Below are positions 1 through 64,000 of a DNA stretch of 64,000 bases, piece after piece. Source of the stretch: Microcaecilia unicolor (lineage: Eukaryota); the NCBI RefSeq assembly GCF_901765095.1, contig NC_044037.1, positions 104,359,279 to 104,423,278 on the forward strand, written 5' to 3'. Position 1 is the stretch's first letter; each line of letters opens with the position of its first letter. The notes beneath the pieces are model-generated. The model worked only from the letters and a program-made list of their open reading frames with translations. It did no database searches and was not told where the DNA came from. A program made the translations under genes and the position numbers.

Positions 1-659
1 GTTCAGACTGGCCACCTGGACTAGGAAACATGTGACCACGTTCCCACAGTATGGCTTGTTTACCTAGACAGAGAAGCATTCTGTAATTTTCCTTAGCTCT
101 GAACATGAGTTCTGAGCCTAATAAAAAGGGGAGTTTCTTTCAGTGAAATCGGGAGCTCATCTGTGAGTAACGTACGTACTGCGCAGAAGATCTGCTCCTG
201 GTCTAAAAAGCTCCTGGCTTTCGCTGTAACAGCCCCCCCCCCCCCCCCAGCTGATGATAAGAGCCTGGATGATGTAAGGACCAGTGATGTTGTATTATTG
301 CTTCTTTTCCTGGTCTAAGAGCTCTTAGCATTGCTTAGATGTAGAGACCAATGATGTAATGATTGTTTAGCTAATCATTGTGTTTATATAGCTAATCATT
401 GTATATATCTTAATCATTGTAGAATTTAGCACCTCTAATAAAGGTTTCATTTATCTAATACGAATCCAAAAGAATCCACAGTAATTATTGAGTAGTCTGT
501 GTCAGTGAGACAGGCTGTAAATCCAAAGCAGTACAGGGTGGCCGACAGGACTTATGTAGAGAGAAAATGAGAGGGGCGCTGAGGAAACCAGCTGGAGGAG
601 AGTACAAGGGAGTGGCCCAGCTACAGGCAACAGTCCAACAGGCAGACTGCTGGCAAAGG

Positions 660-805
660 AGAGATCCAGGTACAAGCAAGGTCTTACAGGCAGGCAGCAG
701 ACAAGAGAGTAGTCCAGGTCCAAGAAAGGTCTTACAGGCAGGCAGCAGACGAGAGAGTAATCCAGGTACAAGCAAGGTCAAGAACCAGGAACACAGGCAG
801 AACAC
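660..805. repeat. 48-bp tandem repeat, about 2.5 copies (ccaggtacaagcaaggtcttacaggcaggcagcagacaagagagtagt)
   Basis: It is directly visible in the sequence and accounts for the repetitive peptides in ORF 567..872. Confidence 0.8.
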
Positions 806-889
806 AGTGAAGATAAAAGCTTACCAACTAGAAGCCGAAGCAATAATGCAGAGGAAAGCTCTCCTGAAGTAGTGCAGGTGTCTGATGTC

Positions 890-2700
890 AACATGAGGCA
901 GCTGGTGAAGGAGAGCTTGACAGGTCAGGAAGGCAGTGAGGGGAGGGGCGCAGGAGCCGAAGCCTGCACACGGTCATAAAGAGAATCCACCAGATAAGCC
1001 AACCCCGACTCCATACAGGAAAAGGAACTCCCAAAGGCTGGAGCCGACCCCTGGTCCTGCTCCAACGCTTGCTGCAACCAGCTAACACATGCCCTGGTGA
1101 TGTAGGAACTACAGATAAGAGGCCTGTACGGCTAGCACCGATACTTCAAAAGCGTGCTTAACGGAAGCCTCCAGATGCCAGTCCTGTATGTCCTTCAAGG
1201 CCACTCCACCCTCCACAGGAAGGGTGGTCTTCTTAGTAACTGCAGTGTCCACTCTAGGGAGGACCAGCTTCTCCACTTGCACCGCCACAACCGGGTACAG
1301 TCGAGACACAGCCTTGGCTACCTTCAAACTCCCCTCAGGATCAGACCACTAGGCCGAAATAAGCTCTTGAATGGCAGCACACACAGGAAAAGCCTTAGAA
1401 GGCTTCATAATGCTGGCCATCTTGGGATTGACTGTGGCCGCAGCTTGCATCTCAGGATCCTCAATGTTTAAATTTTCCAGCATCTGACAGATGAGCAACA
1501 GCAGCTCATCCTGGTGGAAAAAAACAGGCCGCAGAAGGATCATCAGACTCCGCCTGGGGAACCTCACCATAATCCAACTGAGATGGGCGCAAGGACCCCT
1601 CCGAGCCCGTAGCTACCGACAGGGGTCCACAGAAAGATTCCACAGACCCCACATCCAAACCAGCAGCGATCTGCTGCCTTTTGAAAACTGGATCTTCCAG
1701 GGAAGACAGCAGGGCCACCTCCAACCCTGGAGCAGGGATCCCTAGGGGGGGGGGGGGGCAGGGAACTGCGATGGGGGTAAGGCCCTCTTCAATAAATAAG
1801 CCTGATGGAGAAGAAGTAAAAAATCCAGGGAAAATATTCCCCTATGTCAGCCGACCTCATAGGCAGACAGGAAAAACCTGCAGCCGAAGAGACCACCACT
1901 TCCCCAGGCACCACATTCAGGGCAGAAGCAGGCCACAAGGACTCCCCTGCTGCCAGCAGCAGTTGCATCGGAAGACAAAGGAAAATGGCCACACATGCCC
2001 GAAGCACCAGGGCGGGAATCAGGCCATTCAGGGGACTCTCACTCAATCCAGAAAGAGCCTCCGTGCACCCAGCGAGACAAACACCTGCTGTCGACCTGCG
2101 TGCCCTTCAGCGGGAACATCGCTTTCCAGACTCTGCTGCCATGCATGCACTTCCCCACAACACAGAATGCTGCCAAACACTCACCAGGAGCGAAGCACTA
2201 AACCTGTGCACCGCAGGAGCTCTCAGGGAAGGCTCGACCCAGAGGAAGCACTGACAGTGCGGTTTACACCACTGTCCTGCATGCACCCGCAAGTCTGTCC
2301 CCCTTAGTGCTGTCTCCTTTTTTTGAAGGCTGTGTTGCATTCTTTTTTTTTTTTACAGGTGAGGAAGACTACAGCCCAACAGACAGCCCAGAGACAGGAA
2401 GAAATAGGTCCACAGGGTGAGGAAGGGACCCAGCAAACTAAGTATGCCTCTAAAGCTGGTCACCAGACCAGACACCCCCTCTCTCCTCCAGGTTCAACTG
2501 GCTCAAAGGGCCCAGGAGCTGACTCAGGAGACAAATCCAGGAGCTGCTCAGATGTCGTCTACCACCTGCTGGAGATATAGATATACTGACTGAAGGAGAA
2601 GCTGGCCGTCTGGTATCACTGCCTTCGACTTTGTAATCTCTATCTCCACCTGCTGGTAGATGGACAAAACCCACCAGTCCCTGGATTCATCTGCTGCGAA
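890..2700 (-). mobile_element. Second, fragmentary DIRS-like copy (ITR plus partial gag)
   Basis: ORF 1109..1327 (VDTAVTKKTTLPVEGGVALKDIQDWHLEASVKHAFEVSVLAVQAS) is paralogous to the gag segment LITAVTKKTVLPVEGGTALKDAQDRRLEAALRSSFEAAALSLQAS. 2580-2700 matches the ITR. Confidence 0.65.
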
Positions 2701-3239
2701 GGCTAAGGAAAGGCGGTTAACAAATTCCAATAAATAAATAAATTACAGAATAGGCTCTCACCACACCACCTTGGGGTGCCTAAAAGTAGAGGTACACTGT
2801 GTTTGTTTAGTAGCAGTATAGAAATGATTAGCAGCAGTAGTAGAATTGTCCCCTTAGTGCCTGGGAGCTATGAATCACTGTGTTAGGTGTACACAGTTTA
2901 AGAGTGCCATTTTAAAATGTTACAAAACAAATTCCTGTTTCGGTGGTTTTCCGGGTCTTTTGAGTATAGTGCATATATACAATCATCCAGCTTTCAAATT
3001 TAAATTTAATAGTAGACTACCCTACAAATAAATAATGTTTTGCACAGTCTCAACTATTCACAGAGGAGAGACCTGCACTGTGCAATAAGGCCAATGACTT
3101 ACGAACCCAGAGCCCTCCTGACAGCTAAGACCTGAGTAGCAGCAATACAGAGCACCATATTACAACATCATAACAACACCACCAGATCCATCCCTGTTTT
3201 GTTATCCTCTGGGAGAAGCACCCTCTTCTTTCCCCTCAC

Positions 3240-3398
3240 CTTGCCAGTTTTGATGTCTCTCACGTAGATACCCTTGTTCTCATCCAGGGGGATGGCCTCC
3301 CTGGTCAGCACCACTTCTACCTCCACTGGAGGAACATATTCCATAGGCCCCCGAATCATCCAGCGGTCTCCAGGCTTCCTTTCCACATCATTCCCATC
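3240..3398 (-). CDS. MVP: MVP exon: [53 protein letters not shown]
   Basis: Aligns to human [52 protein letters not shown](VR). Acceptor ccccttggtatAG, donor AAG|GTGAGG. The next exon (VRAVIGSTYML...) was not found between 2700 and 3240 and is presumably beyond the window start. Confidence 0.8.
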
Positions 3399-3454
3399 CT
3401 ATACCAAGGGGAGAGAAGATCAAACAACACAAGAACATAAGCATTGCCATACTG

Positions 3455-3600
3455 GGTCAGACCAAAGGTCCATTAAGTCCAGTATCTGGTTTCAAACAGT
3501 GGCTAATTTTGGTTATATGTACCTGGCAGGATCCCAAAAAGCACCACGATTCCATAATACCAACCCCCAGGATAAGTAATGGCTTTCCACAAATCTACCT
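3455..3600 (-). mobile_element. CR1-like LINE 3'-end fragment
   Basis: ccatactgggtcagaccaaaggtccattaagtccagtatc resembles the reverse complement of the CR1 3' UTR. Confidence 0.6.
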
Positions 3601-4139
3601 TAATAATTAATAGATTAGTCCAGGAACTTGTTCAAACCTATATGCTAACTGCTTTTACCACATCCTCTGGCATTATATGAAAAAAAATGTTTTCTGACTT
3701 ATTTTAAATTTAGTACTTAGTAACTTCATGGTGTGTCCCCTTGTCTTTCATTTTTTTTGAAAATTCCACTGCTTTCATGATTTTATTGACCCCTCTTGTA
3801 TTTCCTCTCAGTCGTCTCTTCTCAAAGATGAAGCCTTTCCTCATAGGGACGTCATTACATCCCCTTTATCATTTTGATTGCCCTTCTCTGTACCTTTTCT
3901 AATTCTGTTATATCTTTTTGGAGATGCAGTGACCAGAACTGTACACAACACTCAAGATGTGGTCACACCCTGGAGTGATACAGAGGCATTATGATATTTT
4001 ATTTTATGCTCTATTCATTTCTTAGTAATTCCTAATGTTGCTTGCTTTTTTGGCCACCACTGCACACTGAGAAGATTTCAATGTAATGTTCATAATGACA
4101 GCTAATTTCTTTTCTCAGTATTGAGTCCTAATGTGGAAC

Positions 4140-4910
4140 ATGATAACATAAGAACAGCCATACTAGGTCAAACCAATGGTCCATCTAGATAAGTATCCTG
4201 TTTCCAACAGTGACCAATCCAGGTCACAAGTACCTGGCAGAAACCCAAATACTAGCACCATTCAATGATACCAATCCCAGGGTAAGCAGTGGTTTTCCCC
4301 ATGTCTATCTCAATAGCAGACTATGGACTTTTCCTCCAGGAACATGTCTAAACCCAGATACACTAACCGCTATTATCACATTCTCTGGCAACAAGTTTCA
4401 GAAATTAACTATTCATTGACAGAAAAAAATATATTTCCTTCTATTTGTTTTAAAAGTGTTTTCATTTAACTTCATTGAGTGTCCCCTAGTCTTTGTACAT
4501 TTTGAAAGAGCAAAAAAATTGATTCAATTCTACTCATTCTACACCACTCAGGATTTTATTGACCTCAATTGTATCTCCCCTCAGTCATCTTTTTTCCAAG
4601 CTGAACCTAGCATCTTCCATCTATAATTTAGGCCATTCTTTTTTATTTGCATCAGTTTGCCCTTGTGAGATTGGGAATCCAGATGGCAGATGAAATTTCA
4701 TGTGGATGCCATCCTCATACAATTTAACAACTTTGCATAATTGTGTATCATCTGCAAATTTTATCACCACATCATTTATAAGTATATTAAAAAGCACCAA
4801 TCCCAGTACAGATCCCTGGTGTACGCCACTATTCACTATATCCCATGATTCTTTAGTTGCCTTAAGAGGTACTTTGTCAAAAACCTTCTGAAAATCCAGG
4901 TTCACTGAGA
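4140..4910 (-). mobile_element. Diverged CR1-like LINE fragment (RT C-terminus plus 3' end), minus strand
   Basis: 4150-4230 is the reverse complement of the CR1 3' UTR motif (gccatactgggaaagaccaaaggtccatctag...). ORF 4621..4905 carries the FADDT RT motif. Confidence 0.7.
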
Positions 4911-5334
4911 TTTGTTTGATTTCTTCTGAAACATCACAACTTCAGGAATGGGTTGGTCCTTACTTCTTCCTCAGTAAAGACTGAAGCAAAGAATTCATTT
5001 AAAGGGAAAGTTATTAAGATGTGTTAAAGACATAATGCATGTTATTTGCTTCTTAACAGGTGTTGAAATGGCAACAACATGTTATAATCTCTGCCCATCC
5101 ACACCCCCCCCCCCCCCCCATCATTCCTCCCCACAAAGCACCTTTTCCTATCACATCCTCCCTTTTTCTAAAGACTGTAGCATCTCCTTCCCAAACCTAT
5201 CTGTATACTAGAGCTGTGTGGGGATGAAGACAACGGGAAACCTGCAGAAATCTGTGGGGATGGGGACGGGAGGGGAGTGATCAAAAATGAATGAGGATGA
5301 GAGGGAATAGATTCCAGATTATGTTGTCAGGGGT

Positions 5335-5730
5335 GGCCCAATGCAATCTGCTACCTGAGGCAGGGATAAGATGCCTCCCCCGCCCGGTCTAGCATCTCCC
5401 CCTTCCTTCCTCAACCATCTTCCCCGCATTTACCTTATTTTTTTTTTCTTTTCCAAAAAATGGCAGCGATTCCCACAGGCTGCCCTGCCACGGTGCTGCT
5501 GGTACCAGCCTCTTCACTCTACTGTGTCCCGCCTCTGAGGAAACAGGAAGTTATGTCAACAGGTGGACCACAGTAGGGAGATGAAGCAGGTGCCGGCAGC
5601 AGGGCAGTCTATGGGAATCACTGCCGCATTTTGAAAAAGAAAATACTGTAAATAAGGTAAATATGAGGAAGAGGGCTGAGGAGGGAAGGAGAGAGTGCCG
5701 CCTGAGGCCTCTGCCTCAGCTGGCCTAATA
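5335..5730. mobile_element. Foldback/MITE-like element with ~180-bp inverted arms and a ~110-bp loop
   Basis: 5345-5480 (...ccttccttcctcaacc...ttaccttatttttttttt...tggcagcgattcccacaggctgccctgcc) is reverse-complementary to 5585-5725. A partial paralog lies at 63826-64000. Confidence 0.65.
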
Positions 5731-6504
5731 GTAGGGCTGGGAATGAATGACCACAGGAGATGGAGGAACCAACAATCCCTACGTCACAATAGTACAGCGA
5801 AGAGGAGTAGGATAGTCTGGCCTTCACAATAACCATGGGAGATATCTGAAAATTCAGTCTTTATTAAAAAACATCACATAGCAAGCAGTGTTTCGGTGCC
5901 TGTGCGCCTGCTTCAGGAGCCTTAGGATGTCTCAAAGGTGTAAAACGTAAGCACAGAATTTGCCTATATGATCAGGCTATTCAAAGTCAAATTCCAAATA
6001 ATGCCAATCTGAGAATTTCACGTTCTTCTCCTGCAGTGTCAGCGGGAAGTACAAAGAAAGAGTGTGGACTCCACTGTCCGTTGTTTAAATACAGCAAAAC
6101 CACGCCTAATAGTAGGGCTGCCGCTGGTCCTTGTGCACACCTCGACTCGGAAACTTCACACCACACCTCAGCTAAAAAAGAAAAAAAAAGGGGGGGGGCT
6201 CAAAACTGGTGCATGTGTTCAGCAGTTTTGGCAATAAGGGAGACCAGTTTGTGTAGCAGTGAGAATATTTGTTGATTTGTTTTGAGCATTTTGGCAGAGT
6301 ATAATCTCTACTGAGCTACTCATTTATATGACTGATAAAGCAGCTAATATGAAAGCAGCCTTTCGAGATGAGGTCTGGCTAGGTTTTGCAGGTCATAATC
6401 TCAATCTTGTACTCTCTCATTGATTCCAGCCATCAAAAACTGAAGTTAATCCGAATGAGGTAAGCAGGCTTATAACAATGTGCAAGGAGGTGGATAAACT
6501 CACT

Positions 6505-6655
6505 AATGTGTCTGTACACACAAACCTTATTCTACCACGTTAATGTATTTGTTCATACCGGAATTGGCGAACGCCATTACGGTACTATGTAAACCACATT
6601 GAGCCTGCAAATAGGTGGGAAAATGTGAGATACAAATGTAACAAATAAATAAATA
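6505..6655 (+). repeat. Short 5'-truncated copy of the L2-like LINE 3' tail module
   Basis: ...ccggaattgg...ctatgtaaaccacattgagcctgcaaataggtgggaaaatgtgagatacaaatgtaacaa(ataa)n matches the LINE end at 33860-34015. Confidence 0.75.
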
Positions 6656-6722
6656 AGGGAACAAACGTCAACCATTCACTGAAGAAAATGCTGAAGAAGT
6701 GCATGTCAACTCGGTGGAACAA

Positions 6723-6815
6723 TTTATTTATTTTTATTTATTTATTTATTTTTTTTTTATTGCATTTGTATCCCACATTTTCCCACCTCTTTGCGGGCTC
6801 AGTGTGGCTTACAAT
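6723..6815 (-). repeat. Antisense partial copy of the LINE 3' tail module
   Basis: (ttta)n ttgcatttgtatcccacattttcccacctctttgcgggctcagtgtggcttaca. It is followed by a 55-bp tandem duplication at 6810-6930. Confidence 0.7.
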
Positions 6816-7321
6816 ATATTGTGAATGATGGAAATACAATTTGATACAATTTGTTACAGTACTGTTATGGTTACAATACATTGTGAATGATGGAAATACA
6901 ATTTGTTACAGTACTGTTATGGTTACATAGTGAGGAGTTATGTGAAGACAAAGTCAAAATCAAAATATCATTTGGGAAAATAGAACAGTGGAATGTATCA
7001 ATGGACAAAATATCATTTGTGGATAGAACAATGCAGTGTATCGATGGGGAAATGATAGGGCGATAGAACAATAGCAAGAGAGCATTAGGGTATAGCAATT
7101 TTATCTAAGGGTAGAGTTTTAGGTGTGGTGAAAGTACAGGGAAGAGAATTCAGAAGAGAGTGTATTGATGCATTTCTATTAGTGTGTATGGAATTCATGT
7201 GTTCTGATCCTTGCAATACATTTTTTCGAAGAGATGATGTGGGAGAGAGGTTCTGGAAGCAAAATTTAGGCTCTTAGGTAGAAAGCTGAAATCCAGATCC
7301 TCCAGGGTAGCATTTTCTGAA

Positions 7322-7549
7322 ATGCTACCTGTGCCACGCGCAGGGCCCAAGAGACAGGCAGAGCTCCAGAGTCTCAATGCGTGGATGAGACGATGGTGCA
7401 GGGAGGAGGGCTTTAGATTTGTTAGGAACTGGGCAACATTCTGGGGAAGGGGGAGCCTATTCCGAAAGGATGGGCTCCATCTTAACCAGAGTGGGACCAG
7501 GCTGCTGGCATCGGCGTTTAAGAAGGAGATAGAGCAGCTTTTAAACTAG
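7322..7549 (+). CDS. LINE ORF1 C-terminal fragment (...RKDGLHLNQSGTRLLA...)
   Basis: It sits immediately upstream of the ORF2 ATG at 7552, and the C-terminus resembles CR1/L2 ORF1 ends. Confidence 0.5.
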   Translation: MLPVPRAGPKRQAELQSLNAWMRRWCREEGFRFVRNWATFWGRGSLFRKDGLHLNQSGTRLLASAFKKEIEQLLN

Positions 7550-7551
7550 AA

Positions 7552-8634
7552 ATGGGGGGAAGGCCGACAGTCGCTCAAAAGAGCATGGTTCGGGATAAGG
7601 TATCTTTCAAAGATATCACCATAACAGGGAAGATAGAGTATCCTGATAGTGAGGTTGCAAAAGAGATTGTAGTAGATCGGGTATCTTTAAATAACAATAA
7701 AAATCAGACAAAAGATTGCCAATTAATACTGTCAAGTACTAAGCATGATGTACTTAGGAACAACAAACATAGTTTGAAATGTCTATATGCGAATGCCAGG
7801 AGCCTAAGAAATAAGATGGGGGAGTTGGAATATATTGCACTAAATGAAAAATTAGATATAATAGGCATCTCTGAGACCTGGTGGAAGGAGGATAACCAGT
7901 GGGACACTGTCATACCGGGGTACAAATTATATCGTAGTGATAGGGTGAATCGGATTGGTGGAGGGGTAGCATTGTATATTAACGAGAGCCTTGAATCAAA
8001 TAGATTGAAAATTCTGCAGGAAACAAAACACTCCTTGGAATCACTGTGGATTGAAATTCCATGTGCAAAGGGGAAAAGGATAGTGATAGGAGTGTACTAC
8101 CGTCCGCCTGGCCAGGACGAACAGACGGATGCGGAAATGTTAAAGGAAATCAGGGACGCAAACAAACTGGGCAATACAATAATAATGGGGGATTTCAATT
8201 ACCCGCATATAGACTGGGTTAATGTAACATCTGTACACGCAAGGGACATAAGATTTCTTGATGAAATCAAGGACAGTTTCATGGAACAGCTAGTTCAGGA
8301 GCCGACAAGAGAAGGAAAAATACTAGACTTAGTCCTTAGTGGTGCTCATGATCTAGTGCAGGGGGTAACGATACGAGGGCCGCTTGATAACAGTGATCAT
8401 AATATGATCGGTTTTGATATTGGCATTGAAGGAAGTGAAACTAGGAAATCAAGTACGCTAGCGTTTAACTATAGAAAAGGTGATTACGACAAAATGAGAA
8501 AAATGGTGAAAAAAAGACTGAAAGGAGCAGCTCGCAGAGTAAAAAACTTGCATCAGGCGTGGATGCTGTTTAAAAACACCATCCTGGAGGTTCAGGACAA
8601 ATATATTCCACAGAAAAAAGGGAAAAAAGACTAA
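7552..8634 (+). CDS. LINE ORF2, apurinic-endonuclease-like domain segment, ending at an in-frame stop
   Basis: Carries EN motifs (ISETWW, LYRSDR, GGGVALYI, GDFNYPHIDW, SDHNMI). Confidence 0.8.
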   Translation: MGGRPTVAQKSMVRDKVSFKDITITGKIEYPDSEVAKEIVVDRVSLNNNKNQTKDCQLILSSTKHDVLRNNKHSLKCLYANARSLRNKMGELEYIALNEKLDIIGISETWWKEDNQWDTVIPGYKLYRSDRVNRIGGGVALYINESLESNRLKILQETKHSLESLWIEIPCAKGKRIVIGVYYRPPGQDEQTDAEMLKEIRDANKLGNTIIMGDFNYPHIDWVNVTSVHARDIRFLDEIKDSFMEQLVQEPTREGKILDLVLSGAHDLVQGVTIRGPLDNSDHNMIGFDIGIEGSETRKSSTLAFNYRKGDYDKMRKMVKKRLKGAARRVKNLHQAWMLFKNTILEVQDKYIPQKKGKKD

Positions 8635-8812
8635 ACGTCAGCCGGCGTGGCTAAACAGTAAGATAAAGGAAATCATTAGAGCCAAAAAACAATCCTTCAG
8701 AAAGTGGAGAAGAGAACCAACTGAAAGTAACAGGATAGATCATAAGGAATGCCAAGCCAAATGCAAAGCGGAGATAAGGAGGGCAAAAAAGGACTTTGAG
8801 AAGAAATTAGCG

Positions 8813-10570
8813 TTGGAAGCAAAAATACATAGTAAAAATTTTTTTAGATACATTAAAAGCAGGAAACCGGCCAAAGAGTCGGTTGGGCCGCTGGACGAAA
8901 ATGGTGTTAAAGGGGCGATCAAGGAGGACAAAGCCGTAGCGGAGAAATTAAATGAATTCTTTGCTTCGGTCTTCACCGAGGAGGATTTGGGGGGGACACC
9001 GGTGCCGGAAAGAATATTTGAAGCGGGGGAGTCGGAGAAACTAAACAAATTCTCTGTAACCTTGGAGGATGTAATGGGTCAGTTCAGCAAGCTGAAGAGT
9101 AGTAAATCACCGGGACCTGATGGTATTCATCCCAGAGTATTAATAGAACTAAAAAATGAACTTGCGGAGCTACTGTTAGAAATATGCAATCTGTCCCTAA
9201 AATCGAGTGTAGTACCGGAAGACTGGAGGGTAGCCAATGTTACTCCGATTTTTAAGAAGGGTTCCAGAGGAGATCCGGGAAATTATAGACCGGTGAGTCT
9301 GACGTCGGTGCCGGGCAAGATGGTGGAGGCTATTATTAAGAATAAAATTGCAGAGCATATACAAAAACATGGACTGATGAGACAAAGTCAGCACGGATTT
9401 AGTGAAGGGAAGTCTTGCCTCACCAATCTAATGCATTTTTTTGAGGGGGTAAGCAAACATGTGGACAATGGGGAGCCGGTTGATATTGTATATCTGGATT
9501 TTCAGAAGGCGTTTGACAAAGTGCCGCACGAAAGACTCCTGAAGAAATTGCAGAGTCATGGAATCGGAGGTAGGGTATTATTATGGATTAAGAACTGGTT
9601 GAAAGATAGGAAGCAGAGAGTAGGATTGCGTGGCCAGTATTCTCAGTGGAGGAGGGTAGTTAGTGGGGTCCCGCAGGGGTCTGTGCTGGGTCCGTTGCTT
9701 TTTAATGTATTTATAAATGACCTAGAGATGGGAATAACTAGTGAGGTAATTAAATTCGCCGATGACACAAAATTATTCAGGGTCGTCAAGTCGCAGGAGG
9801 AATGTGAACGATTACAGGAGGACCTTGCGAGACTGGGAGAATGGGCGTGCAAGTGGCAGATGAAGTTCAATGTTGACAAGTGCAAAGTGATGCATGTGGG
9901 TAAGAGGAACCCGAATTATAGCTACGTCTTGCAAGGTTCCGCGTTAGGAGTTACGGATCAAGAAAGGGATCTGGGTGTCGTCGTCGATGATACGCTGAAA
10001 CCTTCTGCTCAGTGTGCTGCTGCGGCTAGGAAAGCGAATAGAATGTTGGGTGTTATTAGGAAGGGTATGGAGTCCAGGTGTGCGGATGTTATAATGCTGT
10101 TGTATCGCTCCATGGTGCGACCGCACCTGGAGTATTGTGTTCAGTACTGGTCTCCGTATCTCAAAAAAGATATAGTAGAATTGGAAAAGGTACAGCGAAG
10201 GGCGACGAAAATGATAGTGGGGATGGGACGACTTTCCTATGAAGAGAGGCTGAGAAGGCTAGGGCTTTTCAGCTTGGAGAAGAGACGGCTGAGGGGAGAT
10301 ATGATAGAAGTGTATAAAATAATGAGTGGAATGGATCGGGTGGATGTGAAGCGACTGTTCACGCTATCCAAAAATACTAGGACTAGAGGGCATGAGTTGA
10401 AGCTACAGTGTGGTAAATTTAAAACGAATCGGAGAAAATTTTTCTTCACCCAACATGTAATTAGACTCTGGAATTCGTTGCCGGAGAACGTGGTACGGGC
10501 GGTTAGCTTGACGGAGTTTAAAAAGGGGTTAGATAGATTCCTAAAGGACAAGTCCATGGACCGCTATTAA
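8813..10570 (+). CDS. LINE ORF2, reverse transcriptase domain plus C-terminal region
   Basis: Carries RT motifs (PGPDGIHPRVL, YRPVSLTSV, FDKVPHERLL, VPQGSVLGPLLF, FADDTKLF) and a CR1-type C-terminus (LEYCVQYWSPY...). Confidence 0.85.
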   Translation: MEAKIHSKNFFRYIKSRKPAKESVGPLDENGVKGAIKEDKAVAEKLNEFFASVFTEEDLGGTPVPERIFEAGESEKLNKFSVTLEDVMGQFSKLKSSKSPGPDGIHPRVLIELKNELAELLLEICNLSLKSSVVPEDWRVANVTPIFKKGSRGDPGNYRPVSLTSVPGKMVEAIIKNKIAEHIQKHGLMRQSQHGFSEGKSCLTNLMHFFEGVSKHVDNGEPVDIVYLDFQKAFDKVPHERLLKKLQSHGIGGRVLLWIKNWLKDRKQRVGLRGQYSQWRRVVSGVPQGSVLGPLLFNVFINDLEMGITSEVIKFADDTKLFRVVKSQEECERLQEDLARLGEWACKWQMKFNVDKCKVMHVGKRNPNYSYVLQGSALGVTDQERDLGVVVDDTLKPSAQCAAAARKANRMLGVIRKGMESRCADVIMLLYRSMVRPHLEYCVQYWSPYLKKDIVELEKVQRRATKMIVGMGRLSYEERLRRLGLFSLEKRRLRGDMIEVYKIMSGMDRVDVKRLFTLSKNTRTRGHELKLQCGKFKTNRRKFFFTQHVIRLWNSLPENVVRAVSLTEFKKGLDRFLKDKSMDRY

Positions 10571-11018
10571 ATGGACTTGGAAAAATTCCGCATTTTTAGG
10601 TATAACTTGTCTGGAATGTTTTTACGTTTGGGGAGCGTGCCAGGTGCCCTTGACCTGGATTGGCCACTGTCGGTGACAGGATGCTGGGCTAGATGGACCT
10701 TTGGTCTTTCCCAGTATGGCACTACTTATGTACTTATGTACTAGTAGTTTGCGGAAGTCGGTTAGTTCGTAGGTCGTTTTCAGGTTGCGTGGTACTGTAT
10801 TCCAGAAGTGTTCTTCTGACATTGAAATCTGTGGCAGAGAATACAGAGGAGCAATTGCCACTGAACCAGGTGCAACAAGCAGTTCCTGCCCAAATTGTGC
10901 ACTACTGATGACTCCTTGCTGGCAGAAGTTATGGTGTTGGAACCATCGGCAGATACTAAGCCTTCACTACATCTAGTGGTATCTATAAAATATAAGTTGA
11001 CAGCCATGTAATAGCATC

Positions 11019-11180
11019 TACTACTACTACTACTACTACTTAACATTTCTAGAGCGCTATTAGGGTTACGCAGCGCTGTACAATTTAACAAAGAGAGACA
11101 GTCCCTGCTCAAAGAGCTTACAATCTAATAGACAAGTGAACGGTCGGTCCGATAGGGGCAGTCAAATTGGGGCAGTCTGG
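11019..11180 (+). repeat. Interspersed repeat family with a (TAC)n head, unclassified
   Basis: ctactactactac ttaacatttctagagcgctattagggttacgcagcgctgtacaatttaaca...gtccctgctcaaagagcttacaatctaa recurs at 56995-57165. Confidence 0.7.
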
Positions 11181-13158
11181 ATTCACTGAACGGTAAGGGT
11201 TAGGTGCCGAACCTAGTAGATCACTATTTTATAGATACAGAAACACACTGGATCCAAGGCTGAAGGGCTGTTTAGATCTTAGGGCACAACAGTGCCATAA
11301 ACAGACTACGAATGCTGACAGCAGATCAAGCTATAGTCGAGGTGTAGCCAACTGCCAACAAAATGTCCAAAACAAGAAGAATCAGAGGCAGATTTTTTAT
11401 GGAGACTTATTCAAGAACCAGGAAACAGTTTCAGTGATCGACGAAGTGGATAATACATATCAAGCTCGGACAAGGAATTTTGCTCCTCTCTTGCTACCTA
11501 CTAGTAACAGAAGTCCCATATGTGGCCAAACAGACATGTATTGCCTGTTCCCTGCTTGGAACTCCTGCCACCAGCATAGCAGAACGTTCTTTTTCAGTTG
11601 CAGGACAAGCAATTAACGATTGTAGAATGGAACTGAGCTCTGGCTCTGTACAGTAGATGGTTTATTATTTTTACATATGTTTGAAATGATTGTTTCCTCA
11701 CAGTACATGTTAATAAATAATGTTATTCTTGCATATTTAACAAAGTTGTGTCTATTGTTTTGTGTTAAATTTTTAACAATAGGATGCATTTTATGTTTTG
11801 TTTTAATTTACAAGATCTTTTAAATGCAGATTGGGTAGGGATGAGAAAGAAAACTGCGGGGATGGTGAAGGGACAGTACCAATATGATGGGGATGGTGCA
11901 AGGAAAGAAGAGGATTGACTTGGGATAGTGAGGGGACAAGAGAATTGACTGGGGTCGGTTGGGGATGGGGACCAGATTATGTCCCCATGCACACCTCTAC
12001 TGTATACATCCCTGGTGTCTAGGGGGTATGGGGCAGGAACAATCCCTAGTTGCTCCTGCCGGCACCAGGTTCAAAATGATGCTGGTGACCCCTTGTGGAA
12101 GTGCCTTGGTGCTACCATTGTGGTCAAGCTGCCGTAAAAGGACACAACACAAGACTACCACTAGAGGTTGCCAGTGTCATATTGAACCTGGTTCCGGTAG
12201 GGGCAGAAGCGATTAAGGAATGCTCCTACCCCATAGCCCATAAACCCAAGGGATTTATACAGTTAGGCCCAGGGTGGGAGTCTCTGGAGGCAAGAAAGGC
12301 TGTGGCGAGGATGTGATGGGGGAGCTCTTTGCTGGAGGTTGTGATGTAACAGAGGCTATGGGGGGAGGGGAAGAGGGAATTTTTCCATTAGCACTTGGCC
12401 CCTTCAAGATGTCACCCAGGAGCATGAGGATGAGGATTAGTGGCCCAATGCACACAGGCAGTATGAGTAATGCAAGGTTGATCACAACCATTGTTATTCA
12501 TGTACTGTGGGAGTCACTAACTTTCAGTACTGAGCTGCTGCAGGTTATTGACAGGTGACTTAAGGTGCAGTAACTACCCCCCCCCCCCCCAACCACTTTA
12601 TCTCTTCTATATAGCCTTGTCCTCCCTGAATGCCCCTTTTACTCTTCAATTATCTTGTGGTCCAACTGATTGCTTTAAATTGTATGTGAAAAAGTTATTA
12701 TGAGTTTTTGTATTTACAGTAATGTTTGGGGTTTTGTTTTTGTTTTTTTATCTAGCTTATGCTGTTTCTTGTTTTCTTCATTTGGATCTATTTCCCATTT
12801 TTTTAAAAGATGTTCTTTAGGCTATAATAGCCTCTTTCACCTCAACTTTTATCATACCAGCAGTTATTCCACATTTTTCAATCTTTGGAATAGATCTGAT
12901 CAGAGCTGCCAAGACAGTCCTTTTAAATGTCTATACCTGGCAAGTTTATAAATTAGCACCTAGATCTGGGTGCCAGTTTACACAACTGTCCATCACACTT
13001 TTGCAGCTACTCCTTTTTAGAGCTTTTCTAGCCATTTTGTTCATTTTATCTTATTCTCCCTTTTGAAGGGAAACACTATTACATTTCCTTAATAACTGGA
13101 GAGGGTAGACTAAATTTGATCACGTTACGATCACTATTGCCAAGCTGCCCCAACACTC

Positions 13159-13354
13159 TTTTTTTTTTTGTTACATTTGTACCCCACGCTTTCCCACTCA
13201 TGGCAGGCTCAATGCGGCTTACATGGGGCAATGGAGGGTTAAGTGACTTGCCCAGAGTCACGAGGAGCTGCCTGTGCCTGAAGTGGGAATTGAACTCAGT
13301 TCCTCAGTTCCCCAGGACCAAAGTCCACCACCCTAACCACTAGGCCACTCCTCC
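13159..13354 (-). mobile_element. tRNA-derived SINE with a LINE-derived 3' tail and poly-A
   Basis: The sense strand is the minus strand. The head ggagtggcctagtggttagggtggtggactttggtcc...gagttcaattccc carries tRNA-like A and B boxes. The 3' tail ...gtaagccgcattgagcctgccatgagtgggaaagcgtggggtacaaatgtaacaaaaaaa is homologous to the L2-like LINE 3' end. Confidence 0.8.
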
Positions 13355-13480
13355 GCTCTTGCACCAAATCCTGCACTCCACTAAGGAGTAGATCAAGAAT
13401 TGCTCCCCATCTTGCCAGTTCATGAAGCAGTCAACCTTATCTCCCTAACAATTACCCAGTCAATATTGGGTTAACTTAAA

Positions 13481-13511
<31 letters not shown>

Positions 13512-13559
13512 TACTAGTAAAAAAAGGCCCGTTTCTGACACAAATGAAACGGGCGCTAG

Positions 13560-13960
13560 CAAGGTTTTCCTCGGAGTGTGTATGTTTGAGAGAGTGTATG
13601 TGAGAGTGACTGTGTGTAAGAGAGAGAGTGAATGTGCGAGTGTGCGTGAGAGAGAGAGAGTGAGTCTGGGTAGGAGTGTGTCTGTGAGAGAGAGAACGTG
13701 TGTGTGAGAATGGGTGTGTGTGCAAGTGCGTATGTGAGACACAGTGTGAGAGAGTGTGTGTTTCACACAGATACAGTGTGTGCGAGAGAGAGAGTGTGTG
13801 TGAAACACACTCTCTGTGAGACTTAGTGTATGAGACCAAGAGGGTGTGTGAGTGACTGTGTGACACATAGAGAGTAAATGTGATACAGTGTGTGAGAGAG
13901 AGTGTGTAAGAGAGAGAGAGAGAAAGACATTGACTGTGAGAGAGAGAGAGTGTGTGTGTG
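13560..13960. repeat. Complex (GT)n/(GA)n-derived microsatellite (gagagtgtgtg-type)
   Basis: Direct inspection. The histidine/serine/threonine-rich ORFs at 13471-14186 are artefacts. Confidence 0.85.
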
Positions 13961-14251
13961 ACAGAGATACCTCCCCCCCTCCCTTCCTCTCTCTGGTGTC
14001 AGCCCCCCCCCCCCCCCCCCCCTCTGGTGTCTGAGCGTTACTGTGCTGGAAGCTGAGCTCTGGCTGTGCTTCAAGGAACTGACCAATCCTATTTAATAGA
14101 ATGCACCTCCCAACATTCTGAAGCCGAGAAACCTCGTGTGGTTGGTCACTTCTGCTTGTGACGAACCCGGAAGTACGTGATGTCAATTCAGGAGCAGGAA
14201 TGCCTCAACCATGCAGTCAGCTTCAGAATGTTTGAGGTGTGTTTTATTATA

Positions 14252-14253
14252 TA

Positions 14254-14292
<39 letters not shown>
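14252..14292. repeat. (AT)n microsatellite
   Basis: Direct inspection. Confidence 0.9.
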
Positions 14293-14296
<4 letters not shown>

Positions 14297-14585
14297 CAAA
14301 ACTGCTCCAATTTGTGCTATGTGAATTTTTCACCACATTTTAAGATAAAAATGATCTCAGCCAAACAAATCAACAGTACATACAGTGAATAGTGATAGCT
14401 TTAATCACTGGTCAAACCCCCCCCCCCCCCCCCACACACACAATATATTTCAAAACAACTTATGGTACTTCACAAAAACACAAAATTTGATCAGAAAAGT
14501 GATGCCATGTTTTTTTTTTCCTTCAATAGTTTAAAATCAAATAATTAAAATCACATAACCATCATTGCTTAACAAAAAAAACTTT

Positions 14586-14746
14586 GGGGGTCTTTTACTA
14601 AGCTGCTGTAGTGTTTTTAGCCAGCGGTAGAAATCGGCTAGCGGTAAACGCTGAGACACCCATAGGAATATAATAGACGTCTCGGCTTTTACTGCCAGCT
14701 GATTTCTACCACAAGCTAAAGACACTACCGTGGCTTAGTAAAAGAC
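14586..14746. mobile_element. MITE with 18-bp TIRs GGGGGTCTTTTACTAAGC ... GCTTAGTAAAAGACTCCC
   Basis: The TIRs are read directly from the sequence, and the interior carries a gccagcggtagaaatcggctagcggtaaacgc motif. Confidence 0.6.
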
Positions 14747-16009
14747 TCCCTCAGCTTTGGAAGACTTTTTCAGTCAGGCAGGAACAGAGTGTACAATCCA
14801 ATCCTCAACAGGGGTTCCCTATGTTCACTGCAAAGCTGCCTCAGGGGAATTCACCTTCCTGCACATTGCAAGGTTCATACAGCCACAAATTGGAGCAGTT
14901 TTGAAAGACTGTCTTGGTTGTATACTACCCTAGCTCTAGAGGCCGACCAAAACTGCTTTTTTCAGTTTCATCTAAAACCGAAACTGCAACTGAAACTCAT
15001 TCACCTTGTCATGGCCAAAACCGAAACTGAAAACACAAATTTGGTTATGTAAAAACAGTGAGGGCTGCTGGGGATTAGCCTGCAGTCTGACTGCATCCCT
15101 CTGATAAACCCACAGTATCCAAACCAGAATATAGTATAAAATAATGAAAGACTGAGTTTTACCTACAAGAAAAATAGCTTCCACACACATGGATGCAGCT
15201 AATGAAAACTAAAAGCCACATTGCTTTTACATTGGCTGACTTTGCGCCACACTTGGAGTAACAGCTGATATCATAACGCCACAGAGATGCTAATTTCTAA
15301 GGAGATTATTAACCCAAATTTACAGACTTAAATTCCTGCTAAACTTTTGTATCAAAAGCATTTATTTGGCACACTCTATTTACTATACAAACTACTGTGC
15401 AAGATTATAGCTGTATTACTTCCGATTGCAGGACAAAAAAAAAAACAAAAAACAGAATACAGTTCGTGTGTTGGGGGGGGGGGGGGGGGGGGGACATGAA
15501 TAGGGGCAGCTCCTATTTGGCAGAGGAAGGAGGGAGACAACGGGATAAAACAAATTTTTGGCTTTCACCGAAAGTACATGGGTCATTTTTGGGTTAAACC
15601 AAAAACAACTTGGCCAACTGAAACCGGGCAGAAAAGAGATTTTGGGCCAGTTTCGGCACTGTAACCAAAATAGAAATTCAGTTGACCTACCTATTGTTTA
15701 AGAGGTAATTCAAATCACCTATTGTTATTGTTTTAACAGTAATTAGGCAAGATAACTAATTTGGTAGCATTTCATTACCTGTCTGTTCATTTTGGTCAGG
15801 TGTACAACACCACCACTAGTCTCTTCCCCTTCACACACGAAAGTTCTATCCATTAATACTCCACAGTTCAGTTTGCTTTTGTAGAGATTTTATTCCCTGT
15901 TTAAAATACATGCTCTTTAACATAAGGTAGACCAATTTGGTGGAGTGGGGGGCACTATCCTCACTGAAGACATAAAGCACTTTTTGCCCCACAGCTCCCC
16001 TTTGCTTAC

Positions 16010-16135
16010 CTCATCCTTCTCTTCCAAGTACTCCAGGGCCTTCAGCACTAACCCTTCCTCCTCCGATAGGATGTACACATTCTGGATCCCATTCTCCAGG
16101 CTCTCCCCAGGCTGCAGGAAAAAGGATTTCTCTCC
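16010..16135 (-). CDS. MVP: MVP exon: [42 protein letters not shown]
   Basis: Not in the ORF track because it is short, but translating the reverse complement gives a clean match to human [44 protein letters not shown]. Acceptor cttctgcAG|GGAGAG, donor GATGAG|GTAAGC. Confidence 0.8.
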
Positions 16136-16486
16136 CTGCAGAAGAACACAACAGTGGTTAAAGTCCTCTGCATACTCATTCCTGCTAAACCAAACAGACC
16201 CCGCCCCTCTTAATGCATTTTAAGTTGCTAAAAAAAAAGATCAGATTGAAAACCGAGTCTGTGGAGCTCAATATGCGTCAATGCTAGAATCTGTTCAGAT
16301 AAGACAGGGTAGGAAGAAAGGGAGAGGTGTTGGTATTATATGTTAAAGATAATATTAAAGCCACATAACTGCAGGAACTATAGGGTAAGGAAGAGGCACT
16401 ATGGGTCAATCTGGAAAGAGGAAATGGAAAATGTATTTACACTGGTGTGATATACAGGCCTCCTTCACAAACAGAAGAAAGGTAAA

Positions 16487-16645
16487 ATTATGTATCATAC
16501 CTGATAATTTTCTTTCCATTAATCATAGCTGATCAATCCATAGACTGGTGGGTTGTGTCCATCTACCAGCAGGTGGAGATAGAGAGCAAACTTTTGCCTC
16601 CCTATATGTGGTCATGTGCTGCCGGAAACTCCTCAGTATGTCAAT
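16487..16645. repeat. DIRS-like element terminal inverted repeat (3' ITR of the minus-strand element)
   Basis: It is the reverse complement of 21903-22066. Confidence 0.8.
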
Positions 16646-17139
16646 ATCAAAGCTCCATCCGCAGGACTCAGCACTTAGAGAATTACACCCACGAAGGGAC
16701 ACTCTGCCCAGCTCACCACCGCCGAAACGGGGGAGGGGAATTAACCCAGCTCATCCCCACACAAGTGGGGGAGGGGAATCTGTCCAGCTCATCCCCGCGG
16801 AGCGGGGGAGGGACACCACACCCGCCGATGCGGGGGGATCTGGCTTATCCTGCAACCGCAACCGCGGGAGGAGCTGACTGACCCTAACACCGCCGAAGCG
16901 GGAGGGGTACAAAGCTGCCCTACAGCCGCACGAAGCGGGAGGGAGTGCCGGCAGAATTTAAATCTCAATCCGGCCCCGTAAAACGGAGGGGAGAGGAATG
17001 CAGCAGCTCACTGTAACACAAACTCGTCTCAACTCTTGAAGAATCCAAGTGAAAGAAGAACTTGAACACGAAGTCCTCCTGAAGTAACTGAAGGCTAAAC
17101 TTGAACCTAAAATTCAACCAGAATATAAACAGTACAGAT

Positions 17140-17250
17140 ATCTGGGAGGGGCTATGGATTGATCAGCTATGATTAATGGAAAGAAAATTATCAGGTATGA
17201 TACATAATTTTACCTTCCATATCATCAAGCTGATCAATCCATAGACTGGT
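17140..17250. repeat. DIRS internal complementary region (ICR)
   Basis: 17140-17206 is the reverse complement of 16487-16553, and 17207-17250 is the reverse complement of about 22020-22063. Confidence 0.7.
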
Positions 17251-17504
17251 GGGATGTACCGAAGCAGTACTCACCCAGGGCGGGACATAGAAATCCCTGA
17301 CCGCAACACTGAAGCTCCAAACCGGGCCTCCGCCCGAGCAGCCACAGTCAAGCGGTAATGCCTGGCAAAGGTATGGGCCTTCCCTGCGGCCACCTAAGCC
17401 GCTGCAATGGCTTCCTTGCCCATCTTGCCACTGTAGGCTTAGAATCCTGCAGACCCTTACGAGGACCTGTAAACAGGACAAACAGATGATCCGATTTCCG
17501 GAAA

Positions 17505-19868
17505 TCATTGGTCACTTCCAAGTATCTGATGATGACTCGTCTCACATCCAGAAATTGAGAGCAGAGTATTCCTCTGGGTAGACCTCCCTACGAAAGGAAG
17601 GGAGACTGCTTTCAACGTCAGGTCTTTCAGAGATGCCCTCGACAAGGGTTCAAAAGGCGGCTTCTGCAATGCTCTTAGCACCAGGTTGAGATTCCACGCA
17701 GGCACCACTGAGTGCAGAGGAGGGCGCAGGTGATTAACTCCCTTGAGAAAGCGCACCACATCTGGCTGCGAAGCCAGGGAAGCACCCTTCAGGCGGCCCC
17801 TGAAGCAAGCCAGAGCCGCTACCTGAACTTTCAGGGAACTGAGCGACAGGCCTTTGTCCAGACCTTCTTGCAGGAACGCCAACACTGAAGAAATTGGAGC
17901 AGTGAAGGGAGAAAGTGAGCCTGCTTCACACCACGCTGCAAAGATACGCCAAAGCCTGGCGTAAGCCGTAGAAGTAGAGCGCTTCCTCGCTCTCAGCATA
18001 GTGGCGATGACCTTGTCTGAGAAGCCCTTCTTTCTCAGACGCTGCCGCTCAATAGCCAGGCCGGAAGACCAAAGGGGGAGGGATCCTCCATCACCACAGG
18101 ACCCTGATGTAACAGGCTCCACTGGCAGCCGCAGAGGATCGCCGACTGAGAGCCTGATCAAGTCCGCATACCAGGGACGTCTGGGCCAATCCGGACCCAC
18201 CAGGATTACCCTGCCGGGATGCTTTGCCACCCGGTCTAGCACCCTGCCCAACATGGGCCAGGGCGGGAACACATAGAGAAGCTCTTGTGTCGGCCACCGT
18301 TGGAGAAGAGCATCTACTCCCAGGGATCGAGGGTCCCGTCCTCTGCTGAAAAAGCGCGGCACTTGGCAATTGGCCGATGACGCCATAAGATCTAGGCTCG
18401 GCTGGCCCCAGCGCTTCGTGATGCCCAAGAACGCCTGAGCAGATAGCTGCCACTCTCCGGGCTCCAAGGTATGGCGACTGAGAAAGTCCGCCTTGACATT
18501 CATGACTCCGGCAATGTGGGCCGCTGACAGCTGTTCCAGGTTCGCTTCCGCCCACCAGCATAGATTCATGGCCTCCTTGGCTAGAGGGGCGCTCTTGGTA
18601 CCTCCCTGGCGGTTGACATAGGCCACAGCCGTGGCATTGTCTGACAGGACCCGTACAGGCTTCAACACCAGTACCGGGATGAACTCCAACAACACCAACC
18701 GAATGGCTCTGAGTTCCAGGAGGTTGATAGACCACTTGCCTCTGCAGGAGACCAGAGCCCCTGCGCTGTCCTTCCCAAGCAGTGAGCTCCCCAGCCCATC
18801 AAAGAGGCGTCTGTCGTGACGACAATCCACTCCGGGGTCACCAGAGGCATTCCTGCAGACAACTTGTCTGTCTGCGTCCACCAGCTCAGCGCCTTGCGCA
18901 CTGCTGGGTCCAAGGGAAGGCGCACAGCATAATCCTCCGACATCGGAGTCCAGCGCAGCAGCAGAGATTGTTGTAGTGGTCTCATATGAGCCCTGGCCCA
19001 GGGCACTACTTCCATCGTGGCCGTCATAGAGCCCAACAGCTGCACGTAGTCCCAAGCCCGAATAGGAGAGGCTACTAGGAACTAGTCCACCTGAGCCTGA
19101 AACTTGACAATCCGATTGTCTGGCAGGAACACTCTGCCCACTTGGGTGTCGAATCGAACTCCCAGATACTCCAGGGACTGAGTCGGGCGCAGCTGGCTTT
19201 ACTCCCAGTTGATGATCCACCCCAGGGAGCTCAAAAGAGCAACCACCCGGTTCACAGCTTTGCCGCACTCTGCATAAGAGGGGGCTTGGATCAACCAGTC
19301 GTCCAGATAAGGATGGACTTGAACTCCTTCCTTCCTCAGGAAGGCCGCGAAGACCACCATTACTTTGGAGAAGGTCCGCGGAGCAGTAGCCAACCCGAAC
19401 GGGAGGGCTCTGAACTGGAAGTGTCGGCCCATTACTGCAAAACGCAGAAAGCGTTGATGAGGAGGCCAGATGGGAATATGCAAGTACGCTTCCTTGATGT
19501 CCAAGGATGCCAGGAACTCTCCTGCCTTCACTGCCACTATAACAGAGCGGAGGGTCTCCATGCGAAAGTGCCGAACTTTCAAGGCCCAATTGACCCCTTT
19601 GAGGTCGAGGATAGGCCGTACAGAACCTCCTTTCTTTGGTATCACAAAGAAAAAGGAGTAACATCCCTTGCCAAGCTGATTTTCTGGCACCGGAACGACC
19701 GTCCCCAGGCGGATCAGATTGTTCAAGGTCTGCTGCACTACCACAGCTTTGACCGGAGACTTGCAGGGAGAGAGTACAAACCCGTCTTTTAAGGGTCGGC
19801 AGAACTCTAGCTTGTAGCCGTCTCTGATGACTTCCAGCGCCCAAGCGTCTGAAGTTATTGTGGTCCAC
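17505..19868 (-). CDS. DIRS-like RNase H, DIRS-specific conserved region and YR N-terminal domain. Real coding starts near 19200 after a -1/+1 frame change from the RT ORF; 19200-19868 of this ORF is out-of-frame overlap
   Basis: Shows LLELRAIRLVL...NVKADFLSR (RNase H), LLYVFPPW...RVILVGPDWPRRPWYADL, and GFSDKVIATMLRARKRSTSTAYARLWRIFAAWCE...VPAWNLNLVLRAL (YR core-binding domain). The ORF stops before the catalytic RHRY region, and only ~270 nt remain before the ICR. Confidence 0.75.
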   Translation of the reverse strand: MDHNNFRRLGAGSHQRRLQARVLPTLKRRVCTLSLQVSGQSCGSAADLEQSDPPGDGRSGARKSAWQGMLLLFLCDTKERRFCTAYPRPQRGQLGLESSALSHGDPPLCYSGSEGRRVPGILGHQGSVLAYSHLASSSTLSAFCSNGPTLPVQSPPVRVGYCSADLLQSNGGLRGLPEEGRSSSPSLSGRLVDPSPLLCRVRQSCEPGGCSFELPGVDHQLGVKPAAPDSVPGVSGSSIRHPSGQSVPARQSDCQVSGSGGLVPSSLSYSGLGLRAAVGLYDGHDGSSALGQGSYETTTTISAAALDSDVGGLCCAPSLGPSSAQGAELVDADRQVVCRNASGDPGVDCRHDRRLFDGLGSSLLGKDSAGALVSCRGKWSINLLELRAIRLVLLEFIPVLVLKPVRVLSDNATAVAYVNRQGGTKSAPLAKEAMNLCWWAEANLEQLSAAHIAGVMNVKADFLSRHTLEPGEWQLSAQAFLGITKRWGQPSLDLMASSANCQVPRFFSRGRDPRSLGVDALLQRWPTQELLYVFPPWPMLGRVLDRVAKHPGRVILVGPDWPRRPWYADLIRLSVGDPLRLPVEPVTSGSCGDGGSLPLWSSGLAIERQRLRKKGFSDKVIATMLRARKRSTSTAYARLWRIFAAWCEAGSLSPFTAPISSVLAFLQEGLDKGLSLSSLKVQVAALACFRGRLKGASLASQPDVVRFLKGVNHLRPPLHSVVPAWNLNLVLRALQKPPFEPLSRASLKDLTLKAVSLPFVGRSTQRNTLLSISGCETSHHQILGSDQ

Positions 19869-19969
19869 TCGCCCATAAACGAGGACAGCCGTCCTCCAAT
19901 CTGCACTGGGGCGTGGACCAAGGCCCCGTCATTGGGTACAAGACCCTGGGGGAGGACCGGAGGGAGCAC
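19199..19969 (-). CDS. DIRS-like reverse transcriptase domain
   Basis: Carries RT motifs (FFFVIPKKGGSVRPILDLKGVN, FLASLDIKEAYLHIPI, FRALPFGLATAPRTFSKVM, YLDDWLI). Confidence 0.85.
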   Translation of the reverse strand: MLPPVLPQGLVPNDGALVHAPVQIGGRLSSFMGEWTTITSDAWALEVIRDGYKLEFCRPLKDGFVLSPCKSPVKAVVVQQTLNNLIRLGTVVPVPENQLGKGCYSFFFVIPKKGGSVRPILDLKGVNWALKVRHFRMETLRSVIVAVKAGEFLASLDIKEAYLHIPIWPPHQRFLRFAVMGRHFQFRALPFGLATAPRTFSKVMVVFAAFLRKEGVQVHPYLDDWLIQAPSYAECGKAVNRVVALLSSLGWIINWE

Positions 19970-21596
19970 CTCCGGGACGGCGGTCTCTGCGAAAGGAATA
20001 CTGCTTGGGGCAGAAGTTCCTCTTGAAGGAAGAGGGGGCAGAGGAGCCCGACCTGCCCGGGCGGTACCGACGGGCTTCCTGAAACCGTCCTCTGGAGGTA
20101 CCAGGGCGAGTACTAGCCCGAGCCCTGACCTCTGGTAACTTCTTGCCCTTAGACGTGCCGAGATCGGTCACGATTTTGTCCAGCTCGACCCCAAAGAGCA
20201 GCTTGCCTTTAAAAGGCAATCTAGCCAGGCGGGATTTAGAGGCGTGGTCAGCAGACCAATGTTTCAGCCAAAGCCACTGCCGCGCAGAGATTGTCTGAGC
20301 CATGCCTTTCGCTGAGGCCCTCAAGACATCATACAGCAAGTCTGCCAAATAGGCTAAGCCCGATTCCAGGGCCGGCCAATCAGCCCTCAAGGAAAGATCC
20401 GAGGGGAAAGCCCGCTGCACCATAGTCAGGCACGCCCTGGCCACATAGGAGCCGCAAATTGAGGCCTGCAAACTTAAAGCAGCTGCCTCAAAGGACGACC
20501 TTAAGGCCGCCTCCAATCTTCTGTCTTGGGCGTCCTTTAGGGCCGTGCCACCTTCCACCGGCAACACCGTTTTCTTAGTCACCGCAGTGATTAAAGAATC
20601 CACGGTAGGCCACAGATAGGCCTCACGTTCACTTTCAGTCAAAGGATAGAGGCGGGACATAGCCCTAGCCACTTCAAGGCTCGCTTCCGGGACATCCCAT
20701 TGAGCCGCAATTAAGGTGTGCATGGCATCATGCACGTGGAAGTTTCTAGGCGGGCGCTTCGTCCCCAGCATAATGGCAGAGCCAACAGGGGCTGAGGGAG
20801 AGACGTCCTCCGGAGAGGAAATCTTCAAAGTGTCCATGGCCTGTACCAACAGGTTGGACAAATCCTCTGAGCTAAAAAGCCGCGCTGCAGAGGGGTCATC
20901 CGCTCCATCCGAGCGGGGATCCGTCTCCTCCAAGGAATCCGCAAAGGACCGTTGGGAGACCTCAGATACGCTGCCCTCATCTACATCAGAGGAGACAAAG
21001 TCCTCCAAGGCCTGGGAATCAACCCGAGGGCGTTTACCTCTGGGAACCTCAACCTCTTTACCAGACGAGGGAGCAGGGGCAGCGTTTTGCATAAGGAAGG
21101 CCTGATGCAGCAGCAAAACAAACTCGGGGGAGAAACCCCCCAGACTGTGTACTTCCGCAGCCTGGGCAACAGCCCTAGACGCACCCTCAACCAGCGCTCG
21201 CAAGAGCGGGGGAGAGACATGCTGCGCATCCAAAATGGCGTCCGGCGCGACACTCCGCGAAGGAGCCGCGCGGGAAGAACGGCGCTTAACTTTAGCCGCT
21301 TTTGTGCCGTCGCCCAAATTAAGGGCGTTCATGGCATTAATGTCTCCAACCTCAAGGGCGGCCCAAGAAGAAGCCGTCCGAGCCGCGTGGCCGGCCAAGA
21401 TGGCGGAGGCGAGGAGCGGGGGATGGGCGTTTATGGCGGGAAAAACCACCACGCCGGAGGAAGGACCGGGACATTCATCGGTCACGAAACTGTCACCCAA
21501 CAAGGGCGAATCAGGCTTTAAGACCCCCGCATCCCCTCTAGAAGCGCTCAAGCGATCCGGGTAGCGACTCTTTGCGCCCTCGCCCTCCGACGCCAT
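19929..21596 (-). CDS. DIRS-like ORF1 (gag-like), 555 aa, intact
   Basis: It is the first ORF of the element, and a paralogous fragment lies at 1109-1327. Confidence 0.6.
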   Translation of the reverse strand: MASEGEGAKSRYPDRLSASRGDAGVLKPDSPLLGDSFVTDECPGPSSGVVVFPAINAHPPLLASAILAGHAARTASSWAALEVGDINAMNALNLGDGTKAAKVKRRSSRAAPSRSVAPDAILDAQHVSPPLLRALVEGASRAVAQAAEVHSLGGFSPEFVLLLHQAFLMQNAAPAPSSGKEVEVPRGKRPRVDSQALEDFVSSDVDEGSVSEVSQRSFADSLEETDPRSDGADDPSAARLFSSEDLSNLLVQAMDTLKISSPEDVSPSAPVGSAIMLGTKRPPRNFHVHDAMHTLIAAQWDVPEASLEVARAMSRLYPLTESEREAYLWPTVDSLITAVTKKTVLPVEGGTALKDAQDRRLEAALRSSFEAAALSLQASICGSYVARACLTMVQRAFPSDLSLRADWPALESGLAYLADLLYDVLRASAKGMAQTISARQWLWLKHWSADHASKSRLARLPFKGKLLFGVELDKIVTDLGTSKGKKLPEVRARASTRPGTSRGRFQEARRYRPGRSGSSAPSSFKRNFCPKQYSFRRDRRPGGAPSGPPPGSCTQ

Positions 21597-21902
21597 ATGC
21601 CACGAGGAGAAGAATCGGGGAACCCCCTGCCCGCTATAAAAAGGTAAAAATTACCTGCTTGCCGCTCCGAGCTGTAACGACCTGGTGTCCCAGTGAGTAG
21701 CTGCAATAAACGTTTAAATAAACGTCAAAATAAACGCCTTTAAGGACGTTCAAAATTTTTTTTTTTTTAACGGAGCCAGCGGGAGGGGGGAGAAAAGGAG
21801 GGACCTGGCACCACCAGGTTTGCACTTGCTCAAAAGAGCCCTCAACCCCAGGCACTCAACAAAACCTAAGAATTAGGCTTGGAGGCGTAGCCAGAGCTGC
21901 TG

Positions 21903-22066
21903 CTGTGTGTGACCACCACCTGCTGAGATAGAGAACATACTGGGGAGTTTCCGGCAGCACATGACCACATATAGGGAGGCAAAAGTTTGCTCTCTATCTC
22001 CACCTGCTGGTAGATGGACACAACCCACCAGTCTATGGATTGATCAGCTTGATGATATGGAATGGA
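21903..22066. repeat. DIRS-like element terminal inverted repeat (5' ITR)
   Basis: It is the reverse complement of 16487-16645. A solo homolog lies at 2560-2700. Confidence 0.8.
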
Positions 22067-22261
22067 CAGATTTAACTGAAGACATTCAAAATACATTTAG
22101 GATATTGTGTACAATTCTGGAGACCACACCTTCAAAAAGATATAAACAGGATGGAGTCAGTCCGGAGGGTGGCTACTAAAATGGTCGGTAGTGTTTGTAT
22201 AGGGATATACTTAAATACCTCAATATGTATGCTTTGAAAGAAAGGAGGGAGAAGGGAGATA

Positions 22262-22345
22262 TGCAGGGCCGGTGCTAGGATCTCTGGCGCCACCCTGCAA
22301 ACTATCAGTTGGCACCCCCCCCCCCCCCCCCCCCCCCCCCCGGTC
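22262..22345. repeat. Terminal fragment of the CAGGGCCGTGCC MITE family followed by a C27 homopolymer
   Basis: cagggccggtgctaggatctctggcgccaccctgcaaactatcagttggcaccccc matches the reverse complement of 28775-28832. Confidence 0.55.
22315..22341. repeat. C27 homopolymer, one of about 14 G/C runs of 13 nt or longer in the window
   Basis: Direct inspection. Other runs are at about 235-250, 1747-1759, 5105-5119, 12577-12590, 13990-14024, 14417-14433, 15473-15493, 25628-25640, 41760-41776, 50894-50912, 55428-55446, 60375-60398 and 63914-63930. Confidence 0.9.
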
Positions 22346-22489
22346 CAGTATCTCCTTTCACTCTTCTCCCTCCCTCTTTTCGCACCCGCCCCCTTTTCCA
22401 GCACAGTACCTTAAAAGGTGGAGAACAAGTTTGTTTTTTACTTGACAGATTTTTAATTTATTTGAAAGATTCCCATATAATATTTATAA

Positions 22490-22960
22490 CATGAAATAAA
22501 ATTGAATATCACTAAAACTGCTTAAAAATTATTGTAGCTGGTGGAAACAGCACTAATAAAGGCTGTATTTTGTGTTCATTTTTCTACACTGTTCTATACA
22601 ATACATAGCCAGATTTCAGTGAGGATATCCTGTTTACTGATGGGTTCATCTCAACTGTTGTAATCTGCTTTGGGAAGCCTGGTGTTATAAAGATTGGAAG
22701 TAAAATTAAACTCTCCTTTCATTGGAGCACATGGAATCACATCTTCCCCTCATCTCCTTTGTACAAATGGATTATTCTGGTTTGAGCCTGTTTCAGGGAC
22801 AACTGGTTTAAGTCAAAATAATAAAAATAAATATTTTCTTTCATGCAGATCTCTCATTTGCTTAAACATAACTAAATGGGCCATATAAGTTCCTAATGCA
22901 GTCCATTACTTTTCTTATATTTTGTCCTTGTGATGACTTATACTGTGCCAAAACCTGCCG
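22490..22960 (+). repeat. Unclassified interspersed repeat (family X)
   Basis: ORF 22694..22888 is ~85% identical to ORF 35791..35994 on the opposite strand, and the flanks also match 36967-37110 in reverse complement. Confidence 0.7.
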
Positions 22961-23486
22961 CCACCACCCCCCTCCCGCGTACTGCAACCCTCCCAAGAAG
23001 ACCCACCTTAATCCTTAAGGCCGCCCCGGTGGTGTAGTGGCCTCTGTGGCTGCAGGGGCAGGAAAAAATCCCACTCTTTCCTGCTCTCTGCCACTCCTCC
23101 GTCTCCGCTTTGCTCATCTGGGTTGTAGCGGCGCCGCCGGGTTTTCAAAATGGCTGCCAAGACTTTGGCAGCAGTCTTGCGAGTCTGTCGCCGGAAGCCT
23201 CAGCAGCCATTTTTAAATATACAGCGGAAGCGCTCACAGCACAGAAGAGCAAAAGGAGATGGAGGAGGCGGCAGAGGGCAGGAAAGAGTGGGATTCTTTC
23301 CTGCCCTCTCAGAGGCCACTACATCACCAGGGCGGCCTTCAAGGATCAAGTCACTGGGACAAGTACATAGGATCACTAAGAGAGTGAAAGGGAGAGTAGA
23401 TGGCATGGATGGGCATTTTTCTATGATTCTACGTTACAGAGTGAGGGTTGGTTGCTCCACTGTGATTAATATTAGGACACATTTAC

Positions 23487-23723
23487 CTTGACCACTTTCT
23501 TTTGGCTCAGCTGGGGTTTGCCGTCTGGTCCCAAGGGGTCCAGCACGACACAGTACTGACGACTGTTAAGTGTGGTGATGTCTACAATGCCCACTACTTC
23601 CTCATAGACATTGGGGATGTGGGCCTCTGTGTCCTGCATGGTGACCAGCCATTCCTCCCCGATCCTACGTAGTGGCCCCTTGTCCTCCCGAAATGTCTTT
23701 GTGGCCTGAAGGTGCAATGCTTT
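23487..23723 (-). CDS. MVP: MVP exon: [79 protein letters not shown]
   Basis: Aligns to human [79 protein letters not shown]. Acceptor ctctcgtgcAG, donor AAG|GTAAAT. Confidence 0.85.
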
Positions 23724-23812
23724 CTGCACGAGAGGGGAGAAAGGTGTAAGAACCAGCAATCTCAGAGTCAAAACCACTTATACAGGAAAAAAATATATAA
23801 AGACATACATAC

Positions 23813-23907
23813 TTTTTCGGTAAGGACGCAGGCATCAACTATGTTCACAACTTCTTCAAAGACCCCAGGGAGATATGCACCCACCTTCTTCACGAGCCAC
23901 TCCTCCC
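23813..23907 (-). CDS. MVP: MVP exon: (G)[31 protein letters not shown]
   Basis: Aligns to human [32 protein letters not shown]. Polypyrimidine tract plus tttgcAG acceptor, donor GAAAAA|GTATGT. The exact 5' boundary is within +/-3 nt. Confidence 0.75.
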
Positions 23908-26207
23908 CTGCAAATATCCAAGGAAGGGGTAAGAGGAAAAAAAAAAACGAATGACAGGGAGGAACAAAGAGACGTATACAGGGAGAGCACTGTAGAACTT
24001 GGGACATTTTATGACAAAAATCTTTCACCTGAAAGACAGAAGTTATCACTTAAAGCCCCAATATAATACAATGTGAGTTCAAATGCATCAGGCATGGAAA
24101 AATGCAAGTTAGACCCAAGTAAACACATGTGTTAAGCTTAGCATACAGTTCTACATTGGGAAGTGCTTTAAAAATTGTAGTAAAAAGTTTAAAACATTAC
24201 TAACATTTTAAAATTGAAAAAAAAATGAAGGCTCTTTAGTCCAGCCCAAGAGCCCCAACCCAGAGGGACTCATACCCCCTCACCTAACTACCCACTCAAC
24301 TACCACCACCTCCCCCCAATGCTATATTCATACTTACTAATAAAGGTAAAAGCATTCTCCCGTCCTTTTCATATGACAATCATTTTAAAAACATCATTGG
24401 AGTCTCCAACTTAACTGAGCTAGCACCGTTTTTAAAATGGCCACCACACAGGACCAGAAGAGGAGATAGTGGTGACTTTCACCTTTAACAGCAAATACAC
24501 GTTTTATACTTTCCTTTGTAATCCTTGTTCTTGGTTGTGTGCATTCCTTTGCATGAATGTCATGCTTTTCTTAGTGTGAATGTATTTTCTCCTTTGTTTT
24601 CTCTTCTGTGCAATTATATATCTTTTCTGTCAATAACTGGAGTTCCTCACCTTTTTCTTTCTGTTTTAGTTATGTACATCACTCTGCTCTGCCCAGGGCA
24701 GCTAGAGCAGTCTAGCAATCTAATAAAGCATTATATAAAGGGACCATCAGGGGAAAAGGGGGGGGCAGCAGGGAGCATGGATGGGTGGGTAGCAGATAAG
24801 TGGGGCTCAGGATAGAGTCAGTCAGTCATTCTCTGGTCCTTTCACTGGCTTGGAGGTTCCCAGACTTAGGGGTCCTGAACTTGGGAGAGCCCAAGTTTCA
24901 GGATCTTTTCATTTTTTCACCAAAATAAATGGAAAGTAAAAACTTTACTTCACATCTAGGGCTGGTGATAAAAATCAGTGCTAAGAGGTGAAATAAAAAT
25001 GTATTTTAAGTTTAGCACACTATTTCGCATAAGAAACAGTTTCACAAGCAGGTCTTTTCCTTGCATTTTCATGAGAAGTGCATCAAATCCAAAGCACTTT
25101 AGTATGTATTTTTACAGCACACTAAATTCCATATGGGAAGTATAATCAGTAAAAATGCACAAAAACACTGGAACACTATTACATCAGACTCAATGAACTA
25201 ATGAGCCCTCCTTATCTCCTAGGCTTAAATAGCATGAGGAGCAAACCCTAATCATGTTCTCTCCAGAGTGAGGGCCTGATGCACAGAACTTTGGCAATGG
25301 TACTTAGCCCTTCCCAGTGCATCTCATGATGCACTGGGCAGGGGCTGGGTGCCACCATTTTGACAAGGATGTAGGCCTTCCTCCTGCCTCCAACTCAAGG
25401 TATGTGGAGGGGGTCGAGGTGGGATTACACTAGACCACCAAAGCCAGTGCTCAATTAGGGGAGCGAGTCAATGGGCCAACTGAACCACTAGGGTATATTT
25501 GTTTTTGGAGAGGGGTGGGTTAGAGGTCCACTGTATATATATATTTTTGGAGGGGGGGGGGTAGAGGTTCACCAGACTACCAGGGATGCCTTCAAGCTTT
25601 TTCTTGTTTTTTTTTTTTTTTGGGGGGGGGGGGGGGGAGGTCAGGGGGTCCACCAGACCATTGGGGATTTTGTTAAGGTTGGGGGAGCTTGGGTTCAGGA
25701 GGGGCTTGGGGGTAAGAGACTGCATTGTACTGCCAACTTTCCTGTCAGTGCCCAAGCCAAATCATTGCTCAGGCACCGACAGGAAAAGTTAGCAAAATAC
25801 CCCAATGACATCTCCAGAGCTGTTGGTAGTTTTTAGCCACTAGGGCAATCATTTTCCATGCACTGCACAGAGTTGCTAATGAGCTTGTTTTAATAGGAGT
25901 GAGCTCATTAGCATGGGACTTTCGGTCACTGCTTCCTTGCATGGTAAAGCAGTGGCCAAAAGCCTCTGTATATTGGCCACACAATAACATTTCATTTAGA
26001 CTGGCTAAAACCAGTCTAAATGAAATGTTGCAAACCCAGTTTGCTTTGAGCATCGCCCCCTGAGTTCTGAGCTGAATTTCACAGGTAAAAGAGAAGTCAT
26101 GATTAAGCCCCAATTCTGACTAGGGTATGAGATGCTGACATTCCTTTTTCACAGCTCACTCATCCATTGTTCCCTTACTTTGGTCCCCACCCCAGGCCTC
26201 GGCTCAC

Positions 26208-26339
26208 CTGTCACCCGGTCATGTCCCTCCCGGTCCTTGCACTCTTTCCGGGCTCGCAGCCGGATGGCTTGGTTGTGGTGGATTACTGTAGCCTGAATGG
26301 TCTCTACCACTTCCACCTCCTTCCGGGGAATGTACGTAC
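26208..26339 (-). CDS. MVP: MVP exon: (G)[43 protein letters not shown](G)
   Basis: Aligns to human [45 protein letters not shown]. Acceptor ctctctccAG|GT, donor ACAG|GTGAGC. Phase is consistent with both flanking exons. Confidence 0.85.
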
Positions 26340-26481
26340 CTGGAGAGAGTCAGAAAAATCCTCAATAACCCAGCAGAGAGAGAAATCACTAAATAATCCT
26401 TCTATAAACAGCCCCAAAACTCAACTCCCATGTTATCAGGGCCAAACAAGGGTATTGGACATCCTAGACAAGTCTTCTGGT

Positions 26482-28832
26482 TTGCATTGCCTCCAATCAG
26501 GGCCGTGCCAATGCGGTAAGTGGGGTAAGCAAGGCAGGGGGGCGCCTGCCTTTGAGGGGCGCCGCTGCCCTGCCATCCCTGCCTTCCACTCGCTTGCAAA
26601 ATCTTTTACCTGAAGTTGTGATTCTCCTACCTCCCCTGCCCTCCTTTTCATGGCAAACTGGAAGTGAAAGCAACGCAACGCAACGCAGCAGTATTCACTG
26701 AGGCAGGCAGGCTCTTCAAGTTATTTGAGAGAATGCAACCAGATTGCTATATATGTCTTTGGTTTGGGGATAACTCCTCACTCAGGGTGAACTTCAGAGC
26801 TTGAACAGCATTCATATTAAAGAGACTGGGAGAATGGGCGTGCAAGTGGCAGATGAAGTTCAATGTTGACAAGTGCAAAGTGATGCATGTGGGTAAGAGG
26901 AACCCGAATTATAGCTAGGTCTTGCAAGGTTCCGCGTTAGGAGTTACGGATCAAGAAAGGGATCTGGGTGTCGTCGTCGATGATACGCTGAAACCTTCTG
27001 CTCAGTGTGCTGCTGCGGCTAGGAAAGCGAATAGAATGTTGGGTGTTATTAAGAAGGGTATGGAGTCCAGGTGTGCGGATGTTATAATGCCGTTGTATCG
27101 CTCCATGGTGCGACCGCACCTGGAGTATTGTGTTCAGTACTGGTCTCCGTATCTCAAAAAAGATATAGTAGAATTGGAAAAGGTACAGCGAAGGGCGACG
27201 AAAATGATAGTGGGGATGGGACGACTTTCCTATGAAGAGAGGCTGAGAAGGCTAGGGCTTTTCAGCTTGGAGAAGAGACGGCTGAGGGGAGATATGATAG
27301 AAGTGTATAAAATAATGAGTGGAATGGATCGGGTGGATGTGAAGCGACTGTTCACGCTATCCAAAAATACTAGGACTAGAGGGCATGAGTTGAAGCTACA
27401 GTGTGGTAAATTTAAAACGAATCGGAGAAAATTTTTCTTCACCCAACGTGTAATTAGACTCTGGAATTCATTGCCGGAGAACGTGGTACGGGCGGTTAGC
27501 TTGACGGAGTTTAAAAAGGGGTTAGATAGATTCCTAAAGGACAAGTCCATAGACCGCTATTAAATGGACTGGAAAAATTCCTCATTTTTAGGTATAACTT
27601 GACTGGAATGTTTTTACGTTTGGGGAGCGTGCCAGGTGCCCTTGACCTGGATTGGCCACTGTCGGTGACAGGATGCTGGGCTAGATGGACCTTTGGTCTT
27701 TCCCAGTATGGCACTACTTATGTACTTATGTACTTATGTAAATTTTAAAAGTGCTAAAAATACGTTTTTTAAGTATTTGCATTAAATCTAATTGCAGAAT
27801 TCAGGTGCTGGGAGTCTGTACTTGGTTGTCATATGCTCAGATTTGTTTAAATCATATGCAAATTACTCTGTTTTTGGGAGGTTCACATTTGCATATTTAT
27901 GGATCAAAAATGATGGGAATGTTTACAGCCTTAATGTTAGGTCATGGCTCTGATCAAAAGTGTGAAGTTTGATCCAAAAACGAAGGGTTTATCTAGTGTT
28001 TTTCACTAAGAATTCCCATGAGTGTCTGTATGTTAATCTGCATTCAAATAGAGCTCTCTGATTGGATGATCAGCTTCTGTTAGAAATCTGCCGGGAATGG
28101 AACAGAGTGAGACAGCAACTGATCGTCGGTTTGGTCAAGAGAGACATGCAGCTGTGAGTTCCTGTTTGTGTTGACTGAAATTATAAGAGTGCCTGATTAT
28201 GTGGTAAATGAGAAAATATGAGTGAAAAGAGGTTGGTGGAGTTTGAGGTTTCGCTAGTGAGAAAAGGATCTGAATATTTCAGGATTACTTGAAGTTTATG
28301 AAGAATAGAAAAGGGTGAATTTCAGTTTAAGAGTGTTTAAATCCTATAAGCTATATAAAGGCTAGGTAGATTTAAGTGACTGTAAGCAAGGAAACCTTAA
28401 TATTTGATCTGAAATAAATATTTGATCTGAGATAGTTGATCAGAGATAAATGTTTGATCTGAATTATATCCTTTGGTGCAAAGGAGATTAGAAAAAGAAT
28501 CTTTGGAAACTAAGAGGATTTTGCCCACATTTTGAATTAGCATTCCTATTTTGAGTTGGAAATCTTTGGAAACTAAGAGGACTTTGCCCACATTTTGAAT
28601 TAGCATTCCTATTTTGAGTTGGAAATCTTTGAAGTGTTATGAAAATACATTTTGCTTTAATGACATTGCTAAACTTTAGAGTCAGAGACTTATCAATGAG
28701 GGATACCTACAGTGCTATTTTTTCCTGAGGTCTGGCTTACTTGCCTGCTCCCTTCTGTTCCTGCTCTGCTAGGCGGAGAGGGGGCGCCAACTGATAGTCT
28801 GCAGGGGGGCACCAGAGACCCTAGGCACGGCC
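26482..28832. mobile_element. Non-autonomous DNA-transposon-like element with CAGGGCCGTGCC termini, carrying a nested CR1 fragment and internal 62-bp tandem repeats
   Basis: The 5' end is cagggccgtgccaatgcggtaagtggggtaagca and the 3' end ...ggcacggccctg is its inverted complement. The internal CR1 copy is at 26820-27735. Tandem repeats lie at 28395-28625. Confidence 0.55.
26820..27735 (+). mobile_element. 5'-truncated copy of the same CR1-like LINE (RT C-terminus plus 3' UTR and (tacttatg)n tail)
   Basis: Near-identical to 9830-10740. ORF 26922..27563 repeats the C-terminal RT sequence. Confidence 0.85.
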
Positions 28833-30303
28833 CTGCCTCCAATTAACCTTTAATCTTCTGGTCACTCCCACCCCAGCAATCATGATCACCCCAACACTAC
28901 CCCTCCCAGAATAATTAGGGTAAACGGGCTATTTGAAATTTTTCCATCCTCCTTACTGGTAGAAGTACCTCCTGTTTCTTTGAGTTTGTATGGCTGTCAG
29001 AGCCTATTAATTAAATGATTACAGGCTGGTGCTTCAAGGTCCAGCACGAGTCCACCTATCACAGCATTATGCCAGCATTGCGGAACAGTCTTCCTGTGGA
29101 ACTCTAGGTAGAACTGTCATTTAGTAGTCTGTCTGACTCACACTCTATGTTGCTGTTAACATTCACTTTTATCGCTGGCATTAAGATTCTTCTTCCTTAT
29201 TGGTTTTGCATTCAAGGAAGGTTACAACCCTAAACAAGGCTCATTGCCGAAACGCAGCCCGTGTTGGGTCTGGACTGTTCATGTTTTTTTTTTTTTTATT
29301 GGCGTATAAAACTTTTTTTATTTGGAAGATATTAGACTTCTAGAGTTCTTGGAAATTTTTTATTTTCTTTCACCCTGTGCTTGTCTATTTAAAAAATGAA
29401 TCACTGCCCTAAAAACACTTTTGTTCAAAAAAGAAACTTGGTGAGGGCATGGGATAGCACATCTTCAGAGCAAATCTGTTTTCTGACTTGTTTGATGATT
29501 TTGATGATGTTTTGGGGTTTTAGATCTTGTTGTTAATTTTATTATTATATTCTATAATATATGTTTTGTTAAAATATGGGACATGCTGGACATGTACCAT
29601 AGATCAGGCTAAACTGCAGCCTGCATAAGTTGTGTGTTGAGCTAGGCCTCACTAAAGGTCAAACGTACAGTCATTAAGAAGCTAGTTAATAGCGTGACAG
29701 CTGTTCTCCTAAAAGCTTGCAACAGAAACTGGTAGGGGAATTTTGGGGTAGCTGAGCAAGTGATAAGGAATAAAGCAGAACAAGGTTACTGGAAAATTTT
29801 ATGTCACAAGTGAGAATGGCCTTAATGGTAATTATAATTGTAAAATATATGATTAAGTAACTTTCGGTAAATAAGTGCTGATACTGCACAAGACATATGA
29901 GACATCTGTATCTTTGACGAAATAGCATGTGACTAAAAGGGTATAAAACTGACAGTCGGAATCATTAGTAGTTAGAGAAGTAATAACCGTGGAAATGCTC
30001 TTTGCGGCCTGGTTTTATCCTCTCACATGAGAATCGCTTATGAATTATTTTTGATTTATACTGCTTTGCTGTACCAACTAAACTGAAATATCGTATATCT
30101 GTGTACCCTTAATTGGTAAGTTTAATAAAATGCTTATTCTCATATTACTAAAGCCTTCTGTGTCTGACTCTCCTTCTTTAGTAATTATAAGTCATTCTAT
30201 TAGCTGTAGTGGTGGACACTGCAGCATCTGTGATATGTTACCTGAAGGAGGGCAGACAGTTCTGGAGTACTTTCAGTTTCTTTGTATAATTGTTTCTGTC
30301 CTG

Positions 30304-30486
30304 TTTTTTTATTTTATTTTTTGTTACATTTGTACCCCGCGCTTTCCCACTCATGGCAGGCTCAATGCGGCTTACATGGGGCAATGGAGGGTTAAGTGAC
30401 TTGTCCAGAGTCACAAGGAGGTGCCTGTGCCTGAAGTGGGAATCGAACTCAGTTCCTCAGGACCAAAGTCCACCACCCTAACCCTA
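30304..30486 (-). mobile_element. SINE copy (same family, head slightly truncated)
   Basis: Roughly 90% identical to 13159-13354. Confidence 0.8.
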
Positions 30487-31027
30487 TCTAGTATTTGGCT
30501 TTCTTTTCCTTTTAGCATGTACACCACTTTGGCCTGTTCTTCAGAAAAAAGCAGTATAGCAAGTTTTATAGTTGGCATCTACACACACACACTCCTGCCA
30601 CCCCCAAATTTGCAGTTCTAAGCAGCTGCCTAGTCTTGCCCAATGAATGGGCCAGCCCTGCATGCTGTGCAACTGGTCTTTGGAAGGATGCCATATAGAA
30701 AGGCAAGCTTGCACTGCCACTTTCCATGCTGTACCATCTCTATGGTAAAAGATACACAGAACAAACCTCAAAATATAGCTTAAAAGTGACTGCAAAGTAA
30801 AAATCAAAACATGCAGACAAAAATTCCTGGAAGACTCCATTAAGCTAGACACTGTACGCAATACCACACTGGAAAAATAAAAACAGAAAATTCTAAAAAT
30901 ATTAGAATTTGACATTTCTCAAAGCCGATTAAAAAAAAAACTTCCCACGCATGGACTACGAAAAACTCTGAATTATCCTCGGTAAACAGGAAATGCAACA
31001 GCAAAATACGAGTCCTGTTTACTAAGA

Positions 31028-31160
31028 CATGTTAGCGTTTTTAAAACGCCTACAATTAGCACTCGCGCTGTGAAGGCGCCTATAGGGATATTGTAGGCAC
31101 ATACATGGTTAACGCGTGTACATGGTTTACACGCATTAAAAACGCTAAGCATTGCTGAAT
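31028..31160. repeat. Small palindromic element (gttagcgtttttaa ... ttaaaaacgctaa). A paralog lies at 60095-60170
   Basis: The shared motif tacacgcattaaaaacgctaa and its complement ttagcgttt(t)taa occur at both loci. Confidence 0.5.
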
Positions 31161-31407
31161 CCATAACAACCCACCTTGAAATAATCTCAATCAGAATCCA
31201 CCACAATACCCTGCTCGACCACCTAAATTGTGTCTTGTTTTACAGACCTCCATGCAACTGGAATGAAAGCCAAGCAGACTCCATGGAACACATGTGTATC
31301 CAACTCCAATATACTACTAATAGGAAACATTAACCTTCACCTAGAAGACCCAAACTCTACAAACGCAAGAGACTGTAAGGATTTCCTTCACTTGTGCAAT
31401 CTAACTT

Positions 31408-31788
31408 ATGCAAACAACACACACGAAAGGCCAAACACTAGACCTCATCTTATACAAACTATCCACTGACCAGAACCTAACCATAACACAAATCAGATGG
31501 ACAGAAATACCATTGACCGACCACTATAAATTAAACCTATCCCTAAAATGGCGGAAAAAAGGCTCTCTCCACACAAGACAACACACAACCCACATCACGA
31601 GAGGCCAAATAAACCCGGATACTTTCTGGCAACAGATATACAATAACGACTGGACAACACAAACGGACTCCATCCACTATCTCTCAGTTTGGGACAAAAG
31701 ATGCAGACACATACTAGACACAATAGCACCCCTACAAACAAGAACCCACGCAGACACAACTCGATACCGTGGTTCAACGAAGAATTGA
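31408..31788 (+). pseudogene. Degenerate LINE endonuclease C-terminal segment
   Basis: PTHxxGxTLDLI and SDH-like motifs. Confidence 0.55.
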
Positions 31789-32446
31789 AAAAATCAAAAA
31801 CACAATCAAGGAGACTAGAACGCGCATGGAAAAAAAAAATAAAAGACGAACACACACTCAATGCATGGAAATAGGTACAAAGGACATACAAATATGCAAT
31901 AAGACAGACCCAAAGGTCATATTACAAAACCAAAATTGGGCCGGACTACAACAACACGAAGAAACTATACCATCTCGTGAACAAATTACTAGACACAACA
32001 CCGGTCACCACAACCAACATCGACATCCCATGTGTAGACAACCTTGCTAAATATTTCAACGAAAAAATTATTAATCTACGCCAAACCCTACCTCTGGACA
32101 ACACGGATATAAAAACTTCATAAATGGGCTGGACCCCACCCCTGGTGATTACCCGGCGGACCGATTATGGACAAACTTCATTCTCATCTGCGCCGACATA
32201 GTTACTCAGGCGATTAAAAAATACTCCAAAAGCCACTGTCAATTGGACATCTGCCCCAGCTACCTAATACAATCTGCCCCCCACCGCTTCATAAATCCCA
32301 TCTAAATTTCATGCTTCAGCGGGGTATTTTCCCTAAAGAAAAAGGCAACATCCTGCTCACCCCAATACCAAAAGACACCAAGAAAAAAAACAAATGACAT
32401 CACCAACTACCGCCCAGTAGCATCTATCCCATTAGTAGTCAAACTT

Positions 32447-32824
32447 ATGGAAGGATTGGTGACCAAACAACTCAACGATTACATAAACAAATTCACTACA
32501 CTACATGAATCACAATCAGGATTCCGACTCCAACATAGCACCGAAACAGTACTACTCACTCTCCTATCCAAATTCAAGCAGGAGATAGCAATAGGCAAAA
32601 GCATTCTCCTCCTTCAATTTGACATATCCAGTGCGTTCGACATGGTTAACCATAACATATTGCTAAGACTCCTAGACTATTTCGGAATTGGTGGTAACAC
32701 TCTCAACTGGATTAAGGGCTTTCTAACCACCAGAACATACCAAGTGAAATCAAGCACCAACATATCGTCACCCTGGAAACCAGACTGTGGAGTACCACAA
32801 GGATCACCACTATCAAGCTCATGA
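32447..32824 (+). pseudogene. Degenerate LINE RT segment
   Basis: Shows SQSGFRLQHSTETVLL, FDISSAFDMVNH and GVPQGSPLS. Confidence 0.65.
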
Positions 32825-33252
32825 TGGTCCCACTAGCCAAAGCCTCATCCACATAAGGCCTTAATCCATTCACTTACGCTGATGACGTAACACTATACAT
32901 TCCCTACAAGCATGATTTAGCAGAAATCACCAATAAAATCAAGCTCAGCTTAAACATCATAAACTCATGGGCAAATGCATTCCAACTAAAACTCAACACA
33001 GAAAAAACACACTGTCTCATCATCACATCCCAACACAACACAACACATACAAACCCACAAACATTAACACCCCAGGATACACCCTCCCTATTTCAGACAG
33101 CCTGAAAATTCTCGGAGTAACAATCTACCGAAACCTCCAACTAGAGTCCCAAGCTAAACTCACCATAAAGAAAATGTTCCTCTCAATGTGGAAATTAAAA
33201 CGTGTGAAAACCATTCTTCCCGAGGGAAATATTTCGCAACCTGGTACAGTCA

Positions 33253-33738
33253 ATGGTACTAAGCCACGCAGACTATTGTAACGGAATCTATGCGGGATGC
33301 AAAGAACAAATAATAAAGAAACTTCAAACCACCCAAAACACAGCAGCACAGCTTATATTTGGAAAAACGCGTTATGACAATGCCAAACCACTCCGAGAAA
33401 AACTGCACTGGCTTCCAATTAAGGAACGCATCGCATTCAAAATCTGCATGACAGTTCACAAAATCATCTATGGCGAGGCACCGGGATACATGACAGACCT
33501 CATCAACCTAACACTCAGAAACACCATAAAATCAGTACGATCATACCTAAACCTCCACTACCCAAACAGCAAAGGACTCAAATACAAATCAACCTATGCA
33601 TCCAGCTTTTCCTACCTGAGCGCACAATTGTGGAACGCACTATCAAAAGCAGTAAAAACCACAGTCGACCACATGAATTTCCGGAAAGCACTAAAAACAG
33701 AACTGTTCAGAAGGGCATACCCCACCAACTCAACATAA
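33253..33738 (+). pseudogene. Degenerate LINE ORF2 C-terminal segment
   Basis: It is an L2-type C-terminus. Confidence 0.6.
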
Positions 33739-34292
33739 AACCTGGACAACTGCGACACAACGTAACCAAAGATCGTAACAGACATATCCTAACTCTTCCT
33801 TTCCCTCACTAAGTTCTCCCCAATTGTCTTTTACCATACATGTATCTCACTCTACCATAATATCACCTTGATATTACTCGCAATCTTGTATTTGTTCACA
33901 CTGGAATCGGTTAACACCGATTACAGTACTATGTAAGCCACATTGAGCCTGCAAAGAGGTGGGAAAATGTGGGATACAAATGCAACAAATAATAATAATA
34001 AATAATAATAAACAGAGCCCTATATGTTTTATGTGTTTCTGGTCTAATCATAGGAATGTGACTGATGACAGTACTGATCATTATCAGAATCATGGAACTT
34101 TTCTTATTGTCTTTTCTGTGCTCTGTAATTTTATTTACTGTTACTAACAACATAATATTTTATCACTTCATTTCTTTAAGAACTTTATATTTTCTTTAGT
34201 ACCACATGTACAAACTGCCATTCCACTAAAGTTTCCCGACTCAGTGCATGCAGGGAAGGAGCTCAGAAAGAAAGGCATTAAATGTGACTCAC

Positions 34293-34416
34293 CAGGACCC
34301 TCAAAGAGCCACTCATCTCCTGCTACAAATTTGTCCCCAGCATCATCCTCAAAATCAAGCAGCGCCTTCAGATGTAGTGCAGTGTTTGCAATGACAATCT
34401 TCAAGGGCGTGATGCC
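34293..34416 (-). CDS. MVP: MVP exon: [41 protein letters not shown](G)
   Basis: Aligns to human [41 protein letters not shown]. Acceptor ttttttttcttcacacAG, donor CCTG|GTGAGT. Confidence 0.85.
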
Positions 34417-35639
34417 CTGTGTGAAGAAAAAAAATCAGGTCTCGCTGCAATCAAACAAGAAACCGGGAACAGGGCCCACATCTGCTCTTTGCGTAAAACG
34501 GGGTGAATCAGCTAAAGTTAGGATAATGTGTAAGAGTGCAAACGCCCAGGAGCCAGTCTGCTTGTACAGATTTGAAACGGCACATCTTTTGCCAGGCACT
34601 CATTTCCTGCAACTTCTGCACTGAAAAATAAATATATATAACAAAACAATCTCACAAAAACTGTATTTAAAAAAAAAAATCCTCAGCTGGGCCTCCAATA
34701 GGTACAATTTACAAATCAAGGCAAAATGTCCCACAGCACATTTCACAGAAGTTTGCCTTTTCACAGTTTGGAGGTAATATTCAGCCTGCGGTGGATGGTG
34801 GATTTTAAGCCACAGGCTACCAAAGGCTAAACTCAGCCCAGATACTCAATACCAGGCCATGTACCAGTCAATATTCAGAACGGTGCAGTTAGCTTGGCAG
34901 ATAAAGTTAGGGCAACCTTTATGCTGTCCTAATATTATCTGCTTACTTAACTAGTTAGCGGTCTGAATATTGCCACTAGGCTGATTAAGTACTTGCTCCG
35001 CCTAAGCAGTGCCCATAGACCACCCTGGCACTACCTGGACAGAGCCGAGGTGATCAGAGCCAAGGAGTCTTGACTGAGAACAGGAGATGGCATGCCATCA
35101 AAAAGCTGAAGCCACTTAGTTTAGTCTGTTTCCCCTTCCCTGCGCAGCCGTCATTCTGTGTACACTCAAAAAAAAGCAAACAAACCTATAAGCTGCAGTA
35201 TCCATGTTGTCATTCTTTATTTTTGGTAGTATTTTTATTTAATCTCGCTTATATTTTCAAACATGCCGGCTTGTGCAGCATACAGATGTGCACAGAGGAA
35301 GTACTGATTTGTTGTAAATTGTAATCAAGAGTGTCATTTGAAGGTGCTGGTTATAGGGACATCCTAGCATGTGTTATATTTGTGCAGAGATTTTTTTCTC
35401 CTGGTAAAGGGCCACTAAAACATAATCAGGTGCTCAACATTCAGAGTTTCTACCTATTTATTTATGACATTTATATCCCACATCAAACATGAATTAGACT
35501 GAAACCTGGGAGCATTTAAAGTCTTATTTTTCTCCTGTGCCTAGATCAAAAGAGAAAGATGGTTTATGGGAACTTGCTGCTTTTGTTTTGTGAAATGCAG
35601 TGGTATTTTATAAAAAGACACTTAATATTGTTTATTACT

Positions 35640-37110
35640 ATTTCAAAGACAGAAATTGAATAATGAGGCACAGCTACCTTCATACGTTTTGGATGTTACT
35701 GAATTCTATTATTCTGTCACACTGTATTTCCAGTTTTGGCACAGTGTAAGTCATCACAAGGACAAAATGTAAGAAAACCAATGGACTGCATTAGGGGCTT
35801 ACAGCCCATTTAATTATGTTTAAACAAATGAGAGATCTGCATGAAAGAAAATATCTATTTTTATTATTTTGACTTATGAAACCACTCGTCTCTGAAACAT
35901 GCTCAAAACACAATAATCCGTTTGTACAAAAGAGATAAGGTGAAGATGTGATTCTATGTGCTCCAATGAAAGGAGAGTTTAATTTTACTTCCAATCGTTA
36001 TAACACCAGGATGCTCATTTTCGAAACAGATGGACGTCCAAAAAGTGACATAAATCGGCACTTAGACGTCCATCTCTCAGAGACGTCCAAATCAGTATAA
36101 TCGAAACCTGATTTTGGACGTCTTTATCAGAAGTCCGTCAAAATCTCAAGGGGGTGTATCAGAGGCGTGGTGAAGGCGGGACTTGGGCGTTCCTAAGACT
36201 TGGATGTCTTTGAGCCATAATGGAAAAACGCAGAGATGTCCAAGAGTTGGACATTTTTACCCTGACCTGTTTTTATTACGAATAAGGCACAAAAAGGTGC
36301 CCAAAATGACCACTGGAGGGAATCAGGGATAACCTCCCCTTACTCCCCCAGTGGTCATTAACCCCCTCCCACTCTTAAAAAACATCATTAAAAATATTAC
36401 TTGCCAGTCTCAGATGTCATACTCAGGTCCATGACAGCGCACACAGGTCCCTGGAGTAGTTTCGTAGTAGGTACAGTGCATGTCAGACAGTTGGACCCAG
36501 GCCCATCCCCCCTTACCTGTTACATTTGTGGAGGAAACAGCGAGCCCTCCAAACCCCACCAGAAACCCTCTGTACCCACACACAGGTGCCCCCCTTCACC
36601 CGTAAGGGCTATGATAGTGGTGTACAGTTGGAGGTAGTAGGTTTTGGGGGGCTCAGCACACAAGGTAAGGGAGCTGTGTACCTGGGAGCATTTTATGAAG
36701 TCCACTGCAGTGCCCCCCTGGGTGCCCGACTGCTGTCCTGGCATGTCAGGGGGACCAGTGTACTACAAATACTGGCTCCTCCCATGTACAAATGGCTTGA
36801 ATTTGGACGTTTTAGACTTGGACGTCTTTGGTTCCGAAAATCGCCGAAAATCAAAAATGTCCAAATCCAAGGACGTCCATGGTATTTTCAAAATGAAAGA
36901 TGGACGTCCATCTTTTTTCGAAAATGACCTTCTCCCCACTTCCGAATTTGGAGGCTTCCCAAAGTAGATTAAAACAACAGTTAAGATGAGCCCATCAGTA
37001 AACAGGATATCCTCACTGAAATTTGGCCATGTATTACTGTATTGTATAGAACAGTGTAGAAAAATGAGCACAAAAAAACAGCCTTTATTAGTGCTGTTTA
37101 CTTAAGAATA
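35640..37110 (-). repeat. Family X copy split by the nested DNA-transposon insertion (35640-36011 + 36967-37110)
   Basis: See 22490-22960. Continuity resumes exactly after the inserted element. Confidence 0.7.
36012..36966. mobile_element. Non-autonomous DNA transposon (~950 bp) with ~26-bp TIRs (ctcattttcgaaacagatggacgtcc / ggacgtccatcttttttcgaaaatgac) and many subterminal GGACGTC repeats, inserted inside another repeat
   Basis: The TIRs are visible. The host repeat (family X, 35640-37110) reads continuously across the insertion when compared with its paralog at 22490-22960. Confidence 0.7.
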
Positions 37111-37129
37111 TAAGAGTAGCCATACTGGG

Positions 37130-38390
37130 TCAGACAAATGGTCCATCTAGCCCAGTATCCTGTTTTCCAAACAGCAGCCAAGCCAAGTCACAAGTACCTG
37201 GCAGAAGCCCAATTAGTAGCAACATTCCATGCTACCAATCCTGGGGCAAGCAGCTGCTTCCCCATGTCTGTCTCAATAGCAGACTATGGATTTTTCCTCC
37301 AGGAATTTCTCCAAACCTTTTTTAAACCCAGATACACTAACCACTGTTACTACATCCTCCGGCAAAGAGTTCCAGAGCTTTTCTATTCGTTGAGTGAAAA
37401 AATATTTCCACCTATTTTTTTTTTTAAGTATTTCCATGTAACTTCCTCGAGCGTCCCCTAGTCTTTGTAATTTGGGAACGAGTAAAAAAAATCGATTTAC
37501 TTCTACTTGTTCTACACCACTCAGGATTTTGTAGACCTCAATCATATCTCCCCTCATCTGTCTCTTTTCCAAGCTGAAGAGCCCTAACTTCTTTAGCCTT
37601 TCCTCAAACAAGAGGAGTTCTATCCCCTTTATCATTTTGGTCGCTCTTCTTTGAATCTTTTCTAATTCCACTATTTCTTTTTTGAGATACGGCGACCAAA
37701 ACTGAAAATACTCAAGCTGCGGTCAAACCATGGAGCGATACAAAGGCATCATAGTATTTTGTCTTATTCACCATCCCTTTCCTAATAATTCTTAGCATCC
37801 TGATAGCTTTTTTGGCCACTGCCGCACACTGAGCAGAAGACTTCAGCGTATTATCTACAATGACATCTAGATCTTTTTCTTGAGTGCTGACCCCCAAAGT
37901 GAACCCTAGCATCAGGTAACTATGATTCAGATTATTCTTTCCAATGTGCATCACTTTGCATTTGTACACATTAAATTTCATCCGCTATTTGGATGCCCCA
38001 TCTTTCAATTTCCTAAGGTCTTCCTGCAATATTTCACAGTCTGCTCGTGTTTTAACAACCTTGAATACTTTTGTATCATCTGCAAATTTAATCACTTCAC
38101 TCGTCATTCCGATTTCCATGTCATTTATAAATATGTTAAATAGCACCGGTCCCAATATAGATCCCTGCGGCACTTCATTGTTCACCCTCCTCCATTGAGG
38201 GAAATTACAATTTAGTCCTACCCTCTGTTTTCTGTCCAATAACCAATTCCTAACCCACACCAGAACCTTGCCTCCTATCCCATGACTCTTTAATTTTCTT
38301 AGGAGTCTCTCATGAAGAACTTTATCAAAAGCTTTCTGAAAATCTAAATACATCAACCGGCTCACCTTTATCCACAATTCCACCAGCTAC
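37130..38390 (-). mobile_element. Diverged CR1-like LINE fragment (RT plus 3' UTR)
   Basis: ORFs 37273..37671, 37712..37981 and 37985..38383 carry RT motifs (FADDTKVF, VPQGSILGPVLF) and a CR1-type C-terminus. 37130-37210 matches the reverse complement of the CR1 3' UTR. Confidence 0.75.
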
Positions 38391-38489
38391 AATAATTTTT
38401 GAATGTGTTTTAGTGATATTCAGTTTTGATTTCATGATATTTATATCTACATATAGAAATCTTTCAAATAAATTAAGAAGCTGTCAAAT

Positions 38490-38870
38490 AAGTTAAAAAC
38501 AGAAGATAAAAAACAACAAAGCAGTGGAATCAAATGCATTTATTTGGAATAATACCCGACGTGGCCACGTTTCGCCCTCAGGCTGCGTCAGGGGTACAAA
38601 CTATCAAAAGTGTGTATATCATATACACTAGTAGTGAGATGAGAACAGTTATTCCAAAAATCTAGTTCCACTTTTCTGCTACTTCCCACTAAACTGATAT
38701 AACTGGAATAACTGTTCTCATCTCACTACTAGTGTATATGATATACTTATACACACTTTTGATAGTTTGTACCCCTGACGCAGCCTGAGGGCGAAACGTG
38801 GCCACGTCAGGTATTATTCCAAATAAAGGCATTTGATTCCACTGCTTTGTTGTTTTTTATCTACTGTTTT
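38490..38870. mobile_element. Foldback element with ~150-bp near-perfect inverted arms
   Basis: ggaataatacccgacgtggccacgtttcgccctcaggctgcgtcaggggtacaaactatcaaaagtgtgtatatcatatacactagtagtgagatgagaacagttattcc pairs with its reverse complement 38700-38820. The outer arms also pair (cagtggaatcaaatgc.../...gcatttgattccactg). Confidence 0.75.
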
Positions 38871-39289
38871 GTAAGCAGTTGTGTGCCTTTTTGTTTTTTT
38901 GGTTAAATAAGTTAAAAATAAATCTTTTGTCCTCCACCTTTTAAGGCACTGCCTATCCAACTGGAGCAACTTTTGACTTTTTACAGATGAATCACGCATA
39001 AGCAGTCCACTATAATATTTTACTATTGCTTTCAATAGCATTTGCTATTGTTTTGGGTGAACCAGTGACTACGCCTATTGACAGCAAGATCCGCATACTG
39101 GCTTCAACCCATACAATGGGCTAGATAGCCTCATACCGTTTCCTGTTCTCAATCTAACCTCCTTGATCAGAGCTGATGTTCAGCAGCACTGCCAGGTGAA
39201 GTGCCACAGAATATCGGTGGACAGGTGGTCTGTGTCCCGTCACTTAAGAAAACCCCGGGGACAGGGAAAAAGATGCAAACAGGGACTAG

Positions 39290-39800
39290 AACAGTGGCGT
39301 AGCCAAGGGTGGGCTTGGGTGGGCCCGGGCCCACCCACTTTGGGCTCAGGCCCACCCAGTAGCAGCACACCTATGATGGGGCTGGCAGAGATTCTCAAGC
39401 CCCACCAGCCAAAAACTCCCAACTCCCTCCTGCATACAGTACCTTATAAATAGCAGATCTTCGCCTGCAGCAAGCAGCGACTGATACATACTATTCGCAC
39501 CGGTCCCACAGCCTTCCCTCTGATATATTCCTGCCTATGCGGAAACAGGAAGTTGCATCAGAGGGAAGACTGTGGGGCCGGTGCGAACAGTATGTATCAG
39601 TCGCTGCTCGCTGCAGGCGAAGATCTGCTATTTACAAGGTATTCAGAGGAGGGGGATGTTTTTAAAGATCATATGGCATGCAGGCGAGAGAGGGAGAGAC
39701 CAAATCACATGTGGGACAGGGCGAAGTTCTTCTGCCCACCCATCTTGGGCCCAGGCCCATCCAAAATTGGGTGTCTGGCTACGCCCCTGGACTGGAAAAC
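39290..39800. mobile_element. Palindromic/foldback element centred near 39540
   Basis: ctgatacatactattcgcaccggtcccacagccttccctctgat pairs with atcagagggaagactgtggggccggtgcgaacagtatgtatcag. The outer pair is ggcgtagccaagggtgggcttgggtgggcccgggcccaccc / gggcccaggcccatccaaaattgggtgtctggctacgcc. Confidence 0.65.
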
Positions 39801-39999
39801 TAGAATTAGCTTCAGCCCCTGAGGGAGTGATATAAGAAAAGGACCTGGTAAACCGCAAGATCAATCCCTAGGAACAAGAGAAATCACCTACCCTCAAAAG
39901 ACCAGCCCCTTAGTTCCTCCAGTCAGAATAAGGGTTTAGAATTTCTGCCCAATCCTGTACTGGGGTGGAACTTAGAGGAGGAGTCTACTAGACTATAAC

Positions 40000-40270
40000 A
40001 GAATGAAAGTACGGTTGCCAGGTGGGCGGTTTTCCTACCCAATTGGGCGGTTTTCCGCGACCCGCTGCGGGAAATTTTTGTCCGCTGCGGGTCGTGGTTT
40101 TTTGGGCTATTTTGGGGGGTTTTGTGCTGGTTTTTGTGCGGTTTTTCAGGCCGCGGGGCTAATGACGTTTTGGACGGGGTTTGATGACGGCGGAGGCGGG
40201 GTTGATGACGGTGGGGGCGGGGGTGTGAACTTTTTGGGCGGGTTTTGGGGACGGGTAATTGGCAAAACTG
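40000..40270 (+). other. G/T-skewed, CpG-containing block with repeated GGGCGG / GCGGG motifs. It has G-quadruplex potential and lies within an MVP intron
   Basis: gggcggttttcc...ccgctgcggg...gacggcggaggcggggttgatgacggtgggggcgggggtg shows strong GT strand skew. Confidence 0.5.
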
Positions 40271-41141
40271 AATGAAAGTTGAAACAGAGCTCAGTCTTTG
40301 TGGGAAGGCTGAATGGAAAGTTGCTGGGCCAGAAGCTGAGGACTACAATGCAAGCAAGGACATACTGAACTGCTATCGTTTGGCGATATTTATCTTTTGA
40401 AGCCTTGGAACCTTGCCTGCGGGTGGATGTAGCTCAAAGGAAGAAGCTACGAGGGAGGAGGGCAGGCTCCAGTGAGAGGCCTGACTCTGGACATATAAGG
40501 GATATCTTTATAACTTTTTAAAAATTAAAATTTTGAAAGAAAACTGTTTTTTCAGTGGAACATAGTTGTGTTTTGGTTTGAATTCTGGCCCACACTGTGT
40601 TGGACATTGTTGAAGTGTGGAGTGGAACTAAGGAACTGAAAAATCGGTGACATCCAGCTCCCAGCTGGCAAGGACTGGATTCCACACTGGGGGAGGAGGT
40701 TGAGTTAAGACTTTGGAAGGGAATTTATGGGACAACCGCCCCATTCAAGGAGGGGTATAACTACTGTTGTTTGGAGGACAGAAATCTTGTACCCACAGAG
40801 GCCTGAGAGCATCAGAGAAGTCTTCAAGGTCACTTGGCCCACGCTCACGGATGGATGGCTTAGAGCTGTAAAGGTCTTCACAGTCATTCAGCCCACACTC
40901 ACGGGTGGGCAAGGCATGACACCAGGGTACCGCACACCATTTAATAGGGCAACAGCCTATCCTCCCAGTGAAATGGCTTTGAATATTGAGCCCTATATTT
41001 TCCTACCAGGAAACGAATGCCTCAAGGAAAAGATGTGGCATTTTGAAAAAGCAGTTCAGTTTTACAGTTTATTTGGGGTTTCCTTCTTTCACCGTAAGAA
41101 TCTCTACAAAACCTGGCTGGCTCCCCTACCACCAGTGTTAC

Positions 41142-41337
41142 CTGTTTCAGCTCCTCGCCTGGAAAGAGTGGGAAGGGGTCCTGTGCAAGCCGGACTTCCA
41201 GGTCACCGTGACGCAAGCGAGCCTGTCCTGCATTGTCAAGGAGCAGCCGCCGCTCTGCATCTCGGGCCACTGGATTCTCAATGATGCAATAGTGCCGCGG
41301 TGGAACCAGCACCATCTTCACTGGAGCAAACAACACC
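41142..41337 (-). CDS. MVP: MVP exon: (R)[65 protein letters not shown]
   Basis: Strong identity to human MVP [26 protein letters not shown]...[25 protein letters not shown]. Acceptor tttctgctcAG|G at 41339-41338, donor AAACAG|GTAACA at 41141. Phase matches the upstream exon (gag cg + g gtg = E R V). Confidence 0.85.
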
Positions 41338-41831
41338 CTGAGCAGAAAGAGGAAAAAGCAGTTCATTATGAGAAACAGAGGATATCTTATTTTTGTATGT
41401 GCTTTTTTTTAATGTGCACTGTGTTTCTTGTTGCTTGGTTTTATTAGCCTGAGGAACTGATCCTATCAAGCATTCTTTCTTCTGGACCCTTTACTGCACC
41501 AGAGACCTCAGTGCTAATGACTTAAAAAACCCACTGCTCATTTTAGCCTCACTTTCCTCTGAATTATGTTTTGGAGAAAGCCACAATAGAATCAGAAGAC
41601 AGTATCCTTTCAGTGTTACTGCTTCTCCCCTCGCTTTAATGTGAAAAGATTGTTGGGTCTCAGAGCTCCCATAGCACAGGCCTTCTTAGAGCTGGCGACA
41701 CACAAATACCCTGTCCTGGAAAGGAGGTCCTCAAGGACACTTCATAAGCAGGCTCCAGAGCCCCCCCCCCCCCCCCACACACACACAAACACACAGCACA
41801 TACCCCACAGTGACAACTGAGATTGCACTTA

Positions 41832-41981
41832 CCGCTCATTGTCCTGTCGGATGTAGGTCTTGGGCCCAGTTTCCACACGAGAGATGTTGTTGTTCTGGTC
41901 TAGCACATGGATGAAGTGGAAGGGGGGAATACGGATGATAGCTTCTTCACTCATTGTGAGGGCTATGGAGCTATGGAAGTC
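41832..41981 (-). CDS. MVP: Major vault protein, exon carrying the initiator ATG (CDS 41832..41953; 41954..41981 is 5'UTR after a ctctccAG acceptor). Encodes [40 protein letters not shown](R)
   Basis: Minus-strand translation aligns to the N-terminus of vertebrate MVP ([42 protein letters not shown]). GTAAGT donor at 41831-41826. The listed ORF is broken only by my miscount of a C6 run; the genomic frame is intact. Confidence 0.8.
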
Positions 41982-42289
41982 TCTGGAGAGAGAGAGGAAA
42001 TAAGTCAGAGAACCAGAGACACAGGCAAAAGGGAAAAAAGATGAATGATGGGAGGAGGAAATTTCCTCAATACTGAGAATATTCTGTAGTTCTTAAAAGA
42101 AAAGTTGTTCTTGCAGAATACACACTGGCCCCCAGCTCCTATGTTCAGGGCATGTTACAATCACATGCTATGAGTTTCTGTGAGTGCCTCCCATCTGTTC
42201 AGAAGCAGCATTGCCAACTGTCAACAAACGTGCTGACATTTAAACAAATGGCTATAAAATAATTTCATACCAATGTAAATTAGTCCCAA

Positions 42290-42620
42290 AAAAAAGCACA
42301 AAGGGCTGTCAAGAGTGGTACGTGTGCTTTATTGATAACCTGACAAGGGCCATGTTTCAGAGTCAGAAACGCCTGCCTCAGGGGTCACCTCAGACAACCG
42401 ACACTGACTGCATAAGCTGTGGCTCAAATCAACATAATGAAAATCCACTCTAAAGACAAAGCATCAAAATCTTGGTGCAGAAAAACCCGCTGTGTAAGTG
42501 CGTCAAAAATTAGACCATTTTTGGTGCGCTTACATGGCGTTTTTTTCCGGACCAAATGGATCCCTCAGGCAGGCGTTTCTGACGCTGAAACCCAGCCCAT
42601 GTCAGGTTATCAATAAAGCA
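42290..42620. repeat. Inverted repeat pair (~60-bp arms: gtgctttattgataacctgacaagggccatgtttcagagtcagaaacgcctgcctcagggg and its complement) with a 170-bp spacer
   Basis: The arms are 42323-42385 and 42555-42615. A third partial copy is at 42840-42875. Confidence 0.6.
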
Positions 42621-45600
42621 CCACCATGCTGCTTCCCAAAGCCAGGGCCTGAGTCCAAACGTTTGGATACCTTGGTGCTTTGTAGCTTTTACTATATGAG
42701 ACGTGGGGACCCCTGACGCAGGTGCTAGTCACCGAAACACGGCCCGTGTCGGGTCTTCTTGTCAAGGCTCATTCGTTAAAGAACTGTGTTCCATTTTTAA
42801 AGGCTGTTTTTTTTTGTTTGTACTTCGTTCCCTCTCTTTTGTTATATCCAGGTTATCAATAAAGCACACTTGTACCACTCTTGAAAGCACTTTGTGCTTT
42901 TTTTGGACTTCTTGTGTTGTGTAATCTGACCCTCTCCGTTGTATGTTGCTATACCAATGAAAAGGTCATGAACAATAGGACCTGCCTCTGGTACTGTGGA
43001 CTCAGGCCCTGGCTTTGGGAAGTAGCATGGGATTTAGGGATCTTCCATGCTTACAAGGACAAATTTTAACAAAAAAGGTGTGCACAAAATAGGGATAGCA
43101 AAACAGGATTCAGTAATACAATAAAAAGGTAAGTCTGGTTGTTTAACTACAATCTATCTGTAGAACTATATTTACATAAGCTGCCAAGCCCAGTAAGAGT
43201 TCTGGGAGTGGCAGCCACATCCCTCATAAAGAGACATCCTTTTAGAGAGAGATTACCACCACAAATAGGTCTCTCTCATTGAGGCCACCAGGTCTTTGAA
43301 ACCCACAGCGCTGAGGTAATATAAGTTTACCATCCCCTGGTACCACACTCATGCCAAGGCCTCACAGAGAAAATCCTGTATAGCAGCAAGATAAAGCCTT
43401 CAGCTACAGAATAAACATCACAGTGAAAGGAAAGTTGGAAGAGGCAGGCGAGGTAGTGACGGAAAGAGCGAGAAATGGGGGAGAGGAGGTCAGAAGCAAG
43501 GGAAGTGGATAGGGACTGGGAGGATTAGAAATGAGGAGGCAGACTACAGAAAGAAAGACGTTGGGAGGGCGTGGGCAAAGCCCTTCCACCTACAGGATTT
43601 GAGAATTGCACCTTGCACTGTCAGTACAGAGCGATATCAGTCAGGGCTTCAATAATGCTTCCTCTGCAAGTCTTTCCAAATCTTTACCCCTATCCAACTA
43701 GAAGTACTGGGCATTTGCTGAAATATCAGAGTTATGAGCACATGCATGTTTACCTGCATTACGAACACTGTCAGATTTGCTCTAACCTCCTTAGGGTGCT
43801 GAAGGCCTAAGGAGATACCCTTATCCTCAGTCACGAGCCCGTTCTAATGATACACAGCCTTCACCACAATGCCCTCTAGAACTCAATTCTATCACTTACC
43901 TGTGTTATGAAAAACAGCCTTCAGGCCCAGGATGCATTTGGGCACATTGAGAGCAGTATGCTCTAGTTTCATACTGCTTTTACAGCTCCCCGACGGCGAT
44001 TTCTACGTTTATAAACACGCACACATTCTCTTTCCACTTTCTAGGCGTCTTCCTCTTTCCTTTCACTGCTCCCTGCCTTGCCTCTGCCTGGTTTCCGAGA
44101 CAGGTTCAGGAGAAGCTCTCTTGACTACAATCCCTATACCTAGGGAGGCGGTATTGGCCTGATAACCACCACAGGCCAGGATTACTCAGACCTAGCTCTG
44201 CTCTGCTGCGGATCTCTACCAAAAGGAAGGCAGAATCCTTTATCCTGACTATAGTAGTCCCTGCCATCCCTCAGTAAAGAAAAAAAATTGCATGAGCTGG
44301 TAACTCAGTACCTCTACATCAACACATATCATGTAACCGAATACTGCTTAATGAAAAGCAGAACAGAACATTGGAGTTTTAGCTGGAATGTCAAATGAAA
44401 TTATTGTTGCCTTTTTGTGATTTTTAGACTTAATTTTAGAGATTGTTTAGCCACGACCTCTGTTGTCAATCCAACAAAACTGGGGATACTGCCCTGGACC
44501 AACCATCATCTGCTAGGTTGGCAAACACCCACCTTTTCTTTCTGCTACCCCTACTCCAGCTGCAGGCATCCCAATGATACACATGAACAGTGTTTGTGCC
44601 TAGAATTTGTTCATATGCTGGTAGCTCGAGTGGGCTGACCGCTGGAAAAACAGGGCAGTGCCCGAGGGCTCACAACAGTAGGGGGCTGACTCTCCCCTAA
44701 TTGCCATCAAATTTAATCATTTTGATAGGTAGTTAGGGGCCTAAATCAAAGTCTGCCTCTGGTGAGTAGATTGGTGTATTTTATAGTCCATGTGCATACT
44801 TGCAAACTCTGCCCATGATCCACCATTCCTGTAAACGCCTACTGGAACAATAAACATAATCCTGTCATGGTTTGTATTTTATAAGAGGAGAAACAAGCAC
44901 AGGATATCTACACTACCAGACAAACAACACAGCAGAGATGACAAAAATAGCTGGAAATGTTTTAATAATATTCATATGACTTGACATGGCCATATTTCAG
45001 CTTAAATGGCCTGCATCAGGAGTCTGATTTTATCACCACAGGAATATAAAATTCAATGAGGCTTGAGTGTGCTGAGGCTTAGAAACCTGTCAATCCTGTA
45101 TTGCCCCTGACTATATGTTGCCCCTTGTTACTTTGCCTTCTGGCAATTCAGCCTTTGGTAGAAAAGACTACCTGTGTCTTCATTTTTCTACCTGTAAGAA
45201 AGTAGTTTATAAATCTATATGTTCAGCTACGGTTTCATACCAAGATACTAAATGTTGGAATTCCTTCCCGAAAAATATAAGATTGTTTTTAGGTAAGTTT
45301 TTTTAAATCTTTCCTTTTCAAAAAATTTCTGTCAATTGATCCTGGTGCCAAATCTCCCCCTTCCATTCTCCCCATTATGCTTTATTACTGAATTCTTTCT
45401 ATATTTACAATTCTTTCCTTACTAAGATGTGCGGGTTTGTTTTTTGTTTCATATAGCTTGTTAGCTACATTGAACTCAAAATGTATGGGAAAATGTGGGG
45501 TATGTATACATAAATGAATGAGCTGGGTTGGCAACAAGCTTTGCTTACCTGACTACAGCAGAGATTGTCCTTCAGAGGCAATAGGGCATCATTAGGCATG

Positions 45601-45989
45601 AACGAGGGTGGAGGGGGGAGTCAGAAAGTAGATGTAGTAGTAGTGGCTCAACTGCCAGGAGAAAGGTCAGCAATACTCAAGTCTGGCAGGCCTGAGTTAC
45701 CAAGTGCTTGTTCAGTGTCCCCAGTGGGCTTTCTGCTCTGCGATCTGTATTATCAGAAGAAAAAAAAAATGCAACAGGAACACATACGAACTAAAGGACA
45801 GAAAAGAGATGTTCAAGCAGCCACGATGGAGGACTACCGGCCACTCCGACCAGGAGCCCAGCTACAGTTACTGAAAGAGCGCTTCTGAGTCAGCAGAAAC
45901 ACTGATAGAAGGCGCAGCAAGCTAAGACATATTCATGCCATGCTCCGTGCTGCAAGAACATACTACAGCACTTCTTCCACTTTGCTTCC

Positions 45990-46150
45990 CCATCCGTTCC
46001 GCCCATGGGTGGAGAGAGCTGCACGCGAGGCGATTGGCTCCTCCATCCGTTCCGTCCGTGGGTGGAGAGAGCGGCACGCGATTGGCCAATCTCCTCCTCC
46101 TCGCTACTGGGCTGGGACCGGTCGGTCGTTGTGCTTTTGCTTTCATAGTA
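45990..46150. promoter_or_regulatory. CpG-rich block with a tandemly duplicated ~45-bp unit carrying CCAAT / inverted CCAAT (ATTGG) boxes. It is a candidate TATA-less promoter, possibly the MVP non-coding exon 1
   Basis: ccatccgttccgcccatgggtggagagagctgcacgcgaggcgATTGGctcc is followed by ccatccgttccgtccgtgggtggagagagcggcacgcgATTGGCCAATct. CpG is dense here in an otherwise CpG-poor window. The block lies ~4 kb upstream of the ATG exon, which is preceded by an acceptor. Confidence 0.4.
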
Positions 46151-47469
46151 GAACAAAAATCAGAAAAAGCGTCAAGGGCTGTCAAGCTGGGGATACTCAA
46201 GAGTGCTTTATTGATGACTCTTCAGTATTCCATGCTTGACGGCGCTTGATGCTCTTTCTGACTTTGTGTTGTGTGCTTCGACCCTTTCATTTGCCGCTTT
46301 CTTCCTACAACAATCAGCGTCTGTAAAACTGGCAAACTTTGGGAGGAATCTACCTCTCCAGGCCCACTTGGTGCTACGCTCTCGAGTCTTAAACTGACCT
46401 GATACCTCTCATCGTCTTGGGCTAAACACTACTAACAGTCCCAGTATTAGTTGTAAGGATAACGTCAGTTCCAAGCAGGCGGTGTCAGTGGACCTTCCGG
46501 TTCCTCCTGTTGCCTCTAGTTCCAGACCTGCAGCCACTGGTCCTTCTAAGATGCACAGCCATGTGGCCCAGCACCTTCTTTTTAAAGAAAAGTCAGCAAG
46601 TCCTTTCCCTTCTCCTTCCCACTGCCATACCAGCAGCAAAACACCACAGCTCACATGCAGGGCCGCAATCTCTTTACCATGGCTGTCAGTCCTGCCCCCT
46701 CTGACATCACCTTGCTGTTCTAGGGTTCTGGGGCAGAGCTGCCAACCCCATGTGTAAGTTGTGGTGTTTTGCTCCGCTGCTGCTGATCAGGAAAAGTAGC
46801 AGTATTGACATAGTAACATGGAGGGGCATAATCGAACGGATTGACATCACCTTGCTGTTCTAGGGTTCTTATCAATGGGGCGGAGCTAGGGTGGGGGTGG
46901 GGCTAGAATGGGGCCCCACCAAATTGGTCTGCATAGGGCCCCCACACTTGCTAAGACTGGCCCTGACTGGGCAGTGGCGGCGCCACTCATAGGCTGCCTG
47001 CAACCTGCACCAGGACTTCTTCCCTGAACAGTCCCACCCCTCAATCCCCCTGTACTGTGCAAATATAAAGAGATGCAAATTTCAAAAACTGACATATTTC
47101 AATCACTTTACTATAGGTTAACAAATACAAATAAAACAAAACATGGAAAATATAATATCATTTTAGTGGACTAAATACATTTTTCAATTAGCTTTCAAAG
47201 GCCAAAACCTCTTTCCTCAGGTCAGGACAGTATACTGCTGTTATGGTATTCTGTTCTGACACAAGAAAGGAGGGTTTGGTCTCCAAACATTAGTCAAAAA
47301 TGTATTAAAATTAGTCCAGCAAACATTACTTCCATTTTCTGTATTTATTAACACAGCTACCATACTACTTTATCCTAAACTAAAAATAAAATTCATTTTT
47401 TCCTACCTTTGTGGTCTGGCCGTTTACTGTTTTTAATCGTGTTGGTCCCAGTCTCTTGTTTCTTCTTTG

Positions 47470-48480
47470 CTCAATCTTCAACTTTCCCCCCTTTCCATCC
47501 AGCATCTACCCCCTCTCTCCCCCTTTTCCTTCCAGCATCTGCCCCCTCTCTCTCTCCTTTCCATCCAGCATCTGCCCCCTCTCTTCCCTCTTGCCATCCG
47601 GCGTCTATTTTCTCCATCCATGTGTAGTTTTTCTTCTCTTTTCCCTTTCCCTCATCTCTGTCAGTATGCGTCTCCTTCCTCTTTCTTCACTCCCCTCCAT
47701 CCATATGCAACTCCTTCCTCTTTCTTCCCTCTCCTCCATCCATGTCCATTTTTCCTCTCTCCGCCCCTCCATCCATGTTCATCTCACTTCCTCTCTTCCC
47801 TCTCCTCCATCCATGTCCAGCATTTTTCCTCTCTCCACTCCATCCATGTGCATCTCCTCCTGTCTTCCCTCCCCTCCATCCATTTCCAGCATTTCTCCTG
47901 CCCTCCCCTGCATCCATGTACAGCAACTCTCATCTCTCCCCTGCCCTCCCAGCCATCAATATTCAGCAACTCTCCTCTCTCCCCTATCCTCTCCTGCATC
48001 CATGTCCAGCAATTCTCCTCTCTCCCCTGCCCTCCCCTGCATCCATGTCCAGCAACTCTCCTCTCTCCCCTGCCCTCTCCTGCATCTATGTCCAGCAACT
48101 CTCTTCTCTCCCCTGCCCTCCCCTGTATCCATGTTCAGCAACTCTCCTCTCTCCCTTGACCTCCCCTGTATCCATGTTCAGCAAGTCTCCTCTCTCCCCT
48201 GACCTCCCCTGTATCCATGTTCAGCAAGTCTCCTCTCTCCCCTGCCCTCCCCTGTATCCATGTTCAGCAACTCTCCTCTCTCCCCTGTCCCCTGCCCTCC
48301 CCTGTATCCATGTTCAGCAACTCTCCTCTCTCCCCTGTCCCCTGCCCTCCCCAGTATCCATGTTCAGCAACTCTCCTCTCTCCCCTGTCCCCTGCCCCCC
48401 CTGTATCCATGTTCAGCAACTCTCCTCTCTCCCCTGCCCCCTGCTCAGCATCAATGTTCAGCGATTTCTTCCCTGCCCTA
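47470..48480 (+). repeat. Pyrimidine-rich satellite array with a ~43-50-bp unit (catccatgtccagcaactctcctctctcccctgccctcccctg)
   Basis: A tandem periodicity is visible, and the long ORFs at 47411-48504 are its artefacts. Confidence 0.8.
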
Positions 48481-48490
48481 CCTCTTAAAA

Positions 48491-48688
48491 CTAATTTTAC
48501 CTGACTGAACGAAAGCAGCAGAGTAAAGCCGGCTCCGTCTTCACCTTTCTTCTTCCCTCTCAGCTGTGGTCCCGCCCTCATTTCCTGTTTATGCAAGGGC
48601 AGGAGCACAGCTGAGAGGGAAAGAGAAAGGTGAAGACGGAGCCTGTACTCTACTTCTTTCACTGCCATTCAGTCATGTAAAATTAGTT
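48491..48688. repeat. Palindromic hairpin core of the same MITE family (~85-bp arms), abutting the satellite array
   Basis: ctaattttacctgactgaacgaaagcagcagagtaaagccggctccgtcttcacc... pairs with ...ggtgaagacggagcctgtactctacttctttcactgccattcagtcatgtaaaattag. Confidence 0.6.
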
Positions 48689-48915
48689 TTATGAGCGGCA
48701 GGAAAGCAAGGAGGGCAGGTTTGAAAATATTGGGGGTGCTCGAGCACCCACAGCACCCATGGAGTCGGCGTCTATGTCTGGGACCAAAGAAATATATTCA
48801 GTTAACCGGAGTGTGCACTTAACCGTTGTGACCCAAAGAAGCTTGACATCTGATAAACATATGTACTGTACTGATTATAAGTACAATATACAGTCTCTGT
48901 TAACTGACGTTAGGC

Positions 48916-49746
48916 TTACTTGAAGTAATCAGTCATAGTCCTCTGTACACTATTGTGTCTGTGAGTTCCATAGACTACGTCTGCCAGACGGTAAAAACTG
49001 TCATAGCACTGACATCCAGTGACCTCCAGATAGGCCCGCACGGTGTTAAGACTCTCCAGCACTCTTGCAAAAGTGACAGGAGGTTGTTGAATTTCGTCAG
49101 CATGTGCCTCACTGCTCATTTCATCATCTGTTTCATCATCAGCCGTTGCCTGCGTGTCGGCCCATATCTCGACATCAGTGCTGTCGTCAGCTGTTTGTAG
49201 ATCGTAATCAACAGCTACGTAGTGATGAAACTCCTCTTCAGTAACACCGGCTGGGATGTCAATAGCCTGTTCATCTGATGCATTTGCAACAGCTGCATCT
49301 GTTTCGTCCCTCTCTACATCCTTAACAAAGCTTGCCCGCTTGTAGCAGTTCACAATGGCTGCCTGTGTAACATGATTCCAGGCTTCTTTCTGCTTTTGTA
49401 GGGAATCCAACAGTGATAGATTACAAGCCAGTTCAACAGCACGTTTATCTTTGCCAGTCTGGTCATCCATAACGCTCATCAGACAACGTAGCACAAGAGC
49501 CCAATAATGTTTTTTGAAATTGGCTATTATGCCCTGATCCATAGGTTGGATCAGAGAGGTAGTGTTTGGTGGCAGGAAGACCACCTTGATGTTAGACAGC
49601 TTGATATCATCACTGTGTGCAGCACAATTATCACAAAGCAACAAAATCTGACGCTTTTGTGCCTGCATTCTAGTGTCTAACTTCTTTAGCCACTGCTTCC
49701 AAATTTCCCCAGTCATCCATGAATTTGCGTTAGCCTCGTATGACAC
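48916..49746 (-). pseudogene. Tigger/pogo DDE transposase catalytic domain (frameshifted relative to upstream pieces)
   Basis: Shows LLLCDNCAAHS...VVFLPPNTTSLIQPMDQGIIANFKKHY, as in the Tigger1/2 DDE region. Confidence 0.8.
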
Positions 49747-49752
49747 AGGAAG

Positions 49753-50097
49753 TCACTTAACATTCTTGAAGCAATGGGGCTGTTTGCTCTTTCTAATGAC
49801 GAGTGGTTCCAACTTCTCACTCCCATCCATATTGCAGCAAAGGAGGATCGTCAGTCGGTCCTTCGACGTTTTACTTCCTGTAGTTATGGCTTGTTTGAAT
49901 GCAAATGTTCCATCAGGAATCGCTAGCCAGTAGAGACCGTTTTCGTCAGCATTGAAAATGTCACGAGGTGCAAACTCGTTCAAGATGGTAGGAAGACCTG
50001 AAACAACCCAATTTTCAGCACCAAAGTCATCAGCGTCTTGTTTCTCACCATGCTGTTTCTTGAATTTTATGTTCTTCTTCTTCTTCCATCTTTCCAA
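49753..50097 (-). pseudogene. Tigger/pogo transposase middle segment
   Basis: Shows FNADENGLYWLAIPDGTFAFK...TILLCCNMDGSEKLEPLVI. Confidence 0.7.
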
Positions 50098-50231
50098 CCA
50101 TCCAACAGTGACTTTGAATTCAGTTAGTCCAAGACTTCAAGCTAGCTGATTAGCTTTCTCCATAAGCAGTGGACCACTGACAGGAAACTGTCTGCTCCTG
50201 ACTTGAGAAAACCACCGAAGAAGAGCATCTT

Positions 50232-50480
50232 CTATAACCTTAGCTTTTCCCGCCCGTTTACGTTTCCTGTGTGGATTTGTATTGTGTTGCCAGTCTTCAG
50301 AAGCTGATCTTTCTGCTTCAAGATACGTGAAATTTGACTGGGATTGACACCATATTCTTTAGCAATAGATGCTTGACTTTGTTTGTTTTCTAATTTTGTA
50401 AGAACTTCTATTTGTTCAGCCAGTGTTAAAGTCTTACAGTTGCGCAATGATGACGACCACTCCAGTGTACACTCTAACAA
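50232..50480 (-). pseudogene. Tigger/pogo N-terminal CENP-B-type HTH (psq) domain
   Basis: Shows KTLTLAEQIEVLTKLENKQSQASIAKEYGVNPSQISRILKQKDQLL. Confidence 0.7.
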
Positions 50481-50992
50481 CTTTCACTTATTCTGCCTGT
50501 GGCAGTTAACCAATGAGATTTCAAATTTATCGCCCCTTTATCACGTGCCAATCGGCTTCCATATTCCGTGCCTGCGCTTATGCGGAGTTTTTCCTGCAGA
50601 GGAGAGGTCTTAAACCATGCATATAAGCAAATCTTGCACTTATCAGTGGTGCGCTAAACCGAAGTTTGTCCCCATAGAAGCTGATGGCGCCAAAAACGGG
50701 ACCGAAGTATGGCATGCACTTAAATGGAGTGCACTGTACACGTTTGCAGGGCCCAAGTTATCTGCAAGACAAGTCGGTTTCACTTTCTCTGCTGCCAGAG
50801 GTGAGGATGAGGAAGTTAACTTGCACAGCCACTCCCTAGTTCCCTGCACCAAGAGGAGGAGAAATGAAAAGCAAGGAGGAGATTTAACTTAGCGGGGGGG
50901 GGGGGGGGGGGGAGCAGAGTCCTTTCCGGTAGGAAAGAAGGAAGGGTTTCATCTTGCTGTCACCTCTCCCACCTGTCTATTCTGTGCATTTC

Positions 50993-51472
50993 TGGCAGGG
51001 CCGTGCCGATGCGGTAAGCGGGGTAAGCACCGCAGGAGGGTGCCCACCTCTGGAGGGCACCGCCGCAGTGCTTACCCTCGCCCTGCGCCGCCGAGGCCTT
51101 TAAATCTTTTACTTGCAGTCGCAGCAGCGTCTGTGAAAACGGAGCGCTGCCGACGTCTCCCTTCCCTTGCACTCGTTGGTTCCCTCAGTGTCCCGCCTTC
51201 TTCTGACATCAGAAGAAGGCGGACACTGAGGGAACCAAGAGCGCGAAGGGAAGGGAGACGTCGGCAGCGCTCCGCTTTCACAGACGCTGCTGCGACTGCA
51301 AGTAAAAGATTTAAAGGCCCCCAGGGCGCGCAGCGATAATCTTCACGGGGGGGGAGAGGGGTGCGCGCGCGCCAACTGTTCTTCTGCGGGGGGGCGCCAA
51401 CTGTTCTTCTGCGGGGGGGGGGCGCCAACAGTTCGTCTGCGGGGGGGCGGCATAGACCCTTGGCACGGGCCT
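50993..51472. mobile_element. MITE of the same family (CAGGGCCGTGCC...GGCACGGGCCTG) with a near-perfect ~110-bp-arm internal palindrome centred near 51213
   Basis: Its 5' end is near-identical to 26482-26560. A perfect hairpin (ctttaaatcttttacttgcagtcgcagcagcg...ttctgacatcagaa...) sits inside. The 3' end is the inverted terminus. Confidence 0.65.
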
Positions 51473-52324
51473 GATTTCTCGGTTCCTCGGCTGGCATTCC
51501 CAGCACTGTGTTCTACCTTTTTTTCCTCTGGTCTCCTTTATTTATTTAAAAGATTTATAACCCACACAGCCTTGCCCAGTGGTTTCTCTATCCAGAAATA
51601 TTTGGGATGGCAAGCCCAAAAGACATTTCAGCACATCATGCCCACCACATCACACACCCTCCCCCTCCACCCCCCTTTTTTAAATTAGCAATATAAGATA
51701 TCCTGGTCTCTCCCTTTACCTAGATTCATCTACCAGGTTAAAAAAAAAACACCATCCTTTCACTGCCAGATCAGGTAATCAATCAGTTAGTTTTGTGTAT
51801 GATGACTATTTATGGTTCAACAATTTTTATTGATAACATATCAAATACAACCACATGACATAAGCATGATAAAGTGACAGCGGGTGATGCTCTTCCATGT
51901 ATAAATATTGAGATTTTAAGTCTGTCCCCATCTGCTTTATGACAAGGACAACTGACCATTTTAGTAGCCACCCTCTGGACCGACTTTATCCTGTTTATAT
52001 CTTTCTGAAGGAGCGGTCTCCAGAATTGTACGCAATATTCTAAATGAGATCTCACCAGAGTCTTATACAAATCATCACTTCCTTTTTCCCACTGATCATT
52101 CCTCTCCCTATGTACCCAAGCATCCTTCTAGCTTTTGCCTTTACCTTTTCTACCCGTTTGGCCACCTTAAGATCATCACATATGATCACAGTTAGTACTT
52201 AAGCTGAAACTGGCTAATTTGTGGGCAGTCTGGGAGTAGAGACTGCACTTATGTAGTTAAGTTCCAATGTTCAGTGCTTTAACTGCCTAAGGTAACCCCC
52301 TAAATAGGATGCACCTGATACACA

Positions 52325-52457
52325 TGTACCTTTATTCGACCACAATATCACCTTGTATTTGTTTCTCTACCGGACTAGGCGAAAGCCTTTACGGTATTAT
52401 GTAAGCCACATTGAGCCTGCAAATAGGTGGGAAAATGTGGGATCCAAATGCGACAAA

Positions 52458-52492
<35 letters not shown>

Positions 52493-52500
52493 ATATTGCA
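52325..52500 (+). repeat. 5'-truncated copy of the L2-like LINE 3' tail with an (ATAA)n tail
   Basis: Matches 33850-34015 (accacaatatcaccttgtatttgtt...gtaagccacattgagcctgcaaataggtgggaaaatgtggg). Confidence 0.8.
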
Positions 52501-53099
52501 CTTAACCACATAAGTGTTAATTGGCCACATATGTCCATATATTCAATGCTGGTGCACTAACATGGCCTGTCATCGATGGGCATAAAGTTGGCAGCAACCA
52601 GAAAAACGCTGACCGCTGCCAGCTGAATATCAGTGCTTCGGTGTATACCCAGAATATGGATAACTCCTTTACATAAACAATATCTTTGGTTGGGACCAGG
52701 GCCAGAACCAGAATCCTCTGGGAAGCCATGGGCAGCCTCACTCTCTCTGCATACTGTGCATTCTCTCAATAAGCTAGTTTGCTCCAAATGCTGTTCTGAA
52801 CTGTTTAATAAAATCAAGTCTCTTAAATCAAACAAATGCAACTACTGTACCTTAATGTATAGCACTTCAATATCTTCCAGGCTTGCAGGCAGCATCTAAG
52901 AAATTAAATAAAATTTTAAAATGTAAAACAGTTGCACATATAGGCAAGTGATAAATGGCAAACAACGTTTATTTACAATGTCTCTGAGGCTTAATACTTC
53001 TAACTAGAGAATGACACAGGGACACGGGACCTGCGGTAACCACAAGGATGGGGACGGGGACATAACCCCCCTTTACCTTGAATCTTAGACTACTATTAC

Positions 53100-53330
53100 T
53101 TATCAATTATGAGGCAAAGAGGGGCATTTTCAATATGATGTCTAAGTCCGACTTAGGACATTTTTCAAAAAACGTCCAAAATCCAAATAGGAAAGAAGGT
53201 CATTTTCAAAAGAGAAAAACCTCTTTCTTTTGTTTTCAAAAATACTGTTCTGAATAACATTTTGTGATTTGGACGTTTTGGTTTTTTTGGTTCATTTTCG
53301 AAAAAAAATAAAAAAGTCCAAGTGCAAAAC
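53100..53330. repeat. Fragment related to the same GGACGT-repeat element family
   Basis: Shows ggacgttttggtttttttggttcattttcgaaaaaaaa and ttaggacatttttcaaaaaacgtccaaaatccaaat. Confidence 0.45.
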
Positions 53331-53384
53331 ACACAAAATCAAGCCATTGGGATGTAGGAGGAGCCAGCATTTTTAGTAGACTGG

Positions 53385-53770
53385 CAGTGGTGTGCTGGAG
53401 CCGGCTCGCGGTTGTTACATTTTTAAAGCTCTTGTGAGCCAGTTGTTCTGGCAGGCGAGCCGGCTCCCAAGGGTGACGCAACCCGGCAGTAAGTGAGGTA
53501 AGCATGGCAGGAGGGCGCCACAAGCCATGCTTACACTCCTGCCACTCTGGGGGGTTTAAATCGTTGATTTACCTCCATTGCAGCAGCTGCAGTGGAAGCC
53601 CGTCTCTAGTCTTCCCTTCTTTCCCGTCAGTGTTCCGCCTTCTTCTGATGTCATTTCCTCTTTCCGCGAGGGCGGGACACTGACAGGAAACGATGGGAAG
53701 GCTAGAGATGGGCTTTCACTGCTGCTGCTGCGACGGAGGTAAATCAACGATTTAAACCCCCCAGGAGGCA
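53385..53770. mobile_element. Diverged copy of the same MITE family with an internal palindrome (53530-53760)
   Basis: Shares ...ggcagtaagtgaggtaagcatggcaggagggcgcc... and a hairpin gtttaaatcgttgatttacctccattgcagcagc.../...gctgctgctgcgacggaggtaaatcaacgatttaaac. Confidence 0.5.
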
Positions 53771-53789
53771 GGAGCAAAACGAGGGATGT

Positions 53790-54990
53790 TTGGGGAAGGG
53801 CGGGCAGGTGGACATTGGAGCGGGAGGGCAGGGGAGAGGAGCATCAAAGCCATCGATGGAGATGGATGGGAAGGCAGGGCCCAGGGAGAGAGGAGAAGTT
53901 GCTGGACATGGAGGGGAGGGGAGGGCAGGGGAGAGAGGACAGCTGCTGAATATGGATGGATGGAGGGGGAGGGGAGAGAGGAGAATCGCTGGGTATGGAT
54001 GGCTGGAGGGGAGCGAGGAGAATCGCTGGGTATGGGTGGCTGGAGGGGGGGCAGGGGATAGAAGAGAATCACTGGGTATGGGTAGCTGGAGGGGGAGGCA
54101 GGGGATAGAAGAGAATCGTTGGGTATAGGTGGCTGGAGGGGGGCAGGGGAGAGAGGAGAATTGCTGATATGGATGAATGGAGGGAGGGCAGGGGAGAGAA
54201 GAGTTACTGGACATGGGTGGAGGGGAGGGCAGGGGAGAGGAGAGTTGCTGGATATGGGTGGCTGGAGGGGGGACAGGGGAGAGAAGAGAATCGTTGGGTA
54301 TGGACGGCTGGAGGGGGGCAGGGGAGAGAAGAGAATCGCTGGGTATGGACGGCTGGAGGTGGGGCAGGAGAGAGAAGAGAATCGCTGGGTATGGACGGCT
54401 GGAGGGGGGCAGGGGAGAGAAGAGAATCGATGGGTATGGATGGATAGAGGGGGGCAGGAGAGAGAAGAGAATTGCTGATATGGATGGATGGAGGGAGGGC
54501 AGGGGAGAGGAGAGTTGCTGGATATGGGTGGCTGGAGGGGGGACAGGGGAGAGAAGAGAATCGTTGGGTATGGACGGCTGGAGGGGGGCAGGGGAGAGAA
54601 GAGAATCGCTGGGTATGGACGGCTGGAGGGGGGCAGGGGAGAGAAGAGAATCGATGGGTATGGATGGATAGAGGGGGGCAGGAGAGAGAAGAGAATTGCT
54701 GATATGGATGGATGGAGGGAGGGCAGGGGAGAGGAGAGTTGCTGGACATGGATGGATGGAGTGGAGGGCAGGGGAGAGGTGAGTTGCTGGACATGGGTGG
54801 ATGGAGGGGTGGGCAGGGGGGAGAGGAGGATTGCTGGACGAGTGAATGGAGTGGAGGGCAGGGGAGAGGAGGGTTGCTGGACATGGATGGAGGAGAGGGA
54901 AGGGAGTGAGAAGAAATGCTGGACATGGATGGAGGGGAGGGAAGAGTGAGGAAGGAGATGAGATGAGGGAAAAGGAAAAGAGGAGAAAAA
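53790..54990 (-). repeat. The same satellite in inverted orientation (purine-rich on the + strand)
   Basis: The unit gggtatggacggctggaggggggcaggggagagaagagaatcgct is the reverse complement of the 47470-48480 unit. Confidence 0.8.
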
Positions 54991-55489
54991 CTGCATATGG
55001 ATGAAGAAAATAGGCAGATTCACTGGACAGTCAAGTCTGCGGAGGACCCAGCTTTTATTTATGAATGTAGGGCAAGAAATGAAGAAGAAAAACGGAAAGT
55101 AAAGAAATAAATGGAAAGGAAGCCCTGGAAACTGAGTTAAGAGGACAGATAGCAGCAGAATCGGATACTGGGCCAGCATGATCAGAACAACAAAGTCACC
55201 AGACAACAAAGGTCACCAGACAAACATTATAGTGTTTGGAATATGTCCACTTTGAGAATCAGGTGCTCAACATTAAAAGTTTATATTTATTTACTTATTT
55301 ATGGCATTTTATCTCACATTAAACATGAATTAGATTGGAACCTGGGATCATTTAGTTTTTTTTTTCCTAGAGTAATGCATTGAACTCTCCCCCCAGGCTC
55401 TCTCTCCAGCTATAGCCAGCTCTGCAATTTGTGGGGGGGGGGGGGGCGCAGAGGTGGACCGGGGAGAGAGCATGTTGTTAAACATTTAC

Positions 55490-56340
55490 CAGCACACCAC
55501 TGTGTGGTCCCCCTGACATCCCAGGAAAGCAATAGGGCATCCTAGGGGGCACTGCGGTGGACTTCATAAAATGCTCCTAGGTACACATCTCACCATTTCT
55601 CTCTTACCTTGTGCACTGAGCCCCCCAAAACCCACCCAAAACCCAGTATCCCCAACTGTACACCACTACACCTGTATGGGGCACCTATAGGGGGCACCTA
55701 TATGTGGGTACAGTGGGTTTCTGGTGAGTTTGGGAGGGCTCACAGTTTTCTCCACAAGTATAACAGGTATGGGGAGGTAGGAGCCTGGGTCCACCTGTCT
55801 GCAGTGCACTGCACCCATCACTAGACTACTCCAGGGACCTGCATGCTGTTCTAATGGACCCGAGTATAACATTAGAGGCCGGCAAGTAATGTTTTTAATC
55901 ACATTTTCTGGGGGTGGGAGGGGGTTAGTGACCACTGGGGGAATAAGGGGAGGTCATTCCTGATTCCCTCCAGTGGTCATCTGGTTATTTAGGGCAACAT
56001 TTTGTGCCTTATTCATAATAAAAACAGGTCTAGCTCAAAACGTCTAAGTTTTAGTCCTGGATGGTTTTGTTTTGTTCCATTATGTCTGAAAAACGTCTAA
56101 GTCTTAGGAACGCCCTGAACATGCCCTGGCACTTCCCCTTGAGATTTGGATGCACTTCTGGCGGACTTCAGAGAAAAACATCTAAAAATAGGTTTTGAAA
56201 ATGCTGATTTGGACGTTTTTGTGAGAAAAACATCCAAATGCAGACTTACACCACTTTTTGGATGTTTTTCTCTTTTGAAAATGAGCCTGTTATTTGTGAA
56301 AATCCTTGCGATAGAATGGCCAGGATAATACCAGTATTGA
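55490..56340. repeat. Diverged, inverted copy of the 36012-36966 element family
   Basis: Long stretches are the reverse complement of 36060-36900 (for example ccactgggggaataaggggaggt..., gtacacctccatacaggtgtagtgg...), and GGACGT subterminal repeats are present. Confidence 0.65.
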
Positions 56341-56994
56341 TGTATGATGCCCAAACTACATTTATTCAGAAGCAATATCCAGTTAAAAAAAAAAAAAAAG
56401 TACATAGAATTCTGACCTCCATAGAATATTTGCAGAATAATTGAACATTTTCTCTGCTTATAAGCTTTGACATGGAGAAGGTATTCAATGGAATATTTGT
56501 TTGCCCAGTTAAACCCCATTGAACGAGGCAGGAGCCAATGTTCAGCAGCACTTAACTGGTTAGTATCACTGAAATTTCCACTAACCGGCCTTCCCCTAAC
56601 CAGCTAGGTAGGGATGGGCTGGGGGAAGGCAGAGTGTCTGAATAGTAGCTAAGTAACCGAGTGAAGTTAGAACAGCAAAACAGATGTCCTAACTTTATGT
56701 GCCGAGTTAACCGGGCACTGATCTGAATATCCACCAGTGTCCTGTTAACTCCTGGGACATACATGAATATTCAATGCTGGAAATGCCATGCATGCCCTGA
56801 CATTGAATAGCTGGGGTGGGTCCAGTCTGCAGCTGGAAATGCCTTACCACCATGGGTTGAATATTGACCCCAATATGTTTAATCCTTTATTTTCAGTCAG
56901 CATGAAAATGTACATTAGTATTTAAAAAATCCAAGGTATGCGTTCTCAAATGCACATTCTCAGCTTGTGTTCTCTACCAGGCCATGGTTTTACC

Positions 56995-57165
56995 TGCAAT
57001 ACTACTACCAATACTACTACTACTTAACATTTCTAAAGCGCTACTAGGGTTACGCAGCGCTGTACAATTTAACATGGAAAGACAGTCCCTGCTCGAAGAG
57101 CTTATAATCTAAAAGACAAATGTACAGTTAATCTGAAAGGTCAGGCAGATTGGGGCAACCTATAT
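56995..57165 (+). repeat. Second copy of the (TAC)n-headed repeat family
   Basis: Matches 11019-11180. Confidence 0.7.
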
Positions 57166-58685
57166 ACTGGGCTGCATCAGGAACTAACACAATTTTTTAA
57201 AAGAGTGAAAAACATTCAATAAATCAGATGCAAACTTGAAAAAATATATTTCACCTATCCATATAAAAACAGCACAAAACTCACCCTTTGTTTTCCCTGG
57301 GCAAAATTTACTGGCATGTACATACTTTAATAGAGAAGTGAAGAACCCAACACCCTTAAAGAAACAGGAGCCATTCTATTTCTTTATTCAAACCTTCAAG
57401 TTCCAAAGTATGCCATCAAAAGTTACTCTTCTACTTAAATATTGGGAAAAATCTCCCCCGTGAAGGGAAGGTACACTGCTGTACAACAAAACTTTTAATG
57501 TTTTTCTCAGTGTAGGATGATGAAATCCAATGAGATGTCAAAGGCTTTGTCAACTGAGACTAGCATATGGCTGATAGATCATCTATCATTCATACCTTCA
57601 CCAGTGTAATAAGTTTTGCTAATATAACTTTTCAAACAAGGGCATATCACTGCATAATATAGTGACATAGTAAATGACGGCAGATAGAGACCTGAACGGT
57701 CCATCCAGTCTGCCCAACAATCACACTCATTATCAATTCATGATTAAATCAACAATGAATGTGATATTATATACTTTATCACAAGTCTTTTTTTTTTTTT
57801 TACATTTCTGGGAAATAGACCACAGAAGTCCACCCGGCTCTGTCCTTATGTTCTACCAACTGCAGTTGCTGTCAAAGCTCACTCCAATCTATCCAAATCT
57901 GTCTTGTCATTTGCGGGACCCAGACCGTAAATGTCTGTCCAGCACCATCCTCGGTTCTAGCTACTGAAGTTGCCATTGAAGCCTTTTCCAGCCTATCCTA
58001 AACTGGATTGCCATGTACAGACACAGACCTACAAAGTCTACCTGGCACCAGCCTTAGTTTTTCACAGCTGGAGTAGCCATCCAAGTGTCACTCACACATC
58101 CATCTCCTGCAGCCATTTAAGAGTTTTTAAACATTTTCTTTTTGTTTCCTACCATCTGTTTTCTAAATTGGGTTCCTCTGTGTTCATCCCACGCCTTTTT
58201 GAATTCTGTCACTGTCTTTGTCTCTACCGCCTCCCTCTGGTCATTCCAGGCATCAACCTCCCTTTCTGTAGAAATCCTCCTCCACTGGGGCAATGAAATG
58301 TAAAGACGAGTATAATAAATCACAGCCTTGTTTAACCCGCAGCAGGCATCTCATGACTGTAAACATGTGTACAACTCGTGGGTTATATTTGCAAAAATAT
58401 GGTACCGATAGGTGATATATAAATATTTTGAAATAAATACACTGTCCTTCTGAAGAGGTCACCATTGATTTCTTTAATGATGAAATAAATACCTTACAGG
58501 TGTGAAACTATTAATAGCACCCTGTCTCTCTAAGCAGCAGTTTGCAGGTCACACTGGAACAGAAAGCAACACACATGGATCTACAGCAGTCTTGACTGCA
58601 CCTTATTAAGTATGTTCATATCTCTAACTCCATGTGAATTACAGTCCAGGTGCTTCTACCCAAACTCCTGTAATTCCAGTGCATT

Positions 58686-59114
58686 ATGCATGTTCACAGC
58701 TCGCATAAGCTCCACCATTCTTTACAAGTTCAGGAGATTACCATTCCGCATAGAGATAAAAGGTATCGATTACAAGCATATACTGACTGTGACACTATGA
58801 ATTGTGTTTACGGGGTGGTATGTCCGTGCGGCCTTTGGTATATTGGGTTGACCACACGTAAAATTAAATGTAGGATAGCTCAACATCTGAGTAATATCCG
58901 CACAGCGCGCACGGATGTCCCCCTTGCTTCTCACTGGCTTGAAGCAAATCATGCTGTACAAGATCTTAGATTCGTAGTATTAAATCAAATAAAGTCAGAA
59001 AGAGGTGGTAATCTCCCCTTGATGTTATTAAGGAAGGAACAGCGCTTGATATTCCTTTGGAATACGGTTGCCCCAGGTGGCTTAAATAAGGAGGTCGATT
59101 GGCTGAGCATTTAG
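58686..59114 (+). pseudogene. GIY-YIG endonuclease domain fragment, probably the 3' end of a Penelope-like retroelement
   Basis: NCVYGVVCPCGLWYIGLTTRKIKCRIAQHLSNIR fits the GIY-(x)-YIG...R...H core with the CxC preceding it, as in the Penelope EN. No RT domain lies upstream, consistent with 5' truncation. Confidence 0.5.
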
Positions 59115-59564
59115 GAGGGTATTTAACCACTGAGACTCCTGGTCAGTTAATGCGCATGTGCGGGCGTCTTTTTGACGTTTCTACCGGCTGCTTGCTGGTA
59201 TCGAGTTTCTGACTACTTGCTGTAGCTGGTAAGAAGTTTAAAACCTTCTTTTTGTAATGGTGTTTTAAAATTTAGGGTGGATTAGAATATTTAGTTATCT
59301 ATACACTGTCTTTTTATATAGATTGAAAGACCCTTGAAGACGCTTTATTTAGCGAAACATGATTGTGTCGGGTTCTTCTGAGGCATGTTGAACAGTTGAT
59401 TGAAGTTGAACAAACACATCAGGCAAAGTCCTGAGAATGTGAATTCTGGGTTTCAGTTCGACTATCATAAAAGTTTACAGCCACCTCACTGATTGAACTA
59501 TGACAGCACCATGTGTGAGTGCTCATTATTGAAGACTGGTCATTCATCGTGAGTCTGCATGGAC

Positions 59565-59744
59565 TTTTTTTTGTTGTTGTTGTTGTACCCCACGCTTTCC
59601 CACTCATGGCAGGCTCAATGTGGCTTACATGGGGCAATGGAGGATTAAGTGACTTGCCCAAAGTCACAAGGAGCTGCCTGTGCTGGGAATTGAACTCAGT
59701 TCCTCAGGACCAAAGTCCACCACCCTAACCACTAGGCCACTCAG
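59565..59744 (-). mobile_element. SINE copy (same family) with a (GTT)n-interrupted poly-A
   Basis: Roughly 90% identical to 13159-13354. Confidence 0.8.
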
Positions 59745-60094
59745 TAAGGTTTACTACTAAATACACTGATGAATAGATACCATCTTACTGGACATTTGAG
59801 TTAAGAGTGTATATTACACTGTATAGGAGACGCTGATTCATACAATGAGGATAATGCTGGATTATTATTTTATGTAGTATGGTTTATGTATATTACATGT
59901 TGGGTGAATGTGAGTGTATGAATGTGGTAGATTTATGACATTGTGTATTGTAAAATTTGAGTATATTTAAGATATTTAATAAAGATTTCAATTGTTTGAT
60001 AAATATTTTAACGGTTGTTTAGTAATGTACATTGTATGATAAATGCAACCATTAATGGTGTTTGAACCTTGTTTGTAATTTAATACATTTCTAT

Positions 60095-60170
60095 GGGCGT
60101 GTTAGCGTTTAATGCATATAAAACATTTACACGCATTAAAAACGCTAATGTGCCCATAGCGCACCTTTAG
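60095..60170. repeat. Paralog of the 31028-31160 palindromic element
   Basis: Shows gttagcgtttaatgcatataaaacatttacacgcattaaaaacgctaatg. Confidence 0.5.
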
Positions 60171-60479
60171 TAAACATAGGCACTCGTGTACATTAAGAAT
60201 ATGTCCATATTTGTTGATGTTTTTACATTTCAATTCTTGGACTGGTATGATTTGTATGTTTTTGTAGTTAAAAAAATGAGTAGAGGTTTCATCAAAAGTA
60301 TTTATTATAAAGGGTTTTCAACAAAGAAGAAAATTATTAGAGCAATTCCTGAAGCTTTTTTTTTGTGTGTGTATGGGGGGGGGGGGGGGGGGGGGGGGAG
60401 GGTAGCCCTATTTGAGTGATACAGTATAATAATATAATATTATTAAAAGTTCTTCTTGCTCTGATGTCTGGGGTTAGGT

Positions 60480-60692
60480 TTCCTAAAGGACAAGTCCATA
60501 AACCACTACTACATGGACTTGGGAAAAATCCACAATTCCAGGAATAACATGTATAAAATGTTTGTACGTTTGGGAAGTTTGCCAGGTGCCCTTGGCCTGG
60601 ATTGGCCGCTGTCGTGGACAGGATGCTGGGCTCGATGGACCTTTGGTCTTTTCCCAGTGTGGCATTACTTATGTACTTATGTCAAATTCAAA
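60480..60692 (+). mobile_element. Short 5'-truncated CR1-like LINE 3' end
   Basis: Matches 10530-10740, including gtgcccttg(a/g)cctggattggcc and the tacttatg repeats. Confidence 0.8.
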
Positions 60693-60780
60693 TTTAAACA
60701 AAAACATAGAACAGATGTATATTTCCCAAACTTGACATAATCTAGTCCCTAAACATGTGTAAATACATTGTTTAAATTTT

Positions 60781-62430
60781 CTTTTTTTTTTTTTTTATTT
60801 ATGAAAATTTATACATTTATAATCAAGCAAATGCTTGTTTGAAAGAGCAATACATTTCAATCAGTTCAAAGAAAATACATAACAAGGAAGTAATTGTTTG
60901 AAATTTCTTGCTCAAGTCCACATTATTGGGACAAGATTTTAAGAAATGGAATTATTTATAAACATAAGTTTCAAAGATAGAGCACTAGATGATAACAGCC
61001 ATCATTCCACAGTGTTAATTACATATTAAAGGGATAAGATGTTTTAAAATACCCCTATTTTGCCTTGAGGTAAGGAATGCTGTCAGCTGAGCTGGATCAA
61101 AAAATACATACTTATTTGCCTGGTACCTCACCACACACTTGCAAGGGTATCGCAAGTAAAGTGTTGCACCCAGCTGAGTTACAGCTGATTTCATTAAAAG
61201 AAAAGACTTCCTACGTTTTTGCGTGTCTCTGGAGATGTCAGGAAACATTTGTATTTTCTGACCAAGGAATGTTTTATCTTTATTCTTAAAGTACATGGAC
61301 ATTAACCACTGTTTATCAGGTGCCAATGCCACTGTAACTATTAATGTCGATGGAATTACATTTTCATTATCTGCTAGTTCAAGTAAATCAGTGACATTCA
61401 ATGGTTGTTCTTGGCTTGCTATTTTTTGGTCACTCCTTTCTTTAACTGGAAGATAATACACTTGGGTGAAAGGAGGAATCAATTCCTCCCTTACACCCAG
61501 AATTTCCATTATATATTTTTTTAACATTTCCCTAGGAGATATAACAATTTGTTTAGGAAAGTTTAACAAACGTAAATTATTGCTTCTAGCATTGTTCTCA
61601 AGAGATTCAGTCTTTCTTCTTAATGAGGTCAAGTCTTTAATCATAGCCTCCTGCTGAGTAAGCAATCTTTTCATATCCAAATCTTTTTGTTCTTCTATCT
61701 GTTCCAGTTTACCTATTTTTAAGTCCATGTTGTTTATTTTTTCCTCTTGTTTTAACATTTCCTGGTTTAGTCTATTTATCTGTGGAGTAATTGATTTCCC
61801 TAGATCTACAATCAGAGTCCACAAAGAGTCCAGAGTAACTTCTGCTGGCTTGTGCATATCGAAAGAAAAAAGTGGTGGTCCTACCGGATTCATGCTAGCA
61901 GCATTCCCCACCGAATTCGTTGTAAAAATCGGTGTAGCCATCAAGGCTTCTTGCTCTGCAGCCAATCGATGGTCTGCCTCCTGACTGGAACTGGTCTCAC
62001 CGCTTCTGGGGGACCCGTTCAAAGTCGTCTCTGACGGAGTGCTACAGCCCAACAGCTGAGGGGGTGGTTCCCTTGTGTCAGGGCTGAGCGTAAGCTCTAG
62101 CCCAGGAGACGCTGCCGTGCCTCCATTCGCACTGGCACGTATCAGCGGGCTGCCTCCCGGCACTCCAAATACTGCGGTAGATGAAGCTACAGACCTCTGC
62201 AAAAAGGACCGAATATCCTGCGAAGTGGGAGCCGATCGCTGCGGAACATAGGAGGCGGACTTGCCCCTTCACTTCGGCATCTTGCTAGGAAATCAGAGAG
62301 CTGTAGAAATGGTGGCTGTTAGCAGGTACGCTCAGCGGCCATCTTGTCCTCGTTTAAATTTTCTACCTTGATTTTTTGGGGCATTATATTGTACTAATCA
62401 GGTTGGTCCTAGCCTCTCCATTTTCCATGT
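60781..62430 (-). mobile_element. ORF1-only L1-type retroelement (HAL1-like). It has a 5' leader, an intact 395-aa ORF1, a ~220-nt 3' UTR with AATAAA, and an A17 tail. The 5' boundary is approximate
   Basis: The minus-strand poly-A is at 60781-60797, preceded by cataaataaa. No ORF2 lies between the ORF1 stop (61015) and the poly-A. Confidence 0.65.
61015..62202 (-). CDS. L1-type ORF1p (Transposase_22-like) with a coiled-coil, RRM and C-terminal domain. Intact
   Basis: The coiled-coil is LKQEEKINNMDLKIGKLEQIEEQKDLDMKRLLTQQEAMIKDLTSLRRKTESLENN. ARSNNLRLLNFPK is the counterpart of L1 RRNNLRIIGVPE. The C-terminal domain IQMFPDISRDTQKRRKSF...LYLRYPCKCVVRYQANKYVFFDPAQLTAFL resembles the L1 ORF1p CTD (FPDLS...YPAKL...F). 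Confidence 0.75.
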   Translation of the reverse strand: MQRSVASSTAVFGVPGGSPLIRASANGGTAASPGLELTLSPDTREPPPQLLGCSTPSETTLNGSPRSGETSSSQEADHRLAAEQEALMATPIFTTNSVGNAASMNPVGPPLFSFDMHKPAEVTLDSLWTLIVDLGKSITPQINRLNQEMLKQEEKINNMDLKIGKLEQIEEQKDLDMKRLLTQQEAMIKDLTSLRRKTESLENNARSNNLRLLNFPKQIVISPREMLKKYIMEILGVREELIPPFTQVYYLPVKERSDQKIASQEQPLNVTDLLELADNENVIPSTLIVTVALAPDKQWLMSMYFKNKDKTFLGQKIQMFPDISRDTQKRRKSFLLMKSAVTQLGATLYLRYPCKCVVRYQANKYVFFDPAQLTAFLTSRQNRGILKHLIPLICN

Positions 62431-62432
62431 GT

Positions 62433-62575
62433 TATTTATTTATTTATTGCATTTGTACCCCACATTTTCCCACCTATTTGCATGCTCAATGTGGCTTACA
62501 TAGTACCTTCAAAGGCGTTTGCCCAGTCGGTGGATAACAAATACAAAGTTGTATAGTGATCGTATGAGGTATAAG
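62433..62575 (-). repeat. Antisense copy of the L2-like LINE 3' tail
   Basis: Reverse complement of the tail module; the match extends into the pre-tail region (...aacaaatacaaagttgtat). Confidence 0.75.
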
Positions 62576-62739
62576 TGGAGGGTCAGACTGGATGAAGATT
62601 GTGTGATGTCCTGTTTGATCATAGTCATGCTGTGTTGGTAGGTGAAGAGGGTTACGTGGGGTCGTTGGGGTAGGCCTTTTTGAAGAGGTAGGTTTTCAGT
62701 GATTTCCTGAAGTTCAAGTTATCTTCAGTTAAGTTCTTT

Positions 62740-63480
62740 TCTGTGGTCTCATGTTCATTTCTTCTTTCTTCTATTGTCTTCCTTTCTATATCTTTTTTCT
62801 CCATTTCATTCTTCTCAGCTACATTTTGCCCCTCATTTTCCAGTCCTCAATCTTCCTCTTCACTTCTTATCTGCCTACAGGCTTTCCATCTTCTGCTCTT
62901 GCCCAATCCAACCATCACTTATCTTTCTTCAAGTTTCATTCCCTTACTAACCCCAGCTCCTTATCTTTCATTCAACCCATTAATTTTTTTCTCTTACCCC
63001 TACCTAGTTTCTCCACCCCTTCACAGATCTGTCATCTGTCCTTTTACACTACCTCTCAACCCTTTTCCAGCTTCTTCAGATCCTCACACCATCATTCCTC
63101 CCTCTAGACACTCTTCCCTCCCTCCACGCCTCCTTCCCCTTCTCAGTTCCTCTCCTTCCCTCCAGACAGATATGTTTCTACTTCCATCTACACTTATCCC
63201 TTCTCTCCTGTCCCTTTTTCTACTCTTCCCCACTCTCACCCATTACACTCTGACTCCCTGCTCACCACTTCCTTCCCTCCTTCTTTCCACTCTGACTCAT
63301 TCTCACTCCTACATCCAGATACTCTTTTCCCTTCTCATCCCCACCTTCTGTTCATTCCCTCCTCTCCAGTGTACTCTCTCTCTCTCTTCTCACCCCTCCC
63401 TCTTTCCAGTCTGTCCCTCTTCACCCTCTTTCTTCTGCCTGAGGTTATTGGCTGCCCTGGGCTGTTCTTTCAACTCTGGA
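62740..63480 (+). repeat. ~740-bp polypyrimidine (CT-rich) low-complexity tract, almost devoid of G on the + strand
   Basis: Direct inspection; the ORFs 62743..63501 and 62751..63107 are artefacts of this tract. Confidence 0.8.
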
Positions 63481-63825
63481 AGCCCAGCCAGCACCTTGTA
63501 GAAAGCAAGAGATGTGCATAATTGCACACCAGTGGGGCACGTCACATGGAATCTTATGAATCATCATGAAACTGCAATTAAGAGCTTCTCCTGCTGCCAG
63601 CTATAGAGGAAGACAACATGATAGATTGCACTGTACTTCACCAGACTGGATCAAACATTTGAATGTCTGGTCCCTATCCAATGGGTGGCCAACAAGGTGG
63701 CCAAAGCCACGCCTACCACTCTATGCAGGCCCCAGTCACTTATGCTTAAATGCTCATTGGCAAGTCTCCACCATGCCAACCATTTAAGCAGCCAAACGTG
63801 ATAGGGAAGATATGTGGTTACAGGG

Positions 63826-64000
63826 GCGGCCCATGACAATCTGGCGCCTGAGGCAAGGAAAGAGCTGCTGGCCCAGCTCCTCCACCTCCCCTGTGACAGT
63901 CCCCCTTCTTTCCCCCCCCCCCCCCTTCCTCAAATTTACCTTTTCTTGCTTTCCAAAAGATGGTAGCAGCAGGCCGGCAGCAATTCCCACAGGCCCCTTC
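63826..64000. repeat. Partial copy (one arm) of the 5335-5730 foldback family, cut by the window end
   Basis: Shows cctgaggcaagg...ccttcctcaaatttaccttttcttgctttccaaaagatggtagcagcaggccggcagcaattcccacaggc. Confidence 0.6.

Follow-up and report, generated by a model that had tools for sequence, protein, structure and literature searches.

Among the derivatives of L1 described so far, the closest to the element reported here are mammalian HAL1 (half-L1) elements (Smit 1999; Bao & Jurka 2010, as summarised in PMC5753468 and PMC3627910), which in these summaries arose repeatedly from L1 in the course of mammalian evolution. Natural evidence that the ORF1p of L1 is required in cis, whereas ORF2p can be supplied by another element, comes mainly from HAL1, and the literature that we searched describes such ORF1-only L1 elements solely in mammals. 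Mammals also have L1TD1, a gene domesticated from L1 ORF1 (PMC4161310). In other LINE clades, HeT-A (Jockey clade, Drosophila) and Ag-Sponge (CR1 clade, Anopheles) are likewise ORF1-only non-autonomous elements (PMC5786205).

The element considered here lies in a 64-kb stretch of the genome of the caecilian Microcaecilia unicolor, which we analysed as a whole and call the window. We consider it likely that this element is a retroposed copy of a HAL1-like, non-autonomous L1 derivative that codes for ORF1p only, and that its family, as seen here, is confined to caecilians. The family is probably undescribed; a literature search for ORF1-only or HAL1-like elements of amphibians or caecilians returned nothing relevant.

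Limits of the element and the state of its ORF1

The element runs from 62351 to 60782 on the minus strand and measures 1570 bp between the two copies of its target-site duplication (Table 1). A sequence-only reading of the window had drawn the unit from 60781 to 62430 and proposed that duplications be sought around its ends. The search found a perfect 12-bp pair, GTTTAAATTTTC, which directly adjoins both ends of the element, and the earlier extent is therefore wrong: 62351 is the end of the element, and one copy of the duplication lies beyond it. On the element strand the reconstructed empty site reads ...GGTA/GAAAATTTAAAC..., like the T-rich/A-rich site of the L1 endonuclease.

The 3' UTR, AATAAA signal and poly-A tail that had been reported after the ORF are all present, although the tail is A15 and not A17. 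In human L1, too, AATAAA merges with the poly-A tail. That there is no L1-type ORF2 3' of ORF1 or anywhere else in the window was borne out, and no second copy of the element was found within the 64 kb. Because it has no ORF2, the element is not autonomous. At the other end, the sequence starts immediately after the duplication, and the 5' UTR appears to reach the complete 5' terminus of the element. With its perfect duplication and pure A15 tail, the window copy is apparently a full-length, young insertion.

Table 1. Features of the ORF1-only element, listed in the direction of its transcription
Feature	Position	Strand	Description
Target-site duplication, 5' copy	62352..62363	-	GAAAATTTAAAC on element strand; 12/12 exact vs 60770-60781; abuts element end
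5' UTR	62281..62351	-	71 nt; starts GAGGACAAGATGGCCGC right after duplication
YY1-type box CAAGATGGCCG	62336..62346	-	element nt 6-16; putative initiator of internal promoter
ORF1	61015..62280	-	421 codons + TAA stop; L1 ORF1p-type; broken at codon 4
Premature TGA, codon 4	62269..62271	-	Arg in all close relatives (P0001-P0004 read MPKRRGKSAS)
N-terminal region	61834..62268	-	low-complexity, Pro/Ser-rich, CpG-rich; conserved LSPD..R.PPP motif (alignments)
Coiled-coil helix, model residues 13-94	61588..61833	-	AF2 pLDDT >90; C-terminal part aligns to human ORF1p trimer stalk
RRM	61285..61578	-	NLRLLNFPK motif; family-specific insert (...PLNVTDLLELAD...); AF2, Foldseek, hhalign
CTD of ORF1p	61027..61251	-	phmmer to mouse 2jrb, profile search, Foldseek
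3' UTR	60797..61014	-	218 nt, AT-rich
AATAAA polyadenylation signal	60794..60799	-	runs into poly-A tail, overlapping it
Poly-A tail	60782..60796	-	A15 (T15 on + strand)
Target-site duplication, 3' copy	60770..60781	-	12/12 exact vs 62352-62363

The ORF1 had been read as intact and 395 aa long, which does not hold. Its true start is the ATG at 62280-62278, from which the product reads MPK(stop)RGKSAS... where the relatives have MPKRRGKSAS, and the stop looks like a CpG transition, CGA>TGA, judging from the Arg in the relatives' proteins. The frame of 395 codons (61015-62202, minus strand) is the stop-free rest of the 421-codon ORF1; it has no ATG of its own and begins at a TTG set mechanically by the ORF lister. 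The next in-frame ATG, at 61941, would give 308 aa and is preceded by several short ORFs in other frames. With TGA at codon 4, the window copy can no longer make full-length ORF1p. It is dead, lacking the uninterrupted ORF1 from an ATG that a retrotransposition-competent element has.

Against P0001, a protein of the same species, the ORF1 is 85% identical over 411 columns with 0 frameshifts. In a neutral-mutation simulation to 15% amino-acid divergence the probability of at most one stop was 0.12, which is not significant as a sign of selection on the ORF. The first 400 nt of ORF1 hold 24 CpGs vs 6 in the remainder.

Homology of the ORF1 product to L1 ORF1p

The coiled coil, RRM and C-terminal domain recognised in the sequence-only reading are confirmed by structure prediction and fold comparison. 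The AF2 model, which takes in only the last ~12 residues of the N-terminal region ahead of the coiled-coil helix, has a pLDDT of 90.1, and the best 10 Foldseek matches to it in the PDB are all chains from trimeric human L1 ORF1p, with E between 3e-10 and 1e-6 and a target TM-score of 0.62-0.78 over ~225 columns. Foldseek matches for the RRM include 2ykp, 2yko, 2ykq and 2w7a. When 27 caecilian sequences were compared with human ORF1p by hhalign, the alignment covered 216 columns (91% probability, E 1e-6) and paired NLRLLNFPK of the window RRM with human NLRLIGVPE; the comparison with the canonical Rhinatrema L1 ORF1p gave 98.2% probability and E 4.6e-14. A tblastn search with canonical caecilian L1 ORF1p as the query matched the window ORF at E 3e-9. 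The window protein is thus homologous to L1 ORF1p, as fold search, hhalign and tblastn all find. The HMMER profile, run against PDB sequences, retrieved mostly coiled-coil proteins, save for a match to the CTD of mouse L1 ORF1p (2jrb) that is marginal both by phmmer (E 0.0087) and by profile (E 0.0022).

The HMMER check with Pfam Transposase_22 (PF02994) that had been proposed earlier went the other way, with no match at E<=1 for the window ORF and none at E<=10 for four relatives. A Pfam scan covering the window ORF together with four close relatives and ten more family members gave coiled-coil noise only (FapA, E 0.011). However, canonical caecilian L1 ORF1p (17.9 bits) and coelacanth L1 ORF1p (19.0 bits) also fall below the Transposase_22 gathering threshold of 22.4 bits. 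Because an ORF1p encoded upstream of an ORF2 with APE, RT and zf-RVT fails as well, the model is insensitive to such sequences outside mammals, and since bona fide non-mammalian L1 ORF1p is also under threshold, we dropped the Pfam failure as an argument against L1 ancestry. Weak coiled-coil-type matches of this kind are also what would be seen if the ORF were free of stops by chance, or belonged to an unrelated gene with a coiled coil, and its likeness to L1 were spurious. We give this explanation a negligible probability: the protein has homologues near and far (85% identity to P0001; 36 clusters at E<=1e-30), at E<1e-6 its confident model has no match other than the human L1 ORF1p trimer, and the profile alignments with human and with caecilian L1 ORF1p run colinearly. 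The hhalign, Foldseek and tblastn results refute it.

A family of ORF1-only elements in caecilians

A profile search recovered 254 representative clusters at E<=1e-3 and 36 at E<=1e-30, the latter being 50%-identity clusters from three caecilians; all 20 strong matches whose names were looked up are caecilian. Beyond caecilians, the closest relatives are proteins of the coelacanth (E 5.6e-19), which UniProt calls 'L1 transposable element RRM domain-containing'. In neighbor-joining trees, built with capped distances as the distances are saturated, the caecilian-only clade is monophyletic with 100% bootstrap and excludes canonical caecilian L1 ORF1p. Over aligned columns, the ORF1p of the window family is ~17% identical to human and ~23% to canonical caecilian ORF1p. 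Protein clusters at 90% identity are mostly singletons, with the P0061 cluster (~nine annotated loci) exceptional; apart from this cluster, the annotated copies give no sign of large recent bursts.

In the gene sets of three caecilian genomes NCBI names the relatives 'uncharacterized protein LOC...', some are mislabelled 'peptide chain release factor 1' or 'proteasome assembly chaperone 1', and family sequence is also part of chimeric gene models with VWD, THADA, CC2D2A and KRAB-ZNF. Four long family matches considered as candidate ORF1-ORF2 fusions (P0035, P0070, P0092 and P0113) were rejected as chimeric host-gene models. A model of the family could mend both this misannotation and the non-recognition by Pfam.

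Seven related loci from Rhinatrema bivittatum (L001-L007) were examined, which together with the window make eight elements from two genomes. All seven have the same layout, in which an intronless ORF1 is followed by a 3' UTR, AATAAA and an A-run. The 3' UTRs are about 210-375 nt long (~210-270 in five of the seven loci; ~375 in L006, after a premature stop; in L004 an approximate reading). Within 7.5 kb downstream of these loci no element-owned plus-strand ORF of at least 200 aa was found. The sequence-only reading had held that copies extending 3' into an ORF2 would speak against its interpretation, and none of the seven does so. ORF2 is absent from 8/8 elements, and on this basis its lack is probably the design of the family, not an accident of the window copy. 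Six of the seven loci have target-site duplications of their own, 10-19 bp long and all beginning A-rich; in L002 a duplication was looked for and not found. The insertion sites are unrelated and include the interior of an L1 ORF2 and an intron of an MTF2-like gene. The proteins of the eight elements are only 30-40% identical to one another, a distance at which synonymous sites among the Rhinatrema copies are saturated and dN/dS is uninformative.

Two types of 5' end occur among these elements. The YY1-type box of the window element is the 11-mer at nt 12-22 of human L1, where it is the YY1-binding site of the L1 promoter (PMC2912911). Its 10-nt core, AAGATGGCCG, occurs 1 time in the 64-kb window vs 0.07 expected. 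L005 and L006 start GGAGGAACTAAGATGGCCGC and GGAGATCCAAGATGGCGG, each immediately after its own duplication, and L002 has the same box ~90 nt upstream of its ATG, so that four elements including that of the window carry it at or near the 5' terminus. By analogy with human L1, we infer a promoter role and YY1 binding for the box in these elements. Tandem monomer arrays resembling the promoters of mouse L1 (PMC11602158) are present at the 5' ends of L003 and L004 and, as seen by eye, in L007.

Vertebrate genomes commonly contain L1 copies that are truncated or rearranged. One might thus regard the window element as a sporadic defective L1, which lost ORF2 by internal deletion or whose transcript was prematurely polyadenylated after ORF1 and retroposed once; the frequency of such copies favors this, and caecilians do have canonical L1 with a similar style of 5' end. 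We nevertheless consider it very unlikely, as the succession of ORF1, 3' UTR, AATAAA and A-run recurs in 8/8 elements from deeply diverged subfamilies and two genomes, and as the ORF1 forms a clade apart from canonical caecilian ORF1p (23% identity, 100% bootstrap). Because the clade is distinct from canonical ORF1p, the window copy is no recent derivative of the L1 present at L005. That L1 (L005:3267-10811) is full-length: it has ORF1 as well as APE, RT and zf-RVT, ends in poly-A, is flanked by a 14-bp duplication of its own and carries a YY1-type box close to the 5' end. The ORF1-only element of L005 sits inside the ORF2 of this L1. Canonical L1 and ORF1-only elements therefore co-occur in Rhinatrema, and a candidate partner for mobilisation in trans by L1 ORF2p is present in that genome.

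A different explanation starts from the host: the window element could be a processed retrocopy of a gene once domesticated from L1 ORF1, in the manner of L1TD1, and passively copied by L1. The relatives are listed by NCBI as 'uncharacterized protein LOC...' genes, processed pseudogenes too have a poly-A tail and target-site duplications, and the prevalence of singletons at 90% identity would fit. However, several of these 'gene' models are plain chimeras or mislabels, and all eight copies are retroposed, intronless, 30-40% identical and at unrelated sites. Promoter-like features (YY1 box at nt 6-16, tandem monomers) lie at the insertion boundary, as self-propagation needs, and two further family fragments turned up in ~85 kb of random flanking sequence. 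Neither the window copy nor six of its relatives is a single fixed host locus free of retroposition marks, as an L1TD1-like gene would be. We judge this explanation very unlikely. The option of a domesticated ORF1-derived gene, which the sequence-only reading had left beside its HAL1-like interpretation, is likewise disfavored by the duplications, poly-A tails, promoter-like 5' ends and many divergent copies, whereas the HAL1-like interpretation is supported by 7/7 relatives being ORF1-only and by the homology to L1 ORF1p found with Foldseek, hhalign and tblastn.

Proposed life cycle, ancestry and comparison with known systems

We propose the following life cycle for active relatives of the window copy, not for that copy itself. 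RNA polymerase II would initiate at the 5' end of the element, where the YY1-type box (nt 6-16) would position it, and the mRNA would be polyadenylated at the terminal AATAAA. Translation would yield an ORF1p with coiled coil, RRM and CTD, the fold being that of the model; this protein presumably forms trimers and, in cis, coats the RNA that encodes it. Endonuclease and reverse transcriptase would presumably come from the ORF2p of an autonomous L1, which would then engage the poly-A tail and nick a T-rich/A-rich site, and target-primed reverse transcription would leave a duplication of 12-19 bp.

Hypothetically, the ORF1-only elements of caecilians are one ancient clade rather than recurrent, short-lived offshoots of L1 as in mammals, a clade whose ORF2 was lost before Rhinatrema separated from other caecilians and which then persisted and diversified as a parasite of L1, with an ORF1p of its own (N-terminal extension, RRM insert) and with swaps between promoters of the YY1-box type and of the monomer-plus-CpG-hairpin type. 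We hold this history only tentatively, at somewhat less than even chances. The split dates to roughly 200 million years or more ago. If the single ancient clade is real, an ORF1p that acts in cis would by itself suffice to keep a retroelement lineage going through deep time. A second, independent and much more diversified lineage in caecilians, if true, would also offer a comparison for the contribution of ORF1p to retrotransposition, for how an L1 parasite escapes or competes with its partner, and for the turnover of L1-type promoters between a 5'-terminal YY1 box and monomer arrays.

In comparison with canonical L1, as in human and at L005 in Rhinatrema, the window element shares the ORF1p fold of coiled coil, RRM and CTD, a YY1-type box within ~30 nt of the 5' end, an AATAAA merging into poly-A and duplications of 12-19 bp at T-rich/A-rich sites, and some of its relatives share monomeric 5' UTRs with mouse L1. 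It differs in having no ORF2, and thus neither endonuclease nor reverse transcriptase, and in its length of 1.6 kb vs ~6 kb. L1TD1 is similar in being an ORF1p-derived protein without ORF2, and Foldseek and phmmer put its domains (2lr6/3soo) in the L1 ORF1p fold family, but it is a host gene present once, at a fixed locus, whereas the window element is probably multi-copy and is retroposed and intronless, with duplications, poly-A and a promoter-like 5' end. HeT-A and Ag-Sponge have likewise kept a gag-like ORF1 and borrow the reverse transcriptase of an autonomous relative, yet they belong to other LINE clades, with other ORF1 folds and 3'-end recognition, and HeT-A is targeted to telomeres.

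The closest likeness is to HAL1. Both code for ORF1p only, without ORF2, and have an L1-style poly-A 3' end and target-site duplications; it is presumed for both that L1 ORF2p mobilises them in trans and that ORF1p is required in cis, and both have kept coding capacity over long periods. The hosts differ, HAL1 being mammalian and the window element amphibian, and the ORF1p of the window family carries an insert in its RRM and, N-terminally, a long Pro/Ser-rich region. The window ORF1p clade is equally far from the resident canonical L1 ORF1p (~23% identity) and from coelacanth L1, and its low identity to human ORF1p (~17%) makes an origin independent of mammalian HAL1 likely.

A retroposed unit with an interrupted ORF1

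The element is a 1570-bp unit on the minus strand (62351-60782) that lies between two copies of an exact 12-bp direct repeat. This repeat, the AATAAA and the poly-A tail are hallmarks of target-primed reverse transcription, and the reconstructed empty target site, GGTA/GAAAATTTAAAC, is T/A-rich, as are L1 endonuclease sites. The sequence-only reading had recognized the short 3' UTR with AATAAA and poly-A; it placed the 5' end 79 bp too far and counted an A17 tail where we read A15. About 400 bp past the 3' copy of the duplication, at 60370-60400, (TG)n gives way to a run of ~30 G, perhaps a simple repeat or a tract that is hard to sequence.

The 395-aa ORF returned by a mechanical ORF finder (61015-62202), which had been taken for an intact ORF1, begins with TTG. 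Translated further upstream of 62202, the same frame reads ...SKMPK*RGKSASYVPQRSAPTSQDIRSFLQRS... Because the closest database protein (P0001, from Microcaecilia unicolor) and three Geotrypetes proteins share the N-terminus MPKRRGKSAS, the true start is the ATG at 62280, and the fourth codon, Arg in relatives, is TGA here. A CGA>TGA CpG transition likely produced this stop, judging from relatives compared as proteins rather than DNA. In a 411-column alignment (85% identity) the frame otherwise runs colinear with P0001, save for an in-frame indel of 2 codons, and the next best matches are from Geotrypetes (41-44%) and Rhinatrema (35%). Initiation at the next in-frame ATG (61941), which several short out-of-frame upstream ORFs precede, would yield a protein of 308 aa with all folded domains retained. 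We regard this copy as inactive. A neutral simulation of the ORF (P = 0.12) argues only weakly for selection on the copy itself; the argument for function instead draws on a fold and motifs conserved among proteins that are 30-40% identical.

Coordinates and sequences of the features (positions without a locus prefix are those of the window; L001-L007 are Rhinatrema bivittatum loci; TSD, target-site duplication)
Feature	Position	Strand	Remark
Direct repeat, 12 bp	62352-62363 and 60770-60781		exact; element strand GAAAATTTAAAC, + strand GTTTAAATTTTC
5' UTR, 71 nt	upstream of ATG at 62280	minus	
ORF start ATG	62280	minus	
Reading frame, 421 codons	stop TAA 61017-61015	minus	
3' UTR, 218 nt	after TAA stop	minus	AT-rich
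AATAAA	60799-60794	minus	continuous with tail
Tail	60796-60782	minus	pure A15
TSD, L001			AAACTTGTTCGATGTA
TSD, L003			TAAATGTGCCCCATGC
TSD, L004			AAAATATGATTGAA
TSD, L005 ORF1-only element			(AA)TCATCCTA
TSD, L006			AAAGTTTCAGCTCCTCTGA
TSD, L007			AAATGTTAGCAC
Canonical L1 ORF1, 291 aa	L005:3374-4249		
Canonical L1 APE domain	L005:5003-6577		
Canonical L1 RT domain	L005:6546-7910		
Canonical L1 zf-RVT C-terminus	L005:9511-10131		past the insertion
Canonical L1 TSD, 14 bp	L005		GAGGAAGAAAACTT
YY1-type box, L005 ORF1-only element	directly after duplication		GGAGGAACTAAGATGGCCGC
YY1-type box, L006 element	directly after duplication		GGAGATCCAAGATGGCGG
YY1-type box, L002 element	~90 nt upstream of ATG		
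YY1-type box, L005 canonical L1	~20 nt from 5' end		CAAGATGGCTGCC
Tandem monomers	L003:7206-7789		198 bp x 2.9, 99% identity
Tandem monomers	L004:7549-7794		134 bp x 1.8
Repeats	L007 upstream of 8001		~170 bp, seen by eye
CpG-rich module	L001:9790-9900; L003:7790-7900; L004:7795-7905; L007 about 7880-7960		
ORF with LAP2alpha-like domain	19929-21596	minus	
RVT_1 reverse transcriptase	19199-19969	minus	
787-aa ORF	17505-19868	minus	no Pfam match

The fold of an L1 ORF1p

A Pfam search for Transposase_22, the check that had been proposed, gave no match even at E<=1 in the window ORF or its relatives. This failure lies with the model, since the ORF1p of a canonical caecilian L1 also falls below its threshold (17.9 vs 22.4 bits). 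HMMER against PDB sequences gave a marginal match to the C-terminal domain of mouse L1 ORF1p (E 0.0087 with the single sequence, 0.0022 with the profile). Of the 254 representative clusters gathered by an exhaustive profile search, 36 reach E<=1e-30; all 20 strong matches whose names were looked up are caecilian proteins, and the nearest relatives outside caecilians are coelacanth proteins (E 5.6e-19) listed in UniProt as 'L1 transposable element RRM domain-containing protein'. When a 27-sequence caecilian alignment was compared by hhalign with human L1 ORF1p (a query checked against PDB entry 2yko, 477 bits), 216 columns were colinear (91% probability, E 1e-6), with caecilian NLRLLNFPK opposite human NLRLIGVPE and the CTD aligned too. 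The AlphaFold2 model of residues 112-395 (mean pLDDT 90.1) comprises a helix of 82 residues and two alpha/beta domains, the first of them RRM-like. When Foldseek compared the model with the PDB, human L1 ORF1p trimer chains filled all ten top ranks (2ykp, 2yko, 2ykq; E 3e-10 to 1e-6, target TM-scores 0.62 to 0.78). Together, the profile search, hhalign, the model and Foldseek bear out the coiled-coil, RRM and CTD that the sequence-only reading had described. The notion of a chance ORF is refuted.

ORF1-only elements, a canonical L1 and their 5' ends

Seven R. bivittatum loci encode proteins that share 30-40% identity with the window ORF and among themselves. All seven follow one plan, in which an intronless ORF1 is followed by a 3' UTR of ~250-375 nt, AATAAA and an A-run, and no element-owned ORF of at least 200 aa was found on the + strand within 7.5 kb downstream. 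None of the eight elements runs on into an ORF2, a finding that would have marked the window element as a deleted L1. Six of the seven loci have their own target-site duplications; one was looked for in L002 and not found. Degraded fragments of the ORF1 family in the flanks (L002:6546-6931, tblastn E 1e-17; L004:1359-2055, E 1e-10) hint that copies missing from the annotation are common in the genome of Rhinatrema. In L006 the element, with an ORF shortened near the C-terminus, lies antisense in an intron of an MTF2/PHF19-like gene (Tudor_2, PHD, Mtf2_C; 4359-17011, minus strand). Several caecilian NCBI/UniProt gene models (P0005, P0014, P0035, P0070, P0092, P0113) are ORF1-only proteins that are misnamed ('peptide chain release factor 1, mitochondrial isoform X2', 'proteasome assembly chaperone 1 isoform X1') or fused to host proteins (VWD/C8/TIL, THADA, CC2D2A, KRAB-zinc-finger).

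A full-length canonical L1 with ORF1, APE, RT and zf-RVT occupies L005:3267-10811 (LR584396.1). Its 5' end reads GGGGGGCGCTCTAGCGCTGAGTCAAGATGGCTGCC, it ends in an A11 tail, and its ORF2 is split at about 7900-9479 by a 1.6-kb ORF1-only element, a clear nested insertion. We consider this L1 a candidate autonomous partner of the ORF1-only elements. Its ORF1p shows similarity both to the profile of the ORF1-only family (98.2% probability, E 4.6e-14, 26% identity) and to the window ORF (tblastn E 3e-9). Neighbour-joining analysis groups the 26 ORF1-only caecilian sequences as a single clade in every one of 300 bootstraps (100%); the ORF1p of the canonical L1 falls outside it, paired with a 282-aa Geotrypetes protein (91%) beside coelacanth and teleost L1 ORF1p. 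These separate clades indicate that the ORF1-only family is not a recent deletion derivative of the L005 L1. Sporadic ORF2 deletion or premature polyadenylation could leave ORF1 alone in any one copy; the recurrent architecture and the separate ORF1 clade make this a less likely explanation for the eight elements examined.

As had been noted, an L1-type ORF2 is absent from the window. Its sole LINE reverse transcriptase is CR1-like (7552-10570, plus strand; APE ORF 7552-8634, RT ORF 8813-10570), with a C-terminal motif, ...LGLFSLEKRRLRGDMIEVYKIM..., that is typical of CR1; this LINE is not an L1 partner. A second 3' fragment (26922-27563, plus strand) has a nearly identical C-terminus. A GC-rich block (57% GC; 17505-21596, minus strand) contains a large, possibly DIRS-like retroelement, and a similar element lies at about L001:2961-7132. 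At 48916-49746 (minus strand) lies a transposase fragment of the pogo/Tigger type (DDE_1, Pfam E 3e-29). Long stop-free frames in several phases at 47411-48488 (plus) and 53744-55209 (minus), in Pro/Ser/Leu-rich repetitive sequence with strong GC skew, look like tandem or satellite-like repeats, not genes.

The window element begins GAGGACAAGATGGCCGC, and its nt 6-16 (CAAGATGGCCG) exactly match nt 12-22 of human L1, a YY1-binding site (PMC2912911) that positions transcription initiation (PMC2912911; PMC11602158). The 10-nt core, AAGATGGCCG, occurs once in the window vs 0.07 expected. Because related elements carry YY1-type boxes at their 5' ends, the 71-nt 5' UTR is most likely complete, and may be an internal promoter of the kind that a self-propagating element requires. 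The L001, L003, L004 and L007 subfamilies have longer 5' UTRs, and the tandem monomers of the latter three resemble the monomer promoters of mouse L1. All four share a CpG-rich module of ~75 nt, absent from the window copy, with a near-perfect 15-17 bp hairpin (AAAGCCGCGCGCGCC-TAAGG-GGCGCGCGCGGCTTT); the folding energy in L004 is -50 kcal/mol (z -3.05). Aligned 5' UTR stretches of L001, L003 and L004 have 77% mean column identity vs 33-36% for their ORF1 proteins, a disparity that points to exchange of 5' UTRs among subfamilies or else to strong constraint.

A proposed HAL1-like life cycle

A HAL1-like life cycle is the best-supported explanation. We hypothesize that transcription would start at the element's own 5' end and that the terminal AATAAA would direct mRNA polyadenylation. 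The translated ORF1p would then bind its own RNA in cis, and an L1 ORF2p, given in trans, would carry out target-primed reverse transcription. Of this scheme, the marks of retroposition, the ORF1p fold, the lack of ORF2 in all eight elements and co-occurrence with an autonomous L1 are observed, and the supplier of the enzyme, the need for ORF1p in cis and YY1 function are deduced. A processed retrocopy of a domesticated gene would also show a poly-A tail and a target-site duplication, but the number and divergence of retroposed copies with putative promoter-bearing 5' ends speak against it. A bolder reading, with which the evidence agrees without proving it, is that the ORF1-only elements are one ancient, monophyletic lineage, already present before the earliest split among caecilians and maintained ever since.

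A literature search, with Repbase and Dfam outside its scope, found no paper on such elements in amphibians. In mammals, HAL1 is a non-autonomous L1 derivative of several origins whose sole product is ORF1p (PMC5753468), thought to be required in cis while ORF2p acts in trans (PMC3627910). HeT-A and Ag-Sponge, which belong to other LINE clades, are ORF1-only analogues (PMC5786205). The caecilian element would work as HAL1 does and agrees with it in every structural feature tested, in keeping with the sequence-only reading, yet it probably stands outside the mammalian HAL1 families.
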